Origin: an uncultured Chloroflexota bacterium
GTDB lineage: Bacteria > Chloroflexota > Dehalococcoidia > Lucifugimonadales > Lucifugimonadaceae
Assembly: GCA_913042135.1 (NCBI GenBank)
Contig: CAJWJL010000001.1
Location: 29,540 to 93,539 of the forward strand
Length of the DNA: 64,000 nucleotides
Direction of reading: 5' to 3'
In this document: positions 1 through 64,000 of the stretch, piece after piece
Numbering within the stretch: the first letter of the stretch is position 1
How the letters are laid out: the number at the start of each line of letters is the position of its first letter
The notes under the pieces: generated by a model
Told to the model about the DNA's origin: nothing
The model's database searches: none
What the model saw: only the letters and a program-made list of their open reading frames with translations
Made by a program: the position numbers and the translations under genes

Positions 1-6
1 GCTTTA

Positions 7-636
7 ATGTCCATTATCATTGAATGGATCGGTATGGTTTTCTTCTATCCAGAGCAGGGATACACCGGGTATGAACATGCTGAAGAAATGATGAGGAAAG
101 AAATTAGTTATCTGGGAAGCTCTCTCGATGGTGACTCCCTGAATGGTGAGGCTGTCCAGGCCGCGAGTGGGAAGGTTACCGATGTGGTAAATTTCCTTTT
201 CATTGATTCCGGGATAGTGGACATGCTGACTTCTGCAAAAACGCCGGACGCAAATGATGGTAAGTTCGTTCGGTTGGTCAAAGGGCTGATTGCTGAGTAT
301 TACAACTACTTTATGGCAGCCATTTACATTCTGATTATGTTCTTAATCCGACTGTCTATCCTGGTCCTATCAATACCGGCGTTTCTCCTGTTTGGATTAG
401 TTGGTGTCTCGGATGGACTGATGCAAAGGGATTTACGGCGTTGGTGTGGTGGCAATGAATCTGGGTACATCTATCACTGGGCCAAACGCTTTGCTATGCC
501 GGTTCTGATTATGGCGTGGGTAATCTATCTGGCCATCCCCAACAGCATACATCCTAACTTCATTATCACGCCTTTTGCTGTCCTGTTCGGACTTGTTTTG
601 ATGGTTATGACCAGCAAGTTTAAGAAGTACCTCTAA
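7..636 (+). CDS. ICE membrane protein, TIGR03747/DUF4400 family; probably 5'-partial (frame open to base 1)
   Basis: Motif RLSILVL...DGLMQRDLRRWCGGNESGYIYHWAK and C-terminal FKKYL; lies upstream of the RAQPRD gene. Confidence 0.85.
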   Translation: MSIIIEWIGMVFFYPEQGYTGYEHAEEMMRKEISYLGSSLDGDSLNGEAVQAASGKVTDVVNFLFIDSGIVDMLTSAKTPDANDGKFVRLVKGLIAEYYNYFMAAIYILIMFLIRLSILVLSIPAFLLFGLVGVSDGLMQRDLRRWCGGNESGYIYHWAKRFAMPVLIMAWVIYLAIPNSIHPNFIITPFAVLFGLVLMVMTSKFKKYL

Positions 637-663
637 GCGCAAAGACTTAATATTTACTCCCAC

Positions 664-690
664 AATGGCCGCGACTCAGCGGCCATTTTC
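664..690 (+). terminator. Probable intrinsic terminator hairpin
   Basis: aatggccgc-gactca-gcggccatt followed by ttc tt, just downstream of the stop at 636. Confidence 0.6.
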
Positions 691-701
691 TTATCAAAAA
701 A

Positions 702-767
702 GGGTCATCGAGTAATGACCCAATAAATCAGATTTCCTGCCTGCCCGTTTGTTCTAATTCCTACCAT
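702..767 (+). promoter_or_regulatory. Putative activator box GGGTCA-N8-TGACCC with -10 TACCAT 40 bp downstream (T4SS operon promoter)
   Basis: GGGTCA 702-707, TGACCC 716-721, TACCAT 762-767; the same architecture recurs at 23585, 27671, 43136 and 47746. Confidence 0.65.
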
Positions 768-797
768 CGCAATTCCACCTGAAATTCAAGTGACTCG

Positions 798-1112
798 ATG
801 ATGAACAAATTGATAACTCTTCTCCTGGTGAGCTTCGTGAGCCTTCCGCAGGTGTCTATGGCGGATGTATGGGCTGAGCGTGAAGCGCTGGCAAAAATTA
901 AAAATGAATTGGCTGCGCTGGAAGCCTTGGTGATGACCGCCAAGATGCGCAGTAACTTGAACGATCGGACGACGTTCGATTACCAGGTTCTGTTAGATGA
1001 CCTGAGAAAGATCCAAGCCGGAATTTCTCATCATCTGACGGTGCCGATGGAGCCAGTGGTTCCATCGTCCATCGATGCTCTCAGTAGTGACTATACGGAG
1101 CATCAAAAATGA
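798..1112 (+). CDS. RAQPRD-family (TIGR01690) ICE protein with signal peptide
   Basis: Signal peptide; FDYQVLLDDLRKIQAGISHHL motif; first gene of the MPF-G operon. Confidence 0.85.
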   Translation: MMNKLITLLLVSFVSLPQVSMADVWAEREALAKIKNELAALEALVMTAKMRSNLNDRTTFDYQVLLDDLRKIQAGISHHLTVPMEPVVPSSIDALSSDYTEHQK

Positions 1113-1348
1113 ACGCTGCTCAATCTGCTGCATTTGAAGAAGGCACGGGAGATTTCTTTACCGCTGCTGAACTTCTCTGGACTATCCAGGCAATCGGCAC
1201 AACGGCAGTGTTTCTTTATGTCGCTTGGCTGTGCTACCGCGCATACGACGACTATGGGGCGGAGGTCATTACTGCAAAGGACATGATAATCGTATGGTTT
1301 CGTGGTGTCTTTGTGATGATGGTACTCCTTTACCTACTTGTTAACTAA
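1109..1348 (+). CDS. ICE membrane protein TIGR03758/DUF3262 family
   Basis: MNAAQSAAFE N-terminus, two TM segments, synteny. Confidence 0.8.
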   Translation: MNAAQSAAFEEGTGDFFTAAELLWTIQAIGTTAVFLYVAWLCYRAYDDYGAEVITAKDMIIVWFRGVFVMMVLLYLLVN

Positions 1349-1381
1349 CCAACCTTCAAAGTACTTAAAGGAGTTAATCCT

Positions 1382-1753
1382 ATGAAAAACCTGATCGTAA
1401 CCTGCAAAGACAAGCTGGCCGCAGTGAAAACTACACTGGCCACTATGTTGTTCTTCGCCTTCTCCAGCGCTCACGCTGCTCTACCTGATACTGCTGACCC
1501 GACCAACGCGGCCGCTGATGGTGACTATATCGGCCTGTTGAAAGGTTATGCCTTTGACATCGCGATTGTTCTCGGCTTGGTACTTGGCACCATCGCTTTC
1601 TTGGCGGTCGCCAAGAACATGGTAGCTGTCTACAACGACATCGGTGCTGGCAAGAAAACCTGGGGTGACATGGGTATGCACGGCGGCATGGGCGTACTGC
1701 TTCTGGTATTCGTCGTCTACCTGCTGACTGAGGCAGCCGGGATCATCTTCTAA
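1382..1753 (+). CDS. ICE pilin-like membrane protein TIGR03745/DUF2976
   Basis: AHAALP processing site, two TM segments, YNDIGAGKKTWGD motif, synteny. Confidence 0.85.
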   Translation: MKNLIVTCKDKLAAVKTTLATMLFFAFSSAHAALPDTADPTNAAADGDYIGLLKGYAFDIAIVLGLVLGTIAFLAVAKNMVAVYNDIGAGKKTWGDMGMHGGMGVLLLVFVVYLLTEAAGIIF

Positions 1754-2160
1754 TGAAAGAACCTGGAATGAACGGACGAGAAATCGAGTTCATCCCCGAC
1801 CGGCTCATCGAAGAGCCGGTCGTCTTTCGGGGACTGACCGATACCGAGGTCGTGATGATTATCGTGGCCGCAATCATTTTCTGGATTCCCGTCTGTGTAA
1901 TCTTGCTCATTCCATTTGGTTGGGCGTTGTTCGGAGTGGGTATTGGCTTCGGCATGGCCATAGGCACTTTGCTGGTTGTGGGCAAATACCTTCAAGGCCT
2001 CAAGCGACGAATGCCTGACGGCTTGCATGTGGTGTACCTGAAAAAGCAAGCGCAGAAGAAATATTCATTTTTCAACTTCGGATACATCGAGACATCACAG
2101 AGTTGGGACATCCGACGAGATCAACCCGTTAAGAAAATCAACATGGAGCCCGAGGAGTAG
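1753..2160 (+). CDS. Conjugative transfer protein TIGR03750/DUF3487
   Basis: FIPDRLIEEPVVFRGLT motif, two TM segments, KRRMPDG. Confidence 0.85.
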   Translation: MKEPGMNGREIEFIPDRLIEEPVVFRGLTDTEVVMIIVAAIIFWIPVCVILLIPFGWALFGVGIGFGMAIGTLLVVGKYLQGLKRRMPDGLHVVYLKKQAQKKYSFFNFGYIETSQSWDIRRDQPVKKINMEPEE

Positions 2161-2165
2161 GCTAG

Positions 2166-2834
2166 ATGGCAAGATTAAAGAAAGCGTTAGATGGTCGGGA
2201 CTCTCACATTCTGACTCTGCGAATCCTTATCGGCATATTGGCAATTGCCTTGTTTTATTCAATTGCTGGATGGAAGGCCGCACCTGAACACATCAAGATT
2301 GATATTCCACCGGATCTTCGTTCTGGCTCAACACGCGGTATCCAGGAACGTCACCCTTTTAACGTCTACGCCTTCGGCTATTACATCTTCCAGCAAATGA
2401 ATAACTGGCCAGTGGAAGGCGTTGAAGATTACAAAAAGCAGATTAATCGCCTTAGCTGTTACATCACACCTCGCTTTAAAGGTGAGCTTGAGCGTGACTA
2501 CGAACAACGTCTGAAACGACATGAGCTAAACCGTACTCGTGCTCTTCAGGAAATGCCAGACCGTCCCTATACCGACAAGCGAGTGTACGTTGAGTCCGGT
2601 GATTCGTGGGTTGCCTTTTACGATGTGAATATCAAAGAGACATTCCGTTCAGAGATCGTGAAAGACATCTTTGTGCGTTACCCCGTTCGCATCGTTCGAT
2701 GGGATGTTGATCCTGAGTGCAACCTCTGGGGTTTGGCCCTGGACGGCTTCTATAAAAATCCGAAACGTCTTGAAGGTAACCAGCAAGAAAACGAAAACGT
2801 TCAGGACACGAGCGGCGAAGTGGCGGGAAGATAA
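2166..2834 (+). CDS. ICE protein TIGR03746/DUF2895 (PFL_4703 family)
   Basis: HILTLR, IPPDLRSGS, VYAFGYYIFQQMNNWP and NLWGLALD motifs. Confidence 0.9.
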   Translation: MARLKKALDGRDSHILTLRILIGILAIALFYSIAGWKAAPEHIKIDIPPDLRSGSTRGIQERHPFNVYAFGYYIFQQMNNWPVEGVEDYKKQINRLSCYITPRFKGELERDYEQRLKRHELNRTRALQEMPDRPYTDKRVYVESGDSWVAFYDVNIKETFRSEIVKDIFVRYPVRIVRWDVDPECNLWGLALDGFYKNPKRLEGNQQENENVQDTSGEVAGR

Positions 2835-2836
2835 CA

Positions 2837-3745
2837 ATGAAAAAACTACTTAATAAAGCAGCATTGATTGTCGCCGTGGTTGGGTTTTATAGCGGCTCGG
2901 CTTTAGCGACAGAAATCATTCACTACACCAATCTGCCAGTCACTATCGAACTGCGAAAGGGAGAAGAACGCAGTATTCAGTTTGGTGATCACGTTCAGGT
3001 AGGTATTACTAAAGGGCAGCAGATGAAAAAGCTGTTCCGGGTACAGTCGGCGCAGGGGGCGGTGCATTTTCTACCATATGAAGAGTTTGACAAGCAGCGT
3101 GTACAAGTTAAGCGGCTGACAGATGGCCGCGTCATTCTTCTCGACCTGATTGCTGGGAAGGAAGATCCGAATGCAAAGCCGTTGGAAGATATTCGGATAC
3201 TTCTGGAATCTGAAAACGTCGTTCCTGAAGATGAGCGTCAGGTATCAGATTCTCCGATGGACATCCCGGTTATTACACCAGTTGATTTGACTCGGTTTGC
3301 GGCACAACGACTATATGGACCAACGAGACTACATCGTGATCGTCCCGGAATCACTGAGACGACTTTGGGAGTAAAGGGAGCGGTTCGTGTCTTTAAGGGT
3401 GAGAACAAATACAAGACGTATTCCAAACCGATATTAGCCTACCAGGGTGGTGGTTATTATCTGGCAGCTATTCACATCAAGAACACCTCTGAAGATGAGG
3501 TAAAGCTGAACTACCTCGATCTCAATCTGCCGTTTTCTCACGCTACTTTCCAACATCATATGTTGTATCCAAACGGTACGCCGGGTGACAGCACTGTGCT
3601 GTACCTGATTTCAGAAAAGCCATTGAAGGAGACGCTTTACCCCTGGACCTACTATCAGGACCTCAAAGCGGAGGCTGAAGAAATCGCGCGACTTGAAGAA
3701 AAAGCGGAGGCGGAGAAGAAGCGCAACCGCCATAAACACAAGTAA
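2837..3745 (+). CDS. ICE protein TIGR03749/DUF3438 (secreted T4SS core component)
   Basis: Signal peptide; LRVQS..GAV-like segment, TPVDLTRFAAQRLYGPTRL, ATFQH, GDSTVLYL. Confidence 0.9.
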   Translation: MKKLLNKAALIVAVVGFYSGSALATEIIHYTNLPVTIELRKGEERSIQFGDHVQVGITKGQQMKKLFRVQSAQGAVHFLPYEEFDKQRVQVKRLTDGRVILLDLIAGKEDPNAKPLEDIRILLESENVVPEDERQVSDSPMDIPVITPVDLTRFAAQRLYGPTRLHRDRPGITETTLGVKGAVRVFKGENKYKTYSKPILAYQGGGYYLAAIHIKNTSEDEVKLNYLDLNLPFSHATFQHHMLYPNGTPGDSTVLYLISEKPLKETLYPWTYYQDLKAEAEEIARLEEKAEAEKKRNRHKHK

Positions 3746-3756
3746 GGGGCTTCGGT

Positions 3757-5247
3757 ATGAAATCAAATATTGTTATCAAAGCCTTGGCGGTCGTAATCGT
3801 CGTCATCCTTTTGGTTGTTGTGATGAAGGGCCGCAAGGAAAAGCAAGTTACCGCACAAGCGCCTGGTCAAGCGACTGAATTGACCGGGTTGTCTGCTATT
3901 GAGAGCGGTCCTGCACAACCGGACAACGGCCTCGCTATTGACCCACTTGAAGAGGGGTTTCTTGAAGAAGAGTACGGTGTAGACGTTGATAGTCCAGTTG
4001 AGACTATGAGAACGCTTACCAATGAAACTCGTGCGGTTCGCGAAGACTCAGTAAAGCTTCAGGAAGAGAACAAGCGTCTAAAGCAAGAGATCGACAAACT
4101 CCTGAAGATGGAGGAAAGCCTTAATAAGCGAATCAATAGCCGGTTTTCTAATGCAGAAAAAGATGCAGCGGAAAAGCAGCGCGAGCTGGAGCACACTCAA
4201 GATCTTACTCGTGGCCTGATCAGCAAACTCGAAAAGCGCCTTGAGGAGTTACAGCAGGGAGGCAAAGAAAAGGGCGGCAACACAACTGCGAACGGTTATG
4301 ACATTGGCAATGCCGGAATTCCAAGTGGTTTGGGATATGACGAAAACGGTATGCAGGTTGATTTTGATCAGGTTGTTTGGACGAATCCGATTGACGCCAA
4401 TGTGGACCCGCGTGATCCGACAAAGATCAGTCTTCCTGATTTCAGTGCAGCAGCAGAAGAAAATCTTCCAGCGTTAGCTAAAGGACCAACTAAGTCCAAG
4501 AAGCAAACCAAAGAAGAGCGGTCTGTCAAAGCTTACACCATTCCAATTAACGGTACCTTGATTGGCTCAGTTTCCATGACGGCCATGCTTGGACGTATTC
4601 CGATCAATGGTCAGGTTATCGACCCTTATCCGTTTAAGGTGATGGTGGGTGAGGAAAACCTGTCCTCCAACGGCATCCATATACCAGGTGTTACCGGCAT
4701 CAAAATGTCGGGCATTGCTAAGGGAGACTGGACCCTTTCTTGTGTGAGTGGGGAGATCACTTCCATGACGTTCACATTCCAGGATGGAACCATTGTGACC
4801 TTCCCGGAACCAGGTACAAAAACAACAGATCCGATCGCATGGTTCTCAGATAAGAATGGTATTCCATGCATTACTGGTCAGCGAATTACAAACGCTGCTT
4901 CATATCTGACATCTCGGGTAGGGCTTACCGCAGCCGCTTCATATGCAAATGCGGAAGCCGCAAGCCAGTTCACCACACAATCCAATAACAATGGCGGGTT
5001 GACCAGTGGGTTAACCGGTGATCCGAAGATTGTTGCCAAAAATACAGCTATTTCAGAAGGCCTTAACGAGGTGACTGATTGGCTGGATGCACGCCAAGAA
5101 AATTCCTTTGACGCCATCTATGTACCACCTGGTACCGAGCTGGCTATTCACATTTCAGAGGAATTAAAAATTGACTATGACCCAGAAGGTAGAAAGGTAA
5201 ATCACTATGCGAATATTAACCGTCGTTCTGACCGTCACCTTGATTAG
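3757..5247 (+). CDS. ICE protein TIGR03752 (VirB10/TraB-like)
   Basis: N-terminal TM, coiled coil, YTIPINGTLIGSVSMTAMLGRIP, GDWTLSCV, FDAIYVPPG, IDYDPEGRKV. Confidence 0.9.
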   Translation: MKSNIVIKALAVVIVVILLVVVMKGRKEKQVTAQAPGQATELTGLSAIESGPAQPDNGLAIDPLEEGFLEEEYGVDVDSPVETMRTLTNETRAVREDSVKLQEENKRLKQEIDKLLKMEESLNKRINSRFSNAEKDAAEKQRELEHTQDLTRGLISKLEKRLEELQQGGKEKGGNTTANGYDIGNAGIPSGLGYDENGMQVDFDQVVWTNPIDANVDPRDPTKISLPDFSAAAEENLPALAKGPTKSKKQTKEERSVKAYTIPINGTLIGSVSMTAMLGRIPINGQVIDPYPFKVMVGEENLSSNGIHIPGVTGIKMSGIAKGDWTLSCVSGEITSMTFTFQDGTIVTFPEPGTKTTDPIAWFSDKNGIPCITGQRITNAASYLTSRVGLTAAASYANAEAASQFTTQSNNNGGLTSGLTGDPKIVAKNTAISEGLNEVTDWLDARQENSFDAIYVPPGTELAIHISEELKIDYDPEGRKVNHYANINRRSDRHLD

Positions 5248-5620
5248 TATGTTGAGTGCCTGTGCTACCAAGGATTCCATTATTCCGGTACCAGAGCACG
5301 ACATGAAGGAAGTCTACAACAGACACATGCAGGGCATCGGGGATGGTGAACTGTATGACAAACGTTCGTTGATTCGTCGCCCAATGGTTGAGGGAGATGT
5401 GGTCTTGAGCGATTACGTCCGTACTGAGAAGACTCAGCTTGAAGCTCGATTCAAAACGCTTCCCAATCCAACCATGTACATGTTTGTTGCACCACACCTG
5501 GCTGCCGATACGCAAGTGCCGATTCCAGGCTATCTCACCGAATTCAAAATGTGGGAGCGGGAGCACTATGCGTTGCCAGGTGAGATCAGCGATATGAAAT
5601 CCAGCTTTGAGGGAGAGTGA
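5207..5620 (+). CDS. Conjugative transfer lipoprotein TIGR03751
   Basis: Lipobox LSAC; F.TLPNPTMYMFVAPHLA...PIPGY...HYALPGE. Confidence 0.9.
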   Translation: MRILTVVLTVTLISMLSACATKDSIIPVPEHDMKEVYNRHMQGIGDGELYDKRSLIRRPMVEGDVVLSDYVRTEKTQLEARFKTLPNPTMYMFVAPHLAADTQVPIPGYLTEFKMWEREHYALPGEISDMKSSFEGE

Positions 5621-8600
5621 GAATGAGTTTTGCGCAAAAGCTGAAGGAAGTTTTTATTCCGCCAAAAGACGATCAGGAGCCTGTTGCAAATCAGCCTCAG
5701 CCAGAAGCCGAGACTGAGGAACAGGTAGAAGGGAAGAAGAAACCTTTGACCTCGATGGACGCTGCTCGCATTTATGGCAGACCTTCGTCGTTTGTGCAGA
5801 AACTTCCCTGGTACGAGTTCCAAACAGAATCTCAGACCATCCTACTCGATGACGGCAAATCCGTAGGTGCTGTTTTCGACATAGTGCCGATTGCGACTGA
5901 AGGCCGTTCATACAACTGGCTCCAGGATCGTCGTGACATGATTCAAGATGCTCTTCAGGACTGCTTCGAGGAGCTTCCATCTGGGCCGTGGATCATTCAG
6001 CAATATACCTATGACGATGACAACATGGAGGAGTATATCGACAAACTCCGTGCTTATCCGAAGGCCTATTGCAAGGATACCAAGTACACCAAAGAGTGGC
6101 TGGACATCATGGAGGCGCACTTACGGGGCATCTGTAAGGAGGGCGGTCTGTTCGAGGATAAAGAAGTCCTTGATGCTCCTTGGGGAGGCAAGATCCGCCG
6201 CATCAAAATGGTGGTCTATCGCAGACTTCCGCCAAAGTGGAAATCTTATGCTGGCATGACGCCAGAAGAAGAGCTGAATGATGTAATCCAGAAACTGGAA
6301 ACCGCATTCAGGGATGCTGGTATTTCGCTGATCCGGAATAACGGGAAGATGTTCTACGAGTGGATGTTGGGTTGGTTCAATCCTCGTCCACTTCTGACGA
6401 ATGGCGATAAGCGTAAATTCCGTGAGTTGGCCAGCTACGTTGATGAAGATGATCTTCCCTACGGCGATGACCTAGCGGAAAGCCTGTTCTTCAATTTGCC
6501 GAAGTCAGACGCTGAAAATCAGACATGGACCTTTGATGAGCTGCCCCATCGCTGTATTCGCGTACACAAACTCCGTCGAACCCCAAAGATTGGCCAGATC
6601 TCAGGTGAAGTCGGCTCGGTGACACCAGATGGTGCTTCAACCGGCAAAGCCAGTTGCATGATGGACAAAATGCCTCCTGGTACCATTATGGCCACCACGA
6701 TCATCATTACTCCCCAGGATGAAGTTCAGAATCACATTAATCGTATCCAGGATAAGTCCAAGGGCGAATCTGTAGATGCGACTATGGCACGTAAGGACTG
6801 TGATATTGCCAAGAACCTCATGGGCAATAAACACAAGTTGTACCGTGCCATGATGTGTGTGTACATCCGAGGTGAAAACCTGAAGGATTTGCGCAAGAAG
6901 TCAAACCAGGTCAGCACAATGTTGCTGACCAATCAGTTAGCGCCAGTACGCGAAGAAGATGAATCTCTGGGTCTGGATGCCTACATATACAACCTGCCGA
7001 TGGTTTACGAGCCAAAGATGGATCGTAATTACAAAGCCACTCGTCCGGTCTGGTCTCAGCACCTGGCAAATCTTTCATCGGTCTTTGGCCGACATCGCGG
7101 TACCGGCAATCCCGGCCAGACCATGTATAACCGTGGCGGCGAACCAATATCATTCGATCCGTTCCATAGTCAGGACCGGAAGAAGAACGCGCATGGTCTG
7201 ATCCTCGGGCCTACTGGTGCGGGTAAGTCTGCATCGATTACCAATATGGCCTCACAAATCATGGCTTTGCTACGGCCTCGTTTGTACATCATCGAAGCCG
7301 GTAACTCCTTTGGACTTCTGGCGGACTATTTCGCTGACAAGGACATGACCGTTAACAAAGTGCAGTTGAAGCCCGGTGCTGGCGTAACGCTGCCGCCGTT
7401 CGTTGATGCGGACAAGTTGTTGGATGCAGACGAAGAGGAGCTTCTTGGCTCTCGAATCGTCAGTGACACCTCCATGATCACTGAAGATGACCTCAGAGCT
7501 CATATCCCTGAGAAAATTAAAATCGACGATACCTACAAAACCTATAACGAACTGACTGAGCTGGAGCGAAAGCACGTTCGAGATAAGGCCGCTATGGATG
7601 TCATCGCCGAGATGATGATGGCAGAAGACAGCGACGGTGACGATGAGGGAGATGAACAGCGGGACATTATGGGTGAGATGGAAATCATAGCCACACTCAT
7701 GATCACCGGTGGTGAAGAAGAAGAGGCTAAAAAGCTCACCCGTGCAGACCGTCGAATGATTCGGGATGCCATTCTCAATGGTGCAAGAAAAGCGCGGTCG
7801 GAAGGTCGCCGTACCATGACTTCAGATGTTGCTGATGGCTTCAGCATGATCAACAAAAATGACAACTACCCTGAGCACAGAAGAATGCGTGCTTTTGAGA
7901 TGGGTGAATCTCTGCGGATGTTCTGTGATGGCTTTGAGGGTGAAGTGTTCAACACCGATGGAGAAGCTTGGCCTGATACCGATGTGACCATCGTGGACTT
8001 GGCTACATTTGCCCGTGAAGGTTACAACGCCCAGCTTGCTATCGCATACACCTCCATCATGATGCGCATTAACAACCTTGCGGAGAAGCATCAACACGAT
8101 GAGCGTCCTATCGTTATGTTGACGGACGAGGGCCACATCATCACAACGAACCCGCTGTTGGCACCGTTTGTTGTGAAGGTCGTGAAAATGTGGCGTAAGT
8201 TGGGGGCCTGGTGGTGGGTAGCCACGCAGAACATGGCGGATTTCCCGAATGCAGCCAAGAAGATGCTCAACATGATTGAGTGGTGGATCTGCTTGGTAAT
8301 GCCTCAAGACGAGATTGAAGACATCGCCCGCTTCAAGAGTCTCAACGAAGAGCAGAAGCAACTCATGCTCTCTGCGAAGAAGGAACCCAAAAAGTACACC
8401 GAGGGGGTGGTTCTTTCGGAAAACATGGAAGCTCTATTCCGGAACGTACCGCCTTCACTTTTCCTCAGTCTTGCAGGGACGGAGAAAGACGAAAAAACAG
8501 AACGTGCCAAGTACATGAGGCAGTTTGGTATCACGGAAGTTGAAGCTGCTGAATATGTCGGTCGCATGATTGACTACTACCGTGGTATCGCTGAAAAGCC

Positions 8601-8775
8601 CGAAGACCCTAAGCCGCGCAAGGCTATGAGCAAGGAAAAAGCGTTAGCCAGAGAAACTCTCGCCCGTCTTGAGCGTGAGAGTGCTGCACTTTCAGAAGAA
8701 CAAGCAAATTCTGAAGTGTTGAAGGTATTGCAGGAAGATATTGAGGCTGACCAGGAAGAGGGAGTTTCTGTATGA
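5617..8775 (+). CDS. virB4: Conjugative transfer ATPase TIGR03744 (VirB4/TraC-like)
   Basis: Walker A GPTGAGKS; Walker B LTDEGHIIT; KMWRKLGAW..ATQN; KYTEGVVL. Confidence 0.92.
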   Translation: MRMSFAQKLKEVFIPPKDDQEPVANQPQPEAETEEQVEGKKKPLTSMDAARIYGRPSSFVQKLPWYEFQTESQTILLDDGKSVGAVFDIVPIATEGRSYNWLQDRRDMIQDALQDCFEELPSGPWIIQQYTYDDDNMEEYIDKLRAYPKAYCKDTKYTKEWLDIMEAHLRGICKEGGLFEDKEVLDAPWGGKIRRIKMVVYRRLPPKWKSYAGMTPEEELNDVIQKLETAFRDAGISLIRNNGKMFYEWMLGWFNPRPLLTNGDKRKFRELASYVDEDDLPYGDDLAESLFFNLPKSDAENQTWTFDELPHRCIRVHKLRRTPKIGQISGEVGSVTPDGASTGKASCMMDKMPPGTIMATTIIITPQDEVQNHINRIQDKSKGESVDATMARKDCDIAKNLMGNKHKLYRAMMCVYIRGENLKDLRKKSNQVSTMLLTNQLAPVREEDESLGLDAYIYNLPMVYEPKMDRNYKATRPVWSQHLANLSSVFGRHRGTGNPGQTMYNRGGEPISFDPFHSQDRKKNAHGLILGPTGAGKSASITNMASQIMALLRPRLYIIEAGNSFGLLADYFADKDMTVNKVQLKPGAGVTLPPFVDADKLLDADEEELLGSRIVSDTSMITEDDLRAHIPEKIKIDDTYKTYNELTELERKHVRDKAAMDVIAEMMMAEDSDGDDEGDEQRDIMGEMEIIATLMITGGEEEEAKKLTRADRRMIRDAILNGARKARSEGRRTMTSDVADGFSMINKNDNYPEHRRMRAFEMGESLRMFCDGFEGEVFNTDGEAWPDTDVTIVDLATFAREGYNAQLAIAYTSIMMRINNLAEKHQHDERPIVMLTDEGHIITTNPLLAPFVVKVVKMWRKLGAWWWVATQNMADFPNAAKKMLNMIEWWICLVMPQDEIEDIARFKSLNEEQKQLMLSAKKEPKKYTEGVVLSENMEALFRNVPPSLFLSLAGTEKDEKTERAKYMRQFGITEVEAAEYVGRMIDYYRGIAEKPEDPKPRKAMSKEKALARETLARLERESAALSEEQANSEVLKVLQEDIEADQEEGVSV

Positions 8776-9233
8776 CGCCCGTAAGATTTCTTTTTGTACT
8801 TCTGGTGCTTGGCTGCCAGTCGGTATTAGCCAATCCAATCAGTAATATCCGTGTATTCCAAACAGATGCTGTTCCTGTTCGAGAAGACCTCAAGCTGCCG
8901 CCCAACATGGTGGTTCATGTGTACAACATGGACACCAAAAACAATGCCACGGCCAAGCTCAACGAGATGGTGAAAGCCAAGCTTAGCTCGAATGTTGGGC
9001 CTTCAAATTATCGAGACGCCAATCAGCAGGCATTCAGTGAAGTACTTAATGGACCGCACTGGCGTTCGCTTTATGAAGAGATGGAAGAGGGTGGCGAGGC
9101 CATCGAGTACGCCATTCGATTCAGAATCAAAAAGCTGCCAGCCATTGTGTTTAACGACAAGTCAGTGGTCTACGGCGTTACCTCCTTACAAGAGGCGATC
9201 AGAATCTTCAACAACAAAGGGGGTGATAGATGA
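8772..9233 (+). CDS. ICE protein TIGR03757/DUF1525
   Basis: Signal peptide; C-terminal IKKLPAIVFNDKSVVYGV motif. Confidence 0.85.
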   Translation: MTPVRFLFVLLVLGCQSVLANPISNIRVFQTDAVPVREDLKLPPNMVVHVYNMDTKNNATAKLNEMVKAKLSSNVGPSNYRDANQQAFSEVLNGPHWRSLYEEMEEGGEAIEYAIRFRIKKLPAIVFNDKSVVYGVTSLQEAIRIFNNKGGDR

Positions 9234-10390
9234 AGAAACTACTGTTTGTCGTCATCGCGCTCTGTTTATCCGGCATGGCAGGTCAAGCATTCGCGTATCC
9301 GGATACATGGACGCAGTTTGACCCGAATGACCTTGATGCAGCTCGTGACCAGACTATGGGGAATACCCAGCAAATGCTGGAGGAGCGGGGGAGCGTTGAG
9401 TGTATTGCATGTCATGGTGAGACGAACGATCAATATGATGGAGTAATGAATACCCTGGAGATCAGTGAGGCTACCATGTCAGCGGCACTGTCCTGTATGA
9501 ACTGGGAGCTTCGCGGAATATGCGTTTGGATGACTTGTCTGGTTCCACCGGTATGCTCATTCAGTACCTCATTAAAGGTGAAGAACCATGTACCTGATCT
9601 GGTTATTCAGTCCTATGACCGGGCCAATGGCGAACCTTGGACGGAATCGCAGGATATTAACCAGGTTTCTCAGGGGGATGCCGATTCCTCATGGGTAACA
9701 ACCATCATCTCCTGGATTGAGGATTATAACGTTGATGATGTTGGTATCCGTGGTGGGGTGAGTACAGAGGCGAAGAAAGACCAGCACGCCAACCTCTACT
9801 TCAAGCTGGTGGATGCCTACGGTAACCCGTCGCTGATTGCGTATAACGCTTTAGCTCAAACCACATTTGGCCTTGTCTGTGCCGGACAGACGTTTCCGTT
9901 TTTCCCGTATTTCATATCCAACCTGGATTCCATTGCATGGCGTTGGGACGTGCCGGAGATGTTCTACCCGCAGTCATGGTTACCGCTGGTCAACACCTGG
10001 GATCTTGGTTCAGTGACCAACAACTATGGTGCAATTTACCCGCGCCACGGTTTTATGACGGCTCAAGACCCCTTGAAGGCAGGAGTGCTGTCCGCGTTCC
10101 GTGCGGCACATTTCATTACTCGCTCTGGTGAGCCTCATCTTTATTACACCATTGATAAAGCCGACCAGGACGGGTACTGGCCATCCGATCCATTGGACAA
10201 GGACAGAGAAGACACGGGTATTTGGCAGATGCTTTATCCTCGTACCGACAGTTCCTGCCAGCGTTTCCCGTATGGCGGTAATCCTTCGAGTAATCGGCGT
10301 TCTACTGATGGCAGCTATATCTGGAATTTCTGGAAGTCTTACAAGTGCTGTACGCGGCAAGGCCAGCAACTGATTTTTCATACGGGTTAA
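9230..10390 (+). CDS. traU: TraU-family protein TIGR03756
   Basis: Cys-rich GICVWMTC, PYFISNLD..AWR, IYPRHGF, WQMLYP, Y.CC motifs. Confidence 0.85.
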   Translation: MKKLLFVVIALCLSGMAGQAFAYPDTWTQFDPNDLDAARDQTMGNTQQMLEERGSVECIACHGETNDQYDGVMNTLEISEATMSAALSCMNWELRGICVWMTCLVPPVCSFSTSLKVKNHVPDLVIQSYDRANGEPWTESQDINQVSQGDADSSWVTTIISWIEDYNVDDVGIRGGVSTEAKKDQHANLYFKLVDAYGNPSLIAYNALAQTTFGLVCAGQTFPFFPYFISNLDSIAWRWDVPEMFYPQSWLPLVNTWDLGSVTNNYGAIYPRHGFMTAQDPLKAGVLSAFRAAHFITRSGEPHLYYTIDKADQDGYWPSDPLDKDREDTGIWQMLYPRTDSSCQRFPYGGNPSSNRRSTDGSYIWNFWKSYKCCTRQGQQLIFHTG

Positions 10391-10408
10391 TGAAGGGGAA
10401 CAACGACA

Positions 10409-11770
10409 ATGCAAATCAGATTATATAAAGGTCTGGCAGTCATGCTGTGCGCTGCGCTCTCGGGTGTAGCAACCGCAGACAGCCTCGAACACTCGCCACG
10501 TCTGAAGGGTGCCATCGATTACGAAATTGGTGGTGGTTACATTTCAGATGCACCTACTCGAATCCATACCGTGCCCATCCTGGAGTTAGGGATTGGCTGG
10601 GACCTGAATATGGAGTGTGGTGAGTTCGATCCGCGCATTTCGGTGAGTAACCAGCTTAACGGTATTACCGAGGGCTTCCGGAACATGATGGATAACATCA
10701 TTCAGTCTGCAACCGGTGCAGTAGCGAGTTTGCCAGCTCTGGCAATTCAGCGTGCCAATCCCGGTCTGTATGACATGCTTCAGCAGGGTATTTTGCAGGG
10801 CAAGATGGATTTTGAGTGGGCAGAAACCTCCTGTGAGGAGATGTCTCGGGTATTGATGGGAGAGCAATCCTTCCCGTTTGAGAAGTACAAGCTATCCATT
10901 AAGACGAATAACTGGGCTGAGGAAATCAATGCTTCTGGTGGGGATGCGATTCGTGCCAAGGAAGCGCTTGATGATACCAACCACGGTAATGCCGGTGCAG
11001 AGTGGGCTTGCGGTACCAATAAAGGGGGAACTGGCCAGCAACCTATTCGTGCTCTGACGGACGTGGTTCAGGTCGGCTACAACATCATGTTTGATCGGGC
11101 AAACAGTTGTGCCACTTCCACCGTAGGACCTGCTGACGGTCAGGGTACTCCTCTCTGGGAATACTGGAACGGGCCGGTCGCTGCCTCGAACTGGTCAACA
11201 CGAGTTCTTGGTGACATCGAGATGAGAACCTGTGATGGCTGTAAGAAGATGCGCGGTACGCCGGGCAAAGGGTTGACCTACATGCACAGGGATATGACCG
11301 ATGACCTCATTGAGGATCTGGAAGACCTGGTTACCGGTGCAACTCAGTTGACCTGGCAGAACTTAAATCGTGTTTCAGCTCCTCCTGGGGTAATCGTTAA
11401 TGACGCTATCATCATGGCCATTCGCAAACGAGATGCACTAGGGCAGGGCGAAATGATCCGCAAGCTGGCGGGTGAGATTGCCTACGCTCGTCTGGTAGAG
11501 CAAGGACGTTTGTTAACTCAATTGCTCAGAACTGGCGTCAAGGAGCCAAACGTCGCGGCGTTTGAACCGGCAAAGATTGTTGTGAACGATGCGATTGATC
11601 AGTTGCAGGTTGAACTGGACCAATTGGACCTTGAAATCAAAACCCGACAAGCCATTGCTCAGAACACCATTCTCCGAATCCTGGGACAGGAAGAGAAGAA
11701 CGTTCAGAACACACGCAAAGTTGATCGCGGCAAGGCTTCAGGTACCAACCAACTGGGACAGCCGAACTGA
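10409..11770 (+). CDS. ICE protein TIGR03755
   Basis: YEIGGG, CGEFDP, ATGAVASLPALAIQRANPGLYD, TPGKGL motifs. Confidence 0.9.
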   Translation: MQIRLYKGLAVMLCAALSGVATADSLEHSPRLKGAIDYEIGGGYISDAPTRIHTVPILELGIGWDLNMECGEFDPRISVSNQLNGITEGFRNMMDNIIQSATGAVASLPALAIQRANPGLYDMLQQGILQGKMDFEWAETSCEEMSRVLMGEQSFPFEKYKLSIKTNNWAEEINASGGDAIRAKEALDDTNHGNAGAEWACGTNKGGTGQQPIRALTDVVQVGYNIMFDRANSCATSTVGPADGQGTPLWEYWNGPVAASNWSTRVLGDIEMRTCDGCKKMRGTPGKGLTYMHRDMTDDLIEDLEDLVTGATQLTWQNLNRVSAPPGVIVNDAIIMAIRKRDALGQGEMIRKLAGEIAYARLVEQGRLLTQLLRTGVKEPNVAAFEPAKIVVNDAIDQLQVELDQLDLEIKTRQAIAQNTILRILGQEEKNVQNTRKVDRGKASGTNQLGQPN

Positions 11771-12132
11771 TGAAAAGCGTAGGCAAATTCTTTGTCATCA
11801 GCGTTGGGGGCCTTCTGGCCCTCATGGTGCTTGGCATGATTTTCAGCGCCATCTTTGATGTCAAACCAGACGAAATTAAGGGAGTAGACCTGATTGGTGG
11901 CTGGATGTGGTACCGCATCGGCTTTTACGTGGCTGTAATGGCGGCGTGGACACCAATTTGCCGGTTTATGACGAGGCCTCGGTTTAATCCAGGCGAACTA
12001 TCCGATGAAGACCAAGCACAATATGCAGAGAAGCGAGAGCGTGATGTTCAGTATTTGAAATCACAATGGTGGAAAGTCGCGCTTATGCTGGCGTTCTTTG
12101 AAGTGGTCATCATCCAGCAATTTGGGCTCTGA
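11770..12132 (+). CDS. Small membrane protein of the MPF-G operon
   Basis: Three hydrophobic segments; translationally coupled between TIGR03755 and TraG_N. Confidence 0.75.
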   Translation: MKSVGKFFVISVGGLLALMVLGMIFSAIFDVKPDEIKGVDLIGGWMWYRIGFYVAVMAAWTPICRFMTRPRFNPGELSDEDQAQYAEKRERDVQYLKSQWWKVALMLAFFEVVIIQQFGL

Positions 12133-12137
12133 AAAGA

Positions 12138-13736
12138 ATGGTAGCGAATAATCTTCTCGAAATTTACACCCTGTTATTTGGGTGGAACATGTATGAAGCC
12201 ATTTGGGATGTCCTTGTGGGATCTGGTTTGGCTTTGATTCCGTTTATCGCGGCGGTTATCACAAACTTCCGAGACAACTATGAAGACAGCGATGCCGAAT
12301 CGACCATTAAAGGACTAGAAATCAAGGTCGTGAGCATGATTCTGGTGTTGATGCTCTGCGTGATTCCTTATAAAGGTTGGGAAATCGACTTGGCCACGGT
12401 CAAATATGATCTGGAGATCCCCGACTGTAATCCTCCGGCGAATACGGAAGGGCAGGGCGATAATACGGCCACCGCTTATGATGACAGCTTCGCTGATATG
12501 GGCGGAATCGGTGTGTATAAGCCAGTAGCCTGGTCGTTCGTGGAATTTCTGTCCAGCGCAGTCACCCATACAACAATCAAGTCCATGTCCTGCGTGAACA
12601 ACTATGAGTTCATGCTGATGCGTATCAGCCAGATCACCATTCAAGATCCTGAACTGAGGCAGCGCGTTCGTGACTTCCATGAAGTTTGCTACAAAAAGGC
12701 GCTGGAGCGTTTCGAGCTGAATCCTATCGCTTTACCGGCAAATATCTCAGCGGTTCAGGATGTAGACTGGATCGGCTCTCGAACTTTGCTGAATGCGGTG
12801 GATGAATACTACCGGCACCCAGAAGCCTATATGAGGAACATGGAGAGGTTTGGATTCAACCGGCAAGCGGCAATCAGGGATTCTGACGCTGCGCATGAAA
12901 CTGGCGCTCATCCGTATTGCCGGGAAGTCTGGCTTGGTGAAGAAGGCCCAGGTGTCGTGAACGAAGCCCTCGGCTTGAGACAGCTTATCCTCGATGACAT
13001 CCCAGCCGATGAGGCCGGTGATATTCTTGATGATTGGATGGATTGGGGATCACAAGTTGTAACCGTTGGTGTAGCGGATGACAACACCAAGGAAGACCTG
13101 ATCATCAAGATGATCCTCCAAGCTGATGCCGCGAACCTGAGTTCTCAGACCGACGTGGATCTGAGCAATAACTTTGATACAGACAAGTCATGGTACAAAG
13201 AGGCCGCGGATGTGGTGTTCGCTGGCGCAGGCCTGTTTACCAGCATTGATGAGTTTTTACAGACCCATACGATGAGACAGATGGTTAAGGTTGCTGGGCC
13301 AATGATTCTGGCCTTGATTCAGATGGTCGTCATTATGGCGGCACCGTTTGTTTTGCTGTTCGGCCAGTACCGGCTAAGTGCCTTTGTTTCTATCGCTTTG
13401 GTCTACTTCAGCTTTGAGTTTATCAATGCAATCTGGGCTGCGGCTTTCTGGTTTGATAACCGGGTATTGGACATTTATATGTCCCAAGCGGGCTGGTTTG
13501 ATATAGCAACCAACAGCTTCCTTGTCTCTGCTGTCAGTGCCGGTTCTATTATCCTGCTACCCGGTATTTGGCTGTCCATTATGGCCTATGCTGGCGCAGG
13601 AATGGTTCGTGGTATGGGTATGGGAGGAGTAGGTGGCGGTACCGCTTCCGGCTCTGGGGCATTCCGAGGGGCTTCTGGTCGGGCTGGAGGTGCAGCTTAT
13701 CGGGCCTACCGTGGCAGAAGCGGCGGCAAGAAGTAA
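12138..13736 (+). CDS. traG: TraG_N-domain mating-pair stabilisation protein
   Basis: LEIYTLLFGW...IWDVLVGSGLALIPF, DVDWIGS, C-terminal TM bundle and Gly-rich tail. Confidence 0.88.
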   Translation: MVANNLLEIYTLLFGWNMYEAIWDVLVGSGLALIPFIAAVITNFRDNYEDSDAESTIKGLEIKVVSMILVLMLCVIPYKGWEIDLATVKYDLEIPDCNPPANTEGQGDNTATAYDDSFADMGGIGVYKPVAWSFVEFLSSAVTHTTIKSMSCVNNYEFMLMRISQITIQDPELRQRVRDFHEVCYKKALERFELNPIALPANISAVQDVDWIGSRTLLNAVDEYYRHPEAYMRNMERFGFNRQAAIRDSDAAHETGAHPYCREVWLGEEGPGVVNEALGLRQLILDDIPADEAGDILDDWMDWGSQVVTVGVADDNTKEDLIIKMILQADAANLSSQTDVDLSNNFDTDKSWYKEAADVVFAGAGLFTSIDEFLQTHTMRQMVKVAGPMILALIQMVVIMAAPFVLLFGQYRLSAFVSIALVYFSFEFINAIWAAAFWFDNRVLDIYMSQAGWFDIATNSFLVSAVSAGSIILLPGIWLSIMAYAGAGMVRGMGMGGVGGGTASGSGAFRGASGRAGGAAYRAYRGRSGGKK

Positions 13737-13750
13737 CAAAGAAGCATACT

Positions 13751-13775
13751 AGCCCTGCAAAAGCAGGGCTTTTTT
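13751..13775 (+). terminator. Intrinsic terminator ending the T4SS operon
   Basis: agccctgc-aaaa-gcagggct followed by ttttt. Confidence 0.8.
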
Positions 13776-13788
13776 AAAGAAAAGTAAT

Positions 13789-14124
13789 ATGCATGATAAA
13801 GTTTATTTCATCGAAGTAAGCAACATTGATAAAAATGCCATCAGGCCACAAATGAGAGATTGGGATTGCGACCACCTCATAAGCACGATGACATTCAGAT
13901 TATCTGTAGCTGGTCGGCTAGCGTATGAACGAAGTGCTGCGTACCTTGAAACGAGACAGTTAGCAGAAGACCTAATGATATATTGGCTTCCGTCTCTTAA
14001 TGCACGGTCATATGGAGACTTCAATGTAGCTGTCAAATCAGAAACGGCAAATGCATATAAAAGACGTTGGTGCCTGAAGAGAAGTCTTGAGGCTAAATTA
14101 CTATTAAAGAGCAAGGAACACTAA
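13789..14124 (+). CDS. Hypothetical protein
   Basis: 111-aa ATG ORF abutting the next gene. Confidence 0.5.
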   Translation: MHDKVYFIEVSNIDKNAIRPQMRDWDCDHLISTMTFRLSVAGRLAYERSAAYLETRQLAEDLMIYWLPSLNARSYGDFNVAVKSETANAYKRRWCLKRSLEAKLLLKSKEH

Positions 14125-15090
14125 ATGTTTGGAGTTACAAAAATCACTCTTCTGATTACCTGCGGTATTTTTCTGAGTTCCTGCTCAACGATTGGAAAGA
14201 AATCACCGGACCAACTGGTATTTGATGCAAGTATAAACAAAGACAACAAGGCTGTTATAGAAGCCATTCAATCTGGCGCATACACCAAGCCTGAAATCGA
14301 AGCCATCGCTCAAAAAGCTATGGATCAGCGTCTTTGCAGTCTGGCCTATGACGTGACGAGTAATTATCAACTCGATCCAAATCTGAAAAGCAAATATCAG
14401 ACGTTGTTTCAATGCCTGTTGCTTGATAAGCAGTATGACGCTGCCTTGTCGATGTTAAAGCAAGGTGCTAATCCGGAATTCATAAAGGAAGCACGATACG
14501 AGCGTAACGATGCCCTGGAGGAGGCTACTGCATGGGGAGCGATTGATGTTGTTGACGAACTCCTAAGATTGGGAATGAAGCCAACCAGTAAAGCGTTCTA
14601 TCTTGGAGTCTCTGGGCACTATCATTCAAGCTATGAAACAGCAGTGAAGTTTGTTGATATGTTCAAACCATTTATGTCCAGCTTCGACCTAGATTATGTC
14701 TTCGTGAACAAGCCATTGCTCTACGAGGTAACGACAGAACGGAAGTTCAATGTCGAGCAAAGACGAAATCTCGCGAAGATGCTTCTTGATAACGGGGCAG
14801 ATCCCAACAAGGGAATCAATAAAACTGAGTATGGTTCAGCGCGCAATGTTGATTACATTGAAACTCCTTATATGGCGGTTAAAGGTATTCCTGAGCTTAC
14901 TTCTCTTTTTCTGGCTTATGGGGCGAATCCAGAATATGAACAAATGCGTGATCAGGCCAAATTCTTGGCAAACCTAAAGCCCGGAGATCAATCGCAACTG
15001 GGGTTGGTTGTCGAGATTAAGAATAACCTGGTTCTGCTTCAACAAAAGGATGGTCAGCGCTGGATTCCGATAACAGAAATTAAGCCTTGA
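14125..15090 (+). CDS. Ankyrin-repeat lipoprotein
   Basis: Lipobox LSSC; repeated ankyrin-like units (MLKQGANP, LLDNGADPN, FLAYGANP). Confidence 0.75.
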   Translation: MFGVTKITLLITCGIFLSSCSTIGKKSPDQLVFDASINKDNKAVIEAIQSGAYTKPEIEAIAQKAMDQRLCSLAYDVTSNYQLDPNLKSKYQTLFQCLLLDKQYDAALSMLKQGANPEFIKEARYERNDALEEATAWGAIDVVDELLRLGMKPTSKAFYLGVSGHYHSSYETAVKFVDMFKPFMSSFDLDYVFVNKPLLYEVTTERKFNVEQRRNLAKMLLDNGADPNKGINKTEYGSARNVDYIETPYMAVKGIPELTSLFLAYGANPEYEQMRDQAKFLANLKPGDQSQLGLVVEIKNNLVLLQQKDGQRWIPITEIKP

Positions 15091-15141
15091 TGTAAATTAC
15101 TCCCTTGCATCCAGGGGACTGCAAAGAAGCGAAGGAACTTT

Positions 15142-15642
15142 ATGCGATGTTCGATGACGGGTCGTCCAATGGAGTCCGGTGACGGCATATATGAAGACGG
15201 TGAATGGATTAGTTGGGACTGGATAAATAGCCAATTGCATCACCAAGAGCTCATATCTGAATACCCCCAAGCACAAATAGTCGAGGTCATTCAGGTTTTC
15301 GAGGATTTAGTGCGATCAGCATATGAATATCACCTGCTGACAGGGCGCTATCTTCAAATATGGGGGGAGCTAGGTGAGCTCTATGCGGAAATAAAACATG
15401 GTGTTCAGCGTCATCGACCAGGCACACAAGGTTCCGACGGTCGTATAGGTAACGATTGGGTTGAAATTAAAACCATATCTCCTGAGAAAGGTAGTAACAA
15501 CGTTGAGGTAAAAAGGGCTGGTAATTTTAACAAGCTAATTATTGTTAAAATCAGTGAAGACTTTGAATTTGAATCAAAGGTTATTTCTCGAAAAAGCCTC
15601 GGAAAGGGTTCAGGCAAGAAAGCCAGATACTCTTGGGATTAG
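15142..15642 (+). CDS. Putative PD-(D/E)xK-fold protein (DUF6998-like)
   Basis: GELGELYA...GSDG...VEIKT catalytic-like motif. Confidence 0.6.
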   Translation: MRCSMTGRPMESGDGIYEDGEWISWDWINSQLHHQELISEYPQAQIVEVIQVFEDLVRSAYEYHLLTGRYLQIWGELGELYAEIKHGVQRHRPGTQGSDGRIGNDWVEIKTISPEKGSNNVEVKRAGNFNKLIIVKISEDFEFESKVISRKSLGKGSGKKARYSWD

Positions 15643-15648
15643 CCTGAC

Positions 15649-16128
15649 TTATGAAAACGGCTTTGGTGGATCATTGTCATAATAGTGTTTCGGGTGTCCA
15701 TCCCAGATGTCATCAGCATTTCGCTCACGTTGGTCATATGCTCCTGGTGAGCTTGATGGTGTTTGCCTGATCCAGGCAAAGAAAATTAAGGTGATGACAA
15801 ACCAGATGATGCTAAACACCTTGGCTACTATCCAACGTAAAACCCGATACGGCCAAAACCGTTTTAAAGAAGCATCCATTGCGGCTCCCTCCTGTTTGAT
15901 AGCATGGCCTGAACCCAGCCATACCAATAAGGCTCCAGTGATGGCGGAGATCACATGAAGCCACGGTGATACGAGCTGCCAAGGCTTACCAGTGAATAGT
16001 GGACCCAGGCCATACGCAATCAGAGCTGCAATCCCTGCCACCGCAAGGATTATCAGTCCGAGTACGTTGTAGAACCGTTCACGACGACTGAACGGATAAT
16101 CAGTTAATTTGTTCTGTAATCTGATCAT
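15649..16128 (-). CDS. Membrane protein (about 3 TM segments)
   Basis: Hydrophobic segments; own extended -10 promoter upstream. Confidence 0.7.
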   Translation of the reverse strand: MIRLQNKLTDYPFSRRERFYNVLGLIILAVAGIAALIAYGLGPLFTGKPWQLVSPWLHVISAITGALLVWLGSGHAIKQEGAAMDASLKRFWPYRVLRWIVAKVFSIIWFVITLIFFAWIRQTPSSSPGAYDQRERNADDIWDGHPKHYYDNDPPKPFS

Positions 16129-16175
16129 ATTCTAACCAAATGGGTCCAGCCCAGATATATCAAGTCATGGCAGAG

Positions 16176-16212
16176 ATTATACCAAGAGTTATCCACCAAT
16201 TTCTGTGGATAA
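16176..16212 (-). promoter_or_regulatory. Extended -10 promoter (TGgTATAAT) with an inverted pair of DnaA-box-like sites
   Basis: attata 16176-81 (reverse complement TATAAT); TTATCCACC 16189-97 and TGTGGATAA 16204-12. Confidence 0.5.
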
Positions 16213-16222
16213 TCTCCGTGTA

Positions 16223-16654
16223 TTACGCGGCCACCTCATTCCAATCCCAAGGCGTAAAACGGGTTTCCGATGCTTCCAGCAGCTCAAGAACGGCTGTCTC
16301 CCCTTGGGCCACGGCCTGCCGTACATCTTCAATATTAACCACATCCTTCTCATAGTCCATCCAGGACAGGTGCTGATCCTCCTTGCCATTGGAGCGATAG
16401 TGGCTTTCACCGCCCTGATTGCAGTTGTGCTCCTGCCAGTAATAGCTGTATGAGATGCCTTGCTGCCGGAGATGATCGAGAATTACTTCGAGCCGAAGAT
16501 CGCCACGACAGTTAATCCCGCCAATTTGGAGTTTGGTAATACTTTCGGAGTCATCAGATACCTGGTTGAGAATCTCGATGTCAGTTGAGGCGAAGAGGGC
16601 TGTGACCTTTTCGGAATGTACGGTACGGACGATCATAGATGTTTCGATTGTCAT
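16223..16654 (-). CDS. Hypothetical protein
   Basis: 143-aa ORF with RBS (aagga) in a minus-strand operon. Confidence 0.7.
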   Translation of the reverse strand: MTIETSMIVRTVHSEKVTALFASTDIEILNQVSDDSESITKLQIGGINCRGDLRLEVILDHLRQQGISYSYYWQEHNCNQGGESHYRSNGKEDQHLSWMDYEKDVVNIEDVRQAVAQGETAVLELLEASETRFTPWDWNEVAA

Positions 16655-16671
16655 GGTAAGGTTCCTTCTGG

Positions 16672-17220
16672 TTAAAAAAGAGATAGTTGTGTTTCTCTAA
16701 ATCCCAACTCCGAAGAGGGGAAGTTTTCTGAAAGCTTGCGTGCGAGGTCGGTCTCGTCGGCAAACCGAGTATTTGGTTGAAGTAGCGGTTCCAGCACCTC
16801 CTTTGCTTGGTATAACTCAACGTCTGAAGGGAAGACCCAATAACAGTTACTTGGGCAGCTCATGCAAACACCTAGAGAAGACAGAGCATCTTTGATTGAA
16901 GTATCTGCCCACTGAGGAAGTCGAATCTCTACATGACCGTGCATATTGATTCGGACCTTCTTCCAACCAAATTCTTTATGTTCGTCTCCGATCAGGTAGC
17001 ATAGAGTTGACTGCTCTCGGTACAGCTCCTTGGCAAGATGCTGTAGCCCTTCTTTGTCCAGCTCGGACCCATGTGTATGGCGATAGCCAGTATGTGAGGC
17101 CCACTTGCCGTAGAAGCCCCATCCTCCGCACGATTTCTCCGCATAGCCTTCGAGGCCAAACACGATAATCGGTATTCTTTGCTCGGATTCTTCTTCTGTA
17201 ACGGCTCCGTTGAAGCTCAT
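16672..17220 (-). CDS. Hypothetical protein with C-terminal QLSLF (beta-clamp-binding-like motif)
   Basis: 182-aa ORF overlapping the upstream gene (ATGA); ends in ETQLSLF. Confidence 0.7.
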   Translation of the reverse strand: MSFNGAVTEEESEQRIPIIVFGLEGYAEKSCGGWGFYGKWASHTGYRHTHGSELDKEGLQHLAKELYREQSTLCYLIGDEHKEFGWKKVRINMHGHVEIRLPQWADTSIKDALSSLGVCMSCPSNCYWVFPSDVELYQAKEVLEPLLQPNTRFADETDLARKLSENFPSSELGFRETQLSLF

Positions 17221-17603
17221 GCTTGCGAAGCCTCGCTGGTGGCTATGACAGATTCATTCAATGAAACCGACTCTTCACAGTCATGGCAGTAGGATTCATC
17301 GTATGTCGCATAGAGGACGAATTCCTGAGCATTGACATCCCACGATGCGAATGCGTCCTTAACCACATTGTCACCGCCGCATTTTGAGCACGTCAGTTCG
17401 TATGCGCCGACTGGTGGCCGGTTGCGAACCGCTTCAAGTCGGTACTCCTGCTCTTTTCCAAATGCGTGACATTGGTTTTCAGCCCACTTCATCACGCCGG
17501 ATGGGATATGCTTCTTCAGCTCATCCATCACCCAGACCGGCATAAAGTACCCGGTACTGTTATTTGCCTCAGTAAGAGTTTTGCTCAGGGTCTCTTTGCA
17601 CAT
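17217..17603 (-). CDS. Zinc-ribbon protein
   Basis: CSKCGG...YCHDCE, two CxxC pairs; RBS gagga. Confidence 0.7.
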   Translation of the reverse strand: MCKETLSKTLTEANNSTGYFMPVWVMDELKKHIPSGVMKWAENQCHAFGKEQEYRLEAVRNRPPVGAYELTCSKCGGDNVVKDAFASWDVNAQEFVLYATYDESYCHDCEESVSLNESVIATSEASQA

Positions 17604-17642
17604 GATTTTGTCCTCTGCTTCCGTAAAATCTGTTTCATAATC

Positions 17643-17672
17643 AGACTCTCACGAAAGTTCGAACTAGCAACT
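17643..17672 (-). promoter_or_regulatory. Conserved promoter motif AGTTGCTA-N16-[-10]
   Basis: Reverse complement AGTTGCTAgttcgaactttcgtgaGAGTCT upstream of the 17603 start. Confidence 0.55.
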
Positions 17673-17683
17673 GTACTTAGGCG

Positions 17684-18130
17684 CTAAGAGCGGTAAATCT
17701 CGATGAATATCTCCCGTGCTGCCTGCTCTGCTTTAAGACACATTTCCACATCAAACCAGCCAAAGTGACAAGCTTCGTGCTCAATGCCGAGTTTCTCTGC
17801 TAGACGCTTATATGCATCACTTCTGGTAAGCCTGCCTGATTTGTAAAGCGCCTCGAACGGCGATTTACAGCGCTTCCTTGCTTCACGCATCTCAGTGGTT
17901 GCGAGGGTGCCAAGCGGTATGTTGGTGAATGGGTGCATACCAACATATGAGCCACATCCTTTACAGCGATATGCCCACGGCCAGTCTCCGTAGGACCGAC
18001 CATAAAGGCCATCATGATGGACAATTTCCACTGTATCGCCGCAATGCTGGCAGTCCGATGGGATAGGGAGAGGATTTTTGACCCGGTTCATAGCCTTTCT
18101 ACTTGGGTTCCAAGGTGTCTTCGGTTGCAT
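17684..18130 (-). CDS. DUF3268-family zinc-finger protein
   Basis: CQHCG...YRCKGCGSYVGMHP...PLGTLA...R..AY..LA..LGI....CHFGWFD...C. Confidence 0.85.
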   Translation of the reverse strand: MQPKTPWNPSRKAMNRVKNPLPIPSDCQHCGDTVEIVHHDGLYGRSYGDWPWAYRCKGCGSYVGMHPFTNIPLGTLATTEMREARKRCKSPFEALYKSGRLTRSDAYKRLAEKLGIEHEACHFGWFDVEMCLKAEQAAREIFIEIYRS

Positions 18131-18139
18131 AGTTGAGAC

Positions 18140-18637
18140 CTATCGAAAAACAACACGATTGGTGCGTGTCACGCATTGGTTTTGAACTCTGTGGCAGACC
18201 TCAGCAATGATGTAGCCGCTGAATGGGAGAGCGAAGATGGTATCTGAGAGATTGAACCGATTGCTTCCGCATTGGCCTGTCATGTCCGGCAGGTAATAAC
18301 AACTGAGTGCGAAGTAGTCGCCGTCATAGCAGTACCGGTCGTCGTCATCGCAGTCCAGGTGATAAATGGGTGTGGCGTCCTGGGTAGACTGTTTATTTCC
18401 AAGGTAGTAGGTGAGCTCGTACCCTAGATCCGGCTTACCAAGTCGGATGAATAGAAGAAATTCACCATCATTGAAATACGGGTCAATTTCTGGGATTTCG
18501 TCGAGCGTATTGTCATTGCTACCGATAATGTAGAAGTCTTCTATGGACAGCACGCCAGTGTCCTGGAAATCTTCGGGCTTGCAGCCAGTCAATGCTGTGA
18601 TGACGGCTAATAAAGAAAATATAAATAGGCATTTCAT
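18140..18637 (-). CDS. Cys-rich lipoprotein (paralogue of 23673-24305)
   Basis: Start moved to ATG 18637 (MKCLF..., RBS aagga); lipobox LTGC; six Cys in the mature part. Confidence 0.75.
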   Translation of the reverse strand: MKCLFIFSLLAVITALTGCKPEDFQDTGVLSIEDFYIIGSNDNTLDEIPEIDPYFNDGEFLLFIRLGKPDLGYELTYYLGNKQSTQDATPIYHLDCDDDDRYCYDGDYFALSCYYLPDMTGQCGSNRFNLSDTIFALPFSGYIIAEVCHRVQNQCVTRTNRVVFR

Positions 18638-18647
18638 GTTGGATTCC

Positions 18648-18893
18648 TTATGCATAAAGTGCGGTGTGAAAAATATGTTCAACCGTGAAACCACGGAAAG
18701 GCTCGGTGGTATCAACAATCTCCTGCAATTGCTCAATGCTGAACTTCGCAAGAACGTCTTCTTTGTAGTGTTCATATAACCCAGCTACGCCACACATCGT
18801 GGCCACGCGCAGAAGGTTCCTGCGATCGTCATCTGAAGCTTTTGCTTGTCCAGCAAGTACCGCCAACAGACGTTCCAATATGTCCTTATCCAT
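18648..18893 (-). CDS. Hypothetical protein
   Basis: 81-aa ORF with RBS aaagg. Confidence 0.65.
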   Translation of the reverse strand: MDKDILERLLAVLAGQAKASDDDRRNLLRVATMCGVAGLYEHYKEDVLAKFSIEQLQEIVDTTEPFRGFTVEHIFHTALYA

Positions 18894-18927
18894 TTGACTA
18901 CCTTTGCTTTGAATGAAGAAAATATGC

Positions 18928-19191
18928 TCAGTTGAACTGCAATTTCAGCGTTCGCTTTACTCGGACTACTTTCACCTCTCCCAAGTAGCTATATCTGCGC
19001 TGGAAGTGATAGTCGTCCCAACGCTCAAAGTCTGGCGCATCTTGCTCTCCGATCCGCTTCACTTTGTTCTCTGTCTTCTTGCCGTAAAGCTTGTAGACAT
19101 TTCCCGATTCAAAGACGACGGTATCTGGATTTCTGGCGTTAATAATCGCGGCATTACCTCTTTCCACGACGGACATTGACTCTTGGTGCAT
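18928..19191 (-). CDS. Hypothetical protein
   Basis: 87-aa ORF with RBS ggga, downstream of a conserved promoter motif. Confidence 0.6.
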   Translation of the reverse strand: MHQESMSVVERGNAAIINARNPDTVVFESGNVYKLYGKKTENKVKRIGEQDAPDFERWDDYHFQRRYSYLGEVKVVRVKRTLKLQFN

Positions 19192-19217
19192 GACGGCATC
19201 TCCCTATTGATGATTCC

Positions 19218-19247
19218 AACTTACCCCAGAAACCTGAACTAGCAACT
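19218..19247 (-). promoter_or_regulatory. Conserved promoter motif AGTTGCTA-N16-TAAGTT
   Basis: Reverse complement AGTTGCTAgttcaggtttctggggTAAGTT. Confidence 0.6.
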
Positions 19248-19301
19248 CGGGTCAAAAGTCAGTATTTTTGGGCAATCAACCAAGGATTAGGGGGGCATAT
19301 A

Positions 19302-19700
19302 GTGAAGGTCTGCTGGCGACAGCTTGTTTTGGTGGTGCTTGTCAGTGGCGCATGTTCAGGTGCGCAAGCGTCAGAACAAGAACAGGTATATTTCTCCCTG
19401 GTCCGCTTGGCTCAAGAACGCTCCTTCTATGCGGGACGCTACCAACCAATCATCGAGGGCCGATTCAACATACAAGTAACATTCAATGGCCAGACCATCA
19501 GCCAATATCAATTCAGTCCTGGCGCTGCTCTGGGAATCACTTCAACAGTGGCATTTGTAGCTGACCAGAGAGGGCAAACATTTACCTTAGAAGGCGACAC
19601 AGATTCACTTAAAAATGGTCAGTGCATCATGTATCTAAGATCTGGTGGGAGTGTTGTACGTCATTGGGCTTTAATGGCTTTGCACAACTGTCTTGAATGA
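19302..19700 (+). CDS. Secreted hypothetical protein
   Basis: GTG start after a G-rich RBS; signal peptide ending AQA. Confidence 0.6.
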   Translation: MKVCWRQLVLVVLVSGACSGAQASEQEQVYFSLVRLAQERSFYAGRYQPIIEGRFNIQVTFNGQTISQYQFSPGAALGITSTVAFVADQRGQTFTLEGDTDSLKNGQCIMYLRSGGSVVRHWALMALHNCLE

Positions 19701-19729
19701 GTTGCTGGATCAGAATCCCGTGAGATATT
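19700..19729 (+). promoter_or_regulatory. Conserved promoter motif AGTTGCTG-N16-GATATT
   Basis: AGTTGCTGgatcagaatcccgtgaGATATT. Confidence 0.6.
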
Positions 19730-19770
19730 CGAGTAACAACTAACACTTCGGATATCGACGAGGATTCAAG

Positions 19771-20040
19771 ATGGCAATGGCAGAGTACATTGCTCAGCCG
19801 CCAGGTGTAGGCAGTCGAAGGCAGCTTAGCGATATTGAAAAAGACCACATCGTCTGTTTATTAAGGGCAGTGGAGCGTTTACCCATACTAAGCCAGCACG
19901 CAGTAGACGGTGTTGAAACAAAGGTGTCCTATGAGGTGCTGTGCCGGTGCCTGGAGGGTATCCACAAGAACCATCTTGAATTATCAAAATATGCAACTGC
20001 TGTACTGAGTGAGGAGAGGACGGATGAAAAATCAATTTAA
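19771..20040 (+). CDS. Hypothetical protein
   Basis: 89-aa ORF with RBS gagga. Confidence 0.6.
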   Translation: MAMAEYIAQPPGVGSRRQLSDIEKDHIVCLLRAVERLPILSQHAVDGVETKVSYEVLCRCLEGIHKNHLELSKYATAVLSEERTDEKSI

Positions 20041-20404
20041 GTTGACCAAACCATGCGCCAATTGTCCTTTCCGTAATGATGAGAGCGCTATTCACCTGGA
20101 GCCCGGTAGAAGGGAGGAAATCATTGAAGGCCTATTGTCCGGCCAAGACATGACGTTTCATTGTCATAAGACGGTTTACAGGGAGGACGGGCGAAACTTT
20201 GATGATGAAGGAAACTATCACCCTACAGATGTTTGCCAGTGCCCAGGTGCTGCTGCCGTTGCCAGAAAATATGGCCGTGACACTGTGATGGTTCAGGTTG
20301 CTACGAGGATGGGTGTAATACCTGAAGACCATTTCGATTCCGCCCTGGAACTGACCATCGGAAAAGACCAGCTTAACGTCGATCCGCAGAAAGCGAAAAT
20401 ATAG
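20024..20404 (+). CDS. Cys/His-rich (Zn-binding) phage/ICE-type protein
   Basis: KPCANCPFR...FHCHKT...CPGA motif; start at ATG 20024 with RBS gagga. Confidence 0.7.
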   Translation: MKNQFKLTKPCANCPFRNDESAIHLEPGRREEIIEGLLSGQDMTFHCHKTVYREDGRNFDDEGNYHPTDVCQCPGAAAVARKYGRDTVMVQVATRMGVIPEDHFDSALELTIGKDQLNVDPQKAKI

Positions 20405-20424
20405 AAACCGCCCGAATCCGCGAT

Positions 20425-20454
20425 AGTTGCTAGTTCGGGAACCCGTGAGATATT
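20425..20454 (+). promoter_or_regulatory. Conserved promoter motif AGTTGCTA-N16-GATATT
   Basis: AGTTGCTAgttcgggaacccgtgaGATATT upstream of the methyltransferase operon. Confidence 0.6.
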
Positions 20455-20491
20455 CGATGAAAAGGCGAATACATTTCACGAGGCGAAGACT

Positions 20492-20698
20492 ATGGATCTT
20501 TTTCCTGACTTAGAAACCACAATCCCAAGAACGCTATCGGAGCTCATTGGTGCCAAGGATAAGAAGGGGATTGTTGATCTGCTGCGTACTCTCCCACGCG
20601 ATCAGTTTGACGAAACCGTCTGGAAGGCTGGCCTATCAACAATAGGCCATCATCACGGCAGGCCAGCGATGATTGATCATGTTATGCGGCAGATTTAA
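20492..20698 (+). CDS. Hypothetical protein
   Basis: 68-aa ATG ORF preceding the methyltransferase. Confidence 0.55.
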   Translation: MDLFPDLETTIPRTLSELIGAKDKKGIVDLLRTLPRDQFDETVWKAGLSTIGHHHGRPAMIDHVMRQI

Positions 20699-20703
20699 AG
20701 GGG

Positions 20704-22410
20704 GTGAGCATGGATAACCAGTTTTACCCTACACCCGTATCCCTTGGTATTAAGGCCTTCAATAAGTTCAAGAACCGGAGAATCACGCGACTACTGGAAC
20801 CACAAGCTGGACGTGGAGATCTTGTGGATGTGGTGCATGAGCTTGCCTCGGGACGCTACAGCAAGGTTGAGGTGGATTGTTGTGAGATTGATTTTAATAA
20901 TCAGGCAATTATTCGGGAGAAGAAATACCGAATCGTTGGCCATGATTTTTTGTCATACCGGGGAGCCTGCCTTTACAGCCATATCTTGATGAATCCTCCC
21001 TTTGCTTCCGGTGTTCAGCATGTCCTTCACGCATGGAATCTTCTGTTCCACGGTGAGTTGGTGGCCATTCTGAATGCGGAGACGATACGCAATCCGTATA
21101 CAAAAGAGCGTCGTTTCCTGGTAGACATCATCGAGCAGCACGGATCTGTTGAATTCGTTTCTGAAGCATTCCTGTCACCGGATACACAGCGAAAGACCCC
21201 GGTAGAAGTAGCCATTATCCATCTTGAGAAGGAATCCAATTTCAAAGCGGAGTTCATAGACAACCTCAAGAAGGAAAAGGTTAAGGAGGGAATAAGAGCC
21301 GATGACATCGAGGTACCTAAAGATTTGGTCGTGCCCAAGTCAAAAATACAGAACATGGTCATTGCGTTTGAATGTGCTGTTGAGGCTGCCAGAAGCGCGG
21401 CTAAAGCGAACGCACGCGCCAATTATTACGCCAATATGTTAGGACGCTCGATTACTGATGAAACGACCAACTGTCATGATTCTGAAAGTTGCGTAAAAAG
21501 CGTAACTAGCGAACTGAATGAAGCCTATCTAAAGCTGAAGGAGCGGGCGTGGTCATCCGTACTCCGCTCAACGGAAGTCCTGGATAGACTTTCAAGTCAG
21601 GCACAGAAACGCTTGGAAAGTGAGTTTGCGTCCATCTGTGACCTTGAATTCACGGTCGATAATATCTACGGCTTCCTGCAAGGGTTGGTGGAACAACAAG
21701 GAACCATTCAGATAGAAATGATCTGCGACGTTTTCGACATGATCAGCAAGTATCATCCGGAAAACCGAGCCTACTATCAGGGTTGGAAGTCAAACCAGAA
21801 ACATAGGGTCAACGCCTACCGCGTTCTCATGACGAGGTTCATTATCCCCGCCAATCGCAGAGACTACTACTCATGGTCAAACAGTTTGGCATGGGATGAT
21901 CAACAGATGTTCACAGACTTCGATAAAGTGTTTGCGATGCTCGACGGGCAGCATCACTCAACGCCTTATGGTGTCGTGAACCTGTTTTGTGACAAGTACA
22001 AAGAGCTAAGCAGTGGTGAAAGGTGTTCAAGTGACTATTTCGACATTCGCTTTTATCCGAAAGCTGGGACATTTCATATCTTTCCGAGACGCAAGGACCT
22101 TATCGACAGATTAAACCGCATTGTCGGCAAACATAGGGCGTGGTTGCCTCAGAGCGATCAGGATGGTTCAACAGGTTTCTGGGAGCAGTACGACAAGGCC
22201 GAGGCGGTTACCCGTCGAATGGACCTAAGTAGACTGAATTCGTGGCGGCTGAATCACGGCAGCGATGGTGAAAAGGAGAGGGAAGCCACCAAGCTGCTGG
22301 AGCAGCATGAGATGGCTTTGGAGAGGCTGGGAATTGATTTTGACGGAAGCAATGCAATTACAGATCAACGCGATGATGAAAGGCAAATACCACTACTGAA
22401 GGCCTCTTGA
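20704..22410 (+). CDS. Orphan N6-adenine DNA methyltransferase with C-terminal DUF4942-like domain
   Basis: QFYPTP, motif I LEPQAGRG, motif IV MNPPF, C-terminal YFDIRFYPKAGTFH. Confidence 0.85.
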   Translation: MSMDNQFYPTPVSLGIKAFNKFKNRRITRLLEPQAGRGDLVDVVHELASGRYSKVEVDCCEIDFNNQAIIREKKYRIVGHDFLSYRGACLYSHILMNPPFASGVQHVLHAWNLLFHGELVAILNAETIRNPYTKERRFLVDIIEQHGSVEFVSEAFLSPDTQRKTPVEVAIIHLEKESNFKAEFIDNLKKEKVKEGIRADDIEVPKDLVVPKSKIQNMVIAFECAVEAARSAAKANARANYYANMLGRSITDETTNCHDSESCVKSVTSELNEAYLKLKERAWSSVLRSTEVLDRLSSQAQKRLESEFASICDLEFTVDNIYGFLQGLVEQQGTIQIEMICDVFDMISKYHPENRAYYQGWKSNQKHRVNAYRVLMTRFIIPANRRDYYSWSNSLAWDDQQMFTDFDKVFAMLDGQHHSTPYGVVNLFCDKYKELSSGERCSSDYFDIRFYPKAGTFHIFPRRKDLIDRLNRIVGKHRAWLPQSDQDGSTGFWEQYDKAEAVTRRMDLSRLNSWRLNHGSDGEKEREATKLLEQHEMALERLGIDFDGSNAITDQRDDERQIPLLKAS

Positions 22411-22520
22411 TCGAATAAATGCAAAAAAGTGGATTTAAGGGGTTGCTGGTTCAGAAAGACATGAGAGATTGAAAGTAACAAAGATGTTGAGTGCTCCTTG
22501 TGAGTGTGTTGAGTGAGGTA

Positions 22521-22546
22521 GGCCCCTTCGGGGGCCATTTTTCTTT
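22521..22546 (+). terminator. Intrinsic terminator-like hairpin
   Basis: ggcccc-ttcg-ggggcc followed by attttt ct ttc. Confidence 0.65.
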
Positions 22547-22562
22547 CTGACAGGTAATCGAT

Positions 22563-22748
22563 ATGACAGAACAAATGTGGAAGCGACAAGAAATCAATCT
22601 CAAAGGCAAGATAACCCGTCTCGCCAATAAGATGAAAAAAGCGGATATGTTATCGGACAAACTGGAGATTAATCGTCAGGTCAAGGAGGCAAGGGAAGCG
22701 CTTAAACAGCACCGGCTTAATTTCTTTGAGATGACATCTTCAAACTAA
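22563..22748 (+). CDS. Small basic helical protein
   Basis: 61-aa ORF with RBS aggt. Confidence 0.6.
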   Translation: MTEQMWKRQEINLKGKITRLANKMKKADMLSDKLEINRQVKEAREALKQHRLNFFEMTSSN

Positions 22749-22751
22749 ACG

Positions 22752-23003
22752 GTGGCTTTCATGGATATTGTAATTCAGAACATAAGCCTTCTCACGGTCG
22801 AGCGGGGAAGACTTATGCTTTGCATCCCTACCGAAGATGGGGCTCATACTTACCAGCAAATTGATAACCCCTATTTTATTGCTCGCATTAAAAGCGCTGC
22901 CACCAAGGATTCGAACGGTAAAGCCAGTATCACAATCACTATATCCGGTTCTGATGGCGGCAGTGCTGTTTCAAGCAGTGGTCAGGAGGATAATCAGGAA
23001 TGA
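22752..23003 (+). CDS. Hypothetical protein
   Basis: 83-aa ORF in operon context; start uncertain (22752 GTG or 22761 ATG). Confidence 0.5.
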   Translation: MAFMDIVIQNISLLTVERGRLMLCIPTEDGAHTYQQIDNPYFIARIKSAATKDSNGKASITITISGSDGGSAVSSSGQEDNQE

Positions 23004-23292
23004 ATAACCAAACAGCCTTCTCTTCGGTAGAGGAAGAAACGGCGCGTGTGAGATTCGGTCTATCGTACTCCATATATTGGCTCCAGCGGTCGAGGCTGCA
23101 TACGATGTCGTCAAAGACGAATACCAAGATCCATTTGATTGGGAGTTTGTACCGGCGTTTCTTGATCTGGCAGAACCTGTCCTGTCCCGTGGACTATGGG
23201 CAATTACGTCGATTGAAGCAGAGCGGATAGGTAAAGAGATTCTTCTTCAGTATCAGCAAGTAAATGTGAATGGCGGAGGTGCAGATGAATAA
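23000..23292 (+). pseudogene. Probable frameshifted or internally deleted gene (MNNQTAFSSVEEETA / ACEIRSIVLHILAPAVEAAY...FDWEFVP)
   Basis: Good start at 23000, but the protein-like continuation lies in another frame from about 23044, which has an upstream stop at 23005 and no ATG. Confidence 0.55.
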
Positions 23293-23536
23293 GGCGGAAT
23301 ACGAGCATCTTCAGACGATGGTGCTTTTGATTGCCAAGCGCCATTTGCGGGAGTTTACTTCTGACTACATGAGAATCCTCTGCATCAAAAATGGTCTGAT
23401 AAAGGAGGACGTAACTGAGGACGACTTCGGTGGAAAGGTGATCGTTCCTTTGGTTAAGAGCCAACAGCTACAGCTAGTTCGGTCAATCCCTGCTGGACAA
23501 TCAAGCATTCCAGTCTGGGCATTAAGCGCACCGTAA
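23285..23536 (+). CDS. Hypothetical protein
   Basis: ATG 23285 with RBS ggagg; 83 aa. Confidence 0.65.
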   Translation: MNKAEYEHLQTMVLLIAKRHLREFTSDYMRILCIKNGLIKEDVTEDDFGGKVIVPLVKSQQLQLVRSIPAGQSSIPVWALSAP

Positions 23537-23584
23537 ACGCAGCCACGCTGGCACAAGGATGTAGAAATTGAGCATTTTAGAAAA

Positions 23585-23640
23585 GGGTCATCTGCTGGTG
23601 GCCCTTTTTTTATGTCTCCTAAAAGTCCCTCCAGTAAAAT
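23585..23640 (+). promoter_or_regulatory. Putative activator box GGGTCA-N8-TGGCCC + N30 + -10 TAAAAT (may double as a terminator)
   Basis: GGGTCA 23585-90, TGGCCC 23599-604, TAAAAT 23635-40. Confidence 0.6.
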
Positions 23641-23672
23641 ACCTTTGGACAAAACTAAGCATGGAGAAGCTC

Positions 23673-24305
23673 ATGAACACATCAAGAATCCTACTTCTGG
23701 TCAGCTTTGCCTCTCTTCTTTCTGCCTGTGGTGGCGGAGGGGGAGGATCGTCAAGCAATGGTTCGCAGACACCAAGCAACCTCAATCCGAGTGAACCACC
23801 GGAGCTGGTATTTGAATTTGCGCCGGAACCGATGCATCCCAAGGCCTTTAACTTGGCGGCATCCAGTGGTGAAGAAGAAAATCACTTCAGTCCCGGCGAT
23901 ACAGTAAGCTTGATCTGGAATGTGGATATTTACTATACAGATAACACTACGATTGGTTCCGGTGAGCAGTACCTTTACGATGCCAATGTCTATTTGAGTA
24001 CTGATGGCCAGGTGCAGGAAGAGGACCTGAAGTTGTTCACCATAGAGTGCTCTTTGCCGGGTACCGCTCAACATGCGTGTGCTGATACAGCGTCATTTCA
24101 ATGTGTCTATGCTCAGGACAACCAGAGTAATCTCAGTTGTACCAGTATCCCTCTGGATAAGCTGCATGGATTCAAAGATCTGTCTGTCGATACCAGCTCT
24201 TGGCTGGATGTAATACCCAAGGCGGCCAATGTGATTTTTCAGGCCTGTTTGAGAGATGAGCCTGAAACGTGTACTGAAGCGGTTTACCCGATTCAGCTTA
24301 ACTGA
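23673..24305 (+). CDS. Cys-rich lipoprotein (paralogue of 18140-18637)
   Basis: Start at ATG 23673 (RBS ggag); lipobox LSAC followed by a Gly/Ser linker; six Cys. Confidence 0.8.
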   Translation: MNTSRILLLVSFASLLSACGGGGGGSSSNGSQTPSNLNPSEPPELVFEFAPEPMHPKAFNLAASSGEEENHFSPGDTVSLIWNVDIYYTDNTTIGSGEQYLYDANVYLSTDGQVQEEDLKLFTIECSLPGTAQHACADTASFQCVYAQDNQSNLSCTSIPLDKLHGFKDLSVDTSSWLDVIPKAANVIFQACLRDEPETCTEAVYPIQLN

Positions 24306-24331
24306 GTGTTGTCCTGGATGTACTAACAATA

Positions 24332-24619
24332 ATGATAAGAGAAATACTTATGATGCCACCGACCTATATAGCAGGCTGTATTGATGAAGACCTACTCCAG
24401 GAATCAATGGAGGTCATGCTTAATACTGTATCTGCCAACTGTGAGTCTGGTTATCAACTCGACATCGATGTTTTGATCCGGTACGTCCAGGATGGAATGA
24501 CGCTTGAAACCTTCAACTTGCTGGTGCTCAACCTCAATAGAGAGTTGAGCACGCAGTTTCAGAAAGGCGGTGGATCATATGGCTTCGTTATGAACTATAA
24601 CCATGCCACTGTCCATTGA
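24332..24619 (+). CDS. Hypothetical protein
   Basis: 95-aa ORF in operon context. Confidence 0.5.
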   Translation: MIREILMMPPTYIAGCIDEDLLQESMEVMLNTVSANCESGYQLDIDVLIRYVQDGMTLETFNLLVLNLNRELSTQFQKGGGSYGFVMNYNHATVH

Positions 24620-24630
24620 TGGTAGTGAAT

Positions 24631-24972
24631 ATGGCCAAGAAAACCATCTTAGTCATTGACGACAACGAAATGATCATCAAAGCGCTTCGGGCGTTATTGG
24701 GCGAAGAGCACTTTGAAGTCTACGGGGCTGAGAACGGTGCTTTGGGTATTAAAGAGTATGCCAGAATTAAGCCGGATCTGGTTATCACTGATATGGAAAT
24801 GCCGGTGATGTCTGGGGAGAAAGTCATTGCGAGAATCAAGGCAGAGTATCCGTTACAGAAGGTACTTGCGATGTCGTCACGATCATCGAATGAAAACAAA
24901 GCCATGAACGCTGGCGCTACCCGGTTTATTAAGAAACCAGTCATGCCAGAAGATGTTATCCCTTACATCTAA
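24631..24972 (+). CDS. Single-domain response regulator (CheY-like receiver)
   Basis: ILVIDD, PDLVITDMEMPVMSG (phospho-Asp), AMSS, FIKKP; start could be 24619. Confidence 0.9.
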   Translation: MAKKTILVIDDNEMIIKALRALLGEEHFEVYGAENGALGIKEYARIKPDLVITDMEMPVMSGEKVIARIKAEYPLQKVLAMSSRSSNENKAMNAGATRFIKKPVMPEDVIPYI

Positions 24973-24994
24973 CTAAAATACTTTGAGATCACGC

Positions 24995-25255
24995 TCATTC
25001 AAGAAGGGATAGCAGACTTTCAGGGACAAACTCACGCTCAATCACCAAAGACCCATCGAACGTTCCGATGAGTGATGAAACGATGGGATCGTTCATTATT
25101 TCCGTAATTTCCATCGCTTTCTGAGGGTGCTTGCTTTTCAGGTGGAGCCATAGCGAATTTTTCTGCTGCGCTGATAGCCTAGAAACACATAATCCCGGCT
25201 CGTATCTGCCAGATGGAACGGGAGTAGGCCAGTTTGGTTTATTTTCTTTGGGCAT
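24995..25255 (-). CDS. Hypothetical protein (last gene of the minus-strand operon)
   Basis: MPKENKPNW... start at 25255, overlapping the upstream gene. Confidence 0.6.
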   Translation of the reverse strand: MPKENKPNWPTPVPSGRYEPGLCVSRLSAQQKNSLWLHLKSKHPQKAMEITEIMNDPIVSSLIGTFDGSLVIEREFVPESLLSLLE

Positions 25256-25763
25256 GAACGCAATCGTACTTAAATGCACAGCCACGGCACTTTCCTACAT
25301 TCGGCCATGCCTTCATCCTTACACCGGCTTTAGCTTGCCTGGTAAGTATTACGTATTCCTTGATCTCATTGAATAGAGCTTTGTCAGCACGCGGCAGCTC
25401 GATGTATTGTTCAGAGGTTGCTGTCTTAACGAGCAACCGCGTGACCTGGTAACCGTTTCCACGCGCTGCAAGAGCGGCACACTTTGCTTGCACCACATCG
25501 CTCTTGAATACTGGGCCGCGACGGCTTTTATACTCAACAGCCAACACGCCTCCGCGTACTCTGTACATGAGATCCGGCTTACCCAGTACCTCGAAGACCT
25601 GGTTAAAGAAGGGCTTTGTAGACCGGCCCTTGTCCATCCAAATAAGCTTGCCTTCAATACCAAGGTCGCTTCTGGACCTAGCAATGCGCCGGATGAAGTT
25701 GTAGAGAAGGGCAGCGGCAGCAAGTCCAAGCAGGCCATACAACAGAATGTCAATCATCCCCAT
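25239..25763 (-). CDS. Membrane-anchored Cas4/Dna2-like PD-(D/E)xK nuclease lacking the N-terminal Cys
   Basis: N-terminal TM; GKPD...VEYKS...Q catalytic motifs; C-terminal CRGCAFKYDC. Confidence 0.8.
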   Translation of the reverse strand: MGMIDILLYGLLGLAAAALLYNFIRRIARSRSDLGIEGKLIWMDKGRSTKPFFNQVFEVLGKPDLMYRVRGGVLAVEYKSRRGPVFKSDVVQAKCAALAARGNGYQVTRLLVKTATSEQYIELPRADKALFNEIKEYVILTRQAKAGVRMKAWPNVGKCRGCAFKYDCVHAQRK

Positions 25764-26166
25764 GCCTCTCCTGGATTCGACGAATATTCCAGTCCACGAA
25801 GTACCGCATGAACCTGGAGATCAAGGGTAATTTACGCGCTGCGATGACCAGGTAAGGGGATATGGCATAGTAAACCGTGATGAAAACCCTGCCTGTGGTG
25901 TGAGAAGCGAGCCTCTGGTCGCGATATTCCCTCAGTAGGCATGTATTGGGGTGGTCGCTCCCGTAGAGATGAGTTGCAACGAAACAGCGTCGGTCTTCAG
26001 CTTGAAGATTCAGTTCTTCATGACTGACTTCTCCCTTAGCCCTGGCTTCGATAGACTCTTGGGATGGTTTGGTCCGTTTTTCCTTCAGCTCCAGGTAATG
26101 AGGGCAATAGGATGCCCTGCCAACATCGCTGGCGGACACCCATTTTGACTTTCTGCTATTGCCCAT
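25750..26166 (-). CDS. Cas4-like N-terminal segment fused to a CFI-box-CTERM domain
   Basis: VSASDV...YCP...G...H, then CFVATHLYG...LREYRD..L....GRVFI..YY..SP. Confidence 0.75.
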   Translation of the reverse strand: MGNSRKSKWVSASDVGRASYCPHYLELKEKRTKPSQESIEARAKGEVSHEELNLQAEDRRCFVATHLYGSDHPNTCLLREYRDQRLASHTTGRVFITVYYAISPYLVIAARKLPLISRFMRYFVDWNIRRIQERHGDD

Positions 26167-27598
26167 GATTGTTGTCTTCCCGGCTTTGCCATTTCTTGAT
26201 GTTCAGGGATGAGACGTAGCCGTCCACGGTTACTTTAGTTGTATCATCTCGATACAAACTAGCAACCGCCTCATTGTCCATGCTCGACTTCTTAGAGCAG
26301 AAATAAACGATATTCACCAGAGCGTTCTGGTACCCGGTGATGTCGGTGATGCATCTTGATAATGCCTGGCGGACGGTGAAATCCATATTCACGGAATAGG
26401 CATCGTTTAATCGGGGATTGGCTGCGATATTGAGGACTGCTTTTCCGGAAGGTTTGAGACGTGAGCTCACCAGAGAGAAGAACTCAAAGGTGGATGTGTG
26501 CATCGGTATCGTGGCTGCATTTGTATACAGATCCACGACAATAACATCCCATATTTTTTCGCTGGTCAGCAGATAGGATCTGGCGTCCTGGGCTATGAAT
26601 TCACCTTTGATGGGTTCCTCAAGGAAATACTTCTCTGCAATTGGCTTGATCTTTGGGTCAACGTCCAGATAAGTAAAGTTTGCGCCGTGAGTATCTTCTG
26701 CCGAGAGGGTGAAGCCCCCGGCACCGAGTACCAGAATATCCTTCCCGGTCATGTCATCAGCAAATATGCCCTGTTTCATGATCTCAATGTACGGCCAACC
26801 TTTTCTGTCCTTTTCCCCGATGAATGAGGCGCTACTGCGATTGATGATGAACCGCTTGCCTTCCGGATGCTCTGCAACGTAGAAATTCGAGTAGGGGGTA
26901 GTCGCGGCGAACAAGCGATCTGGGATTTTTACGTTCAGCGTGAACGCGATAATCAGGAAAGAAAAAGTTGCACCAACCACATACTTCGTTTTGCTGTTGT
27001 TCCAATCAACCAAGAAACAGACGCATACCGCGAGGATCAGGCAATTGATGAAAATGGAGTACCCAACTCCAAGGAAGTACATGAGCAGCAAGGATGTGAT
27101 CAAACATCCAAGCACGTTACCAATCGTACTTAGCGCCGTGGCATTGCCCGTGGCTTCACTCTTGCGGGTGTCGTGGTCTGCGGTGTTGAGCAGTAATGGG
27201 ACGGTTTGCCCAAGAAAAAACACCAATGGAGACATTATAAGCAGGCTGAACAGGAATAGGTGGATCAGGGGATTGCCCAAATAGGGCGTTCCTTGGGTGA
27301 TGTCTGCGATGGACAGAAAAAAGAAGCTCACAAAGCTGTAGGACAACCCAATGCCAAACAGGGCGATGCTACCAACCAGGTTCATTACCAGGGACTTGGC
27401 ATACCGCTCAGAAGCCTGTTGGCCGCCCCAGTAGTACCCCAATGCCAGAGCACCCAGGAAACAACTGATGATGATTGAAGTGCAAAGCACCGAGCTGCCA
27501 ACGAAGGGTACTGTCTGGCGGATGGTGATCATCTGCAATCCGGAGCTGGCCAGCCCCTCAAGGAGCAGGATGAGAGCAGCTTTCCGCTTGGTCGTCAT
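26156..27598 (-). CDS. Fused membrane domain/spermidine synthase-like (class I SAM-binding) protein
   Basis: About 7 TM segments, then ILVLGAGGFTL, YLDVDP, QDARSYL, DVIVVDLY...IPMH..T.EFF; start 27598 or 27610. Confidence 0.85.
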   Translation of the reverse strand: MTTKRKAALILLLEGLASSGLQMITIRQTVPFVGSSVLCTSIIISCFLGALALGYYWGGQQASERYAKSLVMNLVGSIALFGIGLSYSFVSFFFLSIADITQGTPYLGNPLIHLFLFSLLIMSPLVFFLGQTVPLLLNTADHDTRKSEATGNATALSTIGNVLGCLITSLLLMYFLGVGYSIFINCLILAVCVCFLVDWNNSKTKYVVGATFSFLIIAFTLNVKIPDRLFAATTPYSNFYVAEHPEGKRFIINRSSASFIGEKDRKGWPYIEIMKQGIFADDMTGKDILVLGAGGFTLSAEDTHGANFTYLDVDPKIKPIAEKYFLEEPIKGEFIAQDARSYLLTSEKIWDVIVVDLYTNAATIPMHTSTFEFFSLVSSRLKPSGKAVLNIAANPRLNDAYSVNMDFTVRQALSRCITDITGYQNALVNIVYFCSKKSSMDNEAVASLYRDDTTKVTVDGYVSSLNIKKWQSREDNNHGQ

Positions 27599-27633
27599 AT
27601 AAAACACCACTAAATAAATAATTATTGATGTTC

Positions 27634-27690
27634 AACATAGCGAGAAGAGGACTCAAATGCCGCAATAAATGGGTCAAAGGGCGGGGTCCC
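27634..27690 (-). promoter_or_regulatory. Putative activator box (reverse complement GGGACC-N8-TGACCC) + N31 + -10 TATGTT
   Basis: gggtca 27671-76, ggtccc 27685-90, aacata 27634-39. Confidence 0.55.
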
Positions 27691-28137
27691 TTTAAAGCCT
27701 TGCGAAGAGTGGATATTTGATGTAACTTTTATCGTGTGGTCGTATAGCGTCCATATTTCAATCAAAGGTGCCTTATCGAGTCACATAGACGGCACCGAGC
27801 TGAAAAGCTTGGCTCCAACTGAACAACCTTCCTCTGCCGTAGCACTCACGGCTGTATCAACATCAAGTCTACCTCCTAAAGCTCCAAGCATTTTACCTTC
27901 AAGGTTTTCACCTTTTACTCCAACTATTTCGTTTCACACCTTTTTCCAGGGCGTTTAGGCGTGTTCTCTGCACGTCCATAGAGAACAGCCCTAAACCACC
28001 TTCGTGTGTCTCCGAATCTTGTTGCTGTTGTTGTTTTGACAATGGCACCTGATAAGTACCCCCAATCTAGCCATGAAACGGGTACGAACGCTGCGGCGTT
28101 TTGGCTAAATACTCAACCAATTAATTGGAGACACTTT

Positions 28138-28374
28138 ATGTATAACTTCGATTTCAATGCGCATCAGCAGCTTTCCGGAAGTCCTAAGAACGATGTTCAG
28201 CAGGCTATCGCAAAAGCAAATGAAAAAGCTCATATGGGCAATTTCAAAGTGTGCGTAACTACAGCAGGTGATGTTCTGGTTCTGCCGGAATTCTCTGTTC
28301 TGATGAGGGATGATATTGCCGAGATCGTGTACGACACGGACCACGGTTATAGCTTCAAAACTTCATCAAACTAA
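28138..28374 (+). CDS. Small hypothetical protein (paralogue of 32575-32829)
   Basis: ATG 28138 with RBS ggag; 78 aa. Confidence 0.7.
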   Translation: MYNFDFNAHQQLSGSPKNDVQQAIAKANEKAHMGNFKVCVTTAGDVLVLPEFSVLMRDDIAEIVYDTDHGYSFKTSSN

Positions 28375-28385
28375 GGGGACAACAA

Positions 28386-28724
28386 ATGGAACTTATTATG
28401 CTTTGCATAGCGCTATTTGTTTTCTTCTTTGGGTCGGTTATTGCCATGCAGGCCATAGAGTTTGGATTTCGCGTAGGCGATAAAGCTCTGGAAGCCTCTG
28501 GTAAATTAGTAAAGCTGCCTTTCAAGATAGCTTTCAAGTTGATCTGCATTGCAGGCAAACACCTCATCAAGCGATTGATGAAGAACAAGCCTCAAGAAGT
28601 CACGATCAAGCCGATCGTCGCTGTTACACCGCTGGAACTTCAGCACATGCGTAACAACAACCTCCTTCAATCAGGAAAGCGCCAACCTGTACTGATTGAA
28701 CATCCTCCACAACAGACTAAATAG
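28386..28724 (+). CDS. Membrane-anchored hypothetical protein
   Basis: N-terminal TM; RBS aagggg. Confidence 0.65.
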   Translation: MELIMLCIALFVFFFGSVIAMQAIEFGFRVGDKALEASGKLVKLPFKIAFKLICIAGKHLIKRLMKNKPQEVTIKPIVAVTPLELQHMRNNNLLQSGKRQPVLIEHPPQQTK

Positions 28725-28734
28725 GAGATACATC

Positions 28735-29208
28735 ATGTATCAGAAAGTCATTCTTATTGGCCGTGTAGGTCAAAAGCAATTGGGTTACACCAAAACACAA
28801 AAGCCGGTCGCGCAATACTCGTTGGCAACAACGAAGTCCTTCAAGGACAAGCAAACTGGCGATTGGAATGAGCATACTGAATGGCACCGCTTGGTCTCAT
28901 TCAACCAGTGCGCCGAGCATGTGAACAACAAGCTTGAGCCTGGAGATCTCATTCAAGTAGAAGGCGAACTGCGCACGCGCAAATGGCAGGATCAAAGCGG
29001 TACCGATCGTTATACCACTGAAATTGTGGTGAATGATTTTCCGAAGAAACTGCCTCGCTACTACAACCGAGATGGTCAAGCTGCACCTGCACAACAGCAG
29101 GCTCCTCAGCGACAATCATCACAACCAATGGCACAAGCTGTCGGTCAGGAGTTCATGGCTCAGGGACCATCATTCGACTCGTTCGATGACATGGACATTC
29201 CGTTCTGA
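28735..29208 (+). CDS. ssb: Single-stranded DNA-binding protein
   Basis: KVILIGRVG, TEWHR, VEGELRTRKWQD..G.DRYTTEIV, acidic tail DDMDIPF. Confidence 0.95.
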   Translation: MYQKVILIGRVGQKQLGYTKTQKPVAQYSLATTKSFKDKQTGDWNEHTEWHRLVSFNQCAEHVNNKLEPGDLIQVEGELRTRKWQDQSGTDRYTTEIVVNDFPKKLPRYYNRDGQAAPAQQQAPQRQSSQPMAQAVGQEFMAQGPSFDSFDDMDIPF

Positions 29209-29231
29209 ATGAACTGATTTAACGCTTGTTT

Positions 29232-29272
29232 CACCCTGATGGGGACTTTCCCCTACAGGGTAAGCCCCATCA
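29232..29272 (+). repeat. Structured intergenic element R1
   Basis: accctg..gggga-ctt-tcccc..cagggt with an alternative tgatgggg/ccccatca stem. Confidence 0.55.
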
Positions 29273-29287
29273 TTTTCTCTATGGAGA

Positions 29288-29485
29288 ATGACTATGGGCT
29301 TTTCACGAAAAGAGGTTTATTTCTGGCTGGAGACAGCGAGCGATGAACAACTCCAGCACATGCTGAACACGTCGAAAGATATGCTCAGTATGCTCACCGA
29401 CAAAGAACAGGTTTCATCGTTGAAATGGCTTCGTGCCAAAATCATCGAAGAAATTAATGCCCGAAGAGAAGCTAAACAAGCTTAA
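29288..29485 (+). CDS. Small hypothetical protein
   Basis: 65-aa ORF, RBS ggag. Confidence 0.6.
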   Translation: MTMGFSRKEVYFWLETASDEQLQHMLNTSKDMLSMLTDKEQVSSLKWLRAKIIEEINARREAKQA

Positions 29486-29792
29486 AGCTTTGTTTGCGTT
29501 TTAACTTTTCGAGCAACTGGTCTTGCTCTTCCGGAGTACCAAAAGCGATGGATCGTATTGCTTGCCACTCTAATGTGTCAGGCTTGCCTTTCAATCGTTT
29601 ATCGGTCTCCTCTTGCAGATACTCCATAAAGTACGGGCTCGCCGCCTGTCTTGCCTGGATGTACTCCGCATACGTCTTGATAGCTTTGGCATCGATACCG
29701 GCTTTTGCCAGTAACGGAGCCTGATTGTCGAGACCAACCCTTGTAAACCTGAAATTACCTTGGTCATCCACGATGTAGTCTTGGGTTTGCAT
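29472..29792 (-). CDS. Hypothetical protein on the opposite strand inside the early region
   Basis: 106 aa, RBS aggagg, own promoter. Confidence 0.75.
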   Translation of the reverse strand: MQTQDYIVDDQGNFRFTRVGLDNQAPLLAKAGIDAKAIKTYAEYIQARQAASPYFMEYLQEETDKRLKGKPDTLEWQAIRSIAFGTPEEQDQLLEKLKRKQSFKLV

Positions 29793-29813
29793 ATCTCAAT
29801 ACCTCCTGGGGTC

Positions 29814-29842
29814 ATTATACCTCACATACTCAACTAGCAACC
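29814..29842 (-). promoter_or_regulatory. Promoter GGTTGCTA-N15-TATAAT (variant of the conserved motif)
   Basis: Reverse complement ggTTGCTAgttgagtatgtgaggTATAAT. Confidence 0.6.
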
Positions 29843-29854
29843 TGGAGCAATCCT

Positions 29855-30826
29855 ATGAATCAACCGCAAAACCAAGTGGCGCAAAAGCCCACTAACCAAT
29901 GGCACCAGGCAATTGAGTCCGCCAAGGACAAATTCTCTGGTTCCGGTCTGGACTTCTTTCAGGAGCAGATCTTTGCCACCCAACTCTTGATGAATAACAG
30001 CTACTTGCTGGATGTCGCCAAGAAAAACCCATCGAGTCTTCGCTTGGCGATGTACAACGTAGCGGCAGTCGGATTGACGCTGAACCCTAACCAGGGTCTG
30101 GCCTATCTGGTACCGCGACGATTACGCAAGAACGAAGACCCGAAAGTGATGCTCGACATCTCCTACCGGGGATTGATCACTATCGGTGTTGAAACGGGTG
30201 CAATTCGCTGGGCCAAGGCTGAACTTGTCTATGAGAAAGACCAGTTCACCTACAAAGGTCCAGCCGAGAAACCAGACCACTTCTGCGACCCTTTTTCTAC
30301 GGAAAGAGGAGCCGTTCGAGGTGGCTACTGTATCGCGGAACTTCCTTCTGGGGGTGTCCTGGTCGAGCCTATGTCCAAAGCGGACATGGACAAGATTCGG
30401 GATGTCTCAGAGGCCTTCAAGAAAGGTCTTGGCCCTTGGGTCGATTGGGAAGATCAGATGCAACTGAAATCGGTAGTGAAGCGAGCTTCCAAATGGTGGC
30501 CCAAGTCTACGCCTCGACTGGCTAAAGCCCTTCAGATCCTCAATGAGGAAAATGGAGAAGGCCTCGCCGTCCTGTCGAAAGATATGGCAACCGTAGGAAT
30601 GTTACCGCCTCCGCCGAGTCGTGATGAAGTGCCGCTTACTGTACAGAATACCGTGAAACAACTGGTAGACCGTGCGGTTAAGCAAAATGCTTTTGAAGCG
30701 TGTCGGGAGTTAATGGAAAGCCGGATCAAGAATCCTGCTGAACTGTCTTTTGCATATAGCGAACTGGATAAGGCCAAGGCTGAGTCTGAAGCGAAAATGC
30801 ACGAGCAGAAAATCATTAACGCCTGA
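29855..30826 (+). CDS. recT: RecT/Bet-family single-strand annealing recombinase
   Basis: GLTLNP..GLAYLVPR, LDISYRGL, AELVYEKDQF, GPWVDWEDQMQLKSVVKRASKWWP. Confidence 0.9.
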   Translation: MNQPQNQVAQKPTNQWHQAIESAKDKFSGSGLDFFQEQIFATQLLMNNSYLLDVAKKNPSSLRLAMYNVAAVGLTLNPNQGLAYLVPRRLRKNEDPKVMLDISYRGLITIGVETGAIRWAKAELVYEKDQFTYKGPAEKPDHFCDPFSTERGAVRGGYCIAELPSGGVLVEPMSKADMDKIRDVSEAFKKGLGPWVDWEDQMQLKSVVKRASKWWPKSTPRLAKALQILNEENGEGLAVLSKDMATVGMLPPPPSRDEVPLTVQNTVKQLVDRAVKQNAFEACRELMESRIKNPAELSFAYSELDKAKAESEAKMHEQKIINA

Positions 30827-30836
30827 TTTCAACTAA

Positions 30837-30892
30837 CACTCAACCTGCTGGGGTGATGCTTACTCCAGTGGAGGTGCATTGCCCCTTTTTTT
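30837..30892 (+). repeat. Structured intergenic element R2
   Basis: CACTCAAC-ctgctggggtgatgcttactccagtggaggtgcattgcccc-T7; near copy of R3. Confidence 0.75.
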
Positions 30893-30905
30893 ACAAGGAA
30901 TAGCA

Positions 30906-31247
30906 ATGATCACTTCCAACTCTAACTACAGAACAACTCTGTTCTACTTCAACAATGTGGATCAGCTTCGTGATTTTGAGTCCTTCAAAATCTGCCCTGT
31001 CCACGCTGGTCAGCACATTCCAGATACTGAAGCTGATAAAGCGGATTACTGGTGTGTCATCGGAATTTATAAGGCTGAGCAAGCGCGAGCGAACCAAAGC
31101 CCTTCTTTTCCGGTAGCTGATTTACCTACTGAGCTGTACGCAAACCTGTTCGCACAACTGTGTCGTCAACTGGTCAGCAGTACACCTGACAGTGCTTCAA
31201 CCAAAACACTGACAAAAGCTCTTCAGTCTCAAGCCTTAACAGCCTGA
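30906..31247 (+). CDS. Hypothetical protein
   Basis: ATG 30906 with RBS aagga. Confidence 0.7.
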   Translation: MITSNSNYRTTLFYFNNVDQLRDFESFKICPVHAGQHIPDTEADKADYWCVIGIYKAEQARANQSPSFPVADLPTELYANLFAQLCRQLVSSTPDSASTKTLTKALQSQALTA

Positions 31248-31262
31248 GATTAACCAATCTAT

Positions 31263-31312
31263 CACTCAACCCACTGGGGTAATGCTTACTCCAGTGGAGA
31301 TGGCATTACCTC
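31263..31312 (+). repeat. Structured intergenic element R3
   Basis: CACTCAAC-ccactggggtaatgcttactccagtggagatggcattacctc. Confidence 0.75.
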
Positions 31313-31330
31313 TATTTAGAGGAATCAGTA

Positions 31331-32335
31331 ATGTCAAATATGAAAGTAGTTGATCTTAATCAGCGTTCAGAGGAGTGGTTGCAATGGCGGTCTAAGGGAG
31401 TGACGGCATCGGATATTCCGATCATCCTTGGGCTCAGTCCATACAAGACACGTTGGCAACTTTGGGCGGAAAAAGTCGGGCGTATTAATGCTCCTGATAT
31501 ATCCAACAACCCCAATGTAAAACGTGGTGTTCGCCTTGAAGATGAAGCTCGCCAATTGGCCGAAGGTCGTTATGGTGAGGTTCTGCTTCCGCTCTGTGGG
31601 GAATGCGCTCGATGGGATGTGTTGCGTGCGAGCTTTGATGGGCTCGATTCAGCAATGCAACCATTTGAGTTCAAGGCCCCCAGTGAATCGGTGTGGGATG
31701 ACATCGAAAAGAAAGGTGTCGAGTCCAGTACGTACAAATTGTATGAGGCGCAAGTCCATGCTCAATGTGCAGTTGCTGGGACGACAACCGGTCGCCTGAT
31801 TTTTTATAAAGAAGGCGGTCAGGACCTAGATTTTTCTGTCACGTTAACACCTGAAAGGGAGAATGAAATCCTTGAGGCGGCAAAGCTCTTTTGGGAGCAC
31901 GTAGTAACCAATACGCCCCCTGAGCCTGATCCTGAAAGAGACTGGTATATACCGGAATCTGGAGATCAGCAGTTCAAGTGGGATGCGTATGCTGATGCAT
32001 GGCGCACGCAGCACCATCGCATACAAGCACTTAAAGATGAACTGAAAGTTCTTGAAAAAGAGCAGAAGGGGATTCAGAAGGCAATGATCACGTTGATGGG
32101 TCCGTTTATGCAGGCGGACATTGGTGGCGTGAAAGTTACCCGATTCATGAAGAAGGGCAGTATCGATTATGGCGCTTATCTGAAGGTCACGTTCCCAGAT
32201 AAAGACCTAACCGATGAACTGGAGTCCTACCGCAAAGCGTCTCGTGAGGAGTCTCGCTTCAGCAGGTCTGAAGATGAACTCGTTAATACGGATGTTGGTG
32301 AGGTTGTGACTACGGTGAAATCTGCTTACTTCTGA
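31331..32335 (+). CDS. YqaJ/lambda-Exo-family exonuclease
   Basis: QRSEEWLQWRSKGVTASD..IILGLSPYKT, G..LE..AR, RASFDG, EFKAP, Y..QV..Q. Confidence 0.92.
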   Translation: MSNMKVVDLNQRSEEWLQWRSKGVTASDIPIILGLSPYKTRWQLWAEKVGRINAPDISNNPNVKRGVRLEDEARQLAEGRYGEVLLPLCGECARWDVLRASFDGLDSAMQPFEFKAPSESVWDDIEKKGVESSTYKLYEAQVHAQCAVAGTTTGRLIFYKEGGQDLDFSVTLTPERENEILEAAKLFWEHVVTNTPPEPDPERDWYIPESGDQQFKWDAYADAWRTQHHRIQALKDELKVLEKEQKGIQKAMITLMGPFMQADIGGVKVTRFMKKGSIDYGAYLKVTFPDKDLTDELESYRKASREESRFSRSEDELVNTDVGEVVTTVKSAYF

Positions 32336-32574
32336 TATGTGAATTTAAGTGTGATGCCCTGGGGAGCTTGTAGCCCCAGGGTACAAATATTTGACTTGTC
32401 CACCATCGGACACCAGACAAGAATTCCGGCTTTCTTGCCCGTAAGCAAGGGAGCCAAACATAGCGGGTACTCCTGATTGGAGGCGAGGTTCGCAGGCTTC
32501 CCTAAAGCGTTTTCGCTGAGAGCGTTTTAGGGAGCCTGTGGGCTTCAAATTCAATCAAATTTAGGAGATTCGCT

Positions 32575-32829
32575 ATGACACATTTCGTAATGACTGAAGA
32601 ACAAGTACAGCAATCAGTTGCTGGTGCTCGAATAGAATCCGCCGTTTCGGTTGCGATCGCGCAAGCCGACAAAATGTCAGAATGCGGCGGTTGCCATATG
32701 ACCGTGGTGCGCACAAAGCGTCATGGAATATGTATCTATCACGACTACCAGATGAAAGTTGCTAAAGATGAAATCATTGAAGAAATCTACAGCACAGAGA
32801 ATGGTTTCATATTTCGGTCGGCTGCTTAA
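32575..32829 (+). CDS. Small hypothetical protein (paralogue of 28138-28374)
   Basis: 84 aa, RBS aggag. Confidence 0.7.
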   Translation: MTHFVMTEEQVQQSVAGARIESAVSVAIAQADKMSECGGCHMTVVRTKRHGICIYHDYQMKVAKDEIIEEIYSTENGFIFRSAA

Positions 32830-33092
32830 TGGCGGCTCCGAAGGAAGTGGGCAATACATGCATAGAGATGCAGCCTGTCATCAGAATCTGCATCTTGTAT
32901 TGCGCCTTACTACTCTATGTGAGGCGAGGCGGATACGTTGAGTATCTGCCTTCCTTATGTCCATTCTGGAAACGGAGTGGCTATAAGAAAGGCGAAATCG
33001 TCTTCACAGAATTTTGATCGTGCTCGCACGACAAAATAAGTGTCTATTCCGGATATTGAAACGGACACGACGGCTGCGGCTGTATATCCCTA

Positions 33093-33161
33093 CTCAACAT
33101 TTAAAGTCTAACCACGCCAGTAGGCCATCATCACCTACTGGGTGGTCGGTGTGCTTCTGGC
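33093..33161 (+). repeat. Structured intergenic element R4
   Basis: CTCAAC; ccagtagg/cctactgg stem and an alternative gccagtaggc/gcttctggc stem. Confidence 0.5.
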
Positions 33162-33204
33162 TGGGGTGACTTATACCTCAACACAATGTAATAGGAGCAC
33201 ATCC

Positions 33205-34170
33205 ATGACACATCGTGATCAAGCTTTAGCTGTTCGCACTACTTTCAACCTTGATGTACCCGCTGAGGTCATCACAGCAGGCTTTGCTGACACACAGAAC
33301 CCTCATGTGCCTAACCGCGATGATGGCTATGTGTTTCGTCGGGAAACCTTGCGCGACATCCTGAGTTTTCTGGATGACCCCGATGGCGATGGTTTGTATT
33401 TCTCTGGTCACTACGGTGCCGGTAAAACAACCTTGCCCTACCAGGTAGCCGCTCGGCTTTGCTGGCCAGTTCAATCCTTCACGGCTCACAGTCGTATGGA
33501 ATTTGATGATCTGGTTGGTACCTGGAAACTGGTCAACGGCACCATGCAATTCCTGCATGGACCCTTAGCCGTTGCCATGCGTGAAGGTCACTTGTTCATA
33601 TTGAACGAAATCGACCGCGCCGATCCTGGTCAGCTTGCTGGTCTGCATGATGTCCTTGAAGGGCATCCCTTGGTTATTGCAACCAATGGAGGAGAGGTGA
33701 TTCGCGCACATGAAAACTTTCGATTCATTGCCAATGGCAACAGCATGGGATCTGGAGACAGTACCGGGCTGTATCAAGGCGTTAACCAATTGGATATAGC
33801 CTTTATGGATCGATTCAGGGTGGTCGAAGTTGATTATCCAACCGAGGATGTCGAAATGATGATCCTCCAAAAGAAAACACCAGAGCTTCCCGAAGAAATC
33901 CGTCGGAACATGATTCGCGTTGCGAACCAGATCCGGAGGCTGTTCATTGGTGGAGAGGAATCGGCTACGCCGTTGACCATTACGATGTCTACTCGTGCCT
34001 TGTGCCGGTGGGCAAAGTTAACCCTGGTGTTTCGCAATGCGCCTAACGCGCTCGCTTATGCTTTGAATCAGTCGTTGCTTGCAAAGGCTGAACCTGAACA
34101 GAAGATTGCGATCGAGCAAATTGCTAGAGACGTGTTTGGCTCAACCTGGCAACAGGGAGAGGCAGCATGA
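33205..34170 (+). CDS. CbbQ/NirQ/NorQ (MoxR/CobS-like) AAA+ ATPase
   Basis: Walker A GHYGAGKT, GPLAVAMREG..FILNEID, FRFIANGN, AFMDRF..VEVDYP, STRAL. Confidence 0.9.
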   Translation: MTHRDQALAVRTTFNLDVPAEVITAGFADTQNPHVPNRDDGYVFRRETLRDILSFLDDPDGDGLYFSGHYGAGKTTLPYQVAARLCWPVQSFTAHSRMEFDDLVGTWKLVNGTMQFLHGPLAVAMREGHLFILNEIDRADPGQLAGLHDVLEGHPLVIATNGGEVIRAHENFRFIANGNSMGSGDSTGLYQGVNQLDIAFMDRFRVVEVDYPTEDVEMMILQKKTPELPEEIRRNMIRVANQIRRLFIGGEESATPLTITMSTRALCRWAKLTLVFRNAPNALAYALNQSLLAKAEPEQKIAIEQIARDVFGSTWQQGEAA

Positions 34171-34991
34171 GCAATGAATTTGTCGTACTTCATTACCAGG
34201 ATGGCAGCTCCGATAAGATCTGGGCTATCAATAAAGTAGCGAATGCGGATAACTCGCACACCGTTTGGTTTGGTAGACGCGGAACCAAGCTGCAAAGCAA
34301 GAAAGTTGGCTATAAAACATGGTCTTCTTTAATGCAAAGCAAGCTGGATAAGGGCTATCACGAAGTGGAAAACGTCACTATTGATGTTGAAAACAGCGTG
34401 GTTGTTCCTTTTCTTCAGGCAACTGAAGAATCCGAAGAGTTACCTGATGCCTTGTGGTACCGGGTGTCCAATCAGGTTCCTGTGAATGTGATTCGTGACT
34501 ATCTGAATATCACTATTCAACTGGTTTCCGAGCATAGCAATGAGGAGTTAGAGCGGTTAATTCAGCTTCCGACTTACAAAGCGTTATATGCGGGGAAAAA
34601 GAGCGGTGGTGCTGACTACACGGAGGGGCCTTTGGCCCTTCTGTTGTTGTTTGGTTTACGTCGTTACCTAAATGATGTTGCTGGTTCTCCGCTATCTACG
34701 GAAATCATGCAGATTGCTAATGATGGAAGTGAGCTTCTCCCTGAGAGGTTTGCGGACATAGAGGACTATGTTCGTTCCTATGCCATTGGGTTGTTTGAAC
34801 ACAACGGATGGTTTGGGAACCGGACAAGTGGTGATTGGAAGGAATATGTCGATGGCGTAGCCAGACAGCATAACCTTTCTCACTACACCTCAGTAATTGG
34901 CATCAAGCCATTAGCAATTGTGATGGGATGTATTGACGCTCCGATTGATCTGACGGTTATCCGTACAGAGACAAAGGCTGCGTTTTTCTGA
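34167..34991 (+). CDS. Protein with N-terminal WGR-like domain
   Basis: GSSDKIW...VWFGRRG...SKLDKGY pattern. Confidence 0.65.
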   Translation: MSNEFVVLHYQDGSSDKIWAINKVANADNSHTVWFGRRGTKLQSKKVGYKTWSSLMQSKLDKGYHEVENVTIDVENSVVVPFLQATEESEELPDALWYRVSNQVPVNVIRDYLNITIQLVSEHSNEELERLIQLPTYKALYAGKKSGGADYTEGPLALLLLFGLRRYLNDVAGSPLSTEIMQIANDGSELLPERFADIEDYVRSYAIGLFEHNGWFGNRTSGDWKEYVDGVARQHNLSHYTSVIGIKPLAIVMGCIDAPIDLTVIRTETKAAFF

Positions 34992-35109
34992 CTGTCGCCA
35001 ACCTGGATGGGCAACCATCCTATTCTCAACCTCCTCTGGCCTTTAGGCCAAACACTCAATCTCGCTAGGTAACTAGCTACTCAACCACTTTCTCTACAAG
35101 GAGATACAC

Positions 35110-36054
35110 ATGGAATTTATCCGTGGGACCACACTCGTCCATTTGAAAATGCGCTGCTGGGGCGGAGAGAAAAAGGCCTCCCGAGACAGCGACATTCACT
35201 TAGGCGCTGACGGCAAAATGCCGCCAGAAAAACTGCTCGATTTGGGCAGAAAGAAGATATTTCCACCAAAGGCGCTCGACCCTTTAATGAGTAAGCGTAA
35301 AGCGGCGGAAAGAGCTTGTTTAGCTGAAGGTACACGTTTCATGGGCGGCTTTGCCGTTCCCGATGATGTTGTAGAAGGTCTTTTGGCCAAACTCGAAGAC
35401 ATCAAGGAAATGTTCTATTCGGAGTTGCAGGTATTTCTTGCTGATTTCGACCGGAACAAAGAAGCGTGGATCGCGGAGAACGACGAATTTGCACACATCA
35501 TTCGTGACCAGGTTCCTGACCGGGAAACGGTGTCAAAGTCGTTTGAATTCTCCATCAAGCTTTACAAGCTACAGCCACTCGAAGGCTTCGAGCCTGACGA
35601 AAATGAAGTGGCGAACCAGATCTTGCATGAGGTGGGTTTAACCTGCAAACAGATGTCTGATCGCATGTTGGACCGGAAACGGTCAATCAGCGGTAAGAAC
35701 CTCTCTGAGCAGCTCGATCCTCTTATCAAGAAACTCGATACCTTGTCGTTCGGTAATGGTCGCATCCTGAAGGTACTTAATGAGTTTTTTGCTCTGCAAA
35801 AAGCCATTCCGATGGAAATGATTGACCAGGATCACCCGACATTTGGGCAAGTGCTTACCTTCCTTTCAATGTGTTCTGACAGCGACAAGCTTGAACGAAT
35901 CATTGATGGGCAATTTTCAGTAAGCAAGCTCATAGAGGATATGAAACGGTCGGTAACGGTTTCCAGCTCGTCTGGACCAGAGCCAACCATACCAAAATCA
36001 ACCCAACCTGCGGCTGTGACAACGCACACCATAACGGCTGGGGCTTACTTCTAG
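35110..36054 (+). CDS. DUF3150-family protein
   Basis: W.GEKK...LG.KKI....L......K..AER.C...GTRFMGGFAVP; synteny with AAA/vWA. Confidence 0.8.
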   Translation: MEFIRGTTLVHLKMRCWGGEKKASRDSDIHLGADGKMPPEKLLDLGRKKIFPPKALDPLMSKRKAAERACLAEGTRFMGGFAVPDDVVEGLLAKLEDIKEMFYSELQVFLADFDRNKEAWIAENDEFAHIIRDQVPDRETVSKSFEFSIKLYKLQPLEGFEPDENEVANQILHEVGLTCKQMSDRMLDRKRSISGKNLSEQLDPLIKKLDTLSFGNGRILKVLNEFFALQKAIPMEMIDQDHPTFGQVLTFLSMCSDSDKLERIIDGQFSVSKLIEDMKRSVTVSSSSGPEPTIPKSTQPAAVTTHTITAGAYF

Positions 36055-36064
36055 GGAGGTTCGT

Positions 36065-37867
36065 ATGAACAAACTGCAAACCGCCCTGGAAAGGGCTCTA
36101 CCTATTGTTGCGGCTGCCTATGGCGAACAGTTCGGTGTCAATGTTGTGCTGTCTGGCACGGACGCATACACCGATGGTGAGACCATTTACTTGCCTTTGC
36201 TGAACGCTATGAGTGAGCTGAGAGAAGTGTTGTTTGGCTATCTCGCTCACGAAGCTGCGCACGTTCGATCATCGGATTTCAACACCTTGAAAAAGTGTAA
36301 GAGTCCGATGGAGAAATCCTGTACCAACCTCATCGAGGACATCAGGATCGAGCGTCTCATTCAGGAAGTGTTTCCTGGTACTCAGTTTACGCTGAATGCC
36401 ATGTGGAGCTATATCGTGGAGCAGGGCATGAGCCCTCCCGCGACGCCTGAAGACAATGAAGCAACCCAGTTGTTTCAGTACCTCTTACATCGCTTGCGAT
36501 CGGAGGTGCTGCATCGGGACGCTTCAACTCCGCTGGCGGAGTCAAGCCAACGGGTGGTTGAACAGACATTTCCGGTAGGTTTTTTCGTCCGTTTGGATGG
36601 CTTGCTTGGAAAACACTTGGACAACTTAACCTGTAGCGACGACTGCCTGAAGTTGGCGAGAGCCATACTCAAGGCCTTGAAGGATGCTGAAGAAGAGGAA
36701 CGCCAACAGCAACAAAACCAGGAACAACAGCAGCAAAGCAGCGATTCATCGCAAGGTGATCAAAGCCAACAAGCTGGTGGATCGGGTGGAAGTGGTGACG
36801 GCGAATCACAACCTCAACCGGGAAAGGCAGACTCATCGAACGGTGGTGATGCTAACCAGGGGACAGGAGACTCACAGCAGTCCAGCGCAGACAGTGATGG
36901 CAACGGCAACCAGGCTCAGGATACTGGGTCAGGAAACCAGTCATCGTCGGCCCAAGGTGCATCGGATTCGTCCGGTGATCAGGGTCAACCTCAAGGTGGC
37001 AACGGTGCTTCTTTGCATGAGCGGCTCATTAACGAGACCAATCTGCCAGAGGATGCCGTTGGGCAGCTACGAGAGCAATTGGCAGATCAAGCCCGTAAAG
37101 ACAACGATGGAGAACGTGTGGCCATTGATACGTCCAGCGTGGGGAGTGATGCCCGAAATCATGGTGATACCAGTAGTTTGAAAACCGGCATTCTTGCCTC
37201 TTCAACTATTCGGTCGCGCCTGCTCGGTCTGCTGCAAGCCCAAACCCGTCAAAAGCAATGGTTACATACCAGAGGCAAGCGGGTAGACGGCAAACGCCTG
37301 GCCAGACTGCCAACCGGCGATTCGCGGGTGTTTATCCAGCGAGAGGAGATGCAACGACCTGACACTGCGGTTCATGTGCTGCTTGATTGCAGCGGTTCCA
37401 TGAATCGAATTCAGGAAGTCGCAAATCAAGCCACGGTGTCCTTGGCATTGGCTGTATCCACTATCCCGAAGTGTGACATCGCTGCGTCGATGTTTCCGGG
37501 TATTGGTGGAGAGGTCAGTCCGATACTGCATCGTGGTCAGCCTGTTCGTGCTGGTCTGGGACGATTCGCTGTTTGCTCAAGTGGCGGTACACCATTGGCA
37601 GAAGCCATGTTGTATGCCGCCAGAGAGTTAGTGGCGAGTAAGCGTCAGCGCAAGGTGCTCATCATCATCACTGATGGTGCCCCAAATAATGGGGGAGCAG
37701 TTCGATATTTGAACGACCTTGTTGCTGGTCACGTTGATACCTATGCAATTGGTATCGGCTCAAATGCGGTTAGTCAGTACTTCGAGAAGTGGTCTGTGAT
37801 CAACGATGTGAAGGAGCTTCAAAAAGCGCTTTTCACGATAGCTGGCCAATTCCTCGACCTGCACTAA
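36065..37867 (+). CDS. vWA (CobT-like) protein with N-terminal HExxH domain and Q/S/G-rich linker
   Basis: AYTDG, HEAAH, N.IED.RIE; MIDAS LDCSGSM, GGTPL, ITDG. Confidence 0.88.
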   Translation: MNKLQTALERALPIVAAAYGEQFGVNVVLSGTDAYTDGETIYLPLLNAMSELREVLFGYLAHEAAHVRSSDFNTLKKCKSPMEKSCTNLIEDIRIERLIQEVFPGTQFTLNAMWSYIVEQGMSPPATPEDNEATQLFQYLLHRLRSEVLHRDASTPLAESSQRVVEQTFPVGFFVRLDGLLGKHLDNLTCSDDCLKLARAILKALKDAEEEERQQQQNQEQQQQSSDSSQGDQSQQAGGSGGSGDGESQPQPGKADSSNGGDANQGTGDSQQSSADSDGNGNQAQDTGSGNQSSSAQGASDSSGDQGQPQGGNGASLHERLINETNLPEDAVGQLREQLADQARKDNDGERVAIDTSSVGSDARNHGDTSSLKTGILASSTIRSRLLGLLQAQTRQKQWLHTRGKRVDGKRLARLPTGDSRVFIQREEMQRPDTAVHVLLDCSGSMNRIQEVANQATVSLALAVSTIPKCDIAASMFPGIGGEVSPILHRGQPVRAGLGRFAVCSSGGTPLAEAMLYAARELVASKRQRKVLIIITDGAPNNGGAVRYLNDLVAGHVDTYAIGIGSNAVSQYFEKWSVINDVKELQKALFTIAGQFLDLH

Positions 37868-37875
37868 TGGCTTCG

Positions 37876-37930
37876 CTCAACACCCTGCGGGGATACATCT
37901 CCCCCGCACGGGTGAGGTGTGTCTTCCCGC
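37876..37930 (+). repeat. Structured intergenic element R6
   Basis: CTCAAC-accctgcggggatacatctcccccgcacgggtgaggtgtgtcttcccgc. Confidence 0.7.
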
Positions 37931-37948
37931 TACACCGGGAGGTCCACT

Positions 37949-38266
37949 ATGGAGCAACTGTCATTGATGGACTTGCTTGAGGCGCTTGAGAACGACACAA
38001 AGTTCGAGGGTGACCTGGAGAAGATCCTTACCGATGAAGATATTCCGTACCTTCGGGAAAACCTACTAATCGAGTCAGTGAAATCTGCCTTTGGTGAAAG
38101 TCGTGGTGGCCAGAAACGTAAGCCATCTGATGAAGCCTGGGAGTGGATTATTTCGGAAGATCGGGAGCTGCCGTTCTCGTTCAACCAATGCTGCCTCGCT
38201 TGTGGAGTCGATCCCGACAAGATGCTTGATTGGCTGCGTTACTACAAACGCAAGTTCATGAGCTAA
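37949..38266 (+). CDS. Hypothetical protein
   Basis: ATG 37949 with RBS ggagg; AWEWI...PFSF..CC...GVDP. Confidence 0.75.
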   Translation: MEQLSLMDLLEALENDTKFEGDLEKILTDEDIPYLRENLLIESVKSAFGESRGGQKRKPSDEAWEWIISEDRELPFSFNQCCLACGVDPDKMLDWLRYYKRKFMS

Positions 38267-38320
38267 CTCAACCCAAACCTGGGACATAAACACTGTGTCC
38301 CTATGGGCATGGTGTGTCCC
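38267..38320 (+). repeat. Structured intergenic element R7
   Basis: CTCAAC; gggacata can pair with either of two tgtgtccc copies (38294, 38313). Confidence 0.6.
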
Positions 38321-38343
38321 TCACTCAACGAAAGGTAAACACC

Positions 38344-38511
38344 ATGTCTAATACTCAACAAAATGTAATTAAACATCAGCAGGTAAATGCACGCGGTACA
38401 CCGATTCGCCAAATCACGGTTTATACCCCGGAGCGAGTAACAGAGCTGTTCTATCAGTTTGTTATGGAGCAATGGGTACCGTACAAGCGAGTCGTTCATT
38501 CCGTGCATTGA
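38344..38511 (+). CDS. Small hypothetical protein (55 aa)
   Basis: ATG 38344 with RBS aaagg. Confidence 0.6.
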   Translation: MSNTQQNVIKHQQVNARGTPIRQITVYTPERVTELFYQFVMEQWVPYKRVVHSVH

Positions 38512-38512
38512 T

Positions 38513-38535
38513 AAAGGGGCCTCGCCCCTTTGTTT
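38513..38535 (+). terminator. Terminator-like hairpin
   Basis: aaaggggc-ctc-gccccttt followed by gttt. Confidence 0.5.
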
Positions 38536-38590
38536 CACTGGCTGACAGTGGAACTGAAAAATTTGGTGAAACTGTCAGAGGGAGATACCT

Positions 38591-39667
38591 ATGAAGAAAC
38601 GAAACTCAACTGAAATGAAGCGCCGAATGGAAGGCCGTTGGCTTGCTGCTTTCAAAGCACTCGCGCCAGCACTGGATCAGGCCATCGACAACCTCGGTAC
38701 GAATGTACCTTGCCCGGTTGAAGGTGGAACGGACGGTTTTAGGCTTTTCAAAGACGCCAACTACACAGGCGGTGGAGTAAAACAGTCATGGCGTATTATC
38801 CCGGAAGGGATCGATATGCTCATGTGGGTAAATGATTGGTCCTTTACCAAGGTCTACGATGAACTTGAAGCCTGGTTGGGTGATAAACCTGTCGAGGCTG
38901 GACCGAAATATCTACCAAAGCCTAAGCCTGTAGATGAAGAGGGTCTGCGCAAGTGGCTGAACAGGATTTGGAAAGAGGCATTGCCTTTGACCGATCTTGC
39001 AGCTTATCCAGCTCGGGCTTACTTCAGCTACCGTTGGGTGAATACTGCTGCATTGTCTGCCAACGATGTGCGGTTTCATCCTTGTCTTAACTACAAAGAC
39101 AAACAGGGCAACGTTCTCGGTAAGTTCGGAGCAGTCCTGTCCCTGGTGCGCAATAACGAGGGAGAGCCAGTCGCGATACATCGGACGTTCATCACTAAAG
39201 GTGGATTGAAGGTAAATCTCGGCAAAACTCATAAACCTAAGAAGATGACGCCTTCTGTGAATCAACGCAGTAAGGGGCGGCATATTCGGTTGTTTGCACC
39301 ACAAAACGGTTACTTGGGAGTCTCTGAAGGTCTGGAAACTGCGCTCGCGGTATACCAGGCTAAGCAGTTTCCCGTTTGGCCGGGCCTGTCCAACACAATA
39401 CTTCAATCGTTCGTTCCTCCAAAGGGCGTGCATACGATTCTGAATTTTGTGGATAAAGACAGAAACAAAGCAGGGGAGAATGCGGCGGAAATTCTTCGGG
39501 CAAATTTAGCGCCTAAAGGTATTCGCGTTATCGACCTGTTACCTCCAACGCCGATTCTCGATACCGATGAAAAAGGTGTTGATTGGGCGGATCAGTTGAA
39601 AAGGGATGCCAGTGGCTTTGGTCTGATAGACCAGGCACTTGCCTTCAGCCGACTGAAACAAGCCTGA
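38591..39667 (+). CDS. Primase-like protein (P4-alpha-type N-terminus, DUF7146-like, C-terminal TOPRIM)
   Basis: PCP..GGTDGFR, RFHP, AIHRTFI, LGVSEGLETAL, VDKD, DWAD. Confidence 0.85.
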   Translation: MKKRNSTEMKRRMEGRWLAAFKALAPALDQAIDNLGTNVPCPVEGGTDGFRLFKDANYTGGGVKQSWRIIPEGIDMLMWVNDWSFTKVYDELEAWLGDKPVEAGPKYLPKPKPVDEEGLRKWLNRIWKEALPLTDLAAYPARAYFSYRWVNTAALSANDVRFHPCLNYKDKQGNVLGKFGAVLSLVRNNEGEPVAIHRTFITKGGLKVNLGKTHKPKKMTPSVNQRSKGRHIRLFAPQNGYLGVSEGLETALAVYQAKQFPVWPGLSNTILQSFVPPKGVHTILNFVDKDRNKAGENAAEILRANLAPKGIRVIDLLPPTPILDTDEKGVDWADQLKRDASGFGLIDQALAFSRLKQA

Positions 39668-39671
39668 CTAC

Positions 39672-39729
39672 CTCAACTACTACCCTGCGGGGACACACTC
39701 CCCGTAAGGGGAGTAGTGTTTCTGCGGGT
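39672..39729 (+). repeat. Structured intergenic element R8
   Basis: CTCAAC-tactaccctgcggggacacactccccgtaaggggagtagtgtttctgcgggt; close to R6. Confidence 0.7.
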
Positions 39730-39752
39730 TTCCTCAACATAAGGAGATCAAT

Positions 39753-40145
39753 ATGCAGAATGATTTATCAACCATGCAGTCGGTCGAAATACCGGTTAGC
39801 AAACTTGAACAAATGGCTTATGGCCATGCGACAGCCCAATTCATTAGCTGTGACAACGGCTTTGAAGGCACCTGGTTTGAACGCTATCAGTATCTGTCTG
39901 AGTGTGTTTCAGACAACAAAGAGCCTGAAGGGTGGGTTGCGTGGCAGCCGTTTGAAACATGGGAATGGAGCGACATCGTTGAGCAGATCGACAGTGAAGC
40001 TGACTCATTTCTTTCCACAATGAAGCAAGCGCTGGAGTATGCCAAAAATAGCATTGTTGCTTCAGCAATTGATTGCTCACTCGATAGCGATATGAATCAG
40101 TTGGATATGATTCATTTGATCGAGCTGGGTTCCAAAGAGCAGTAA
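39753..40145 (+). CDS. Acidic hypothetical protein
   Basis: 130 aa, RBS aaggag. Confidence 0.75.
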   Translation: MQNDLSTMQSVEIPVSKLEQMAYGHATAQFISCDNGFEGTWFERYQYLSECVSDNKEPEGWVAWQPFETWEWSDIVEQIDSEADSFLSTMKQALEYAKNSIVASAIDCSLDSDMNQLDMIHLIELGSKEQ

Positions 40146-40185
40146 ACCACTGGTGAAGTAATTCACCAACATACGATGAATTCGA

Positions 40186-40219
40186 CCCTGGAGGGTGTTG
40201 CCCTTCAGGGGCTACATCC
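40186..40219 (+). repeat. Structured intergenic element R9 (minimal)
   Basis: ccctggaggg/cccttcaggg stem and an alternative gggtgttgcc/ggctacatcc stem. Confidence 0.45.
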
Positions 40220-40259
40220 GTCCGGACGTTGAGGTCATTAAACGAAAGGAAGGTGTAGT

Positions 40260-40592
40260 ATGGATAATCGTAGAATGTTCAGGGAAATCAGCAGGCTCCG
40301 CACAACGGACCTGTTGATTGCCAAGATGGACTGCACCAGGAGAATTGCCCTGTTTAAATCGTTGAAGCTTGGTCTTCTCGGTTTGCTGGGTATCTTCGTT
40401 GGCCATGTTGCCAAATCACTGTTAGCGGCACAAGCTATGTCTTGGATAGACTACCTGTCTGTCTCTCTGGCTATGTACTGTGTGATTGGCTATTTGGTCC
40501 TCGATGCTCTTGAAGCAAGTTCAACCGCTCTAAAAGAGCTGATCTGCGACCTACTTGCCCTCCGGATGAGTAGGACCGGGAAGAAGTCTTGA
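40260..40592 (+). CDS. Two-TM membrane protein
   Basis: 110 aa, two hydrophobic segments, RBS gaagg. Confidence 0.7.
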   Translation: MDNRRMFREISRLRTTDLLIAKMDCTRRIALFKSLKLGLLGLLGIFVGHVAKSLLAAQAMSWIDYLSVSLAMYCVIGYLVLDALEASSTALKELICDLLALRMSRTGKKS

Positions 40593-40635
40593 CAAAAGGC
40601 TTCTCTGGGATTATTTAACTAAGAGGGTACAAGTT

Positions 40636-40794
40636 ATGTGGATCACAGTCATGAATCTTTTAATGCTGTTAGCTGTTGCGTTATTACTACTGTTTACTGG
40701 GATAGCCGTTCGCGCCTATGTGCAAGAGCGTCACTCCTGGAAAGACATTGAAGTAAAAGCGAGCCAGTCTGGCATAAAGGGATTTGATGAATAA
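40636..40794 (+). CDS. Small single-TM protein (52 aa; not in the ORF track)
   Basis: MWITVMNLLMLLAVALLLLFTGIAVRAYVQERHSWKDIEVKASQSGIKGFDE; RBS gaggg; followed by a terminator. Confidence 0.55.
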   Translation: MWITVMNLLMLLAVALLLLFTGIAVRAYVQERHSWKDIEVKASQSGIKGFDE

Positions 40795-40799
40795 CAGTT

Positions 40800-40824
40800 A
40801 AGGGCCTCTTCGGAGGCCTTTTTC
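40800..40824 (+). terminator. Intrinsic terminator
   Basis: aagggcctc-ttcg-gaggccttt ttc. Confidence 0.75.
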
Positions 40825-40987
40825 TTATCCGTATTATTTTGATGGGCAGAAGGGCGATACTTCCAAGTATGCCGCGTTAATTGAGCAGGCAAAATGATAT
40901 AGCTTCCAAAAGCCATCCAGCTTGTTTCTTTCCAGTACATCTTTCACGGTTCGTGAATCACAAAGCAGCCTTGGTAGGCGGATAACG

Positions 40988-41398
40988 TCACCATCGGCCA
41001 TTTACGGTATAGGAAATGGTTTGAATGTCCGGTATGGACTGAGAAAGTAAGCACGAGATTTCAGCTTCAGATACTTCTAGTTTTTCGACATCCGCGACGG
41101 TATATGAGCGGATCTCTTTTCCAGGAATAAATTCCAAATAATCTGCCTTATCTCCTATAGCCTGTTCAATGTAAGGAACGGCGCTCATTATCAGTTTATG
41201 TCGAAGTAAACTCGATATTTCAGGCTCGCTTACCAGGTCAATTCTCAGGCGAGGTAATGGTGCATCCATCCGGTACCAATGCACGAGATCAATCCCTTCA
41301 CTGCGGCTTTTAACCAGGTGCTGAAGTTCTCGAAAGAATAGGGTGCTGGATGGTATGGATAAGGTTTCCGATACGTCTATATCGCTAAAGTCGGTCAT
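40988..41398 (-). CDS. Hypothetical protein
   Basis: 136 aa, RBS gggga. Confidence 0.65.
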   Translation of the reverse strand: MTDFSDIDVSETLSIPSSTLFFRELQHLVKSRSEGIDLVHWYRMDAPLPRLRIDLVSEPEISSLLRHKLIMSAVPYIEQAIGDKADYLEFIPGKEIRSYTVADVEKLEVSEAEISCLLSQSIPDIQTISYTVNGRW

Positions 41399-41600
41399 GT
41401 TGTCCCCCGGTTCGTCTTGGACCGACTCCTCATACTATGCACCGAACGTCCGGTGTCATCAAAAAACTGGAGATTTCTAAAGAAAGTCAGGCCATTAAGG
41501 AGGTAGTTCTTCAACATGGAGTGTTTCGCCCGAAGATTTGCGGAAACTGAATACAAACACACCAGCGATAGAACCTGGTTGCAGCGGCTTGCTAAGGCGT

Positions 41601-41647
41601 GTCGCGCATGTGCGACAAAGTATAACGTAAAGTCGCACATATGAGAC
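41601..41647 (+). promoter_or_regulatory. Paired palindromic operators flanking -10 TATAAC of the XRE gene
   Basis: GTCGCGCATGTGCGAC 41601-16 and GTCGCACATATGAGAC 41632-47. Confidence 0.6.
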
Positions 41648-41871
41648 AGCTACGGCGCAGATTATCTGCATTCATGAAGGCAAAAAGAGGTGACAAGCCC
41701 CTTCGGGAGTTTGCGGCTAGGTATGCCTTGTCAAAAGACACTGTAGCTCGTATTGAGAGCCAAGATCAAAATGTGACCATCGACATGCTGGAGCATATGT
41801 GTAAGGTATTTCGGTGCGATGTAGGTGATCTCTTCCCGCCAGTTGATGTGAGCTCTGCTGACGGGGAATAG
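41641..41871 (+). CDS. XRE/Cro-family HTH transcriptional regulator
   Basis: LREFAARYALSKDTVARIESQDQNVTIDMLEHMCKVFRCDVGDLF. Confidence 0.88.
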   Translation: MRQLRRRLSAFMKAKRGDKPLREFAARYALSKDTVARIESQDQNVTIDMLEHMCKVFRCDVGDLFPPVDVSSADGE

Positions 41872-41874
41872 CCG

Positions 41875-42483
41875 TTATTTTTTCGACTCTTTTGCGATCT
41901 CAACCAATTCAGCCTGAAGTGACTTGTTATCGTCTCGTGCTTCTTTCAATTCTTCTTTGAGGCCTTTGATTTGCTCGTTTCGCTCGTCAACTCGTGCGGA
42001 CAGGGCAGCCAATTCAGTCTGAAACCGCGCATTCTCTCCTTGGGCAGCGTCCAGGTCGGACTTCAATTTCTGGATCTCTTCACCTTGTTCGTGCTCCAGT
42101 GTGAGAAGATCTGCAATACGTGTCTCCAGGCGAGAAATCTCATTCAGAGCTTCATCTCTCTCATGGGCTGCGGCGTCTATATTGGCTTGGGCTTCTTGCT
42201 GTATTTTTTCAACGGTAGCAGAAGCCAGTTTACTCGCTGCTGTCCACACCTGGCTGAGAGAAGTCTCGATGGCTTTTTTCAGCTCAGATGGAATTTCAAG
42301 GGCCGCTACAACTCGTGCCTTTTGCGACTCTCTCCATTCTCGCATGACGGGAGAAATGTGGGATAACGATCCACTCCCCATGCGCTCGCGCACCTGCTCA
42401 TTGGTTGGGTTCTCGTTGCCCTCGGCAACCAATGCGTTGGCGGCCTCAACGATCCTTTCTTTGATTTCCGGTTTGATCTTCAT
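41875..42483 (-). CDS. kfrA: KfrA-family DNA-binding coiled-coil protein
   Basis: I..AA..L...G..PT...VR..MG.GS...I...MREWR N-terminal domain, then a long coiled coil. Confidence 0.85.
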   Translation of the reverse strand: MKIKPEIKERIVEAANALVAEGNENPTNEQVRERMGSGSLSHISPVMREWRESQKARVVAALEIPSELKKAIETSLSQVWTAASKLASATVEKIQQEAQANIDAAAHERDEALNEISRLETRIADLLTLEHEQGEEIQKLKSDLDAAQGENARFQTELAALSARVDERNEQIKGLKEELKEARDDNKSLQAELVEIAKESKK

Positions 42484-42510
42484 GGGTATTTTACCTGCTT
42501 TGTATCAAAT

Positions 42511-42540
42511 GTATGTATGTATCGTACATACAATACATAC
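42511..42540. promoter_or_regulatory. GTATGTA/TACATAC inverted repeats upstream of kfrA (probable autoregulatory operator)
   Basis: gtatgtatgtatcgtacatacaatacatac. Confidence 0.45.
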
Positions 42541-42591
42541 TATACGCAACAACCTGAGTCCGTCCAAGACTCTCCTAGTGGAGTTTTTGGC

Positions 42592-42621
42592 AGTTGCTAG
42601 TTTCAGGACCCGTGAGATAGT
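42592..42621 (+). promoter_or_regulatory. Conserved promoter motif AGTTGCTA-N16-GATAGT
   Basis: AGTTGCTAgtttcaggacccgtgaGATAGT. Confidence 0.6.
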
Positions 42622-42647
42622 GGATTTAATCGAATCAGGAGACGAGC

Positions 42648-43127
42648 ATGGACTACAAGTTTTTGAGTGTGGATCTGTCTGCGGCGACCTTTGAGGGACT
42701 CTCTTTGTCTCATCATCGGAAGATCGCATTATTGGGTACCATTACCATTTTCCTAATTGGCGCGTTGATTCATTACATCGCTGGTGGTCAGTTCATCATG
42801 TATAGCGCTGCTCAGACGTTGGCTAGGGTAACTCCGCTCGGTGTCCTTTACCGACAGGACAAGGCCGTGCTTGATAGAGCCAAAAGAGAGCTGCTCTCGA
42901 TAGCTCGGGAGGTTCAGTTCAGGGATTACCTGGAATATGGCAAGATCAATCCGGCTATTCGATCCCGTAGTAGTTTGGTGGTGATGGCTCACCAGAAGAA
43001 AGGTGATCTGAATCAGTGGATCGGCAGTGCTCGGAATCTTAAGCAACTGGCAAATCTTGTTTATCAGATATACCTAGTTGAACAAATCCTGGCGCAAGAC
43101 ATCGAGTCCGAACTTCAACCTTCCTAA
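42648..43127 (+). CDS. Membrane-anchored hypothetical protein
   Basis: 159 aa, one TM, RBS aggag. Confidence 0.7.
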   Translation: MDYKFLSVDLSAATFEGLSLSHHRKIALLGTITIFLIGALIHYIAGGQFIMYSAAQTLARVTPLGVLYRQDKAVLDRAKRELLSIAREVQFRDYLEYGKINPAIRSRSSLVVMAHQKKGDLNQWIGSARNLKQLANLVYQIYLVEQILAQDIESELQPS

Positions 43128-43135
43128 ATCATAAA

Positions 43136-43191
43136 GGGTCATTCTCGCATGACCCTTTAAACCTCCTTTTCCTCTTCAGAATTCATACCAT
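43136..43191 (+). promoter_or_regulatory. Putative activator box GGGTCA-N8-TGACCC + N30 + -10 TACCAT
   Basis: GGGTCA 43136-41, TGACCC 43150-55, TACCAT 43186-91. Confidence 0.65.
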
Positions 43192-43217
43192 AGCTTCCAG
43201 TAAAAATGGAGGCTTGG

Positions 43218-43382
43218 ATGTTTATCAGTACACCCTTTGTCAGATTCGCAGTTAACCGTCTCTATCGCCAAGGCAAGCTGGATAAGCAGCAGCGAGATTA
43301 CCTGATTCTTCAGGACCGCCAGATCAATGTGATGATCACTATTGGCGCATTGGTACTGCTCGCGGCCTATTACATTCGTTAG
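43218..43382 (+). CDS. Small protein with C-terminal TM (54 aa; not in the ORF track)
   Basis: MFISTPFVRF...ITIGALVLLAAYYIR; RBS ggagg. Confidence 0.6.
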   Translation: MFISTPFVRFAVNRLYRQGKLDKQQRDYLILQDRQINVMITIGALVLLAAYYIR

Positions 43383-43396
43383 ACAGGGGATTTCAT

Positions 43397-43681
43397 GTGA
43401 GCAATATCGTTCATGTTGACTTTAGTGCAAGGAAATCTGAAAGGGCATTCAGTGCGGACGTGTACTCCTTTGACATGAAAAAGTATCGGTTTCAGGTGGT
43501 GGCGACATCGATCACAGAAGCTTATTACGCCTTTGTTGCTGAGGCTGTCCAGCATGGTGTGAATGTCATTCGTTGTATAGCAATTTATCTAGGGCTGTCG
43601 GACCAAAGGGCGGAGTACCAGGTTCCAGCAAAGGTTTGGCAACAATATGATCCGGTTGCTGGTGGATTGGTCGAGTTCTGA
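43397..43681 (+). CDS. Hypothetical protein
   Basis: GTG start, RBS agggg; operon spacing. Confidence 0.65.
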   Translation: MSNIVHVDFSARKSERAFSADVYSFDMKKYRFQVVATSITEAYYAFVAEAVQHGVNVIRCIAIYLGLSDQRAEYQVPAKVWQQYDPVAGGLVEF

Positions 43682-43683
43682 CG

Positions 43684-43980
43684 ATGAATTGGTTCCGATC
43701 TCCAAAATCCTACCCATACATTGTTGTTGCCACTGCATCAATACTGATGATGGTAATTCTCACTTCTGGTGAGCCTGTTTCCATCACTTTTCCTTTGCTG
43801 CTTTTTATGTCCGCAAAACTCAGCGTCATCTTTGGTGCCGTTGAGATTGGGTTGTCGTCCATCGGGCGTTACGAAAGTAAAGAGGATGTATACCGGGCGA
43901 TTAGCAGAGCTATCTCTGCATTTGGTATGGCGATGTGCTTCATGTTGTTGATCGGTGCGTATGAGGCCGCGAAGAGGTGA
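43684..43980 (+). CDS. Three-TM membrane protein
   Basis: Hydrophobic segments; operon spacing. Confidence 0.65.
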   Translation: MNWFRSPKSYPYIVVATASILMMVILTSGEPVSITFPLLLFMSAKLSVIFGAVEIGLSSIGRYESKEDVYRAISRAISAFGMAMCFMLLIGAYEAAKR

Positions 43981-44387
43981 GGGCAGAATCCGTGAAAATT
44001 ATCAGGATCAGCGAAAGTCATGTCTTAGCAAATGATCGTTGGCTTTATCACGTTCTTGAGCACCTGGATACCTTCACCTTGTTGGAGTGTCGGGGTAGAA
44101 GAGAAGTCTGCCTTAGAGATATTACGCACACGCTGATTCTTGATCATTTGGATGAAGCAGAAAGTCCTACAGAAATTTTGAACCAAGTGATGAGTGCTTC
44201 CTGCGAAATTAAAACGCTGGTTGTTGTGGCTTCGGAACCAGAAGCAGACATCAGTGGAATCGGTTTTGACCTGCATATAGCAATGCGGCAAGACCTTGAT
44301 TGCTTGGAAAGCATTGGTGCTGTCTGTGTGAACGACTTGGGCATGGCAGTAAACCTAGTGAAGGACAGTTTGGTGAAAGCAGCATAG
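43977..44387 (+). CDS. Hypothetical protein
   Basis: GTGA overlap with the upstream gene. Confidence 0.6.
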   Translation: MRAESVKIIRISESHVLANDRWLYHVLEHLDTFTLLECRGRREVCLRDITHTLILDHLDEAESPTEILNQVMSASCEIKTLVVVASEPEADISGIGFDLHIAMRQDLDCLESIGAVCVNDLGMAVNLVKDSLVKAA

Positions 44388-44396
44388 GAAACAGAG

Positions 44397-44978
44397 ATGA
44401 ATGATGAAACGGCACAATTGATGGAGGAGGTGGACACCGAGAATCAAAAATCGGTTTCCTACGACGATGAAACTGTTATCTGGGAAGGAAGGCCTTCTCA
44501 GTGGGTGAACCTGGGCACTTTTCTCTGGTGGGGCGTGTTTTTCATCGGTTCTGCCGTATCACTGTTCCTCTGGGATGCAGGTTTGAACGATGGGTACAGT
44601 GCTCTCATCAATGAGGCTGTTTATTGGGTTTGTTATGGCCTTATGGGATTGTCGATTATCAGCGTCCTCTACGCCTATCTCTCTGTGCATTATGAGCACA
44701 CTGTTATCACGCGAAACAAGATCAAGGAAGCGAAGGGGATCACAAGTATCTTCCGGCAGGAGTTGTTCTGCGAGATCAGCGACATTAAAGATATTAACAG
44801 CCCTCCAGCCGGGCTTCTTGGTCTTGTGGGGTTGTCAACGCTGGTTATTGAAACTAACGACGACCAGCCAATTATAAAGATCCGTGCGATCAAGAATCGC
44901 GACCAATTAATTGAAAAGCTCCTTCCTATTTGGCGCAAGCTGAAAATCGAGCGAAAGGGGTACTTTGGAGACCGATAA
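44397..44978 (+). CDS. Membrane protein with bacterial PH (bPH_2-like) domain
   Basis: ETVIWEGRPSQ, two TM, then IT...I....GI......I.DI......LVGLSTLVIET.D. Confidence 0.75.
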   Translation: MNDETAQLMEEVDTENQKSVSYDDETVIWEGRPSQWVNLGTFLWWGVFFIGSAVSLFLWDAGLNDGYSALINEAVYWVCYGLMGLSIISVLYAYLSVHYEHTVITRNKIKEAKGITSIFRQELFCEISDIKDINSPPAGLLGLVGLSTLVIETNDDQPIIKIRAIKNRDQLIEKLLPIWRKLKIERKGYFGDR

Positions 44979-45472
44979 TGAAAAAGACAAAGTATGCTGC
45001 CCTGTTTGGGGGTTTGGCGATTTCCTCCCTATGCCTTGCTGGACCGCCAGAGCGTCATGATCCTGCATTGAGGAATGCTACGAAAGAAACTGCTATTGAG
45101 TTTGTGGCCAAGTATTACGCCCATATGGATCGAGGGATGTCCAGGAGGCACCTTGAAAGTTACTGGACCGAAGACAAGATAGAGCAGCTCGATAAACTGA
45201 CGGTAAGCATTGCTGAGAAAACGGGTAAAGAGCTGGTTCACGAAAGCCAGCGGCTAATGGATCTTGAGCACATGGAATCCCGGTGTGAAGACATTGACCT
45301 CGTGAAAGCTAAAGCCTATGGATCGTCATCGAGAAAGGCAAAGCTTGAGTATGTCGTTAACAATCACTGCGAGAGCTGGAGAGGGTCTTTTTCGAGAACC
45401 ATTCACTTGCGGTTCTCTTCCGATCAGAAACATTGGTTGATTGACGAAATTGAAGATGGAGAAAAGCAATGA
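44978..45472 (+). CDS. Secreted hypothetical protein (possibly NTF2-like)
   Basis: Signal peptide MKKTKY...; C-terminal WLIDEI. Confidence 0.7.
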   Translation: MKKTKYAALFGGLAISSLCLAGPPERHDPALRNATKETAIEFVAKYYAHMDRGMSRRHLESYWTEDKIEQLDKLTVSIAEKTGKELVHESQRLMDLEHMESRCEDIDLVKAKAYGSSSRKAKLEYVVNNHCESWRGSFSRTIHLRFSSDQKHWLIDEIEDGEKQ

Positions 45473-46314
45473 GGTTGTTAGGTATCTTGGCCGCGCTCAG
45501 TCTTTCATTATTCAGCTCTATTGCAGCGTCAGAGTCGAACAGTCCCGCAGAAAAGCCTTTCCCTGAAGTAACCTTTGACAAGGTTCAGGAAATATTCGGG
45601 CATAACTTGGACACTGACGATACCGTCCTCAAGACGCTGTTGTTGGCTATCGGGATGGATCACACATCAACTGAATCACCTCACGCCAACGAGCGGATTG
45701 GCATTCCCTATATAGTCCATGAAGGGCCGGGCTATTGGGTGGCGCGTCTTAAATCCGGTGAAAGAAAGCTTGAAGTCCTGGTCAACAATGCCTTGCTTCT
45801 GCTTTTCACCAAAGAAGAAATTCCCAAGGCGCAGGAGACGGCTTTTGCATTAATGAAGTCTGCCGCAGACAAAGGGTACTGGCCAGCGGATTACTATGTG
45901 GCAGAAAGTAATTTGTCGAAGCACTTGACGGTGGATTACACCGAAGGCTCCTCGTCCGCAAGGGTGATGGATGAAAAGTCAAAGGTGATTGCTAAGGACA
46001 CCATGACCCGATACAACCGTTGCGCTGACATGGGCTTTGCGCCTTGCCAATATCGAATTGGGTTCTGGCTATCCAACTCAATCAAGACGCTCAAAGATGG
46101 GCTGGATGTACTCAGAACGGCGATTCACACCTCCAGAAATGACACTCGCTACCAGGGTGTGCTCGATGGCGCTTTAATCATGGCGGCAAAGGAGATCGTC
46201 TTTAAGGGGGATCAGGTCGGCATGGATAAGGTCGTCCGTGAAGAGTACGCCAATCTGGTAAAGCAGCAGCTTGCTATGCTTGGCAGGGCAGCAAAAGACA
46301 GCGAAAAGAAGTAA
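45469..46314 (+). CDS. Secreted Sel1-like repeat protein
   Basis: Signal peptide; KSAADKGYWPA and RCADMGFAPCQYRIG Sel1-like units. Confidence 0.7.
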   Translation: MRLLGILAALSLSLFSSIAASESNSPAEKPFPEVTFDKVQEIFGHNLDTDDTVLKTLLLAIGMDHTSTESPHANERIGIPYIVHEGPGYWVARLKSGERKLEVLVNNALLLLFTKEEIPKAQETAFALMKSAADKGYWPADYYVAESNLSKHLTVDYTEGSSSARVMDEKSKVIAKDTMTRYNRCADMGFAPCQYRIGFWLSNSIKTLKDGLDVLRTAIHTSRNDTRYQGVLDGALIMAAKEIVFKGDQVGMDKVVREEYANLVKQQLAMLGRAAKDSEKK

Positions 46315-46330
46315 CGGGGCGGGCTTCGAG

Positions 46331-46540
46331 ATGGACATTCAATCATCTTCTTTTCGCTACGGCCTATATCTTGATCCGGCACCCGACGATGAGGTTGTGC
46401 CCTGCCTGAAAGAGGCAGAGAAGAAGGCAAAAAGCTTATCTATGGATAAAGGTGGCGTGCTCGTTGCCGTCTGGCAGGATGGCGATAGGGTTGTTCGTCT
46501 TTTCGCAGGTGGGGATGAGTTTGTTCCTGTGAAGCTCTGA
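46331..46540 (+). CDS. Small hypothetical protein
   Basis: MDIQSS... 69 aa. Confidence 0.55.
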   Translation: MDIQSSSFRYGLYLDPAPDDEVVPCLKEAEKKAKSLSMDKGGVLVAVWQDGDRVVRLFAGGDEFVPVKL

Positions 46541-46562
46541 TTTTGTATTGCTGGAAGCCCAG

Positions 46563-46826
46563 ATGATAACGTTTATAACCGATATTCTCACACCTGCTGA
46601 ACCTGACATTCTGAAAGGGTTTGAGCACTATGACTTGGTTTTTGTACCGTTGGATGATGATCTAAGTGCAGACTTCCTTCGGATTTCACCTCCAGAAACT
46701 GGGTGGTCACACGATGAACTCTGTCGCCACTCTGGGAGGCTTGAGTGTGGTGACGCTTACCTCGCTCCTCCGGGTATTCCTCTGAATATCCTATCGGCTC
46801 AATGGGTCGGTAGCTCTGAGGTTTAA
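46563..46826 (+). CDS. Small hypothetical protein
   Basis: MITFIT... 87 aa. Confidence 0.5.
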   Translation: MITFITDILTPAEPDILKGFEHYDLVFVPLDDDLSADFLRISPPETGWSHDELCRHSGRLECGDAYLAPPGIPLNILSAQWVGSSEV

Positions 46827-46894
46827 ATTGCTACTGACCCAGTATGCGTTGAAATTGTGGTGCAATCTCCTTTGACTCCAGCGGCACAATTCTC

Positions 46895-47680
46895 CTATTG
46901 GCTCAGTATCTGCTGTACCGCCTGAAGAAGCTGCTCTGGCGTGCGGTACCCCTTCAGGAGGTAGTCCTGACCTGTCTGGTTATCCAGGATGCGGATAGCC
47001 GGTGTCGCAGTAATACCGGCGCGGCGGCCATCTTCATAATCCTGATTGATCTTGCCCTTATGGTCATCCGAGGCAAGACAGTTACCGATGAGGCTTCCGT
47101 TAAGTCCGAATGATCGAACGTATTCCGGAATATCACCCAGGCCTTTGCCATTTCCTTTTGTGTCCATCATGAACCTTTCCAGGGCGATCCACGCGGTTCG
47201 GTTGTCATAGGCTTCCTTTACGCACTCAATGGCTTGGCTCTCAATAGCCGCGACCGGGTTATGGCTGCCGAGGGGAAAGTGTTTGAATTCCCAGTTAATC
47301 ACGCCTTGCGAGTGTTCTACGACTTGTTTGATGCTCCCGTGCATCTTTCGGCAGTAAGGGCATTCGATGTCTCCATACTCTTGGAGCGTAATTCTCGCGT
47401 TGAGCTCACCATAGATCAGTCGGTTGTCCGGCGTAGATACCTGGGCTAACTGAAACTGTTCTTCCAAGCTGGACAGGAGTTCTTGCGCCTTGCGCTTCTC
47501 CAGTGAGGATAGCCGGTCATCGACCAGTGTGATCACGTCATGTTGAGAGAGGTGCTCTACGGGGGGTTGGTCAGTGCTGGCCTTCAGGTTAATCAGCTCC
47601 GTGTGTAGATAGATGTTGGATGCTATAAGAGCGACTGTTGAGATGCTCAAAACCCCGGTTATTAACTGATTTCCGCGCAT
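46895..47680 (-). CDS. DsbA-family thiol-disulfide oxidoreductase (ICE type)
   Basis: N-terminal TM, YG...AR.TL.EY.D.ECPYC, HFPL..HNP.A, GITATP (cis-Pro). Confidence 0.9.
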   Translation of the reverse strand: MRGNQLITGVLSISTVALIASNIYLHTELINLKASTDQPPVEHLSQHDVITLVDDRLSSLEKRKAQELLSSLEEQFQLAQVSTPDNRLIYGELNARITLQEYGDIECPYCRKMHGSIKQVVEHSQGVINWEFKHFPLGSHNPVAAIESQAIECVKEAYDNRTAWIALERFMMDTKGNGKGLGDIPEYVRSFGLNGSLIGNCLASDDHKGKINQDYEDGRRAGITATPAIRILDNQTGQDYLLKGYRTPEQLLQAVQQILSQ

Positions 47681-47709
47681 AAAATCCTCATTTTTCTAGC
47701 AAATAAGGC

Positions 47710-47751
47710 ACTTTAATCAATCTGGTTGTTGAGATCCGGGTTAATGGGTCA
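47710..47751 (-). promoter_or_regulatory. Half activator box TGACCC + N30 + -10 TAAAGT (DsbA gene promoter)
   Basis: gggtca 47746-51, acttta 47710-15. Confidence 0.55.
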
Positions 47752-47790
47752 GGTATCCTCAACCTATTACCATGAATACTCAAAGTTGTT

Positions 47791-47834
47791 TTACAGTATA
47801 AAAACTTTACAGTAAATAAATTTTGGGGTAGCCT
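47791..47834 (+). promoter_or_regulatory. Defence-island promoter (TTTACA-N17-TAGCCT) overlapped by a probable BrxR operator TTACAGTA-N9-TACAGTAA
   Basis: 25-mer 47791-47815 with two TACAGTA half-sites; -35 at 47806-11, -10 at 47829-34. Confidence 0.65.
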
Positions 47835-47851
47835 GATTATGTGATGGTTTA

Positions 47852-48730
47852 ATGAGGCTACTCATGGCTGATGAAAAGCATGAAGTTCTACTAAGGCTGA
47901 GAGCAATTGAATTGCTGGCATACTGGGAGGGACGATTGGTTACCAATCGGCTCATGTCCTGGTTTGGTATCAGCCGACAACAGGCTTCATCTGATATTAA
48001 GCGTTATATAAGTGTTCACAATCCTGGCTCCCTTTATCACGATCCGGGAGTTAAAGGGTATGTCCCACAAGGGGACTTCCAACCGGTCTTAACGAAGGGT
48101 CATATCAACGAATACCTGGATATGATTTCCGGTCTGGTCAGCGAATCTGTCGCTGTGACTCTCGAATCCGAAGATCATCTTGCTGCTGTCCAACTGCCCG
48201 ATCGCACGGTTCGGCCAGAAATAGTCCGAGAAATATTGCGAGCTTGCCGGACGCAAACCAGCGTAAAAATCCTCTACGCCTCTATGACCAACCCTGTGTG
48301 GAGTGAGCGTGTTATATCTCCGCACACACTGGTTTATACAGGGTTCCGTTGGCATGTTCGTGCGTACTGCCACAAGCGTGGTGAATTCCGTGACTTCATT
48401 CTGTCCAGGATAGACCGGACACCAAAACCTGCTACAGAGTCGTCACCCGATCCAATGCACGACTCATTGTGGAATGAGCAGATCCTGTTAACCATTGTGC
48501 CGAACCCAAAGTTGAACGATGGGCAGAAAGCTCTGGTAGAGAAGGATTTTGGTATGCCCGATGGTCGGTTACAGATTTCGGTGAGAAAAGCACTGGCACA
48601 CTATACCTTGCAGCGTTATCAGGCGGCGATAACCGTTGATGAAGCAGCCGATGAGTTTAAGTTCCCCATCATCCTACTGGATTCAGATCGAAAGAAGCTG
48701 AGTCCTTTTTTGTTTGGCTCAGAGTCTTAG
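47852..48730 (+). CDS. brxR: WYL-domain transcriptional regulator BrxR
   Basis: wHTH (IELLAYWEG...FGISRQQASSDI..Y), WYL core (Y.SM...R.ISPH.L...G.RWHVRAYC...FRDFILSRI); start could be 47864. Confidence 0.9.
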   Translation: MRLLMADEKHEVLLRLRAIELLAYWEGRLVTNRLMSWFGISRQQASSDIKRYISVHNPGSLYHDPGVKGYVPQGDFQPVLTKGHINEYLDMISGLVSESVAVTLESEDHLAAVQLPDRTVRPEIVREILRACRTQTSVKILYASMTNPVWSERVISPHTLVYTGFRWHVRAYCHKRGEFRDFILSRIDRTPKPATESSPDPMHDSLWNEQILLTIVPNPKLNDGQKALVEKDFGMPDGRLQISVRKALAHYTLQRYQAAITVDEAADEFKFPIILLDSDRKKLSPFLFGSES

Positions 48731-48736
48731 GGGAGG

Positions 48737-49354
48737 TTGAGTTTGATAAAGCAGTTCCATTATGACAGCGACATGGCGGGTGGCTCCCTCATGGTGAGAG
48801 AAAGCCGTATCGTTGCTGGTTTGCTAATGGACGGCGTAACACCTGAACAGTGGGATGAAGCAATTCGTGTAGAGAACGTGTTGCAAAAACGCACGCCAGC
48901 GTCAGCAAAGCGAAATGCCACGGCGATTCGCAAACGACTTGAGCGTCTGGAGCCGGAGTTCTGGCGAGCGTTGAGAGATGGTGATGACGAGCTGGCCACA
49001 CAGGTGGCCTTTTGTGGTGCGCTGGAGCGGAATCTTTTGTTGGTGGAGTTTATGGAGACGGTACTTCGTGATGCCTACATGTCGAGAGCTGAGCATCTCG
49101 ATGCGTTTGTTTGGGCGGATTTTCTCGAAGACCGGTCGCATAGAGATCCAGCTATTTGTGACTGGAAGGAATCCACGAAAAAGAAAATGGGGCAGGTGGT
49201 GTTTCGTATGCTTGCCGAGGTTGGGTACCTGAAGAGTACACGAAAGCTTGAACTACAGCATGTTGTGGTAAGGCCTGAAGTCAAAACCATGCTCGAAGAG
49301 CATTACAAACAGAGAATTAAAAAGTGCATGGAAGTGTCGGCATGGACGCGATAA
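48737..49354 (+). CDS. brxA: BREX protein BrxA (DUF1819)
   Basis: GGSLMVRESR, ENVLQKRT..SAKR, W..ST.KK......ML.EVGYL. Confidence 0.9.
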   Translation: MSLIKQFHYDSDMAGGSLMVRESRIVAGLLMDGVTPEQWDEAIRVENVLQKRTPASAKRNATAIRKRLERLEPEFWRALRDGDDELATQVAFCGALERNLLLVEFMETVLRDAYMSRAEHLDAFVWADFLEDRSHRDPAICDWKESTKKKMGQVVFRMLAEVGYLKSTRKLELQHVVVRPEVKTMLEEHYKQRIKKCMEVSAWTR

Positions 49355-49371
49355 GTGCATTGGGAGCAACT

Positions 49372-49947
49372 ATGGATCAACGACTACATGACCGGCTGAA
49401 TCAGATACCAGACAAGATTCTGTCCCCAGAGTTTTTGAGTGGGCAGGGACTGGGAAATGAAATTGGCTTCTGGATATTTGATTACGAGCCTGAGCAAGAA
49501 CTTGGGGTTCGAGAGTATATCGAATTCCTTGAGGTTATGTTGGCCAAGAAGCACAGCCATTTGAAGGTGGTTAACATCAATCTTCTCAAGTGCCTGGTCG
49601 GTTATCTTGCCGATCGCAACTTCGTTGATAAAGCCATAGAGATGCAGAAGATCAAAGGTGATGAGGCCTTGATGAAAGCCTTGAAAGGGCCGCTGCACAT
49701 GGACAAATTCGCGCCTTACCTGACAGAAAAACATTCCGCTACCGAGCAGGACATCATCTTCATTACTGGAGTGGGTTCTGTTTGGCCGTTATTGCGAGCA
49801 CACAACCTGCTAAACAGCCTTCATTCACTGTTGGGGCATAAGCCTGTCGTCCTGTTTTATCCCGGCCAATACAACGGCCAGGCAATGAGCCTGTTCGGGA
49901 GAATACCCAGCAACAATTACTACAGAGCCTTCAGGTTGGTTCCGTAA
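49372..49947 (+). CDS. brxB: BREX protein BrxB (DUF1788)
   Basis: GLGNEIGFWIFDY.P..EL, GVGSVWPLLRAH.LLN.LH, FYPG.Y, NYYRAFRLV. Confidence 0.93.
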   Translation: MDQRLHDRLNQIPDKILSPEFLSGQGLGNEIGFWIFDYEPEQELGVREYIEFLEVMLAKKHSHLKVVNINLLKCLVGYLADRNFVDKAIEMQKIKGDEALMKALKGPLHMDKFAPYLTEKHSATEQDIIFITGVGSVWPLLRAHNLLNSLHSLLGHKPVVLFYPGQYNGQAMSLFGRIPSNNYYRAFRLVP

Positions 49948-49992
49948 GCGATGGCGACCAATTAATAAGAATTTCAGGGGAATCAACACACT

Positions 49993-52900
49993 ATGAACAT
50001 CAAAGAACTCTTTTTTAAGCCACTGGATCGCTCAATTAACGGCGTTGTTAAGGCTGACCAGGATGATGATGCCACTGTTTACCAGGAACTGGATGAATAT
50101 GTGGTGACCAATGAGCTGGAGAAGCATTTTCGGGATTTCTTTCAGTCCTACGGTACCGATCTCAATGACCCCTCCATCGCTAACCGAGTGGGGGTGTGGA
50201 TTTCTGGTTTCTTCGGCTCTGGTAAATCGCACTTCCTGAAGACCTTATCCTATATTCTGGCCAACAAGGTGGCGCGGGATTCAGAAGGTAACGAGCGCAG
50301 TGCAGTTGCGTTTTTTGATGAGCACAAGATCCGAGATGCCTTTATCCGTGCAGATATTGATAAAGCCGTAAGCGGTCATTCCGATGTCATTCTGTTCAAT
50401 ATTGACAGTAAGGCCAGCTCAAACGATGACGGCAACCCTATCCTTAATGTCTTCCTGCGAGTGTTCAATGAGCACCAGGGTTTTAGCGGCGATCACCCGC
50501 ACATCGCGCACATGGAACGCCATTTGGCCCAGAAAGGTGCCTATGAGACCTTCAAGGCTGCTTTTGAAGAATCCAGCGGTCTGTCATGGACTGAAGAACG
50601 TGACGGGTATCAGTTCTACCAGGATGACGTAGAGAAGGCCATTTCCAAGGCGTTGAACCTGTCGCCGGATGCTGCCCATAAATGGTTTGAAGAGTCCGAA
50701 GAGACGTTCAGCGTATCTGTGGAGAATTTCTGTCACTGGGTTAAAGAGTACCTGGACAGTAAAGATCCGAAACACCGGATACTGTTCCTGGTGGATGAAG
50801 TCGGTCAGTTTATTGGCAGTAATACTCGCCTGATGCTGACCTTGCAAACCATCACGGAAAACCTGGGCACCATCTGTAAGGGGCGTGCCTGGATCATAGT
50901 AACCTCTCAGGCCGATATGGACGCGGTACTGGGCGAGCTGTCATCTTCCAAGGCCAACGATTTCTCCAAGATTGCCGGTCGGTTCAAGACCCGGTTGTCG
51001 CTGTCCAGCTCGAATACCGATGAGGTTATCCAGAAGCGTTTGCTGCGCAAAACACCGGAAGCGGCGGATATGCTCAAGTCCGTGTTCGACCAGAAAGGCG
51101 ACATTCTGAAGAACCAAATTACCTTCGATCGCTCCGGGCCTACGCTCAAGAACTTTGATGGTCCAGATAGCTTCGTCAATAACTATCCTTTTGCGCCATA
51201 CCACTTCCAGTTGGTTCAGAAGGTTTTTGAGGAGATCCGTAAAGTCGGGGCCACCGGGGCGCACCTGGCTTACGGTGAGCGGTCTATGCTGGACGCCTTC
51301 CAAATGGCCGCCAGCTCCATCGCCAAGGAAGAGGTGGGAGCCCTCGTGCCTATGCACCGCTTCTATAGTGCCGTTGAGGGCTTTTTGGATACAGCCGTCA
51401 AACGCACCATCGATCAGGCCGGTGAAAATGCCACGCTGGACAGTTTCGATGTTCAGATGCTCCGCACATTGTTCATGATCCGCTATGTAGACCTGATCAA
51501 AGGAACTCTCGATAACCTGGTCACCCTGTCGATTGAGAAAATCGACGATGACAAGCTGGCGCTACGCAAACGTATCGAGGAGAGCCTTCAGCGTCTGGAG
51601 AAGGAAAGCCTGATCACTCGTAATGGTGATGAGTTCCTGTTCCTGACCAACGAAGAGCGGGACATTACTCAGAAGATTAAGGCTACTGACGTTGCCAGCT
51701 CGGAAGAAAACAAAGAACTGAGCAACCTGATTTTCAAAGACCTTCTGCGAGATACCAATAAATACCGGCATCAGCCCAACAAGATGGACTACAGCATTGG
51801 CCGGTACCTGGATGGGCATACCCTGGACGGTAAGTATGAAGCTGACCTGAAAGTGGAAGTGGTGTCACCGCTGGACACTGATTACAGCCAATACTCTGAG
51901 GCTGGCTGCATCAACAAAAGCGCAGAGGGCGAAGGTCAAATCCTTATTAAGCTGGGCGATGATAAGCAGTTCTTCAGTGAACTCCGCACCTGGCTGAAGA
52001 CCAACAAGTTTATTCGTCTGAACGACGATGGTACCCAAGCGGACATTACCCGTATCTTGGCTGATCGTGGTCGGGAGAACCAGGAGCGTAAAAAGCGCCT
52101 GCGTGCCCGGATGGAAGACATGCTGTTGAAAGCGGAGGTCTACGCTCTTGGTCAGCATCTTTCTCTATCTTCATCCAATGCACTTACCAAGCTTGATGAG
52201 GCCTGCCGCTACCTTCTGGAGAATACTTACACCAAGCTGAGCTATATCAAGGTCTACCAGCAAGACCCTTGGCGCGAGCTTAATGCCGTTCTGACCGTCG
52301 ATGATATTGGACAAATGGGCCTGTCATTGGAAGGTGAAGAGGGTAATCCAAAGGCAACCCGCGATGTTGAGCAATACATCGGGCTTAGGGCGACCGGGAC
52401 CGAGCGTATCCTGCTTTCAGACATTGTTGAGCGTTTCGCGAAGCGACCGTATGGCTGGCCAGATGCTGAGATTCTGTTGATTGTTGGCCGTTTGGCTGCG
52501 GCTGGCCGGATCTCGTTCCAGCTTGGGGGTGGAACGCTGCCTGTCAGGGAGGCGCTGGAGCCTCTCCAGAATACACGCCGTCGTCGCGAAGTCTCAATTA
52601 TCAAGAAACGCCAAACGGATGAAGCAGTGCTGAAGCAGGCGCGTAACCTGACTCAAGACCTGTTCTCTTCGATGGGACCGGCCACCGAGAAGGAGTTGTT
52701 TGAGTTTTACACCCAGCACTTCAGCAAGTGGCTGGCCAATCTCAAATCCTACAAAAGCAAAACCGATGTGGGCCGTTTTCCAGGAAAGACAGTGATTGAG
52801 CAGTCAATCCTGACTCTGGAGCGCTTGCTTAGCAACGATGATAGCTTCGATTTCTTCAAGCAGGTCGTGGATAAGAAGGATGATTACCTCGATCTGGAGG

Positions 52901-53652
52901 AGGATTACCGGGACATCCACGAATTCTTCAGTAACCAGATCCACACCTGGCAGCAGCTTCAGCAGGCACTTCGTCACTTTGATAAGAACCGTCAGGCGTT
53001 GGAGAAGGACGCGGAAGCCAGTAAGGCTTTGTCGGAACTGCAATCTATCGAATCAGCAGATGCGCCTTACGGGATGTTGCACAAGGTCGCTTCTCTGGTC
53101 AGCGCAGTAGAAACCGTCAACGAACGTCTGCTAACTGAAAAGCGAACCCATGCCATTGAGCGAGTGGACGACAAAATCAAACAGCTTGAAGGTGAGATCG
53201 CCAAGAGTGGTATTGGCTCACCTGAGCTGAGCAACCGGCTACTTCGTCCACTGCAACTGGTCAAATCAGATTTGGAAACGGAAACCAGTATTGCTGGTAT
53301 CTACATGCTGCAAACCGAAACAGCCACTGAACGCTTTGATGATGGCCTGTATGAGCTTGAGCGAGCGGTTCAGGCAGAGATTGAGCGCCGCGCCAAGGCA
53401 GAACAGGCAGCGAAAGCTCAGCAAACTAACCCAACCGGTGCAGATACGTCCACACCGGTCCCGAATACAAAGCCAGAGCCACCCGTTGCTAAGCCTAAAC
53501 CTGTTGTCGAGGTGAATGTGTCCAGCGTCTACAACAAGACCTGTGAAGGCGTGTACTTGGAAACTGAAGAATCCATCGACCAGTTTGTGGAAGCCCTCAA
53601 AGCTGAGTTGAAGAGCATTGTTCGCAATGAAAAGCGCGTGCGTATTCGCTAA
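49993..53652 (+). CDS. brxC: BREX P-loop ATPase BrxC
   Basis: R.INGVVKADQ, ELDEYVVT, WISGFFGSGKSHFLK, LVDEVGQFI, YPF.PY. Confidence 0.95.
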   Translation: MNIKELFFKPLDRSINGVVKADQDDDATVYQELDEYVVTNELEKHFRDFFQSYGTDLNDPSIANRVGVWISGFFGSGKSHFLKTLSYILANKVARDSEGNERSAVAFFDEHKIRDAFIRADIDKAVSGHSDVILFNIDSKASSNDDGNPILNVFLRVFNEHQGFSGDHPHIAHMERHLAQKGAYETFKAAFEESSGLSWTEERDGYQFYQDDVEKAISKALNLSPDAAHKWFEESEETFSVSVENFCHWVKEYLDSKDPKHRILFLVDEVGQFIGSNTRLMLTLQTITENLGTICKGRAWIIVTSQADMDAVLGELSSSKANDFSKIAGRFKTRLSLSSSNTDEVIQKRLLRKTPEAADMLKSVFDQKGDILKNQITFDRSGPTLKNFDGPDSFVNNYPFAPYHFQLVQKVFEEIRKVGATGAHLAYGERSMLDAFQMAASSIAKEEVGALVPMHRFYSAVEGFLDTAVKRTIDQAGENATLDSFDVQMLRTLFMIRYVDLIKGTLDNLVTLSIEKIDDDKLALRKRIEESLQRLEKESLITRNGDEFLFLTNEERDITQKIKATDVASSEENKELSNLIFKDLLRDTNKYRHQPNKMDYSIGRYLDGHTLDGKYEADLKVEVVSPLDTDYSQYSEAGCINKSAEGEGQILIKLGDDKQFFSELRTWLKTNKFIRLNDDGTQADITRILADRGRENQERKKRLRARMEDMLLKAEVYALGQHLSLSSSNALTKLDEACRYLLENTYTKLSYIKVYQQDPWRELNAVLTVDDIGQMGLSLEGEEGNPKATRDVEQYIGLRATGTERILLSDIVERFAKRPYGWPDAEILLIVGRLAAAGRISFQLGGGTLPVREALEPLQNTRRRREVSIIKKRQTDEAVLKQARNLTQDLFSSMGPATEKELFEFYTQHFSKWLANLKSYKSKTDVGRFPGKTVIEQSILTLERLLSNDDSFDFFKQVVDKKDDYLDLEEDYRDIHEFFSNQIHTWQQLQQALRHFDKNRQALEKDAEASKALSELQSIESADAPYGMLHKVASLVSAVETVNERLLTEKRTHAIERVDDKIKQLEGEIAKSGIGSPELSNRLLRPLQLVKSDLETETSIAGIYMLQTETATERFDDGLYELERAVQAEIERRAKAEQAAKAQQTNPTGADTSTPVPNTKPEPPVAKPKPVVEVNVSSVYNKTCEGVYLETEESIDQFVEALKAELKSIVRNEKRVRIR

Positions 53653-53664
53653 GGAAGTAATCAC

Positions 53665-56600
53665 ATGAACACAAACAACGTAAAAAAATACGCACCTAAA
53701 GCCCGTAAAGCCTTCATTGAGGCCATGAGTAAACAGGCAGCGAAATATGGGATTACCAAAAAGAAAATCGAGCCAGCGGAGCAGAAGGGCGACCTGGTTC
53801 TGATTGGTGATAGACCGTTTCCGGCTTCGGTTATCAAACCTCGTGAACGCTTGGTAAAGCGCATTGAGCAGCAAGGCTTCGACCAGGTAATGGAGCATGT
53901 GGCCTATAGCTGGTTTAACCGTCTATGCGCAATTCGCTACATGGAACGCAAAGGGTTCCTTGACCACGGGCGTCGGGTATTGAGCGCGACTGACGGCAGT
54001 GCCGGTGTGCCCCAAATACTGGAAGAGTGTCTGGATGTCGAGTTGCCCGGCCTGGACCAGGCCAAGGTTAGAGAACTGAAGCTTGATGGCACCAAAGACG
54101 AAGAGCTTTACCGTGAGCTGTTGCTGGCCCAGTGTCATGCCTTGCACCAAGCAATGCCATTTCTGTTTGAGGCGGTAGCAGATGAATCCGAGCTGCTGTT
54201 GCCAGAGAATCTGACCAAGACCGACTCATTGATTCGTGACCTTGTTGCCAGTGTTCCTGATGAAGACTGGGAGCACATTGAGATTATTGGCTGGCTCTAC
54301 CAGTTTTATATTTCCGAGAAGAAGGATCAGGTTATGGGCAAGGTCGTGAAGAGCGAGGATATTCCAGCCGCGACACAGCTTTTCACGCCTAATTGGATTG
54401 TTCAGTACTTGGTTCAGAATTCGGTTGGTCGCCAGTGGCTTCAGACGTATCCCGATTCTCCACTCAAGGAGAAAATGCCGTACTACATCGAACCTGCTGA
54501 GCAAACGTCTGAAGTGCAGGCACAACTTTCGTCATTGATTCCAAAAGAACTCAAGCCGGAAACACTGTCCTGTATTGACCCAGCAGTCGGTAGCGGTCAT
54601 CTGCTAATCGAAGCGTACAAGGTATTCAAAGCCATCTACGAAGAAAGGGGCTATCGAACTCGCGATATTCCGCAGCTTATTCTCGAAAACAATCTTTTTG
54701 GCCTTGATATTGATGACCGTGCCGGACAATTGGCCGGGTTCGCGTTGATGATGCTGGCGAGAGAGGACGATCGACGAATCTTCAGTCGCAATATAAGACT
54801 CAATGTTTTGTCATTACAGGAAAGCTCCAATGTAAATCTGCCTTCTATATGGAGGTCATTGAACTTGACCGGAGAATGGCAGAGTGGCACATCGCAAGGA
54901 CTATTTGAAGAAGAGCAGCAGGACCTGAGTGCTTTTGCAGCAGATAACCGCTACCAGTTGCTTCAGAAAACATTAGAACGATTCAAACAGGCTAAGACCT
55001 TCGGTTCCTTAATTGATGTTCCTAATGAGGACTATCAGAGTCTGAAGAAGCTTTTCACTACCCTTTGCGAATTGGAGGGTGCGGGCGACTCAATGCAAAA
55101 GGCAGCGGCAGCACAATTGATGCCCTATGTTTATCAGGCTGTTTTGTTGGCGCAACGATATGATGCAGTTGTTGCTAATCCCCCATATATGGGGAATAGA
55201 AAAATGAATAAGTTGCTCAAAGATTTTGTGAGCAACAGTTATCCCACATCCAAGACAGATATGTTCTCTGTTTTCATGGAGCGTGCATTTGGACTGTTAA
55301 AAGATAATGGTTATAACTCACAAATTAATATGCAGTCATGGATGTTTCTTTCTAGTTATTCTGGGTTGCGTGACCATCTTATTAATTTACATACAATAGA
55401 AACGATGGCGCATTTTGGCCCTAGAGCTTTCTCTCAAATTTCCGGTGAGGTTGTCCAAACAACAGCGTGGACAATAAGGAAACATCATATAGAGAGTTAT
55501 AAGGCCAAGTACTACCGCCTATTGGAAGGAGGAGAACAGCAGAAGGCCAAAGATTTACTGAGTAGGAAAAATGAATATGTTGTGTCATCCGAGGTATATA
55601 AAAGTATACCTGGAAGCCCGCTCGCTTACTGGGTATCTGATACTGTAAGACGAGCGTTTGATTTATACCCTGCTTTATCAACATTTGCAAAACCAAGGCA
55701 AGGACTAGCTACTTCGGATAATGATAGATTTTTACGTTTATGGCATGAGGTTTCTTTAGGAAACGCATGTCTTGATGCGAAAAGCAGAGACGAAGCAAAA
55801 CTATCTGAAAAAAAATGGTTCCCATGTCAAAAAGGAGGGGGATACAGGCGGTGGTATGGAAATCATGAGTATTTTGTGAATTGGGGTGATGATGGAAGAG
55901 AACTTCTTGATTATGCAGCTAAATTGTATGGCTCTCCAACACGAACAATAAAGAACATTCAGTTCTATTTTCGTGATGGATTAACATGGTCCACACTATC
56001 TTCGGCGGGAATGACAATGAGATATTCGCCGAGCGGATTTATTTCAGAAACAAAAGGAGCTGTTTGTTTCTTTGATAGTGAAAATGAAAAACTAAAGACA
56101 CTGGCCGTTCTTAACTCCAATATCGTAGATCCTCTGATATTAACGATGAGTCCAACATTGGACTTCCATGAGGGGCCTGTTGGTCTAATTCCTATAAACA
56201 GGAATATCGACGAATCTGTGATTTCGTTGTCTGAAGAGTGCGTGGCTATTGCCAAGGATGATTGGGATTCAAAAGAAACATCTTGGGATTTCAAAAGGCA
56301 TCAACTGTCTTCGTATCAGGGGGCGGTCGAGGTTGCAATCAAAGACATTTTGGATCGAGCAAGAGATAAAACAGGTAGAGTAAAAGAGTGTGAGGAAAGG
56401 ATTAATGAGATCGTTATAAATTCATACGGTCTTAATAAAGAAATAAGTCCTTATGTCTCAGCTTCGGCTATTACCTTGGATAATAATATTCACTTTGCCT
56501 ACTCTAGTATTTTAGAGGAAACAGATAAGGTTAAGGCTTACATAAGCGATTTGTTTGCAGAGTTCATTTCCTATTCGATTGGAGTTATGTTTGGACGATA

Positions 56601-57330
56601 TTCTCTGGATGTGAACGGACTTGTTTATGCACACTCCGGAAATGTGGGTTTTTCTGATTTGGTAAAAGAAGGGAAATATGAGACTTTTCCCGTAGACGAT
56701 GACGGCATTATTCCGTTAACTGATCAAGAATGGTTCCCTGATGATGCAACCAATCGATTCCGTGATTTTGTCAATGTCGTTTGGGGAGAATACCACCTTC
56801 AAGAAAACCTCGACTTCGTAGCCGATTCTCTCTGCCTGCACGCTATCAAACCGAAGAAATCCGAATCGTCGATAGATACGATTCGTCGGTACCTGTCTAC
56901 CCAGTTCTATAAAGACCACCTAAAGACCTACAAAAAACGACCAATTTACTGGCTGTTCAGCTCTGGCAAGCAAAAGGCTTTCGAGTGCCTGGTTTATCTG
57001 CACCGGTATAACGAAGGTACGCTGGCGCGTATGCGTACTGAGTACGTCATTCCCCTGACAGCGAAGATGGCGGCTTATGCTCAAAAGCTGGAGAACGACA
57101 AAGAAGCCAGTGGATCGGCAGCGGAGGTGAAGCGGCTTGAAAAAGAAATTGCCCAACTGCACAAGCAGCAGGCTGAGCTGAGTGAGTTCGATGAGAAGTT
57201 GCGCCATTATGCTGACCAGAGAATAAGCCTGGATCTGGATGATGGCGTAAAGGCCAACTACGGCAAATTTGGTGATTTGCTGGCAGAAGTGAAAGCCATT
57301 ACCGGCGAGGCTCCGGAGGCTCTGTCATGA
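53665..57330 (+). CDS. pglX: BREX adenine methyltransferase PglX (BrxX)
   Basis: AY.WFNRLCAIRYME, PAATQLFTPNWIV, DPAVGSGH, VVANPPY, KKRPIYW, DLDDGVKANYGKF. Confidence 0.95.
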   Translation: MNTNNVKKYAPKARKAFIEAMSKQAAKYGITKKKIEPAEQKGDLVLIGDRPFPASVIKPRERLVKRIEQQGFDQVMEHVAYSWFNRLCAIRYMERKGFLDHGRRVLSATDGSAGVPQILEECLDVELPGLDQAKVRELKLDGTKDEELYRELLLAQCHALHQAMPFLFEAVADESELLLPENLTKTDSLIRDLVASVPDEDWEHIEIIGWLYQFYISEKKDQVMGKVVKSEDIPAATQLFTPNWIVQYLVQNSVGRQWLQTYPDSPLKEKMPYYIEPAEQTSEVQAQLSSLIPKELKPETLSCIDPAVGSGHLLIEAYKVFKAIYEERGYRTRDIPQLILENNLFGLDIDDRAGQLAGFALMMLAREDDRRIFSRNIRLNVLSLQESSNVNLPSIWRSLNLTGEWQSGTSQGLFEEEQQDLSAFAADNRYQLLQKTLERFKQAKTFGSLIDVPNEDYQSLKKLFTTLCELEGAGDSMQKAAAAQLMPYVYQAVLLAQRYDAVVANPPYMGNRKMNKLLKDFVSNSYPTSKTDMFSVFMERAFGLLKDNGYNSQINMQSWMFLSSYSGLRDHLINLHTIETMAHFGPRAFSQISGEVVQTTAWTIRKHHIESYKAKYYRLLEGGEQQKAKDLLSRKNEYVVSSEVYKSIPGSPLAYWVSDTVRRAFDLYPALSTFAKPRQGLATSDNDRFLRLWHEVSLGNACLDAKSRDEAKLSEKKWFPCQKGGGYRRWYGNHEYFVNWGDDGRELLDYAAKLYGSPTRTIKNIQFYFRDGLTWSTLSSAGMTMRYSPSGFISETKGAVCFFDSENEKLKTLAVLNSNIVDPLILTMSPTLDFHEGPVGLIPINRNIDESVISLSEECVAIAKDDWDSKETSWDFKRHQLSSYQGAVEVAIKDILDRARDKTGRVKECEERINEIVINSYGLNKEISPYVSASAITLDNNIHFAYSSILEETDKVKAYISDLFAEFISYSIGVMFGRYSLDVNGLVYAHSGNVGFSDLVKEGKYETFPVDDDGIIPLTDQEWFPDDATNRFRDFVNVVWGEYHLQENLDFVADSLCLHAIKPKKSESSIDTIRRYLSTQFYKDHLKTYKKRPIYWLFSSGKQKAFECLVYLHRYNEGTLARMRTEYVIPLTAKMAAYAQKLENDKEASGSAAEVKRLEKEIAQLHKQQAELSEFDEKLRHYADQRISLDLDDGVKANYGKFGDLLAEVKAITGEAPEALS

Positions 57331-59951
57331 ATCTGAACCAGCTTCGAGAGGGCCTTGAGCAGGCCTTCTACAAAGAGAACCATCGCCTGGTGTTCTGGTA
57401 TGACCCGGAGCAGTCATTTGTGGATGAGCTACCGTCCCTGTCTCTCGTGGACGTGCAGATCCTCAACATGGCCAATGAATCAGCATTGGGTACCAAGCTC
57501 AAATTGGAGTTGGAAGATAAGGCCGGTAAGTATCTCCTGTACTTCCCATTTGCCGAGCCAGATGTAGAAAGAGACTGGTTGCTCGACATCAAGTTGTACT
57601 CCAGATGCTTCTACGCCGATCGCTTCTCAATCATCTTCAATGAGCTTGGACTGCACCAGCAAAGCTTGAGAGAGCACCTCGCCAAGCGAGACAAATTCCT
57701 TGCCAGTAAAGCAAGGCTGACGGCTCTACAACGCTATGTTCAACCTGACTTTGATGAGTCTGATCTGGACATGGCCATGATCGCTTCTGTGGTGAAGGCG
57801 GAAAGCTGTGATCTCCCGCATGTGATCCTGGCGCTTGCTGAAGAAACAGTTGCGGATGACCTTGGACTGGAGGCCAATCCAGCTTCTCTCAACGAACTTG
57901 AAAAATACGACTTAATCCCGGCATTGGTAGCTGCGCTTCAGTCCGAAATTGGTTACCCGGCTACGGTAGAGGAGTTGAAGGGTGAAGCCCAATTCAAGCT
58001 GGGACATTTCTTTATCCGGTTGCTGGTAACCGGCTTCTGCGAGAGCGTCGGTGATGTACCTGGCTGGGCTCAAGAATTGGTAATGTCTTCGGCCAGCTCC
58101 CGTGCAACTGCCAGAGCATTACTTTCACGTTGGCGAGACAGTTCACGCTATTACAAAGCGTTCGATGCCGTGTCCGGGTGGGTGGCGATCGCGCTGCGCA
58201 TCAAAGACAAGATGGGTATATTCGATACTGACCAACTCAGCGATGTTGTCACCTTTGAGGCCGTGGAGCAGAAGATTATTGTCGATCTGGCCGTGGCCAT
58301 TCCTCATGCTCCCAAGGGGGAGTTGGAACGTTTCCGTGCAATGATAGCTTCTCGCCTGGACGGTTACTGGGCTTCCAAGCATAAAGACGACACGACGCGC
58401 CGGAAGTACCGCACCGTTTATACCGCATTGCAGGCTGCTATCGACCTCTTCAGCTTGCGTATTCAGCATGATAGCGGATTCCACTTTGAGTCGAGTGAAG
58501 CGCTATACAAGGCTTACGAGCGAGACCTATACCGCTTCGATATGGCCTACCGTCATTACTGTGAAGCGTCCCAGCGTGCTCATGTAGAGATCCTGAAGAA
58601 GCTCGATGACGAAGTGGAGAATTGTTACGCCTACTGGTACATCGACAACTTGGCGAAGAACTGGGGTGACCGCGTTGAGGCTGAGCAACGTCTCTCTCAG
58701 TGGCGCTTTCCTGGAATACCTAATCAGCAGGACTTCTTTCAGGGACTGGTGAAACCGTTGTTTTCCAAGGCTACCAAGCGCCGGGTTGTGGTCATCATCA
58801 GTGATGCCTTTCGCTATGAGGCAGCAGTGGAGCTTCGCGATCGAATCAACGACAAGCGTTACTCTGAAGCTACTCTGTCTTCCCAGCTTGGCGTTGTCCC
58901 AAGTTATACGACATTGGGGATGGCGTCCCTCTTGCCTCATAAAACGCTGGAGTATCGCGAATCAGCTTCAGATGACGTGTTTGTGGATGGCCAATCCAGT
59001 AAGGGCACAGCGGCAAGAACCAAGATCCTTGCAGCGCATGGCGGTCTGGCCGTGACAGCAGAAACCGTTAAAGCCTGGTCAAGGGATGAAGGCCGGGAAG
59101 CCCTCAAAGATCAGGAGCTGGTCTATGTCTACCACAATGTAGTGGATGCCCGAGGCGATAGCTCATCGACGGAATCAGAAACTTTCATGGCCGTTGAACA
59201 CGCTATCGAGGAGTTGACTGAGTTGAGCCGCAAGATCCTGATGCACTTCAACACATCGACGGTGCTCATCACGGCAGATCACGGTTTCTTATTCCAGCAA
59301 AGTAAGCTGGAGGCAGCCGATCGCTCGTCTCTGGCTGAAAAACCAACCAATGCCCTGAAGAACAAAAAGCGCTATGTGGTGGGCTTTGGTCTGCCAGATA
59401 CCAAAGAAGCGTGGAAGGGCTCAACCAAGGCAACAGCCGGAACAGCTTCAGATACTGATTTCTGGGTGCCGAAGGGTGCCAACCGATTCCATTTCGTGGG
59501 CGGTTCACGTTTTGTCCACGGTGGGGTTATGCCGCAAGAGATTGTCGTGCCGGTATTGACCGTCAAACAGCTTCGTGGCGAAAAAGCCGAGAAGCGTACC
59601 AAGCGAAAAGTAGGGGTCATTTCCACCAAGTCCACCCTGAAAATGGTGAACAACATCCAGAAGTTCGACCTGATGCAGACCGAAGTGGTCAGTGATTTGA
59701 TTACACCGGTCACGGTGTCAGTGGCCATCTACGACGGTGATAGCAAGATCTCCAGCGAAGAGACGGTGACCTTTGACTGTGCAACCGATTCGGTCGCGGA
59801 GCGGGTCAAGCAAGTACGACTCTCACTGTCTGGGACGGACTTCGATCGGAAGAAGGATTACTTCCTGGTGCTCAAGGACAAGGACCTGAATACCGAGATG
59901 GAGCGCTATAAGGTCACCATCGACTTGGCGTTTACCGATGACTTCTTTTAA
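57327..59951 (+). CDS. pglZ: BREX alkaline-phosphatase-fold protein PglZ (BrxZ)
   Basis: VFWYDP, WLLDI.LYS..F.AD, VIISDAFRYE, PSYT.LGMASLLPH, ITADHGF, FVHGG..PQE. Confidence 0.95.
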   Translation: MNLNQLREGLEQAFYKENHRLVFWYDPEQSFVDELPSLSLVDVQILNMANESALGTKLKLELEDKAGKYLLYFPFAEPDVERDWLLDIKLYSRCFYADRFSIIFNELGLHQQSLREHLAKRDKFLASKARLTALQRYVQPDFDESDLDMAMIASVVKAESCDLPHVILALAEETVADDLGLEANPASLNELEKYDLIPALVAALQSEIGYPATVEELKGEAQFKLGHFFIRLLVTGFCESVGDVPGWAQELVMSSASSRATARALLSRWRDSSRYYKAFDAVSGWVAIALRIKDKMGIFDTDQLSDVVTFEAVEQKIIVDLAVAIPHAPKGELERFRAMIASRLDGYWASKHKDDTTRRKYRTVYTALQAAIDLFSLRIQHDSGFHFESSEALYKAYERDLYRFDMAYRHYCEASQRAHVEILKKLDDEVENCYAYWYIDNLAKNWGDRVEAEQRLSQWRFPGIPNQQDFFQGLVKPLFSKATKRRVVVIISDAFRYEAAVELRDRINDKRYSEATLSSQLGVVPSYTTLGMASLLPHKTLEYRESASDDVFVDGQSSKGTAARTKILAAHGGLAVTAETVKAWSRDEGREALKDQELVYVYHNVVDARGDSSSTESETFMAVEHAIEELTELSRKILMHFNTSTVLITADHGFLFQQSKLEAADRSSLAEKPTNALKNKKRYVVGFGLPDTKEAWKGSTKATAGTASDTDFWVPKGANRFHFVGGSRFVHGGVMPQEIVVPVLTVKQLRGEKAEKRTKRKVGVISTKSTLKMVNNIQKFDLMQTEVVSDLITPVTVSVAIYDGDSKISSEETVTFDCATDSVAERVKQVRLSLSGTDFDRKKDYFLVLKDKDLNTEMERYKVTIDLAFTDDFF

Positions 59952-59980
59952 CCATGATTTGACGATAGAGCGTGCCGAGT

Positions 59981-62020
59981 ATGGAATCCGCTAACGATAA
60001 AGAATTAGATCAACTGCTGAATGAGCACTTTGCGGGTCGTGTGGTTCGCAAGGATCTCACCAAGCTCATTAAAGAAGGGGCGAATGTCCCTGTCTATGTG
60101 CTCGAATACCTGCTTGGCATGTACTGCGCGTCTGATGATCCAGACATCATTGAGCAAGGGCTGAACAACGTCAAAACCGTGTTGGCAGAGAATTACGTGC
60201 GCCCGGATGAGGCTGAAAAGGTTAAGTCCCTGGTGAAGGAGCGCGGAACCTATAAGGTCATCGACCGGGTTACCGTGAAGCTGAATGAACGCAAGGATAA
60301 ATATGAGGCCTCTTTCAGCAATCTGGGTATCAAGGACGCTGAAATTTCCTCTGGTATCGTCAAAGAGTACGAGAAGCTGCTGGTGGGTGGTATCTGGGTC
60401 ATTGCCACTTTGAGTTATTACCACGAGGAAGGGCAGACCGGTTCGCCTTTCGGAGTAACGCTGCTCAAGCCAATCCAGATGCCGAACATGAATATGGACG
60501 AGCTCTTCCAGGGGAGAGCTGCTTTGACAACGGACCAGTGGCGTGAGTGTTTGATACGGTCAGTTGGTATGGAGCCAGCGGCGTTAGGTGTCGATGTGCA
60601 ATGGCACATTCTGGCCCGGATGATTCCATTCGTTGAGAACAACTATAACGTCTGTGAGTTGGGTCCACGCGGGACAGGTAAAAGCCATATTTACAAGGAA
60701 TGCTCCCCCAACAGCATTTTGGTGTCTGGCGGCCAAACGACCGTGGCCAACCTGTTTTACAACATGAGTTCACGCCGAATTGGTCTGGTCGGGCTTTGGG
60801 ACTTGGTTGCCTTCGATGAGGTGGCCGGGATCTCCTTCAAGGACAAAGATGGTGTCCAGATCATGAAGGACTATATGGCTTCTGGTTCCTTTGCCCGTGG
60901 CCGTGAACAGATGGAAGCTTCCGCCTCTATGGTGTTTGTAGGCAACATCAACCAGAGCGTTGAGTCCTTAGTGAAAACAAGTCATCTGCTGGCACCATTC
61001 CCGGATGCCATGATCGACTCCGCTTTCTTTGACCGTTTCCATGCCTACATCCCAGGCTGGGAAATCCCCAAGATGCGCCCAGAGTTTTTCACCAACCGTT
61101 ACGGCTTGATTGTTGACTACCTGGCAGAGTTTTATCGGGAGATGCGCAAGCGCAGCTTCGCAGATGCTATCGAGAAATACTTTAAGCTGGGGAACAACCT
61201 GAACCAGCGTGATGTGATCGCGGTACGCAAGACAGTTTCTGGCCTACTGAAACTACTATTCCCGCATGGACAGTTCGATAAAGAGGATGTGCGCCAGTGC
61301 CTGGAGTATGCCCTTCAGGTTCGACGCCGGGTGAAGGAACAACTCAAAAAGATTGGTGGCATGGAGTTCTACGATGTCCACTTCAGTTACATCGACAATG
61401 ATTCGCTGGAAGAGCATTTCGTATCAGTCAAAGAGCAGGGTGGCGGTGGCCTGATCCCAGAAGGCCCTGGTAAGCCCGGATTCCTTCACACCATTGGTCT
61501 CAGCAACAAAGGGATGCCTGGCTTATACCGGCTGGAACTTCAGGTTACCAAGGGCTCCGGCAAGTTGGCCACATCAGGGCTATGGAACTCCAGTGCAGCT
61601 AAAGAGCAGGTGAAGATTGCCTTTGATTACTTCAAGGCTAACGCATCCAGGATCAGCGGTGGGAGTAAAGTGGGAGAACATGACTTCCATTTGCACGCAG
61701 TTGAGCTTCAGAACACCGGGCCATTCAGTCATCTGGCGCTCTCCAGTCTTGTTGCCTTTGCGTCAGGCCTCCTTGGTAAGCCTCTTCAGAACCAGATGGT
61801 GGTGCTGGGGGATATGAGTCTGGGCGGTTCCGTTACGCCGGTAGAAAGCCTTGCTGAGTGCCTCCAGGTCGCTTTTGATGCAGGGGCCAAGAAAGTGGCC
61901 TTGCCGATGAGCAGTGCAGCAGACATACCAACGATTCCGGCTGAACTGTTTACCAAGTTCCAGACAAGTTTTTACGCCGATCCGGTTGATGCGGTGTTTA
62001 AGGCTCTTGGGGTGGATTAA
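59981..62020 (+). CDS. brxL: BREX Lon-like protein BrxL
   Basis: GRVVRKDLT..IKEGANVPVYVLEYLLG, ELGPRGTGKSH, AFDEVAG, C-terminal Lon-like domain. Confidence 0.95.
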   Translation: MESANDKELDQLLNEHFAGRVVRKDLTKLIKEGANVPVYVLEYLLGMYCASDDPDIIEQGLNNVKTVLAENYVRPDEAEKVKSLVKERGTYKVIDRVTVKLNERKDKYEASFSNLGIKDAEISSGIVKEYEKLLVGGIWVIATLSYYHEEGQTGSPFGVTLLKPIQMPNMNMDELFQGRAALTTDQWRECLIRSVGMEPAALGVDVQWHILARMIPFVENNYNVCELGPRGTGKSHIYKECSPNSILVSGGQTTVANLFYNMSSRRIGLVGLWDLVAFDEVAGISFKDKDGVQIMKDYMASGSFARGREQMEASASMVFVGNINQSVESLVKTSHLLAPFPDAMIDSAFFDRFHAYIPGWEIPKMRPEFFTNRYGLIVDYLAEFYREMRKRSFADAIEKYFKLGNNLNQRDVIAVRKTVSGLLKLLFPHGQFDKEDVRQCLEYALQVRRRVKEQLKKIGGMEFYDVHFSYIDNDSLEEHFVSVKEQGGGGLIPEGPGKPGFLHTIGLSNKGMPGLYRLELQVTKGSGKLATSGLWNSSAAKEQVKIAFDYFKANASRISGGSKVGEHDFHLHAVELQNTGPFSHLALSSLVAFASGLLGKPLQNQMVVLGDMSLGGSVTPVESLAECLQVAFDAGAKKVALPMSSAADIPTIPAELFTKFQTSFYADPVDAVFKALGVD

Positions 62021-62060
62021 TGAAAGGCAACGAAATGAAATCAGGGTTAGAAGGACGTTC

Positions 62061-63482
62061 ATGAAACAGGTCGAAATCGAAAATCAGTTACGAGAAGTTG
62101 TCAGCAGGCTGATAACTGAGATTGATCTGGCAACGAAGCAGGGAAGGCTTGATGTTAACCTGATTTCTGAAGATGCCTGGATACCTATCCTGAAGGAGGT
62201 TTACCAGTGCCCGAATCTTGTAAATCTGAATAGAAAACACAAGAACTTCCCTGGCATTGATTTAGGAGATGAGCAGGACCGGGTTGCCTTCCAAGTAACC
62301 TCGTCCACAGACCTTGAGAAGGTCAAATCGACCTTGGAGCAGTTTAAGAAACGCAATTACAAGAATGCCTTTGACGAGCTCTATATATTCACGCTGCGTT
62401 CTAAGCAGAAAAGCTACTCTCAGGATGCGATTGATAACGTCATTGGTGATGAAATACGCTTTGATGCAAAGGAGCACATCATTGATCCTGGCGATATTTT
62501 GGCTCAGATAACCGGGTTACGGTTGCCAGCACAAGAGAGAATGTTGCAGGAGTTTCGCGCGATACTAGGAGATGTAGAAGCATCGGTCGAAGAGTTAAAC
62601 GCGCCCGAGAATGCTCCGTATATCTTAGTTTCAAATCTCATTGAGGTTACACCTCCAAAGGAATTGTATGTAGCCGAATTGTGCATCGACGAAGAAAGCA
62701 CAATTGCAGCGGCCAAGCGCGATTTGAACTACAACGGGAGACGCCCTAACAAGCATCTATTGGTGAGACTAGCTTTACAGCTCGCTGGGTTAGATTGTCA
62801 TGGCTGGGCGATATTTGAGAATCGCATTTTCACGTTCTATGACATGGAGCGTGAGTCGGCTTTCAGATCCATAGTAGACGTTGGAAGTATCGAAGAGCTC
62901 ACGACGGAAGATATTTCACAACATGAACTCGTTGAATATCAGAATCTTTTCAAGTATCTGATGAAGGATACACTCCGGGATCAGCTTCATGCGTTCAATG
63001 TAAATTGGAGTAAGCAACAAAATCAATTTTACTTTTTGCCTGATGAAAAAGACTCTGAGCAGAGAAGGGAAGAATGGGTTGGTAAAAAGCTCTCACGAAG
63101 AAGAGTTTTTGAAAAGAAGTACCAGACGAAAGACCCAACAAAAGTAGCCTTCTTCAAGCACTTGGCATTTGACATCTCATTCATTGATGTTGACTCACAG
63201 TGGTATGCCACTGTTACCCCTAGCTGGTACTACACATGGAATCTGTATAAGCGCAATCGATTCCATGATGATCTTCTCTCAAAGCAGAAGCGTCTTGAGC
63301 ATAACAATTCCGTTAGAGATCAAGTTAGATTCATCGGGTATTTCCTTGCTAATAGCCGTAATGATAACGATTTGATCTCATTTGGCGAATTGGTCGAATT
63401 CCAATGTTTGTCCAACATATCACTCGAAGAAAACGACGAGCTGGAAGAAGTGTTGGAAGAGGAGGATGCCAGTGCAAATTAA
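62061..63482 (+). CDS. SMEK-domain/APAZ fusion (putative short-pAgo effector subunit)
   Basis: Start at ATG 62061 (RBS aagga). N-terminus D.N..SE..W..IL..VY...L.NLN....NFPGIDLGD....AFQVTS...K+..TL..F (SMEK-like). C-terminus LVSNLIEV..P..LY, H.AF...F......WY..VTP.WY.T, K+LEHN..V (APAZ-like). Confidence 0.75.
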   Translation: MKQVEIENQLREVVSRLITEIDLATKQGRLDVNLISEDAWIPILKEVYQCPNLVNLNRKHKNFPGIDLGDEQDRVAFQVTSSTDLEKVKSTLEQFKKRNYKNAFDELYIFTLRSKQKSYSQDAIDNVIGDEIRFDAKEHIIDPGDILAQITGLRLPAQERMLQEFRAILGDVEASVEELNAPENAPYILVSNLIEVTPPKELYVAELCIDEESTIAAAKRDLNYNGRRPNKHLLVRLALQLAGLDCHGWAIFENRIFTFYDMERESAFRSIVDVGSIEELTTEDISQHELVEYQNLFKYLMKDTLRDQLHAFNVNWSKQQNQFYFLPDEKDSEQRREEWVGKKLSRRRVFEKKYQTKDPTKVAFFKHLAFDISFIDVDSQWYATVTPSWYYTWNLYKRNRFHDDLLSKQKRLEHNNSVRDQVRFIGYFLANSRNDNDLISFGELVEFQCLSNISLEENDELEEVLEEEDASAN

Positions 63483-64000
63483 GATTCTTGAGGAGCCGAA
63501 GCTGGAGTTTGCCAATGGAACACACATCTGTCCAAAAGCAGGCATTGAAACCCTTGGCGTATATGACAAAAACGATGAATTCCGGCAAAGCGAGTTGAGA
63601 CTGGGAATCGTTGGGCGCGGGGAAGGTGTAGATCTGTTAGATCTCTGGATAGCAAAATGCCAAGAAGGAATAGAGGCGAAGGAGTCAAAATATTCCAATC
63701 TGTTCAGAGGGTTTGGGGGATTCACACAGCATCACGGTTTCTATGCAAAATTCCTGTATGGACCGACTCTAACCAGAACAATCCAGAAATCAGAGCTAAA
63801 CAAAACGCTGAAAATTCAATCCAGGGAAGAGCGAGTCAAGGTATGTGTTGACCTTTACTTCGATCAAATCCGGTTTCTTGCCGAGCATCGGCCTGTGGAT
63901 GTCATTATTTGCGTTATCCCAAATGATATGTTCGATGCGCTGACCAAGGAGAAGGGAAAGGATGAAGATCCAGAAAACTATGATGGCGACTCGAACGATG
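63472..64000 (+). CDS. Short prokaryotic Argonaute (MID-PIWI type), 3'-truncated by the window end; not in the ORF track
   Basis: GTG 63472 after GGAGG (in-frame ATG at 63466); MQIKILEEPKLEFANGTHICPKAGIETLGVYD...LRLGIVG...NLFRGFGGF...VDVIICVIP; open to base 64000. Confidence 0.8.
   Translation, partial: MQIKILEEPKLEFANGTHICPKAGIETLGVYDKNDEFRQSELRLGIVGRGEGVDLLDLWIAKCQEGIEAKESKYSNLFRGFGGFTQHHGFYAKFLYGPTLTRTIQKSELNKTLKIQSREERVKVCVDLYFDQIRFLAEHRPVDVIICVIPNDMFDALTKEKGKDEDPENYDGDSND

What the first reader, a model, noticed from the sequence alone, without database searches (positions are those of the whole stretch)
29232..40219. Family of about 8 CTCAAC-led pseudoknot/bistable elements upstream of early-region genes
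Seen: elements at 29232, 30837, 31263, 33093, 37876, 38267, 39672 and 40186 lie between a stop codon and the next RBS, and six are preceded by CTCAAC. In each, one G-rich segment can pair with a proximal complement (hairpin A) or a distal complement (hairpin B). R3 example: ccactggggtaa/ttactccagtgg versus ggggtaatgc/gcattacctc. Partial use of both stems gives an H-type pseudoknot. Primary sequence differs between subfamilies (R2/R3 versus R6/R8) but topology is kept. R2/R3 substitutions preserve pairing through G-U wobbles on the + strand only, which argues for folding on the mRNA or + ssDNA. In R2, hairpin B is followed by T7 (terminator-like). Inference: a repeated cis-regulatory switch, processing/stability signal or cassette-shuffling site coordinating establishment genes. 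It may relate to the radC or STAXI RNA motifs described near DNA-manipulation genes on mobile elements.
Basis: partly seen in the sequence, partly recalled or inferred. Interest (0 to 1): 0.78.

Follow-up and report, generated by a model that had tools for sequence, protein, structure and literature searches.

The report
Repeated three-helix translation switches on plasmid
Eight genes in a DNA-repair and anti-defence operon of a marine conjugative plasmid are each preceded by a 60-100-base leader predicted to fold over the gene's ribosome-binding site and to carry a competing helix that would free it; the same design recurs in SXT and IncC resistance elements, where one copy is reported to repress translation, and what flips it is untested.

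Summary
The eight elements are real; each beats 99-100 of 100 shuffles. Each leader runs: G-poor linker, X, X', T, ribosome-binding site. X pairs X' (helix A) or T (helix B). T also pairs the Shine-Dalgarno/start codon (helix C). A+C is predicted to be the stable OFF fold; B frees the start. T fits its own gene's start better than other genes' or orthologues' starts. A and B abut, so they are alternatives, not a pseudoknot. The window is a MOB_H conjugative plasmid about 98% identical to Vibrio tubiashii p123. The operon lies about 44 kb from the relaxase, so it is probably not a leading region. The same design precedes 11 of 18 IncC genes and 8 of 16 SXT-type genes tested, including bet, whose translational attenuator is already reported (Garriss 2013, not readable here). 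CTCAAC is a local linker word, not the signature. A true covarying STAXI-like pseudoknot does exist, but elsewhere: 28056-28106 and 33040-33088. There is no Rfam hit. The trigger is unknown. Verdict: variant of a known attenuator, interest 0.55.

The parts
29233..29300 (+). Switch R1 before small gene g1 (ATG 29294; 29288 also possible). A 29233-29261, B 29237-29272, C 29263-29300
   Evidence: detected in 5 of 6 orthologues
30844..30914 (+). Switch R2 before g2 (ATG 30906). A 30845-30871, B 30850-30885, C 30873-30914; seven T after B. 39/46 nt identical to R3
   Evidence: 6 of 6 orthologues
31271..31336 (+). Switch R3 before the YqaJ exonuclease (ATG 31331). A 31271-31297, B 31276-31312, C 31301-31336
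   Evidence: pair counts; 11 of 13 orthologues
33105..33204 (+). Switch R4 (long form) before the MoxR/CbbQ AAA gene (ATG 33205). A 33112-33145, B 33105-33171, C 33148-33203
   Evidence: 11 of 13 orthologues
37881..37948 (+). Switch R6 before g6 (ATG 37949). A 37881-37914, B 37887-37930, C 37916-37948
   Evidence: 6 of 9 orthologues
38272..38346 (+). Switch R7 before g7 (ATG 38344). A 38272-38307, B 38281-38320, C 38308-38346. Missed by my automatic detector; found by folding hand-set ranges
   Evidence: 3 of 7 orthologues
39677..39760 (+). Switch R8 before g8 (ATG 39753). A 39677-39716, B 39684-39728, C 39720-39760; OFF and ON close in energy
40186..40258 (+). Switch R9 before g9 (ATG 40260). 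A 40186-40210, B 40188-40225, C 40212-40258
   Evidence: 5 of 5 orthologues
28056..28106 (+). STAXI-like H-type pseudoknot (S1-L1-S2-UGAAAY-S1'-tetraloop hairpin-S2') before the first operon gene (ATG 28138); a separate motif, not one of the eight
33040..33088 (+). Second STAXI-like pseudoknot, directly 5' of switch R4, preceded by a small hairpin at about 33017-33034
28735..29208 (+). ssb (PF00436); no switch
29855..30826 (+). recT/bet-like annealase (PF03837); no switch here (0 of 12 orthologues)
31331..32335 (+). YqaJ exonuclease (PF09588)
33205..34170 (+). AAA_5 + CbbQ_C ATPase, about 52% identical to the IncC AAA protein (the vcrx089-type gene)
35110..37867 (+). DUF3150 gene and CobT/vWA gene; no switch
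38591..39667 (+). Toprim/DUF7146 primase-like gene; no switch
40800..40821 (+). Terminator-like hairpin, likely end of the operon

Best explanation
Each element is an mRNA leader with three alternative helices that likely works as a translation switch: hairpin A plus the anti-RBS helix C is predicted to keep the downstream gene OFF, and helix B, which captures the anti-RBS strand, would turn it ON. Shown from sequence and comparison: the three complementarities, their conservation across divergent sequences, their confinement to this operon and the + strand preference. Predicted: OFF is about 7 kcal/mol more stable than ON. Once B forms, A's outer 3' arm is tucked into an inner hairpin, so ON would be long-lived. 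Inferred trigger (about 40%): something lands on the unpaired, G-poor linker and peels the first 4-7 pairs of A. For inner genes this is most likely the ribosome finishing the upstream gene, giving a gene-by-gene relay. Copies far from any upstream stop need another occupant, such as an RNA-binding protein. Inferred purpose: the long ssb-recT-exo-AAA-vWA transcript can be made while its potentially harmful recombination and anti-restriction proteins stay untranslated until needed, probably on entry into a new host.
For: A, B and C are present in all eight. A/B beats shuffles. My detector flags 48 of 60 orthologous leaders but 0 of 73 leaders of seven neighbouring genes; an eighth gene, wgr, scored 5 of 11. 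It flags 7 of 14 operon genes, 7 of 76 other genes of the contig (ragged folds) and 11 of 250 host genes. In a test where T was defined with the RBS removed, T paired its own start region at -12.3 kcal/mol, against -8.0 for other genes' starts and -10.6 for permuted orthologues (0 of 5000; n=60). On the exo alignment, B had 84% of cells paired and 9 two-sided changes (0/500 shuffles), and C had 81% paired (2/500). A's outer arm is paired in the ON fold in 70 of 71. The linker is 7% G. The upstream stop is within 25 nt of A in 48 of 71. The same anatomy precedes bet in an SXT-type element and ssb, bet and exo in IncC. [quoted passage not shown] IncC homologues of these genes act in the recipient (PMC7498323, passages).
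Against: All folds are predictions; there is no probing or reporter data for this plasmid. B, the ON state, has no experimental support that I could find. On MAFFT alignments the covariation of A and C was modest (A: 35/500 for % paired; C: only 2 pairs with two-sided change, 218/500). The detector's false-positive rate is about 4-9% on real genes and up to 7/30 on shuffles. It missed R7 and 12 of 60 orthologues, and the energy ladder is biased by how elements were selected. For the trigger: only 15 of 71 copies have the upstream stop within 9 nt, the approximate reach of a terminating ribosome. Of 24 copies picked as far from or lacking an upstream gene, only 2 have a strong-SD ORF ending near A. 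The first gene of the SXT-type operon carries a switch. recT of this plasmid has none.
Confidence: 0.7

Rival explanations
1. Static brakes: A and C are two fixed hairpins that damp translation and stabilise processed mRNA pieces. B is a by-product of palindromic, G/C-rich sequence and is never used.
For: OFF is the predicted minimum-energy fold in most copies. The only reported experiment on a relative shows repression (review passage).
Against: B uses the loop of A, which has no role in A or C, and loop and tail change together across orthologues (X:T cognate -17.6 versus -11.8 for other exo orthologues). B outperforms shuffles.
Confidence: 0.12
2. Same switch, flipped by a trans-acting factor only: a plasmid or host RNA-binding protein or small RNA that binds the C-rich linker and base of A, possibly loaded at the STAXI-like pseudoknot. 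This is a rival for the trigger, not for the anatomy.
For: Operon-first and stop-distant copies have switches. The CCC/GGG base of A is the only broadly kept primary sequence. The contig encodes a CsrA-cold-shock fusion outside the window, and pCAR1 has csrA near its ssb-recT genes. The pseudoknot sits directly 5' of R4.
Against: No binding motif is shared beyond A[AC]CC (55 of 71). No candidate antisense RNA was looked for beyond a CTCAAC reverse-complement count (1 in the spacers). The pseudoknot model finds nothing in SXT/IncC loci.
Confidence: 0.3
3. Kinetic timer: during transcription A converts to B before the RBS emerges, giving a brief window of translation on nascent mRNA, which later relaxes to A+C. 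This too is a rival for the trigger.
For: B is predicted more stable than A in 68 of 71 detected copies, and A+C more stable than B on average. ON hides the return toehold in 70 of 71.
Against: The 68/71 figure is inflated by selection. In 10 of 71 copies B is followed by a U-tract, so co-transcriptional B would risk termination, including at the first IncC gene.
Confidence: 0.18
4. Transcription attenuators: B plus a U-tract is an intrinsic terminator and A is its antiterminator.
For: R2 and 9 other copies have 6 or more U after B.
Against: 61 of 71 do not. The U-run lies in the loop of helix C, opposite the purine-rich SD.
Confidence: 0.05
5. DNA-level role first: single-strand promoters/origins, or recombination sites for shuffling gene cassettes.
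For: IncC intergenic repeats (rptI) are used by Bet/Exo for break repair (PMC7498323), and two IncC switches share a long identical leader. R2 resembles R3 (39/46) more than its own orthologue (26/46), and g2 is absent in several relatives.
Against: Folding favours the mRNA strand, not the template strand. No sigma-70-like site lies in any element (5 found in the region, 14.2 expected). T co-adapts to the start codon, which a DNA role does not explain. The operon is far from the relaxase.
Confidence: 0.05

Closest known systems
Translational attenuator upstream of bet in SXT/R391 ICEs, also present in IncA/C plasmids (Garriss, Poulin-Laprade and Burrus 2013; seen only as summarised in PMC4542580)
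   Same: Same operon type (ssb, annealase, exonuclease, AAA, DUF3150, vWA, primase) on a MOB_H element. The ssb-bet spacer of an SXT-type locus and of IncC has the same A/B/C anatomy.
   Different: Here on a plasmid with an ICE-type (TIGR037xx) transfer system. Eight copies, none before recT itself. The review mentions one attenuator and repression only; the ON helix and the repetition are not in the passages I saw. The original paper was not held and may already show them.
Predicted RBS-sequestering structure 5' of IncC vcrx089, and the rptI repeats (Roy et al. 2020, PMC7498323)
   Same: The IncC AAA gene leader scores as the same switch; the window's R4 precedes the homologous gene.
   Different: The paper reports one predicted OFF fold (passages and a supplement legend) and treats the repeats as recombination substrates.
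STAXI RNA motif (RF01728) and radC RNA motif (RF01754), Weinberg et al. 2010, PMC2864571
   Same: For the two pseudoknots at 28056 and 33040: same topology as the STAXI unit (stem, pseudoknot stem, UGA(G/A)A linker, nested tetraloop hairpin; a small 5' hairpin at 33017), near ssb. radC alignment rows show a similar fold, followed by the start of a CCC..GGGA..UCCC..G hairpin like helix A (my reading).
   Different: The eight switches have none of this anatomy. The pseudoknots are single, not tandem, have a 5-7 nt first loop and lack the STAXI 5' consensus. Neither Rfam model scores.
repY-repZ / repB-repA pseudoknot-dependent translational coupling of IncI1 and IncB/O plasmids
   Same: Works like it: the strand that hides the RBS is captured by an upstream hairpin loop, which frees the start (brief passage and reference titles; details recalled).
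   Different: That system has a single replication gene, a leader peptide overlapping the inhibitory stem and antisense control. Here the element is repeated, has no leader peptide, and B replaces A rather than forming a stable pseudoknot.
EGeRS1 leaders of pLS20 and ssDNA promoters (Frpo/ssi) of F and ColIb-P9
   Same: Repeated structured sequences in front of establishment-type genes (PMC8708921, abstract and section 4.1).
   Different: EGeRS1 is 400-600 bp, in Bacillus. ssDNA promoters fold on the template strand and contain promoter hexamers; these elements are 60-100 nt, fold on the mRNA strand and lack them.

Membership tests
SXT/IncA-C bet-type translational attenuator | Lies in the leader of genes of the ssb/bet/exo/AAA operon of a MOB_H conjugative element | tested here: met
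   recT itself has no copy
SXT/IncA-C bet-type translational attenuator | Stem-loop that sequesters the SD/start codon | tested here: met
   predicted helix C in 8 of 8; cognate-pairing test
SXT/IncA-C bet-type translational attenuator | Same anatomy as the element at the SXT bet position | tested here: met
   L048, judged SXT/R391-type by gene order (recalled), has A/B/C at bet; whether this is exactly what the 2013 paper drew could not be read
SXT/IncA-C bet-type translational attenuator | Sequence homology to the SXT/IncC copies | not tested
   no covariance model of the switch was built; only the CCC/GGG base is visibly shared
SXT/IncA-C bet-type translational attenuator | Strong repression of translation in vivo | not testable with these tools
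   needs reporter assays
STAXI (RF01728) - the eight listed elements | Rfam model match | tested here: not met
STAXI (RF01728) - the eight listed elements | Pseudoknot unit with UGA(G/A)A linker and nested hairpin | tested here: not met
   pattern search finds only 28056 and 33040 on the contig
STAXI (RF01728) - pseudoknots at 28056 and 33040 | Pseudoknot unit with UGA(G/A)A linker and tetraloop hairpin, covarying | tested here: met
   97.5% cells paired, 15 of 17 pairs with two-sided change; published unit
STAXI (RF01728) - pseudoknots at 28056 and 33040 | Unit repeated two or three times in tandem | tested here: not met
   single units 5 kb apart
STAXI (RF01728) - pseudoknots at 28056 and 33040 | Rfam model match | tested here: not met
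   window; eight related loci
radC motif (RF01754) | Rfam model match | tested here: not met
   the consensus structure line of the published alignment was not seen
ssDNA promoter (Frpo/ssi type) | Fold on the template strand with -35/-10 hexamers | tested here: not met
ssDNA promoter (Frpo/ssi type) | Located in the leading region next to oriT | tested here: inconclusive
   44 and 64 kb from mobH in p123; oriT not located
Intrinsic terminator / transcription attenuator | U-tract after the stem | tested here: not met
   10 of 71 copies only

The most novel reading that the evidence does not exclude
SXT, IncA/C, IncP-7 and this marine plasmid family share an operon-wide post-transcriptional control layer. 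One three-helix RNA switch is copied in front of most anti-defence and recombination genes, each tuned to its own start codon, and a single cue in the new host flips them all on. In this family a single STAXI-like pseudoknot at the head of each sub-operon may be the loading site for that cue.
Probability: 0.3. Interest if true: 0.8.

Novelty: new variant of a known kind. Interest (0 to 1): 0.55.

Why it matters
IncC homologues of these genes help incoming plasmids survive restriction and CRISPR-Cas and must be expressed in the recipient, while in SXT the operon is reported to be highly transcribed but translationally throttled. How the throttle is lifted is open. A conserved ON helix in front of many of these genes turns that into a concrete test, and would be a target for blocking plasmid establishment. 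The two pseudoknots give strongly covarying single-unit relatives of STAXI, a motif with no known function.

Tried and rejected
Rfam: no relevant hit in the window at E<=1, in the region at E<=10, in eight relatives, in five further loci, or at the switch positions of SXT-type and IncC loci. H-type pseudoknot for the eight elements: rejected on geometry. CTCAAC as signature: rejected. General terminator role: rejected. Leader peptides as a general trigger: 2 of 24. Switch calls elsewhere on the contig and at the wgr start: ragged folds, treated as detector background. X as a sequence mimic of the start region: only a slight excess (6.15 versus 5.63 of 9). The pseudoknot covariance model found nothing in IncC, SXT-type, Photobacterium or Pseudomonas loci. 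RNA-run contigs cover the region and some bridge several spacers, but the runs were found with this stretch, may contain DNA and give no strand or ends, so they were not used as evidence. A search of 401 genomes of the host's class found the AAA gene only in the window's own genome. Hit H115 turned out to be a prophage, not SXT. Garriss 2013 and Praszkier 2002 were not held. The supplement of Weinberg 2017 could not be read; it and Additional file 1 of Weinberg 2010 (no radC/STAXI prose seen) may bear on novelty. Literature searches found no description of an operon-wide three-helix family; most subscription journals are outside that library.


Full report
Context. The window lies on contig C1 (107 kb) of an assembled genome. 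C1 aligns at 97.6-99.3% over long blocks to the circular Vibrio tubiashii plasmid p123, which has a MobH relaxase, a RepB initiator and ICE-type transfer genes. Relatives occur in Dasania, Marinobacter, Microbulbifer and marine metagenomes (41 loci at that stage). The region 28.1-40.6 kb is a co-oriented block: ssb, recT, YqaJ exonuclease, AAA_5/CbbQ_C ATPase, DUF3150, CobT/vWA, a primase-like gene and small unknown genes. Its order is kept in the relatives and nearly matches a chromosomal locus that I take, from recalled gene order, to be SXT/R391-type. In p123 the block is about 44 kb from mobH one way and 64 kb the other; oriT was not located.

Observation. Each has helix A (proximal) and helix B (distal). 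With the RBS left out, 0-1 of 100 shuffles per element gave an A/B pair as strong, while four control spacers were unremarkable (6, 8, 100 and 100 of 100). The + strand is favoured: B is stronger on + in 52 of 60 elements as RNA and 46 of 60 as DNA; C in 45 of 60 as RNA but only 35 of 60 as DNA.

What was missed. The tail T that forms B also pairs with the SD and start codon, often into the first codons (helix C; 8 of 8). The fold with the start closed is A+C, and the fold with the start forced open is B. Across 70 detected elements OFF was on average 6.8 kcal/mol more stable (range -13.8 to +1.9). To avoid circularity I defined T from the upstream part alone, in 60 orthologous leaders from 13 representative loci (the window plus 12 of the 41). 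T paired its own start at -12.3 kcal/mol, against -8.0 for other genes and -10.6 for permuted orthologues (0 of 5000). Some T calls in that test were wrong, which weakens rather than inflates it. On a sequence-only alignment of 16 exo leaders (16 of 19 distinct), B was well supported (9 two-sided cells, 0/500), C less so (81% paired, 2/500; two-sided pairs 218/500) and A weakly (35/500).

Specificity and spread. My detector is a script with a background of 11 of 250 host genes and 7 of 76 other contig genes, against 7 of 14 operon genes; R7 was missed and g1 fell below the length filter. It flags 48 of 60 orthologous leaders, 0 of 73 leaders of recT, DUF3150, primase, g0, g3, ssb and vWA, and 5 of 11 for wgr, which I treat as background. 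On hand-picked annotated starts it flags 11 of 18 in IncC (including ssb, bet, exo and the AAA gene), 6 of 10 and 3 of 9 in two Pseudomonas plasmids, 2 of 14 in a Photobacterium plasmid, and 8 of 16 in the SXT-type locus (one weak), including bet and the first gene.

Not a pseudoknot, not CTCAAC-defined, not a terminator family. A's 3' end and B's 3' arm are 2 nt or less apart in 63 of 71 elements, too short to span a 9-12 bp stem (established loop geometry, recalled). A loop-tail contact could still be the folding intermediate (inference). CTCAAC marks unpaired linkers in this plasmid family only. U-tracts follow B in 10 of 71. No promoter-like site falls in an element.

A real pseudoknot nearby. 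A pattern search for stem-stem-UGAAA-stem-hairpin-stem found two sites on C1 (window 28056-28106 and 33040-33088), two in the other 2.2 Mb of the genome, and one in ten shuffles of C1. Twenty-one copies from orthologous positions gave 97.5% paired cells and two-sided changes in 15 of 17 pairs. The paired percentage is partly built in, because rows were picked by the pattern, but the two-sided changes at fixed genomic positions are not. The published STAXI unit (ten rows and the structure lines seen; text) has the same topology, linker and tetraloop, but is tandem. Rfam does not score these sites, and my model finds them only in this plasmid family. They work like single STAXI units; membership is not met.

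Mechanism. Shown: three complementarities, co-adaptation of T to each start, strand preference, operon confinement. Predicted: default OFF, and an ON fold that hides A's outer arm in 70 of 71. Inferred: occupancy of the linker (7% G) and the base of A tips the balance to B. The upstream stop lies within 9 nt of A in 15, 10-25 nt in 33, further in 13 and was not found in 10 of 71. Only 2 of 24 stop-distant copies have a strong-SD ORF ending nearby. A ribosome relay therefore fits many inner copies but cannot be the whole story. A trans factor (the contig encodes a CsrA-cold-shock fusion) and a kinetic window remain live.

What is known. PMC4542580 (passages) reports a strong translational attenuator upstream of SXT bet, also present in IncA/C and untested there. 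PMC7498323 (passages and supplement legends) predicts an RBS-sequestering fold at vcrx089, shows that the operon acts in recipients, and shows intergenic repeats used in repair. The 2013 primary paper was not available. PMC2864571: passages and supplement parts. PMC5737381: main-text passages only. PMC8708921: abstract and section 4.1. PMC4705826 and PMC8053102: reference titles and passages. Nine literature searches showed no operon-wide three-helix family. Earlier notes of this scan reach the same reading on IncA, IncC, IncHI and SXT elements (consulted after my analysis; 8 of 15 shown); they are unchecked and not independent support, but they show that the switch is not new to the scan. Three other look-ups returned nothing, including one with the pseudoknot-plus-R4 sequence.

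Verdict. A real, conserved family of predicted translation switches, of the same kind as the SXT bet attenuator. The ON helix, the repetition and the single STAXI-like pseudoknots are the parts that I could not find in print. Novelty: new variant of a known kind. Interest 0.55.

Noticed in passing
window 32455-32575 (+): Very long, near-perfect hairpin (about 50 bp, z -11.9) in front of small gene g3, whose base pairs with the RBS; kept with compensatory changes in six relatives. Possibly an RNase III site or a DNA cruciform; unexplained.
   Followed up: partly
window 32352-32385 (+): Lone CCC..GGG hairpin just after the exo stop, resembling helix A without a tail; in L020 it is followed by a U-run, so it may be a terminator.
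   Followed up: no
window 29472-29792 (-): A 106-aa ORF on the opposite strand between g1 and recT, annotated in four related plasmids; no Pfam family. It interrupts the operon and could give antisense RNA.
   Followed up: partly
L050:445-846 (C1 1444-1845, outside the window): CsrA-cold-shock-domain fusion protein; p123 also has a second cold-shock-domain gene. Candidate RNA-level regulators.
   Followed up: partly
window 30833-30876 and 31259-31302: R2 is 39/46 identical to R3 but only 26/46 to its Marinobacter orthologue, suggesting conversion or re-duplication in this lineage; g2 is missing in several relatives.
   Followed up: partly
window 47852-63482 (+): BREX defence cluster (WYL regulator, brxA, brxB, brxC and following large genes) on the plasmid.
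   Followed up: no
contig C1 as a whole: C1 is 107 kb against 41 kb for the next contig, is nearly p123 without its resistance transposon region, and its AAA gene was found in none of 400 other genomes of the host's class; its binning to this host is doubtful.
   Followed up: partly
window 35030-35080 and 38514-38580 (+): DUF3150 and primase leaders hold two small hairpins each, conserved in position across relatives but without the three-helix design.
   Followed up: no
L009:2541-2590, L039:6818-6866, L013:11424-11511, L014:11463-11550: A third copy of the STAXI-like pseudoknot in some relatives.
   Followed up: no

What the first reader, a model, noticed from the sequence alone, without database searches (positions are those of the whole stretch)
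62061..64000. SMEK-APAZ + short Argonaute pair appended to a BrxR-controlled BREX operon
Seen: 40 bp after brxL, a 473-aa gene overlaps by 11 bp an ORF the track missed because it runs off the end. That ORF begins EEPKLEF..G.H.CP..G+..LG.YD, followed by +G+VG, F.GF.GF and DV++CVIP, the N-terminal pattern I recognise in short pAgos. The upstream protein has an APAZ-like C-terminus and a SMEK-like N-terminus whose GIDL.D...FQVTS resembles a PD-(D/E)xK-type nuclease core. Known: short pAgos heterodimerise with effector-APAZ partners (TIR in SPARTA, SIR2 in SPARSA, DUF4365/DREN nuclease in SPARDA), and SMEK occurs as an effector domain in other defence systems. Inference: a guide-activated abortive or DNA-degrading system with a SMEK effector, which I do not know to be characterised, co-transcribed with BREX as a second defence layer.
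Basis: partly seen in the sequence, partly recalled or inferred. Interest (0 to 1): 0.9.

Follow-up and report, generated by a model that had tools for sequence, protein, structure and literature searches.

The report
Known Argonaute defence pair behind BREX
This is an intact two-gene bacterial defence module of an already named and catalogued type (an inactive short Argonaute plus a partner carrying a predicted DNA-cutting domain); on this widespread plasmid-like element it sits at the end of a BREX operon and is likely switched on with it, but the two systems travel independently, so the find is mostly ordinary.

Summary
Window 62061-63482 encodes a 473-aa SMEK(Mrr-like nuclease)-APAZ protein; a complete 480-aa short Argonaute runs from 63472 to 64914. 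It has the RK guide pocket and lacks the PIWI tetrad. The novelty claim fails: this is the SPARMA type, tested in vitro in Kordia jejudonensis (Kim 2020, seen only as cited), whose Mrr domain is the only PDB match to this domain's profile. A 99.8-100% identical pair from Vibrio tubiashii p123 was catalogued in 2018, and the scan found this type before on other DNA. Likely mechanism: RNA-guided sensing of single-stranded invader DNA, oligomerisation, collateral DNA cleavage, abortive infection. Shared transcription with BREX is plausible (gaps of 45 bp or less, a conserved BrxR box, RNA-library contigs across the junction) but not shown. The link is not conserved: brxL lies directly upstream in 5 of 14 close and 0 of 60 distant loci, and at least 245 of 327 BrxL plasmids lack the pair. 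Close relatives occur as cassette-like units with attC-like ends. SPARMA's in vivo role remains untested.

The parts
47791..47815 (+). Predicted BrxR operator: 10-bp half-sites with a 5-bp spacer
   Evidence: Aligns with the 25-bp pseudo-palindrome bound by Acinetobacter NEB394 BrxR at the same distance from the start codon; binding not tested here
47864..48730 (+). brxR, WYL-domain repressor
   Evidence: Pfam WYL E 1.1e-15; 69% identical to NEB394 BrxR; start taken from the RefSeq annotation of the p123 copy
48743..49354 (+). brxA
   Evidence: Pfam BrxA E 3.4e-49
49372..49947 (+). brxB
   Evidence: Pfam BrxB E 4.7e-40
49993..53652 (+). brxC ATPase
   Evidence: NCBIfam NF033441 over cut-off
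53665..57330 (+). pglX (brxX) methyltransferase, BREX-1
   Evidence: NCBIfam NF033452 over cut-off
57327..59951 (+). pglZ (brxZ)
   Evidence: TIGR02687 over cut-off
59981..62020 (+). brxL
   Evidence: TIGR02653 over cut-off; 94% identical to NEB394 BrxL
62021..62060 (+). 40-bp spacer between brxL and the SMEK-APAZ gene, without a terminator-like or sigma-70 promoter-like match
   Evidence: bridged by RNA-library contigs
62061..63482 (+). SMEK(Mrr-like nuclease)-APAZ effector, 473 aa
   Evidence: PADLOC Aga_REase-PNTD1-PNTD2 over residues 1-469, E 2.6e-187
62061..62570 (+). SMEK/Mrr nuclease domain (about residues 1-170); putative catalytic E37, D67, Q78, K87, with T80 where PD-(D/E)xK enzymes have Lys
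   Evidence: Profile matches PDB 26BH (Kordia Mrr domain) at E 7e-42, the only PDB hit up to E 10; E37, D67, Q78, K87 invariant in 54 of 54 homologues; best fold match LlaBIII nuclease domain, Z 8.3, rmsd 3.4 over 130 residues
62616..63410 (+). APAZ domain (about residues 186-450)
   Evidence: Sequence match to DREN-APAZ chains over residues 242-439; Foldseek E 2.4e-20 to SPARDA 9VX6
63411..63479 (+). Acidic, low-confidence C-terminal tail, predicted to plug the nucleic-acid groove
   Evidence: Net acidic charge of 4 or more in the last 25 residues in 82 of 82 homologues, 10 here; pLDDT under 50; role inferred from SPARDA
63472..64000 (+). Short pAgo (MID-PIWI, 480 aa from GTG 63472), 5' part; the gene runs on 914 bp past the window end and stops at the equivalent of 64914 (L001:3472-4914)
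   Evidence: PADLOC pAgo_I E 1.9e-187; SPARDA Agos E 7.8e-85; RK pocket present and tetrad absent

Best explanation
The two genes encode a SPARMA-type module, an inactive short Argonaute and a SMEK(Mrr-like)-APAZ partner, that likely forms a heterodimer, is predicted to load 5'-phosphorylated RNA guides (probably starting AU), to recognise complementary single-stranded invader DNA, and then to oligomerise and switch on the Mrr-like nuclease for non-specific DNA cleavage that would kill or arrest the infected cell. Shown here: domain content, intact frames, RK pocket, missing PIWI tetrad, conserved nuclease residues and acidic tail. Inferred from SPARDA, SPARHA and the Kordia system: heterodimer, guide type, release of the acidic tail, filament or oligomer formation, collateral cleavage, abortive outcome. 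The pair is a self-contained mobile module that was stacked behind brxL in a plasmid defence island (BrxR, BREX-1, SPARMA, PDC-S11, a TM0106 nuclease-helicase, a TrlF ATPase). It likely rides on the BrxR-repressed transcript, but it does not need BREX and BREX does not need it.
For: Domains. MID pocket R190, K194, Q205, K238 (numbering of the 482-aa ORF; subtract 2 for the GTG start) invariant in 72 of 72 homologues, matching NbaAgo R183/K187/K240 (alignment; passages). N188, Q222, N230 match the XauAgo residues N179, Q222, N230 that read a 5'-AU guide. Tetrad aspartate positions hold G262, S337 and R459 when aligned with six long pAgos that keep the aspartates. Pairing is conserved: 79 of 83 full-length SMEK-APAZ loci have the pAgo next door; 3 of the 4 others end within 240 bp. 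Independence from BREX. Shared transcript: gaps of 45 bp or less from brxR to trlF, BrxR box, RNA-library contigs bridging brxL and the SMEK gene in three runs of one study (X2, X3, X4). Precedent: KjAgo with SMEK-APAZ forms a heterodimer with weak collateral nuclease activity (PMC12205087, passage).
Against: No activity was measured here. The nuclease core reads Q-x-T instead of (D/E/Q)-x-K, and the role of K87 as a relocated lysine is inferred from conservation only. The Kordia data are described once as RNA-guided target cleavage of unknown function (PMC10810196) and once as weak collateral activity, so the abortive step is borrowed from SPARDA. One locus (L089) has 1.1 kb downstream and no pAgo match. 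RNA-library contigs cannot show strand or a single transcript, and two of the four runs covered the whole stretch, as DNA would. An anti-plasmid suicide system carried by a conjugative element raises a self-targeting problem that is not explained.
Confidence: 0.78

Rival explanations
1. BREX and the Argonaute pair form one functionally coupled system, for example BREX-stalled phage DNA or BREX nuclease products supply the single-stranded target, or the pair is a fail-safe tripped when phage inhibitors block BREX.
For: Same strand, 40-bp gap, no terminator-like match. The brxL-SMEK junction is kept in Marinobacter (L007) at 87% protein identity. Back-up effectors beside BREX are common (PMC12839542, passages).
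Against: brxL lies directly upstream in 5 of 14 loci at 80% identity or more and 0 of 60 more distant loci with at least 600 bp upstream. In L014 a type I restriction system and an OLD nuclease replace BREX, leaving only the last 61 codons of brxL, while the pair is kept. At least 245 of 327 BrxL plasmid records belong to genera absent from the 23 records that match the effector. NEB394 BREX, with 94% identical BrxL, is followed by transposases and restricts phage on its own.
Confidence: 0.12
2. The SMEK domain acts as a tethered on-target cutter: it replaces the dead PIWI site and cleaves only the guide-matched DNA, clearing the invader without killing the cell.
For: The Kordia system was reported to mediate RNA-guided target DNA cleavage (as cited in PMC10810196). 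The nearest folds include LlaBIII and FokI nuclease domains, which are tethered to recognition modules (their tethering is recalled).
Against: The sister S2B systems SPARDA and SPARHA cut bystander nucleic acids and form filaments; AlphaFold models in one study suggested filament interfaces for most systems tested, a set that included Kordia; another paper cites weak collateral activity for KjAgo.
Confidence: 0.12
3. The SMEK domain is a weak or dead nuclease and the pair works by binding DNA or by recruiting a neighbouring nuclease such as PDC-S11.
For: Threonine at the canonical lysine position in 53 of 54 homologues; activity of the Kordia complex described as weak; PDC-S11 follows the pAgo in 5 of the 6 brxL-adjacent loci (L002, L013, L014, L015, L019; not L007).
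Against: E37, D67, Q78 and K87 are invariant across homologues down to 37% identity and are kept in the Kordia domain. No PDC-S11 match lies near any other pair locus.
Confidence: 0.06
4. The pair is transcribed from its own or an internal promoter and is not under BrxR control.
For: BrxR loci can have internal promoters and second operators (PMC9122601, passages); in V. cholerae mitomycin C induced only downstream BREX genes (PMC13622015 section 6). The pair lies 14 kb from the BrxR box.
Against: No sigma-70-like match lies within 500 bp upstream of the SMEK gene (a simple scan). NEB394 BREX is one long transcript from a start just before brxR (PMC9122589, passage).
Confidence: 0.3

Closest known systems
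SPARMA: KjAgo + Mrr(SMEK)-APAZ of Kordia jejudonensis (Kim, Jung and Lim 2020, not held, seen only as cited; name from bioRxiv 10.1101/2025.04.08.647717; PDB 26BH)
   Same: Same two-gene layout and domain order; SMEK domain homologous over its whole length (E 7e-42, about 37% identity by my count) with E37, D67, Q78, T80, K87 equivalents; RK-type short pAgo of similar size (480 vs 485 aa).
   Different: A distinct subfamily whose named members are mainly Proteobacteria; plasmid-borne and placed behind BREX; no tree with the Kordia proteins was built here.
Vibrio tubiashii p123 pair WP_004748890.1 / WP_004748891.1, listed in Ryazansky et al. 2018 (PMC6299218 supplements)
   Same: 99.8% and 100% identical by tblastn, same neighbours from brxR to trlF; listed as short, RK-putative, no tetrad, with the partner as an APAZ protein of orthogroup 3.
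   Different: PglX is only 63% identical, so the BREX methylation site probably differs; never tested experimentally as far as my searches show.
SPARDA (DREN/DUF4365-APAZ + short pAgo: Nba, Xau, Eae, Tmu) and SPARHA (HNH-APAZ)
   Same: Closest solved Argonautes and APAZ domains; same MID residues, 5'-AU-reading residues and acidic tail.
   Different: Effector is SMEK/Mrr-like with a different topology from DREN (bioRxiv 10.1101/2023.06.08.544223 section 5); DREN-APAZ sequence matches begin only at residue 242.
BrxR-regulated type 1 BREX of Acinetobacter NEB394 and BrxR defence islands (PMC9122589, PMC9122601)
   Same: Seven genes in the same order, 52-94% identical, equivalent operator.
   Different: Here five further defence-type genes follow brxL on the same strand; NEB394 has insertion sequences there.

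Membership tests
SPARMA (short pAgo + Mrr/SMEK-APAZ) | Effector-APAZ gene directly followed by a short pAgo gene | tested here: met
   11-bp overlap; conserved in 79 of 83 full-length loci
SPARMA (short pAgo + Mrr/SMEK-APAZ) | pAgo with MID and PIWI only | tested here: met
   480 aa, full-length match to PADLOC pAgo_I and to SPARDA/SPARHA Agos
SPARMA (short pAgo + Mrr/SMEK-APAZ) | PIWI lacks the DEDX tetrad | tested here: met
   G262, S337, R459 at the three aspartate positions against six long pAgos; the glutamate finger was not mapped
SPARMA (short pAgo + Mrr/SMEK-APAZ) | RK-type 5'-phosphate pocket in MID | tested here: met
   R190, K194, Q205, K238 in 72 of 72
SPARMA (short pAgo + Mrr/SMEK-APAZ) | N-terminal SMEK/Mrr nuclease domain homologous to the Kordia domain | tested here: met
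   PF21941 E 3.6e-45; PDB 26BH E 7e-42; PD-(D/E)xK folds lead the VIA-align list
SPARMA (short pAgo + Mrr/SMEK-APAZ) | C-terminal APAZ domain | tested here: met
SPARMA (short pAgo + Mrr/SMEK-APAZ) | Placement in clade S2B on the same branch as KjAgo | tested here: inconclusive
   Nearest solved relatives are S2B systems (E 5e-71 to 8e-85) ahead of S2A SPARTA (3e-32); the KjAgo sequence was not in hand, so no tree
SPARMA (short pAgo + Mrr/SMEK-APAZ) | Stable heterodimer | not tested
SPARMA (short pAgo + Mrr/SMEK-APAZ) | Guide- and target-dependent nuclease activity | not testable with these tools
   Needs purified proteins
SPARDA in the strict sense (DREN/DUF4365 effector) | N-terminal DUF4365/DREN domain | tested here: not met
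   N-terminus is SMEK; no DUF4365 hit at E 0.1; DREN-APAZ matches cover only the APAZ part. PMC12205087 uses SPARDA in a broad sense that includes SMEK
SPARTA / SPARSA | TIR or SIR2 NADase fused to APAZ | tested here: not met
   No TIR or SIR2 Pfam hit; PADLOC SIR2-APAZ models match only residues 240-436
Type 1 BREX with BrxR | brxA, brxB, brxC, pglX, pglZ, brxL in order, WYL gene and inverted-repeat operator upstream | tested here: met
   (operator by sequence only)
   5 of 74 loci adjacent, all at 87% identity or more; 1 further locus has a divergent BREX
   Layout and bridging RNA-library contigs fit; contigs cannot show a transcript

The most novel reading that the evidence does not exclude
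On this widespread marine plasmid-like element the single-stranded-DNA-sensing repressor BrxR places a guide-programmed suicide nuclease (SPARMA, with an unusual D-Q-T core and relocated lysine) under the same switch as BREX: the Argonaute system is kept low so that it does not attack its own carrier, is induced after a restricted infection, and acts as the fail-safe against phages that block BREX. The same pair also spreads on its own as an attC-flanked cassette. This would be a case of phage-induced transcriptional control of a prokaryotic Argonaute system that my searches did not find in print.
Probability: 0.25. Interest if true: 0.55.

Novelty: already known. Interest (0 to 1): 0.24.

Why it matters
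SPARMA is the least studied of the nuclease-type short Argonaute systems: one in vitro report and one domain structure, and no in vivo defence test that my searches found. This copy is intact, has near-identical relatives in marine Proteobacteria and their plasmids, is on record letter for letter on 334 contigs and appears in RNA libraries, so it is a convenient test case, and the alignments name the residues to mutate. If BrxR does control it, it would show how a self-destructive Argonaute system can be carried safely on a conjugative element. As a discovery of a new system, it does not qualify.

Tried and rejected
Foldseek of the SMEK domain alone: no match at E 0.001 or below; the best rows were restriction endonucleases (EcoT38I E 0.024) and 26BH was not among them; VIA-align best Z 8.3 is only just above the level the tool calls common. 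Search of 401 genomes of the host's class with the effector profile: only the window and one APAZ-only match, too few to study context. RNA libraries: in X2 and X3 no contig covered 45335-47335, upstream of brxR, and listed contigs began at 47923-47925 inside brxR, which would fit a transcript starting there, but both runs are from one study, a gap in contigs proves nothing, X1 and X5 covered the whole stretch, and downstream of trlF all bins were covered in X2-X4, so no silent control stretch was found there. Promoter and terminator scan: counts at or below the shuffle expectation (6 vs 15.6; 11 vs 10.5), uninformative beyond the junction. Host lineage: the genome's RecA had no named cluster member and the atlas search was uninformative; host not established. 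Fused SMEK-APAZ-pAgo forms: none among 10 longer hits, weak evidence. Kim et al. 2020 is not held. Supplements of PMC12738770 and PMC9097488 held no mention of the V. tubiashii accessions or SMEK; those of the BREX survey PMC12839542 could not be read and bioRxiv supplements are closed, so a listing of this BREX-Argonaute locus there cannot be excluded. Rejected readings: a new Argonaute subtype; a broken or truncated pAgo; a conserved composite with BREX or with PDC-S11.
Full report
1. Observation. brxL ends at 62020, a 473-aa gene runs 62061-63482, and a second gene starts at GTG 63472 with an 11-bp overlap, 6 nt after AGGAGG. The window is G000:C1:29540-93539; reading on in the contig, the second gene ends at the equivalent of 64914 and is intact. 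I numbered its residues on the 482-aa ORF from the in-frame ATG 63466; the 480-aa GTG product is the one on record (348 contigs). Upstream lie brxR, brxA, brxB, brxC, pglX, pglZ and brxL; the four large genes pass their NCBIfam cut-offs and the other three their Pfam cut-offs. Downstream lie PDC-S11, a TM0106 nuclease-helicase and a TrlF ATPase. No gap between brxR and trlF exceeds 45 bp.

2. The effector. Residues 10-150 match Pfam SMEK_N (E 3.6e-45); PADLOC has a full-length model, Aga_REase-PNTD1-PNTD2 (E 2.6e-187). A profile of 54 SMEK domains finds one PDB sequence up to E 10: 26BH, 'the Mrr domain from Kordia jejudonensis Mrr-APAZ pAgo' (E 7e-42). The domain model (pLDDT 91.5) aligns best with the LlaBIII nuclease domain (Z 8.3, rmsd 3.4, 130 residues), then AF1548, FokI, NucC, Avs4, MspJI and AspBHI among others (Z 6.5-7.3); these scores are middling but consistently PD-(D/E)xK folds. 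E37, D67, Q78 and K87 are invariant in 54 of 54, and position 80 is Thr in 53 of 54. I infer an E...PD-Q core whose lysine has moved to the next helix; this is not shown. Residues 242-439 match DREN-APAZ chains by sequence (E 1.3e-25), and the full-length model (pLDDT 84.3) retrieves SPARDA, SPARTA and SPARHA APAZ chains (best E 2.4e-20). The last 25 residues are net acidic in 82 of 82 homologues, like the tail that blocks the groove of inactive XauSPARDA (passage).

3. The Argonaute. It matches PADLOC pAgo_I over its length (E 1.9e-187) and solved S2B Argonautes at E 8e-85 to 5e-71, ahead of SPARTA Argonautes at 3e-32; the Pfam Piwi model misses it. R190, K194, Q205 and K238 are invariant in 72 of 72 homologues and R190, K194, K238 align with NbaAgo R183, K187, K240, whose mutation blocks SPARDA. 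N188, Q222 and N230 align with XauAgo N179, Q222, N230, which read a 5'-AU guide. Aligned with six long pAgos that keep their catalytic aspartates (picked from the 11 matches), the three aspartate positions hold G262, S337 and R459. The pairing is conserved: of 89 loci (one search kept the best 80 of 224), 83 hold a full-length effector and 79 of these have the pAgo next to it; three of the other four end within 240 bp, one has 1.1 kb without a match.

4. What is known. Prostova et al. [quoted passage not shown] Lu et al. (PMC10810196, passages) and the NbaSPARDA structure paper (PMC12205087, passages) cite a SMEK-APAZ heterodimer with RNA-guided DNA targeting; the latter names Kordia and weak collateral activity. 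Jurgelaitis et al. (10.1101/2025.04.08.647717; passages and section 17) call the Kordia system SPARMA and model possible filament interfaces. Kim et al. 2020 itself is not held. V. tubiashii p123 carries a 99.8% identical effector and an identical pAgo in the same gene order, and both accessions are in the supplements of Ryazansky et al. 2018 (PMC6299218; passages and supplement search, two picture files unreadable) as a short, RK-type pAgo without tetrad and an APAZ partner. Earlier notes of this scan reached the same call in seven of the eight findings listed; I had reached it before that look-up (note). So the type and in effect this member are catalogued. What I did not find in print is an in vivo test of SPARMA or a report of BREX-linked short pAgos (searches; the five papers were seen as listings only; the main texts of PMC12839542 and PMC9122601 never mention Argonaute; the former's supplement was unreadable).

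5. The BREX link. For shared control: BrxR is 69% identical to the characterised NEB394 repressor, and a 25-bp pseudo-palindrome at 47791-47815 aligns with its bound site at the same distance from the start codon (PMC9122589 passages); NEB394 BREX is one transcript. The 40-bp spacer has no terminator-like or promoter-like match. Contigs from three RNA-library runs of one study bridge brxL and the SMEK gene, and one bridges SMEK, pAgo, PDC-S11 and the start of TM0106; contigs cannot show a transcript, and DNA in the libraries is not excluded. [quoted passage not shown] Against a coupled system: among 74 loci with at least 600 bp upstream, brxL is adjacent in 5 of 14 at 80% identity or more and 0 of 60 more distant ones, one of which has a divergent BREX (L013, with 460 bp upstream, also shows the brxL end; the test used this window's BREX proteins and could miss distant BREX types). 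In L014 BREX was replaced and the pair kept. Of 327 plasmid records with BrxL, at least 245 are from five genera absent from the 23 records matching the effector; NEB394 has transposases after brxL. On a tree of 20 close copies the BREX-adjacent label needs at least two changes, and an AU test rejects the eight BREX-adjacent copies as one clade (p 4.9e-5, L010 left out): either two captures behind brxL or repeated escapes. Two copies within the window's own strongly supported group, L003 and L004, are BREX-free and end in attC-like hairpins. Stacking of diverse systems behind BrxR is itself a described pattern (PMC9122601).

6. Mechanism. Shown: intact genes, domains, guide pocket, dead PIWI, conserved nuclease residues. 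Inferred from SPARDA, SPARHA and Kordia: the heterodimer loads short 5'-phosphorylated RNAs, probably 5'-AU, pairs them with single-stranded invader DNA, displaces the acidic tail, oligomerises, and brings Mrr-like domains together to cut DNA without regard to sequence, arresting or killing the cell (about 0.78 for the reading as an independent SPARMA module; rivals: on-target cutter 0.12, BREX-coupled 0.12, weak nuclease 0.06). Shared BrxR control is a separate question, about 0.65-0.7.

7. Verdict. Remaining interest lies in SPARMA's untested in vivo role, its unusual active site, possible BrxR control and cassette-like mobility. Novelty: already known. Interest 0.24.

Noticed in passing
L001:4924-12046 (past the window end, equivalent to 64924-72046): Three more same-strand genes follow the pAgo with gaps of 9 bp or less: a PADLOC PDC-S11 NucS-like nuclease (350 aa), a TM0106-family nuclease-helicase (1144 aa) and a TrlF-family PHP-ATPase (878 aa). 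The genes after PDC-S11 vary among close relatives.
   Followed up: partly
L003:9904-9969 and 12876-12923; L004:12876-12923; L005:12876-12923; L021:12874-12921; L094:20874-20921: Close relatives without BREX carry a 48-nt attC-like hairpin with a bulged base just after the pAgo stop; in Gilvimarinus (L003) the pair is flanked on both sides. The scan gave 6 hits in 16 loci, 5 of them flanking the pair, none in L001, L002 or L007, and 1 in 427,810 shuffled bases (the L005 site was folded but missed by the scan). The site is shorter than classical attC sites (recalled lower bound about 57 nt) and no integron integrase was found among 37 neighbours scanned, so 'integron cassette' is a lead.
   Followed up: partly
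window 1-44000 and contig G000:C1: The window is the backbone of a conjugative element (TraC, TraU, TraG, SSB, RecT, YqaJ, KfrA). About 33 of the 41 kb fetched from V. tubiashii p123 (MOBH, MPF_F) align to it at 97-99%. The effector's exact sequence is on 334 contigs, the host genome's RecA on 20, and the contig's tetranucleotide profile is at the far edge of the bin, so its assignment to this genome may be a binning artefact.
   Followed up: partly
L014:531-9957: A type I restriction system, RmuC and an OLD-family nuclease stand where BREX is in the window; only the last 61 codons of brxL remain before the SMEK-APAZ gene.
   Followed up: yes
window 53665-57330: PglX is only 63-71% identical to its full-length counterparts in elements whose other BREX genes are 92-100% identical, and has lower G+C (0.45), as expected for swapping of the specificity gene.
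   Followed up: no
L007:1408-5265 and 13004-18868: In Marinobacter zhejiangensis a GmrSD-like gene and an ATPase pair sit inside BREX, and an MksE-containing SMC-like cluster follows the pAgo.
   Followed up: no
   Followed up: no
L060:6-8127: A distant SMEK-APAZ/pAgo pair (46%) has a divergently oriented BrxR-BREX cluster about 1.9 kb upstream, separated by ROS/MUCR and Abi_C genes: an independent co-location.
   Followed up: partly
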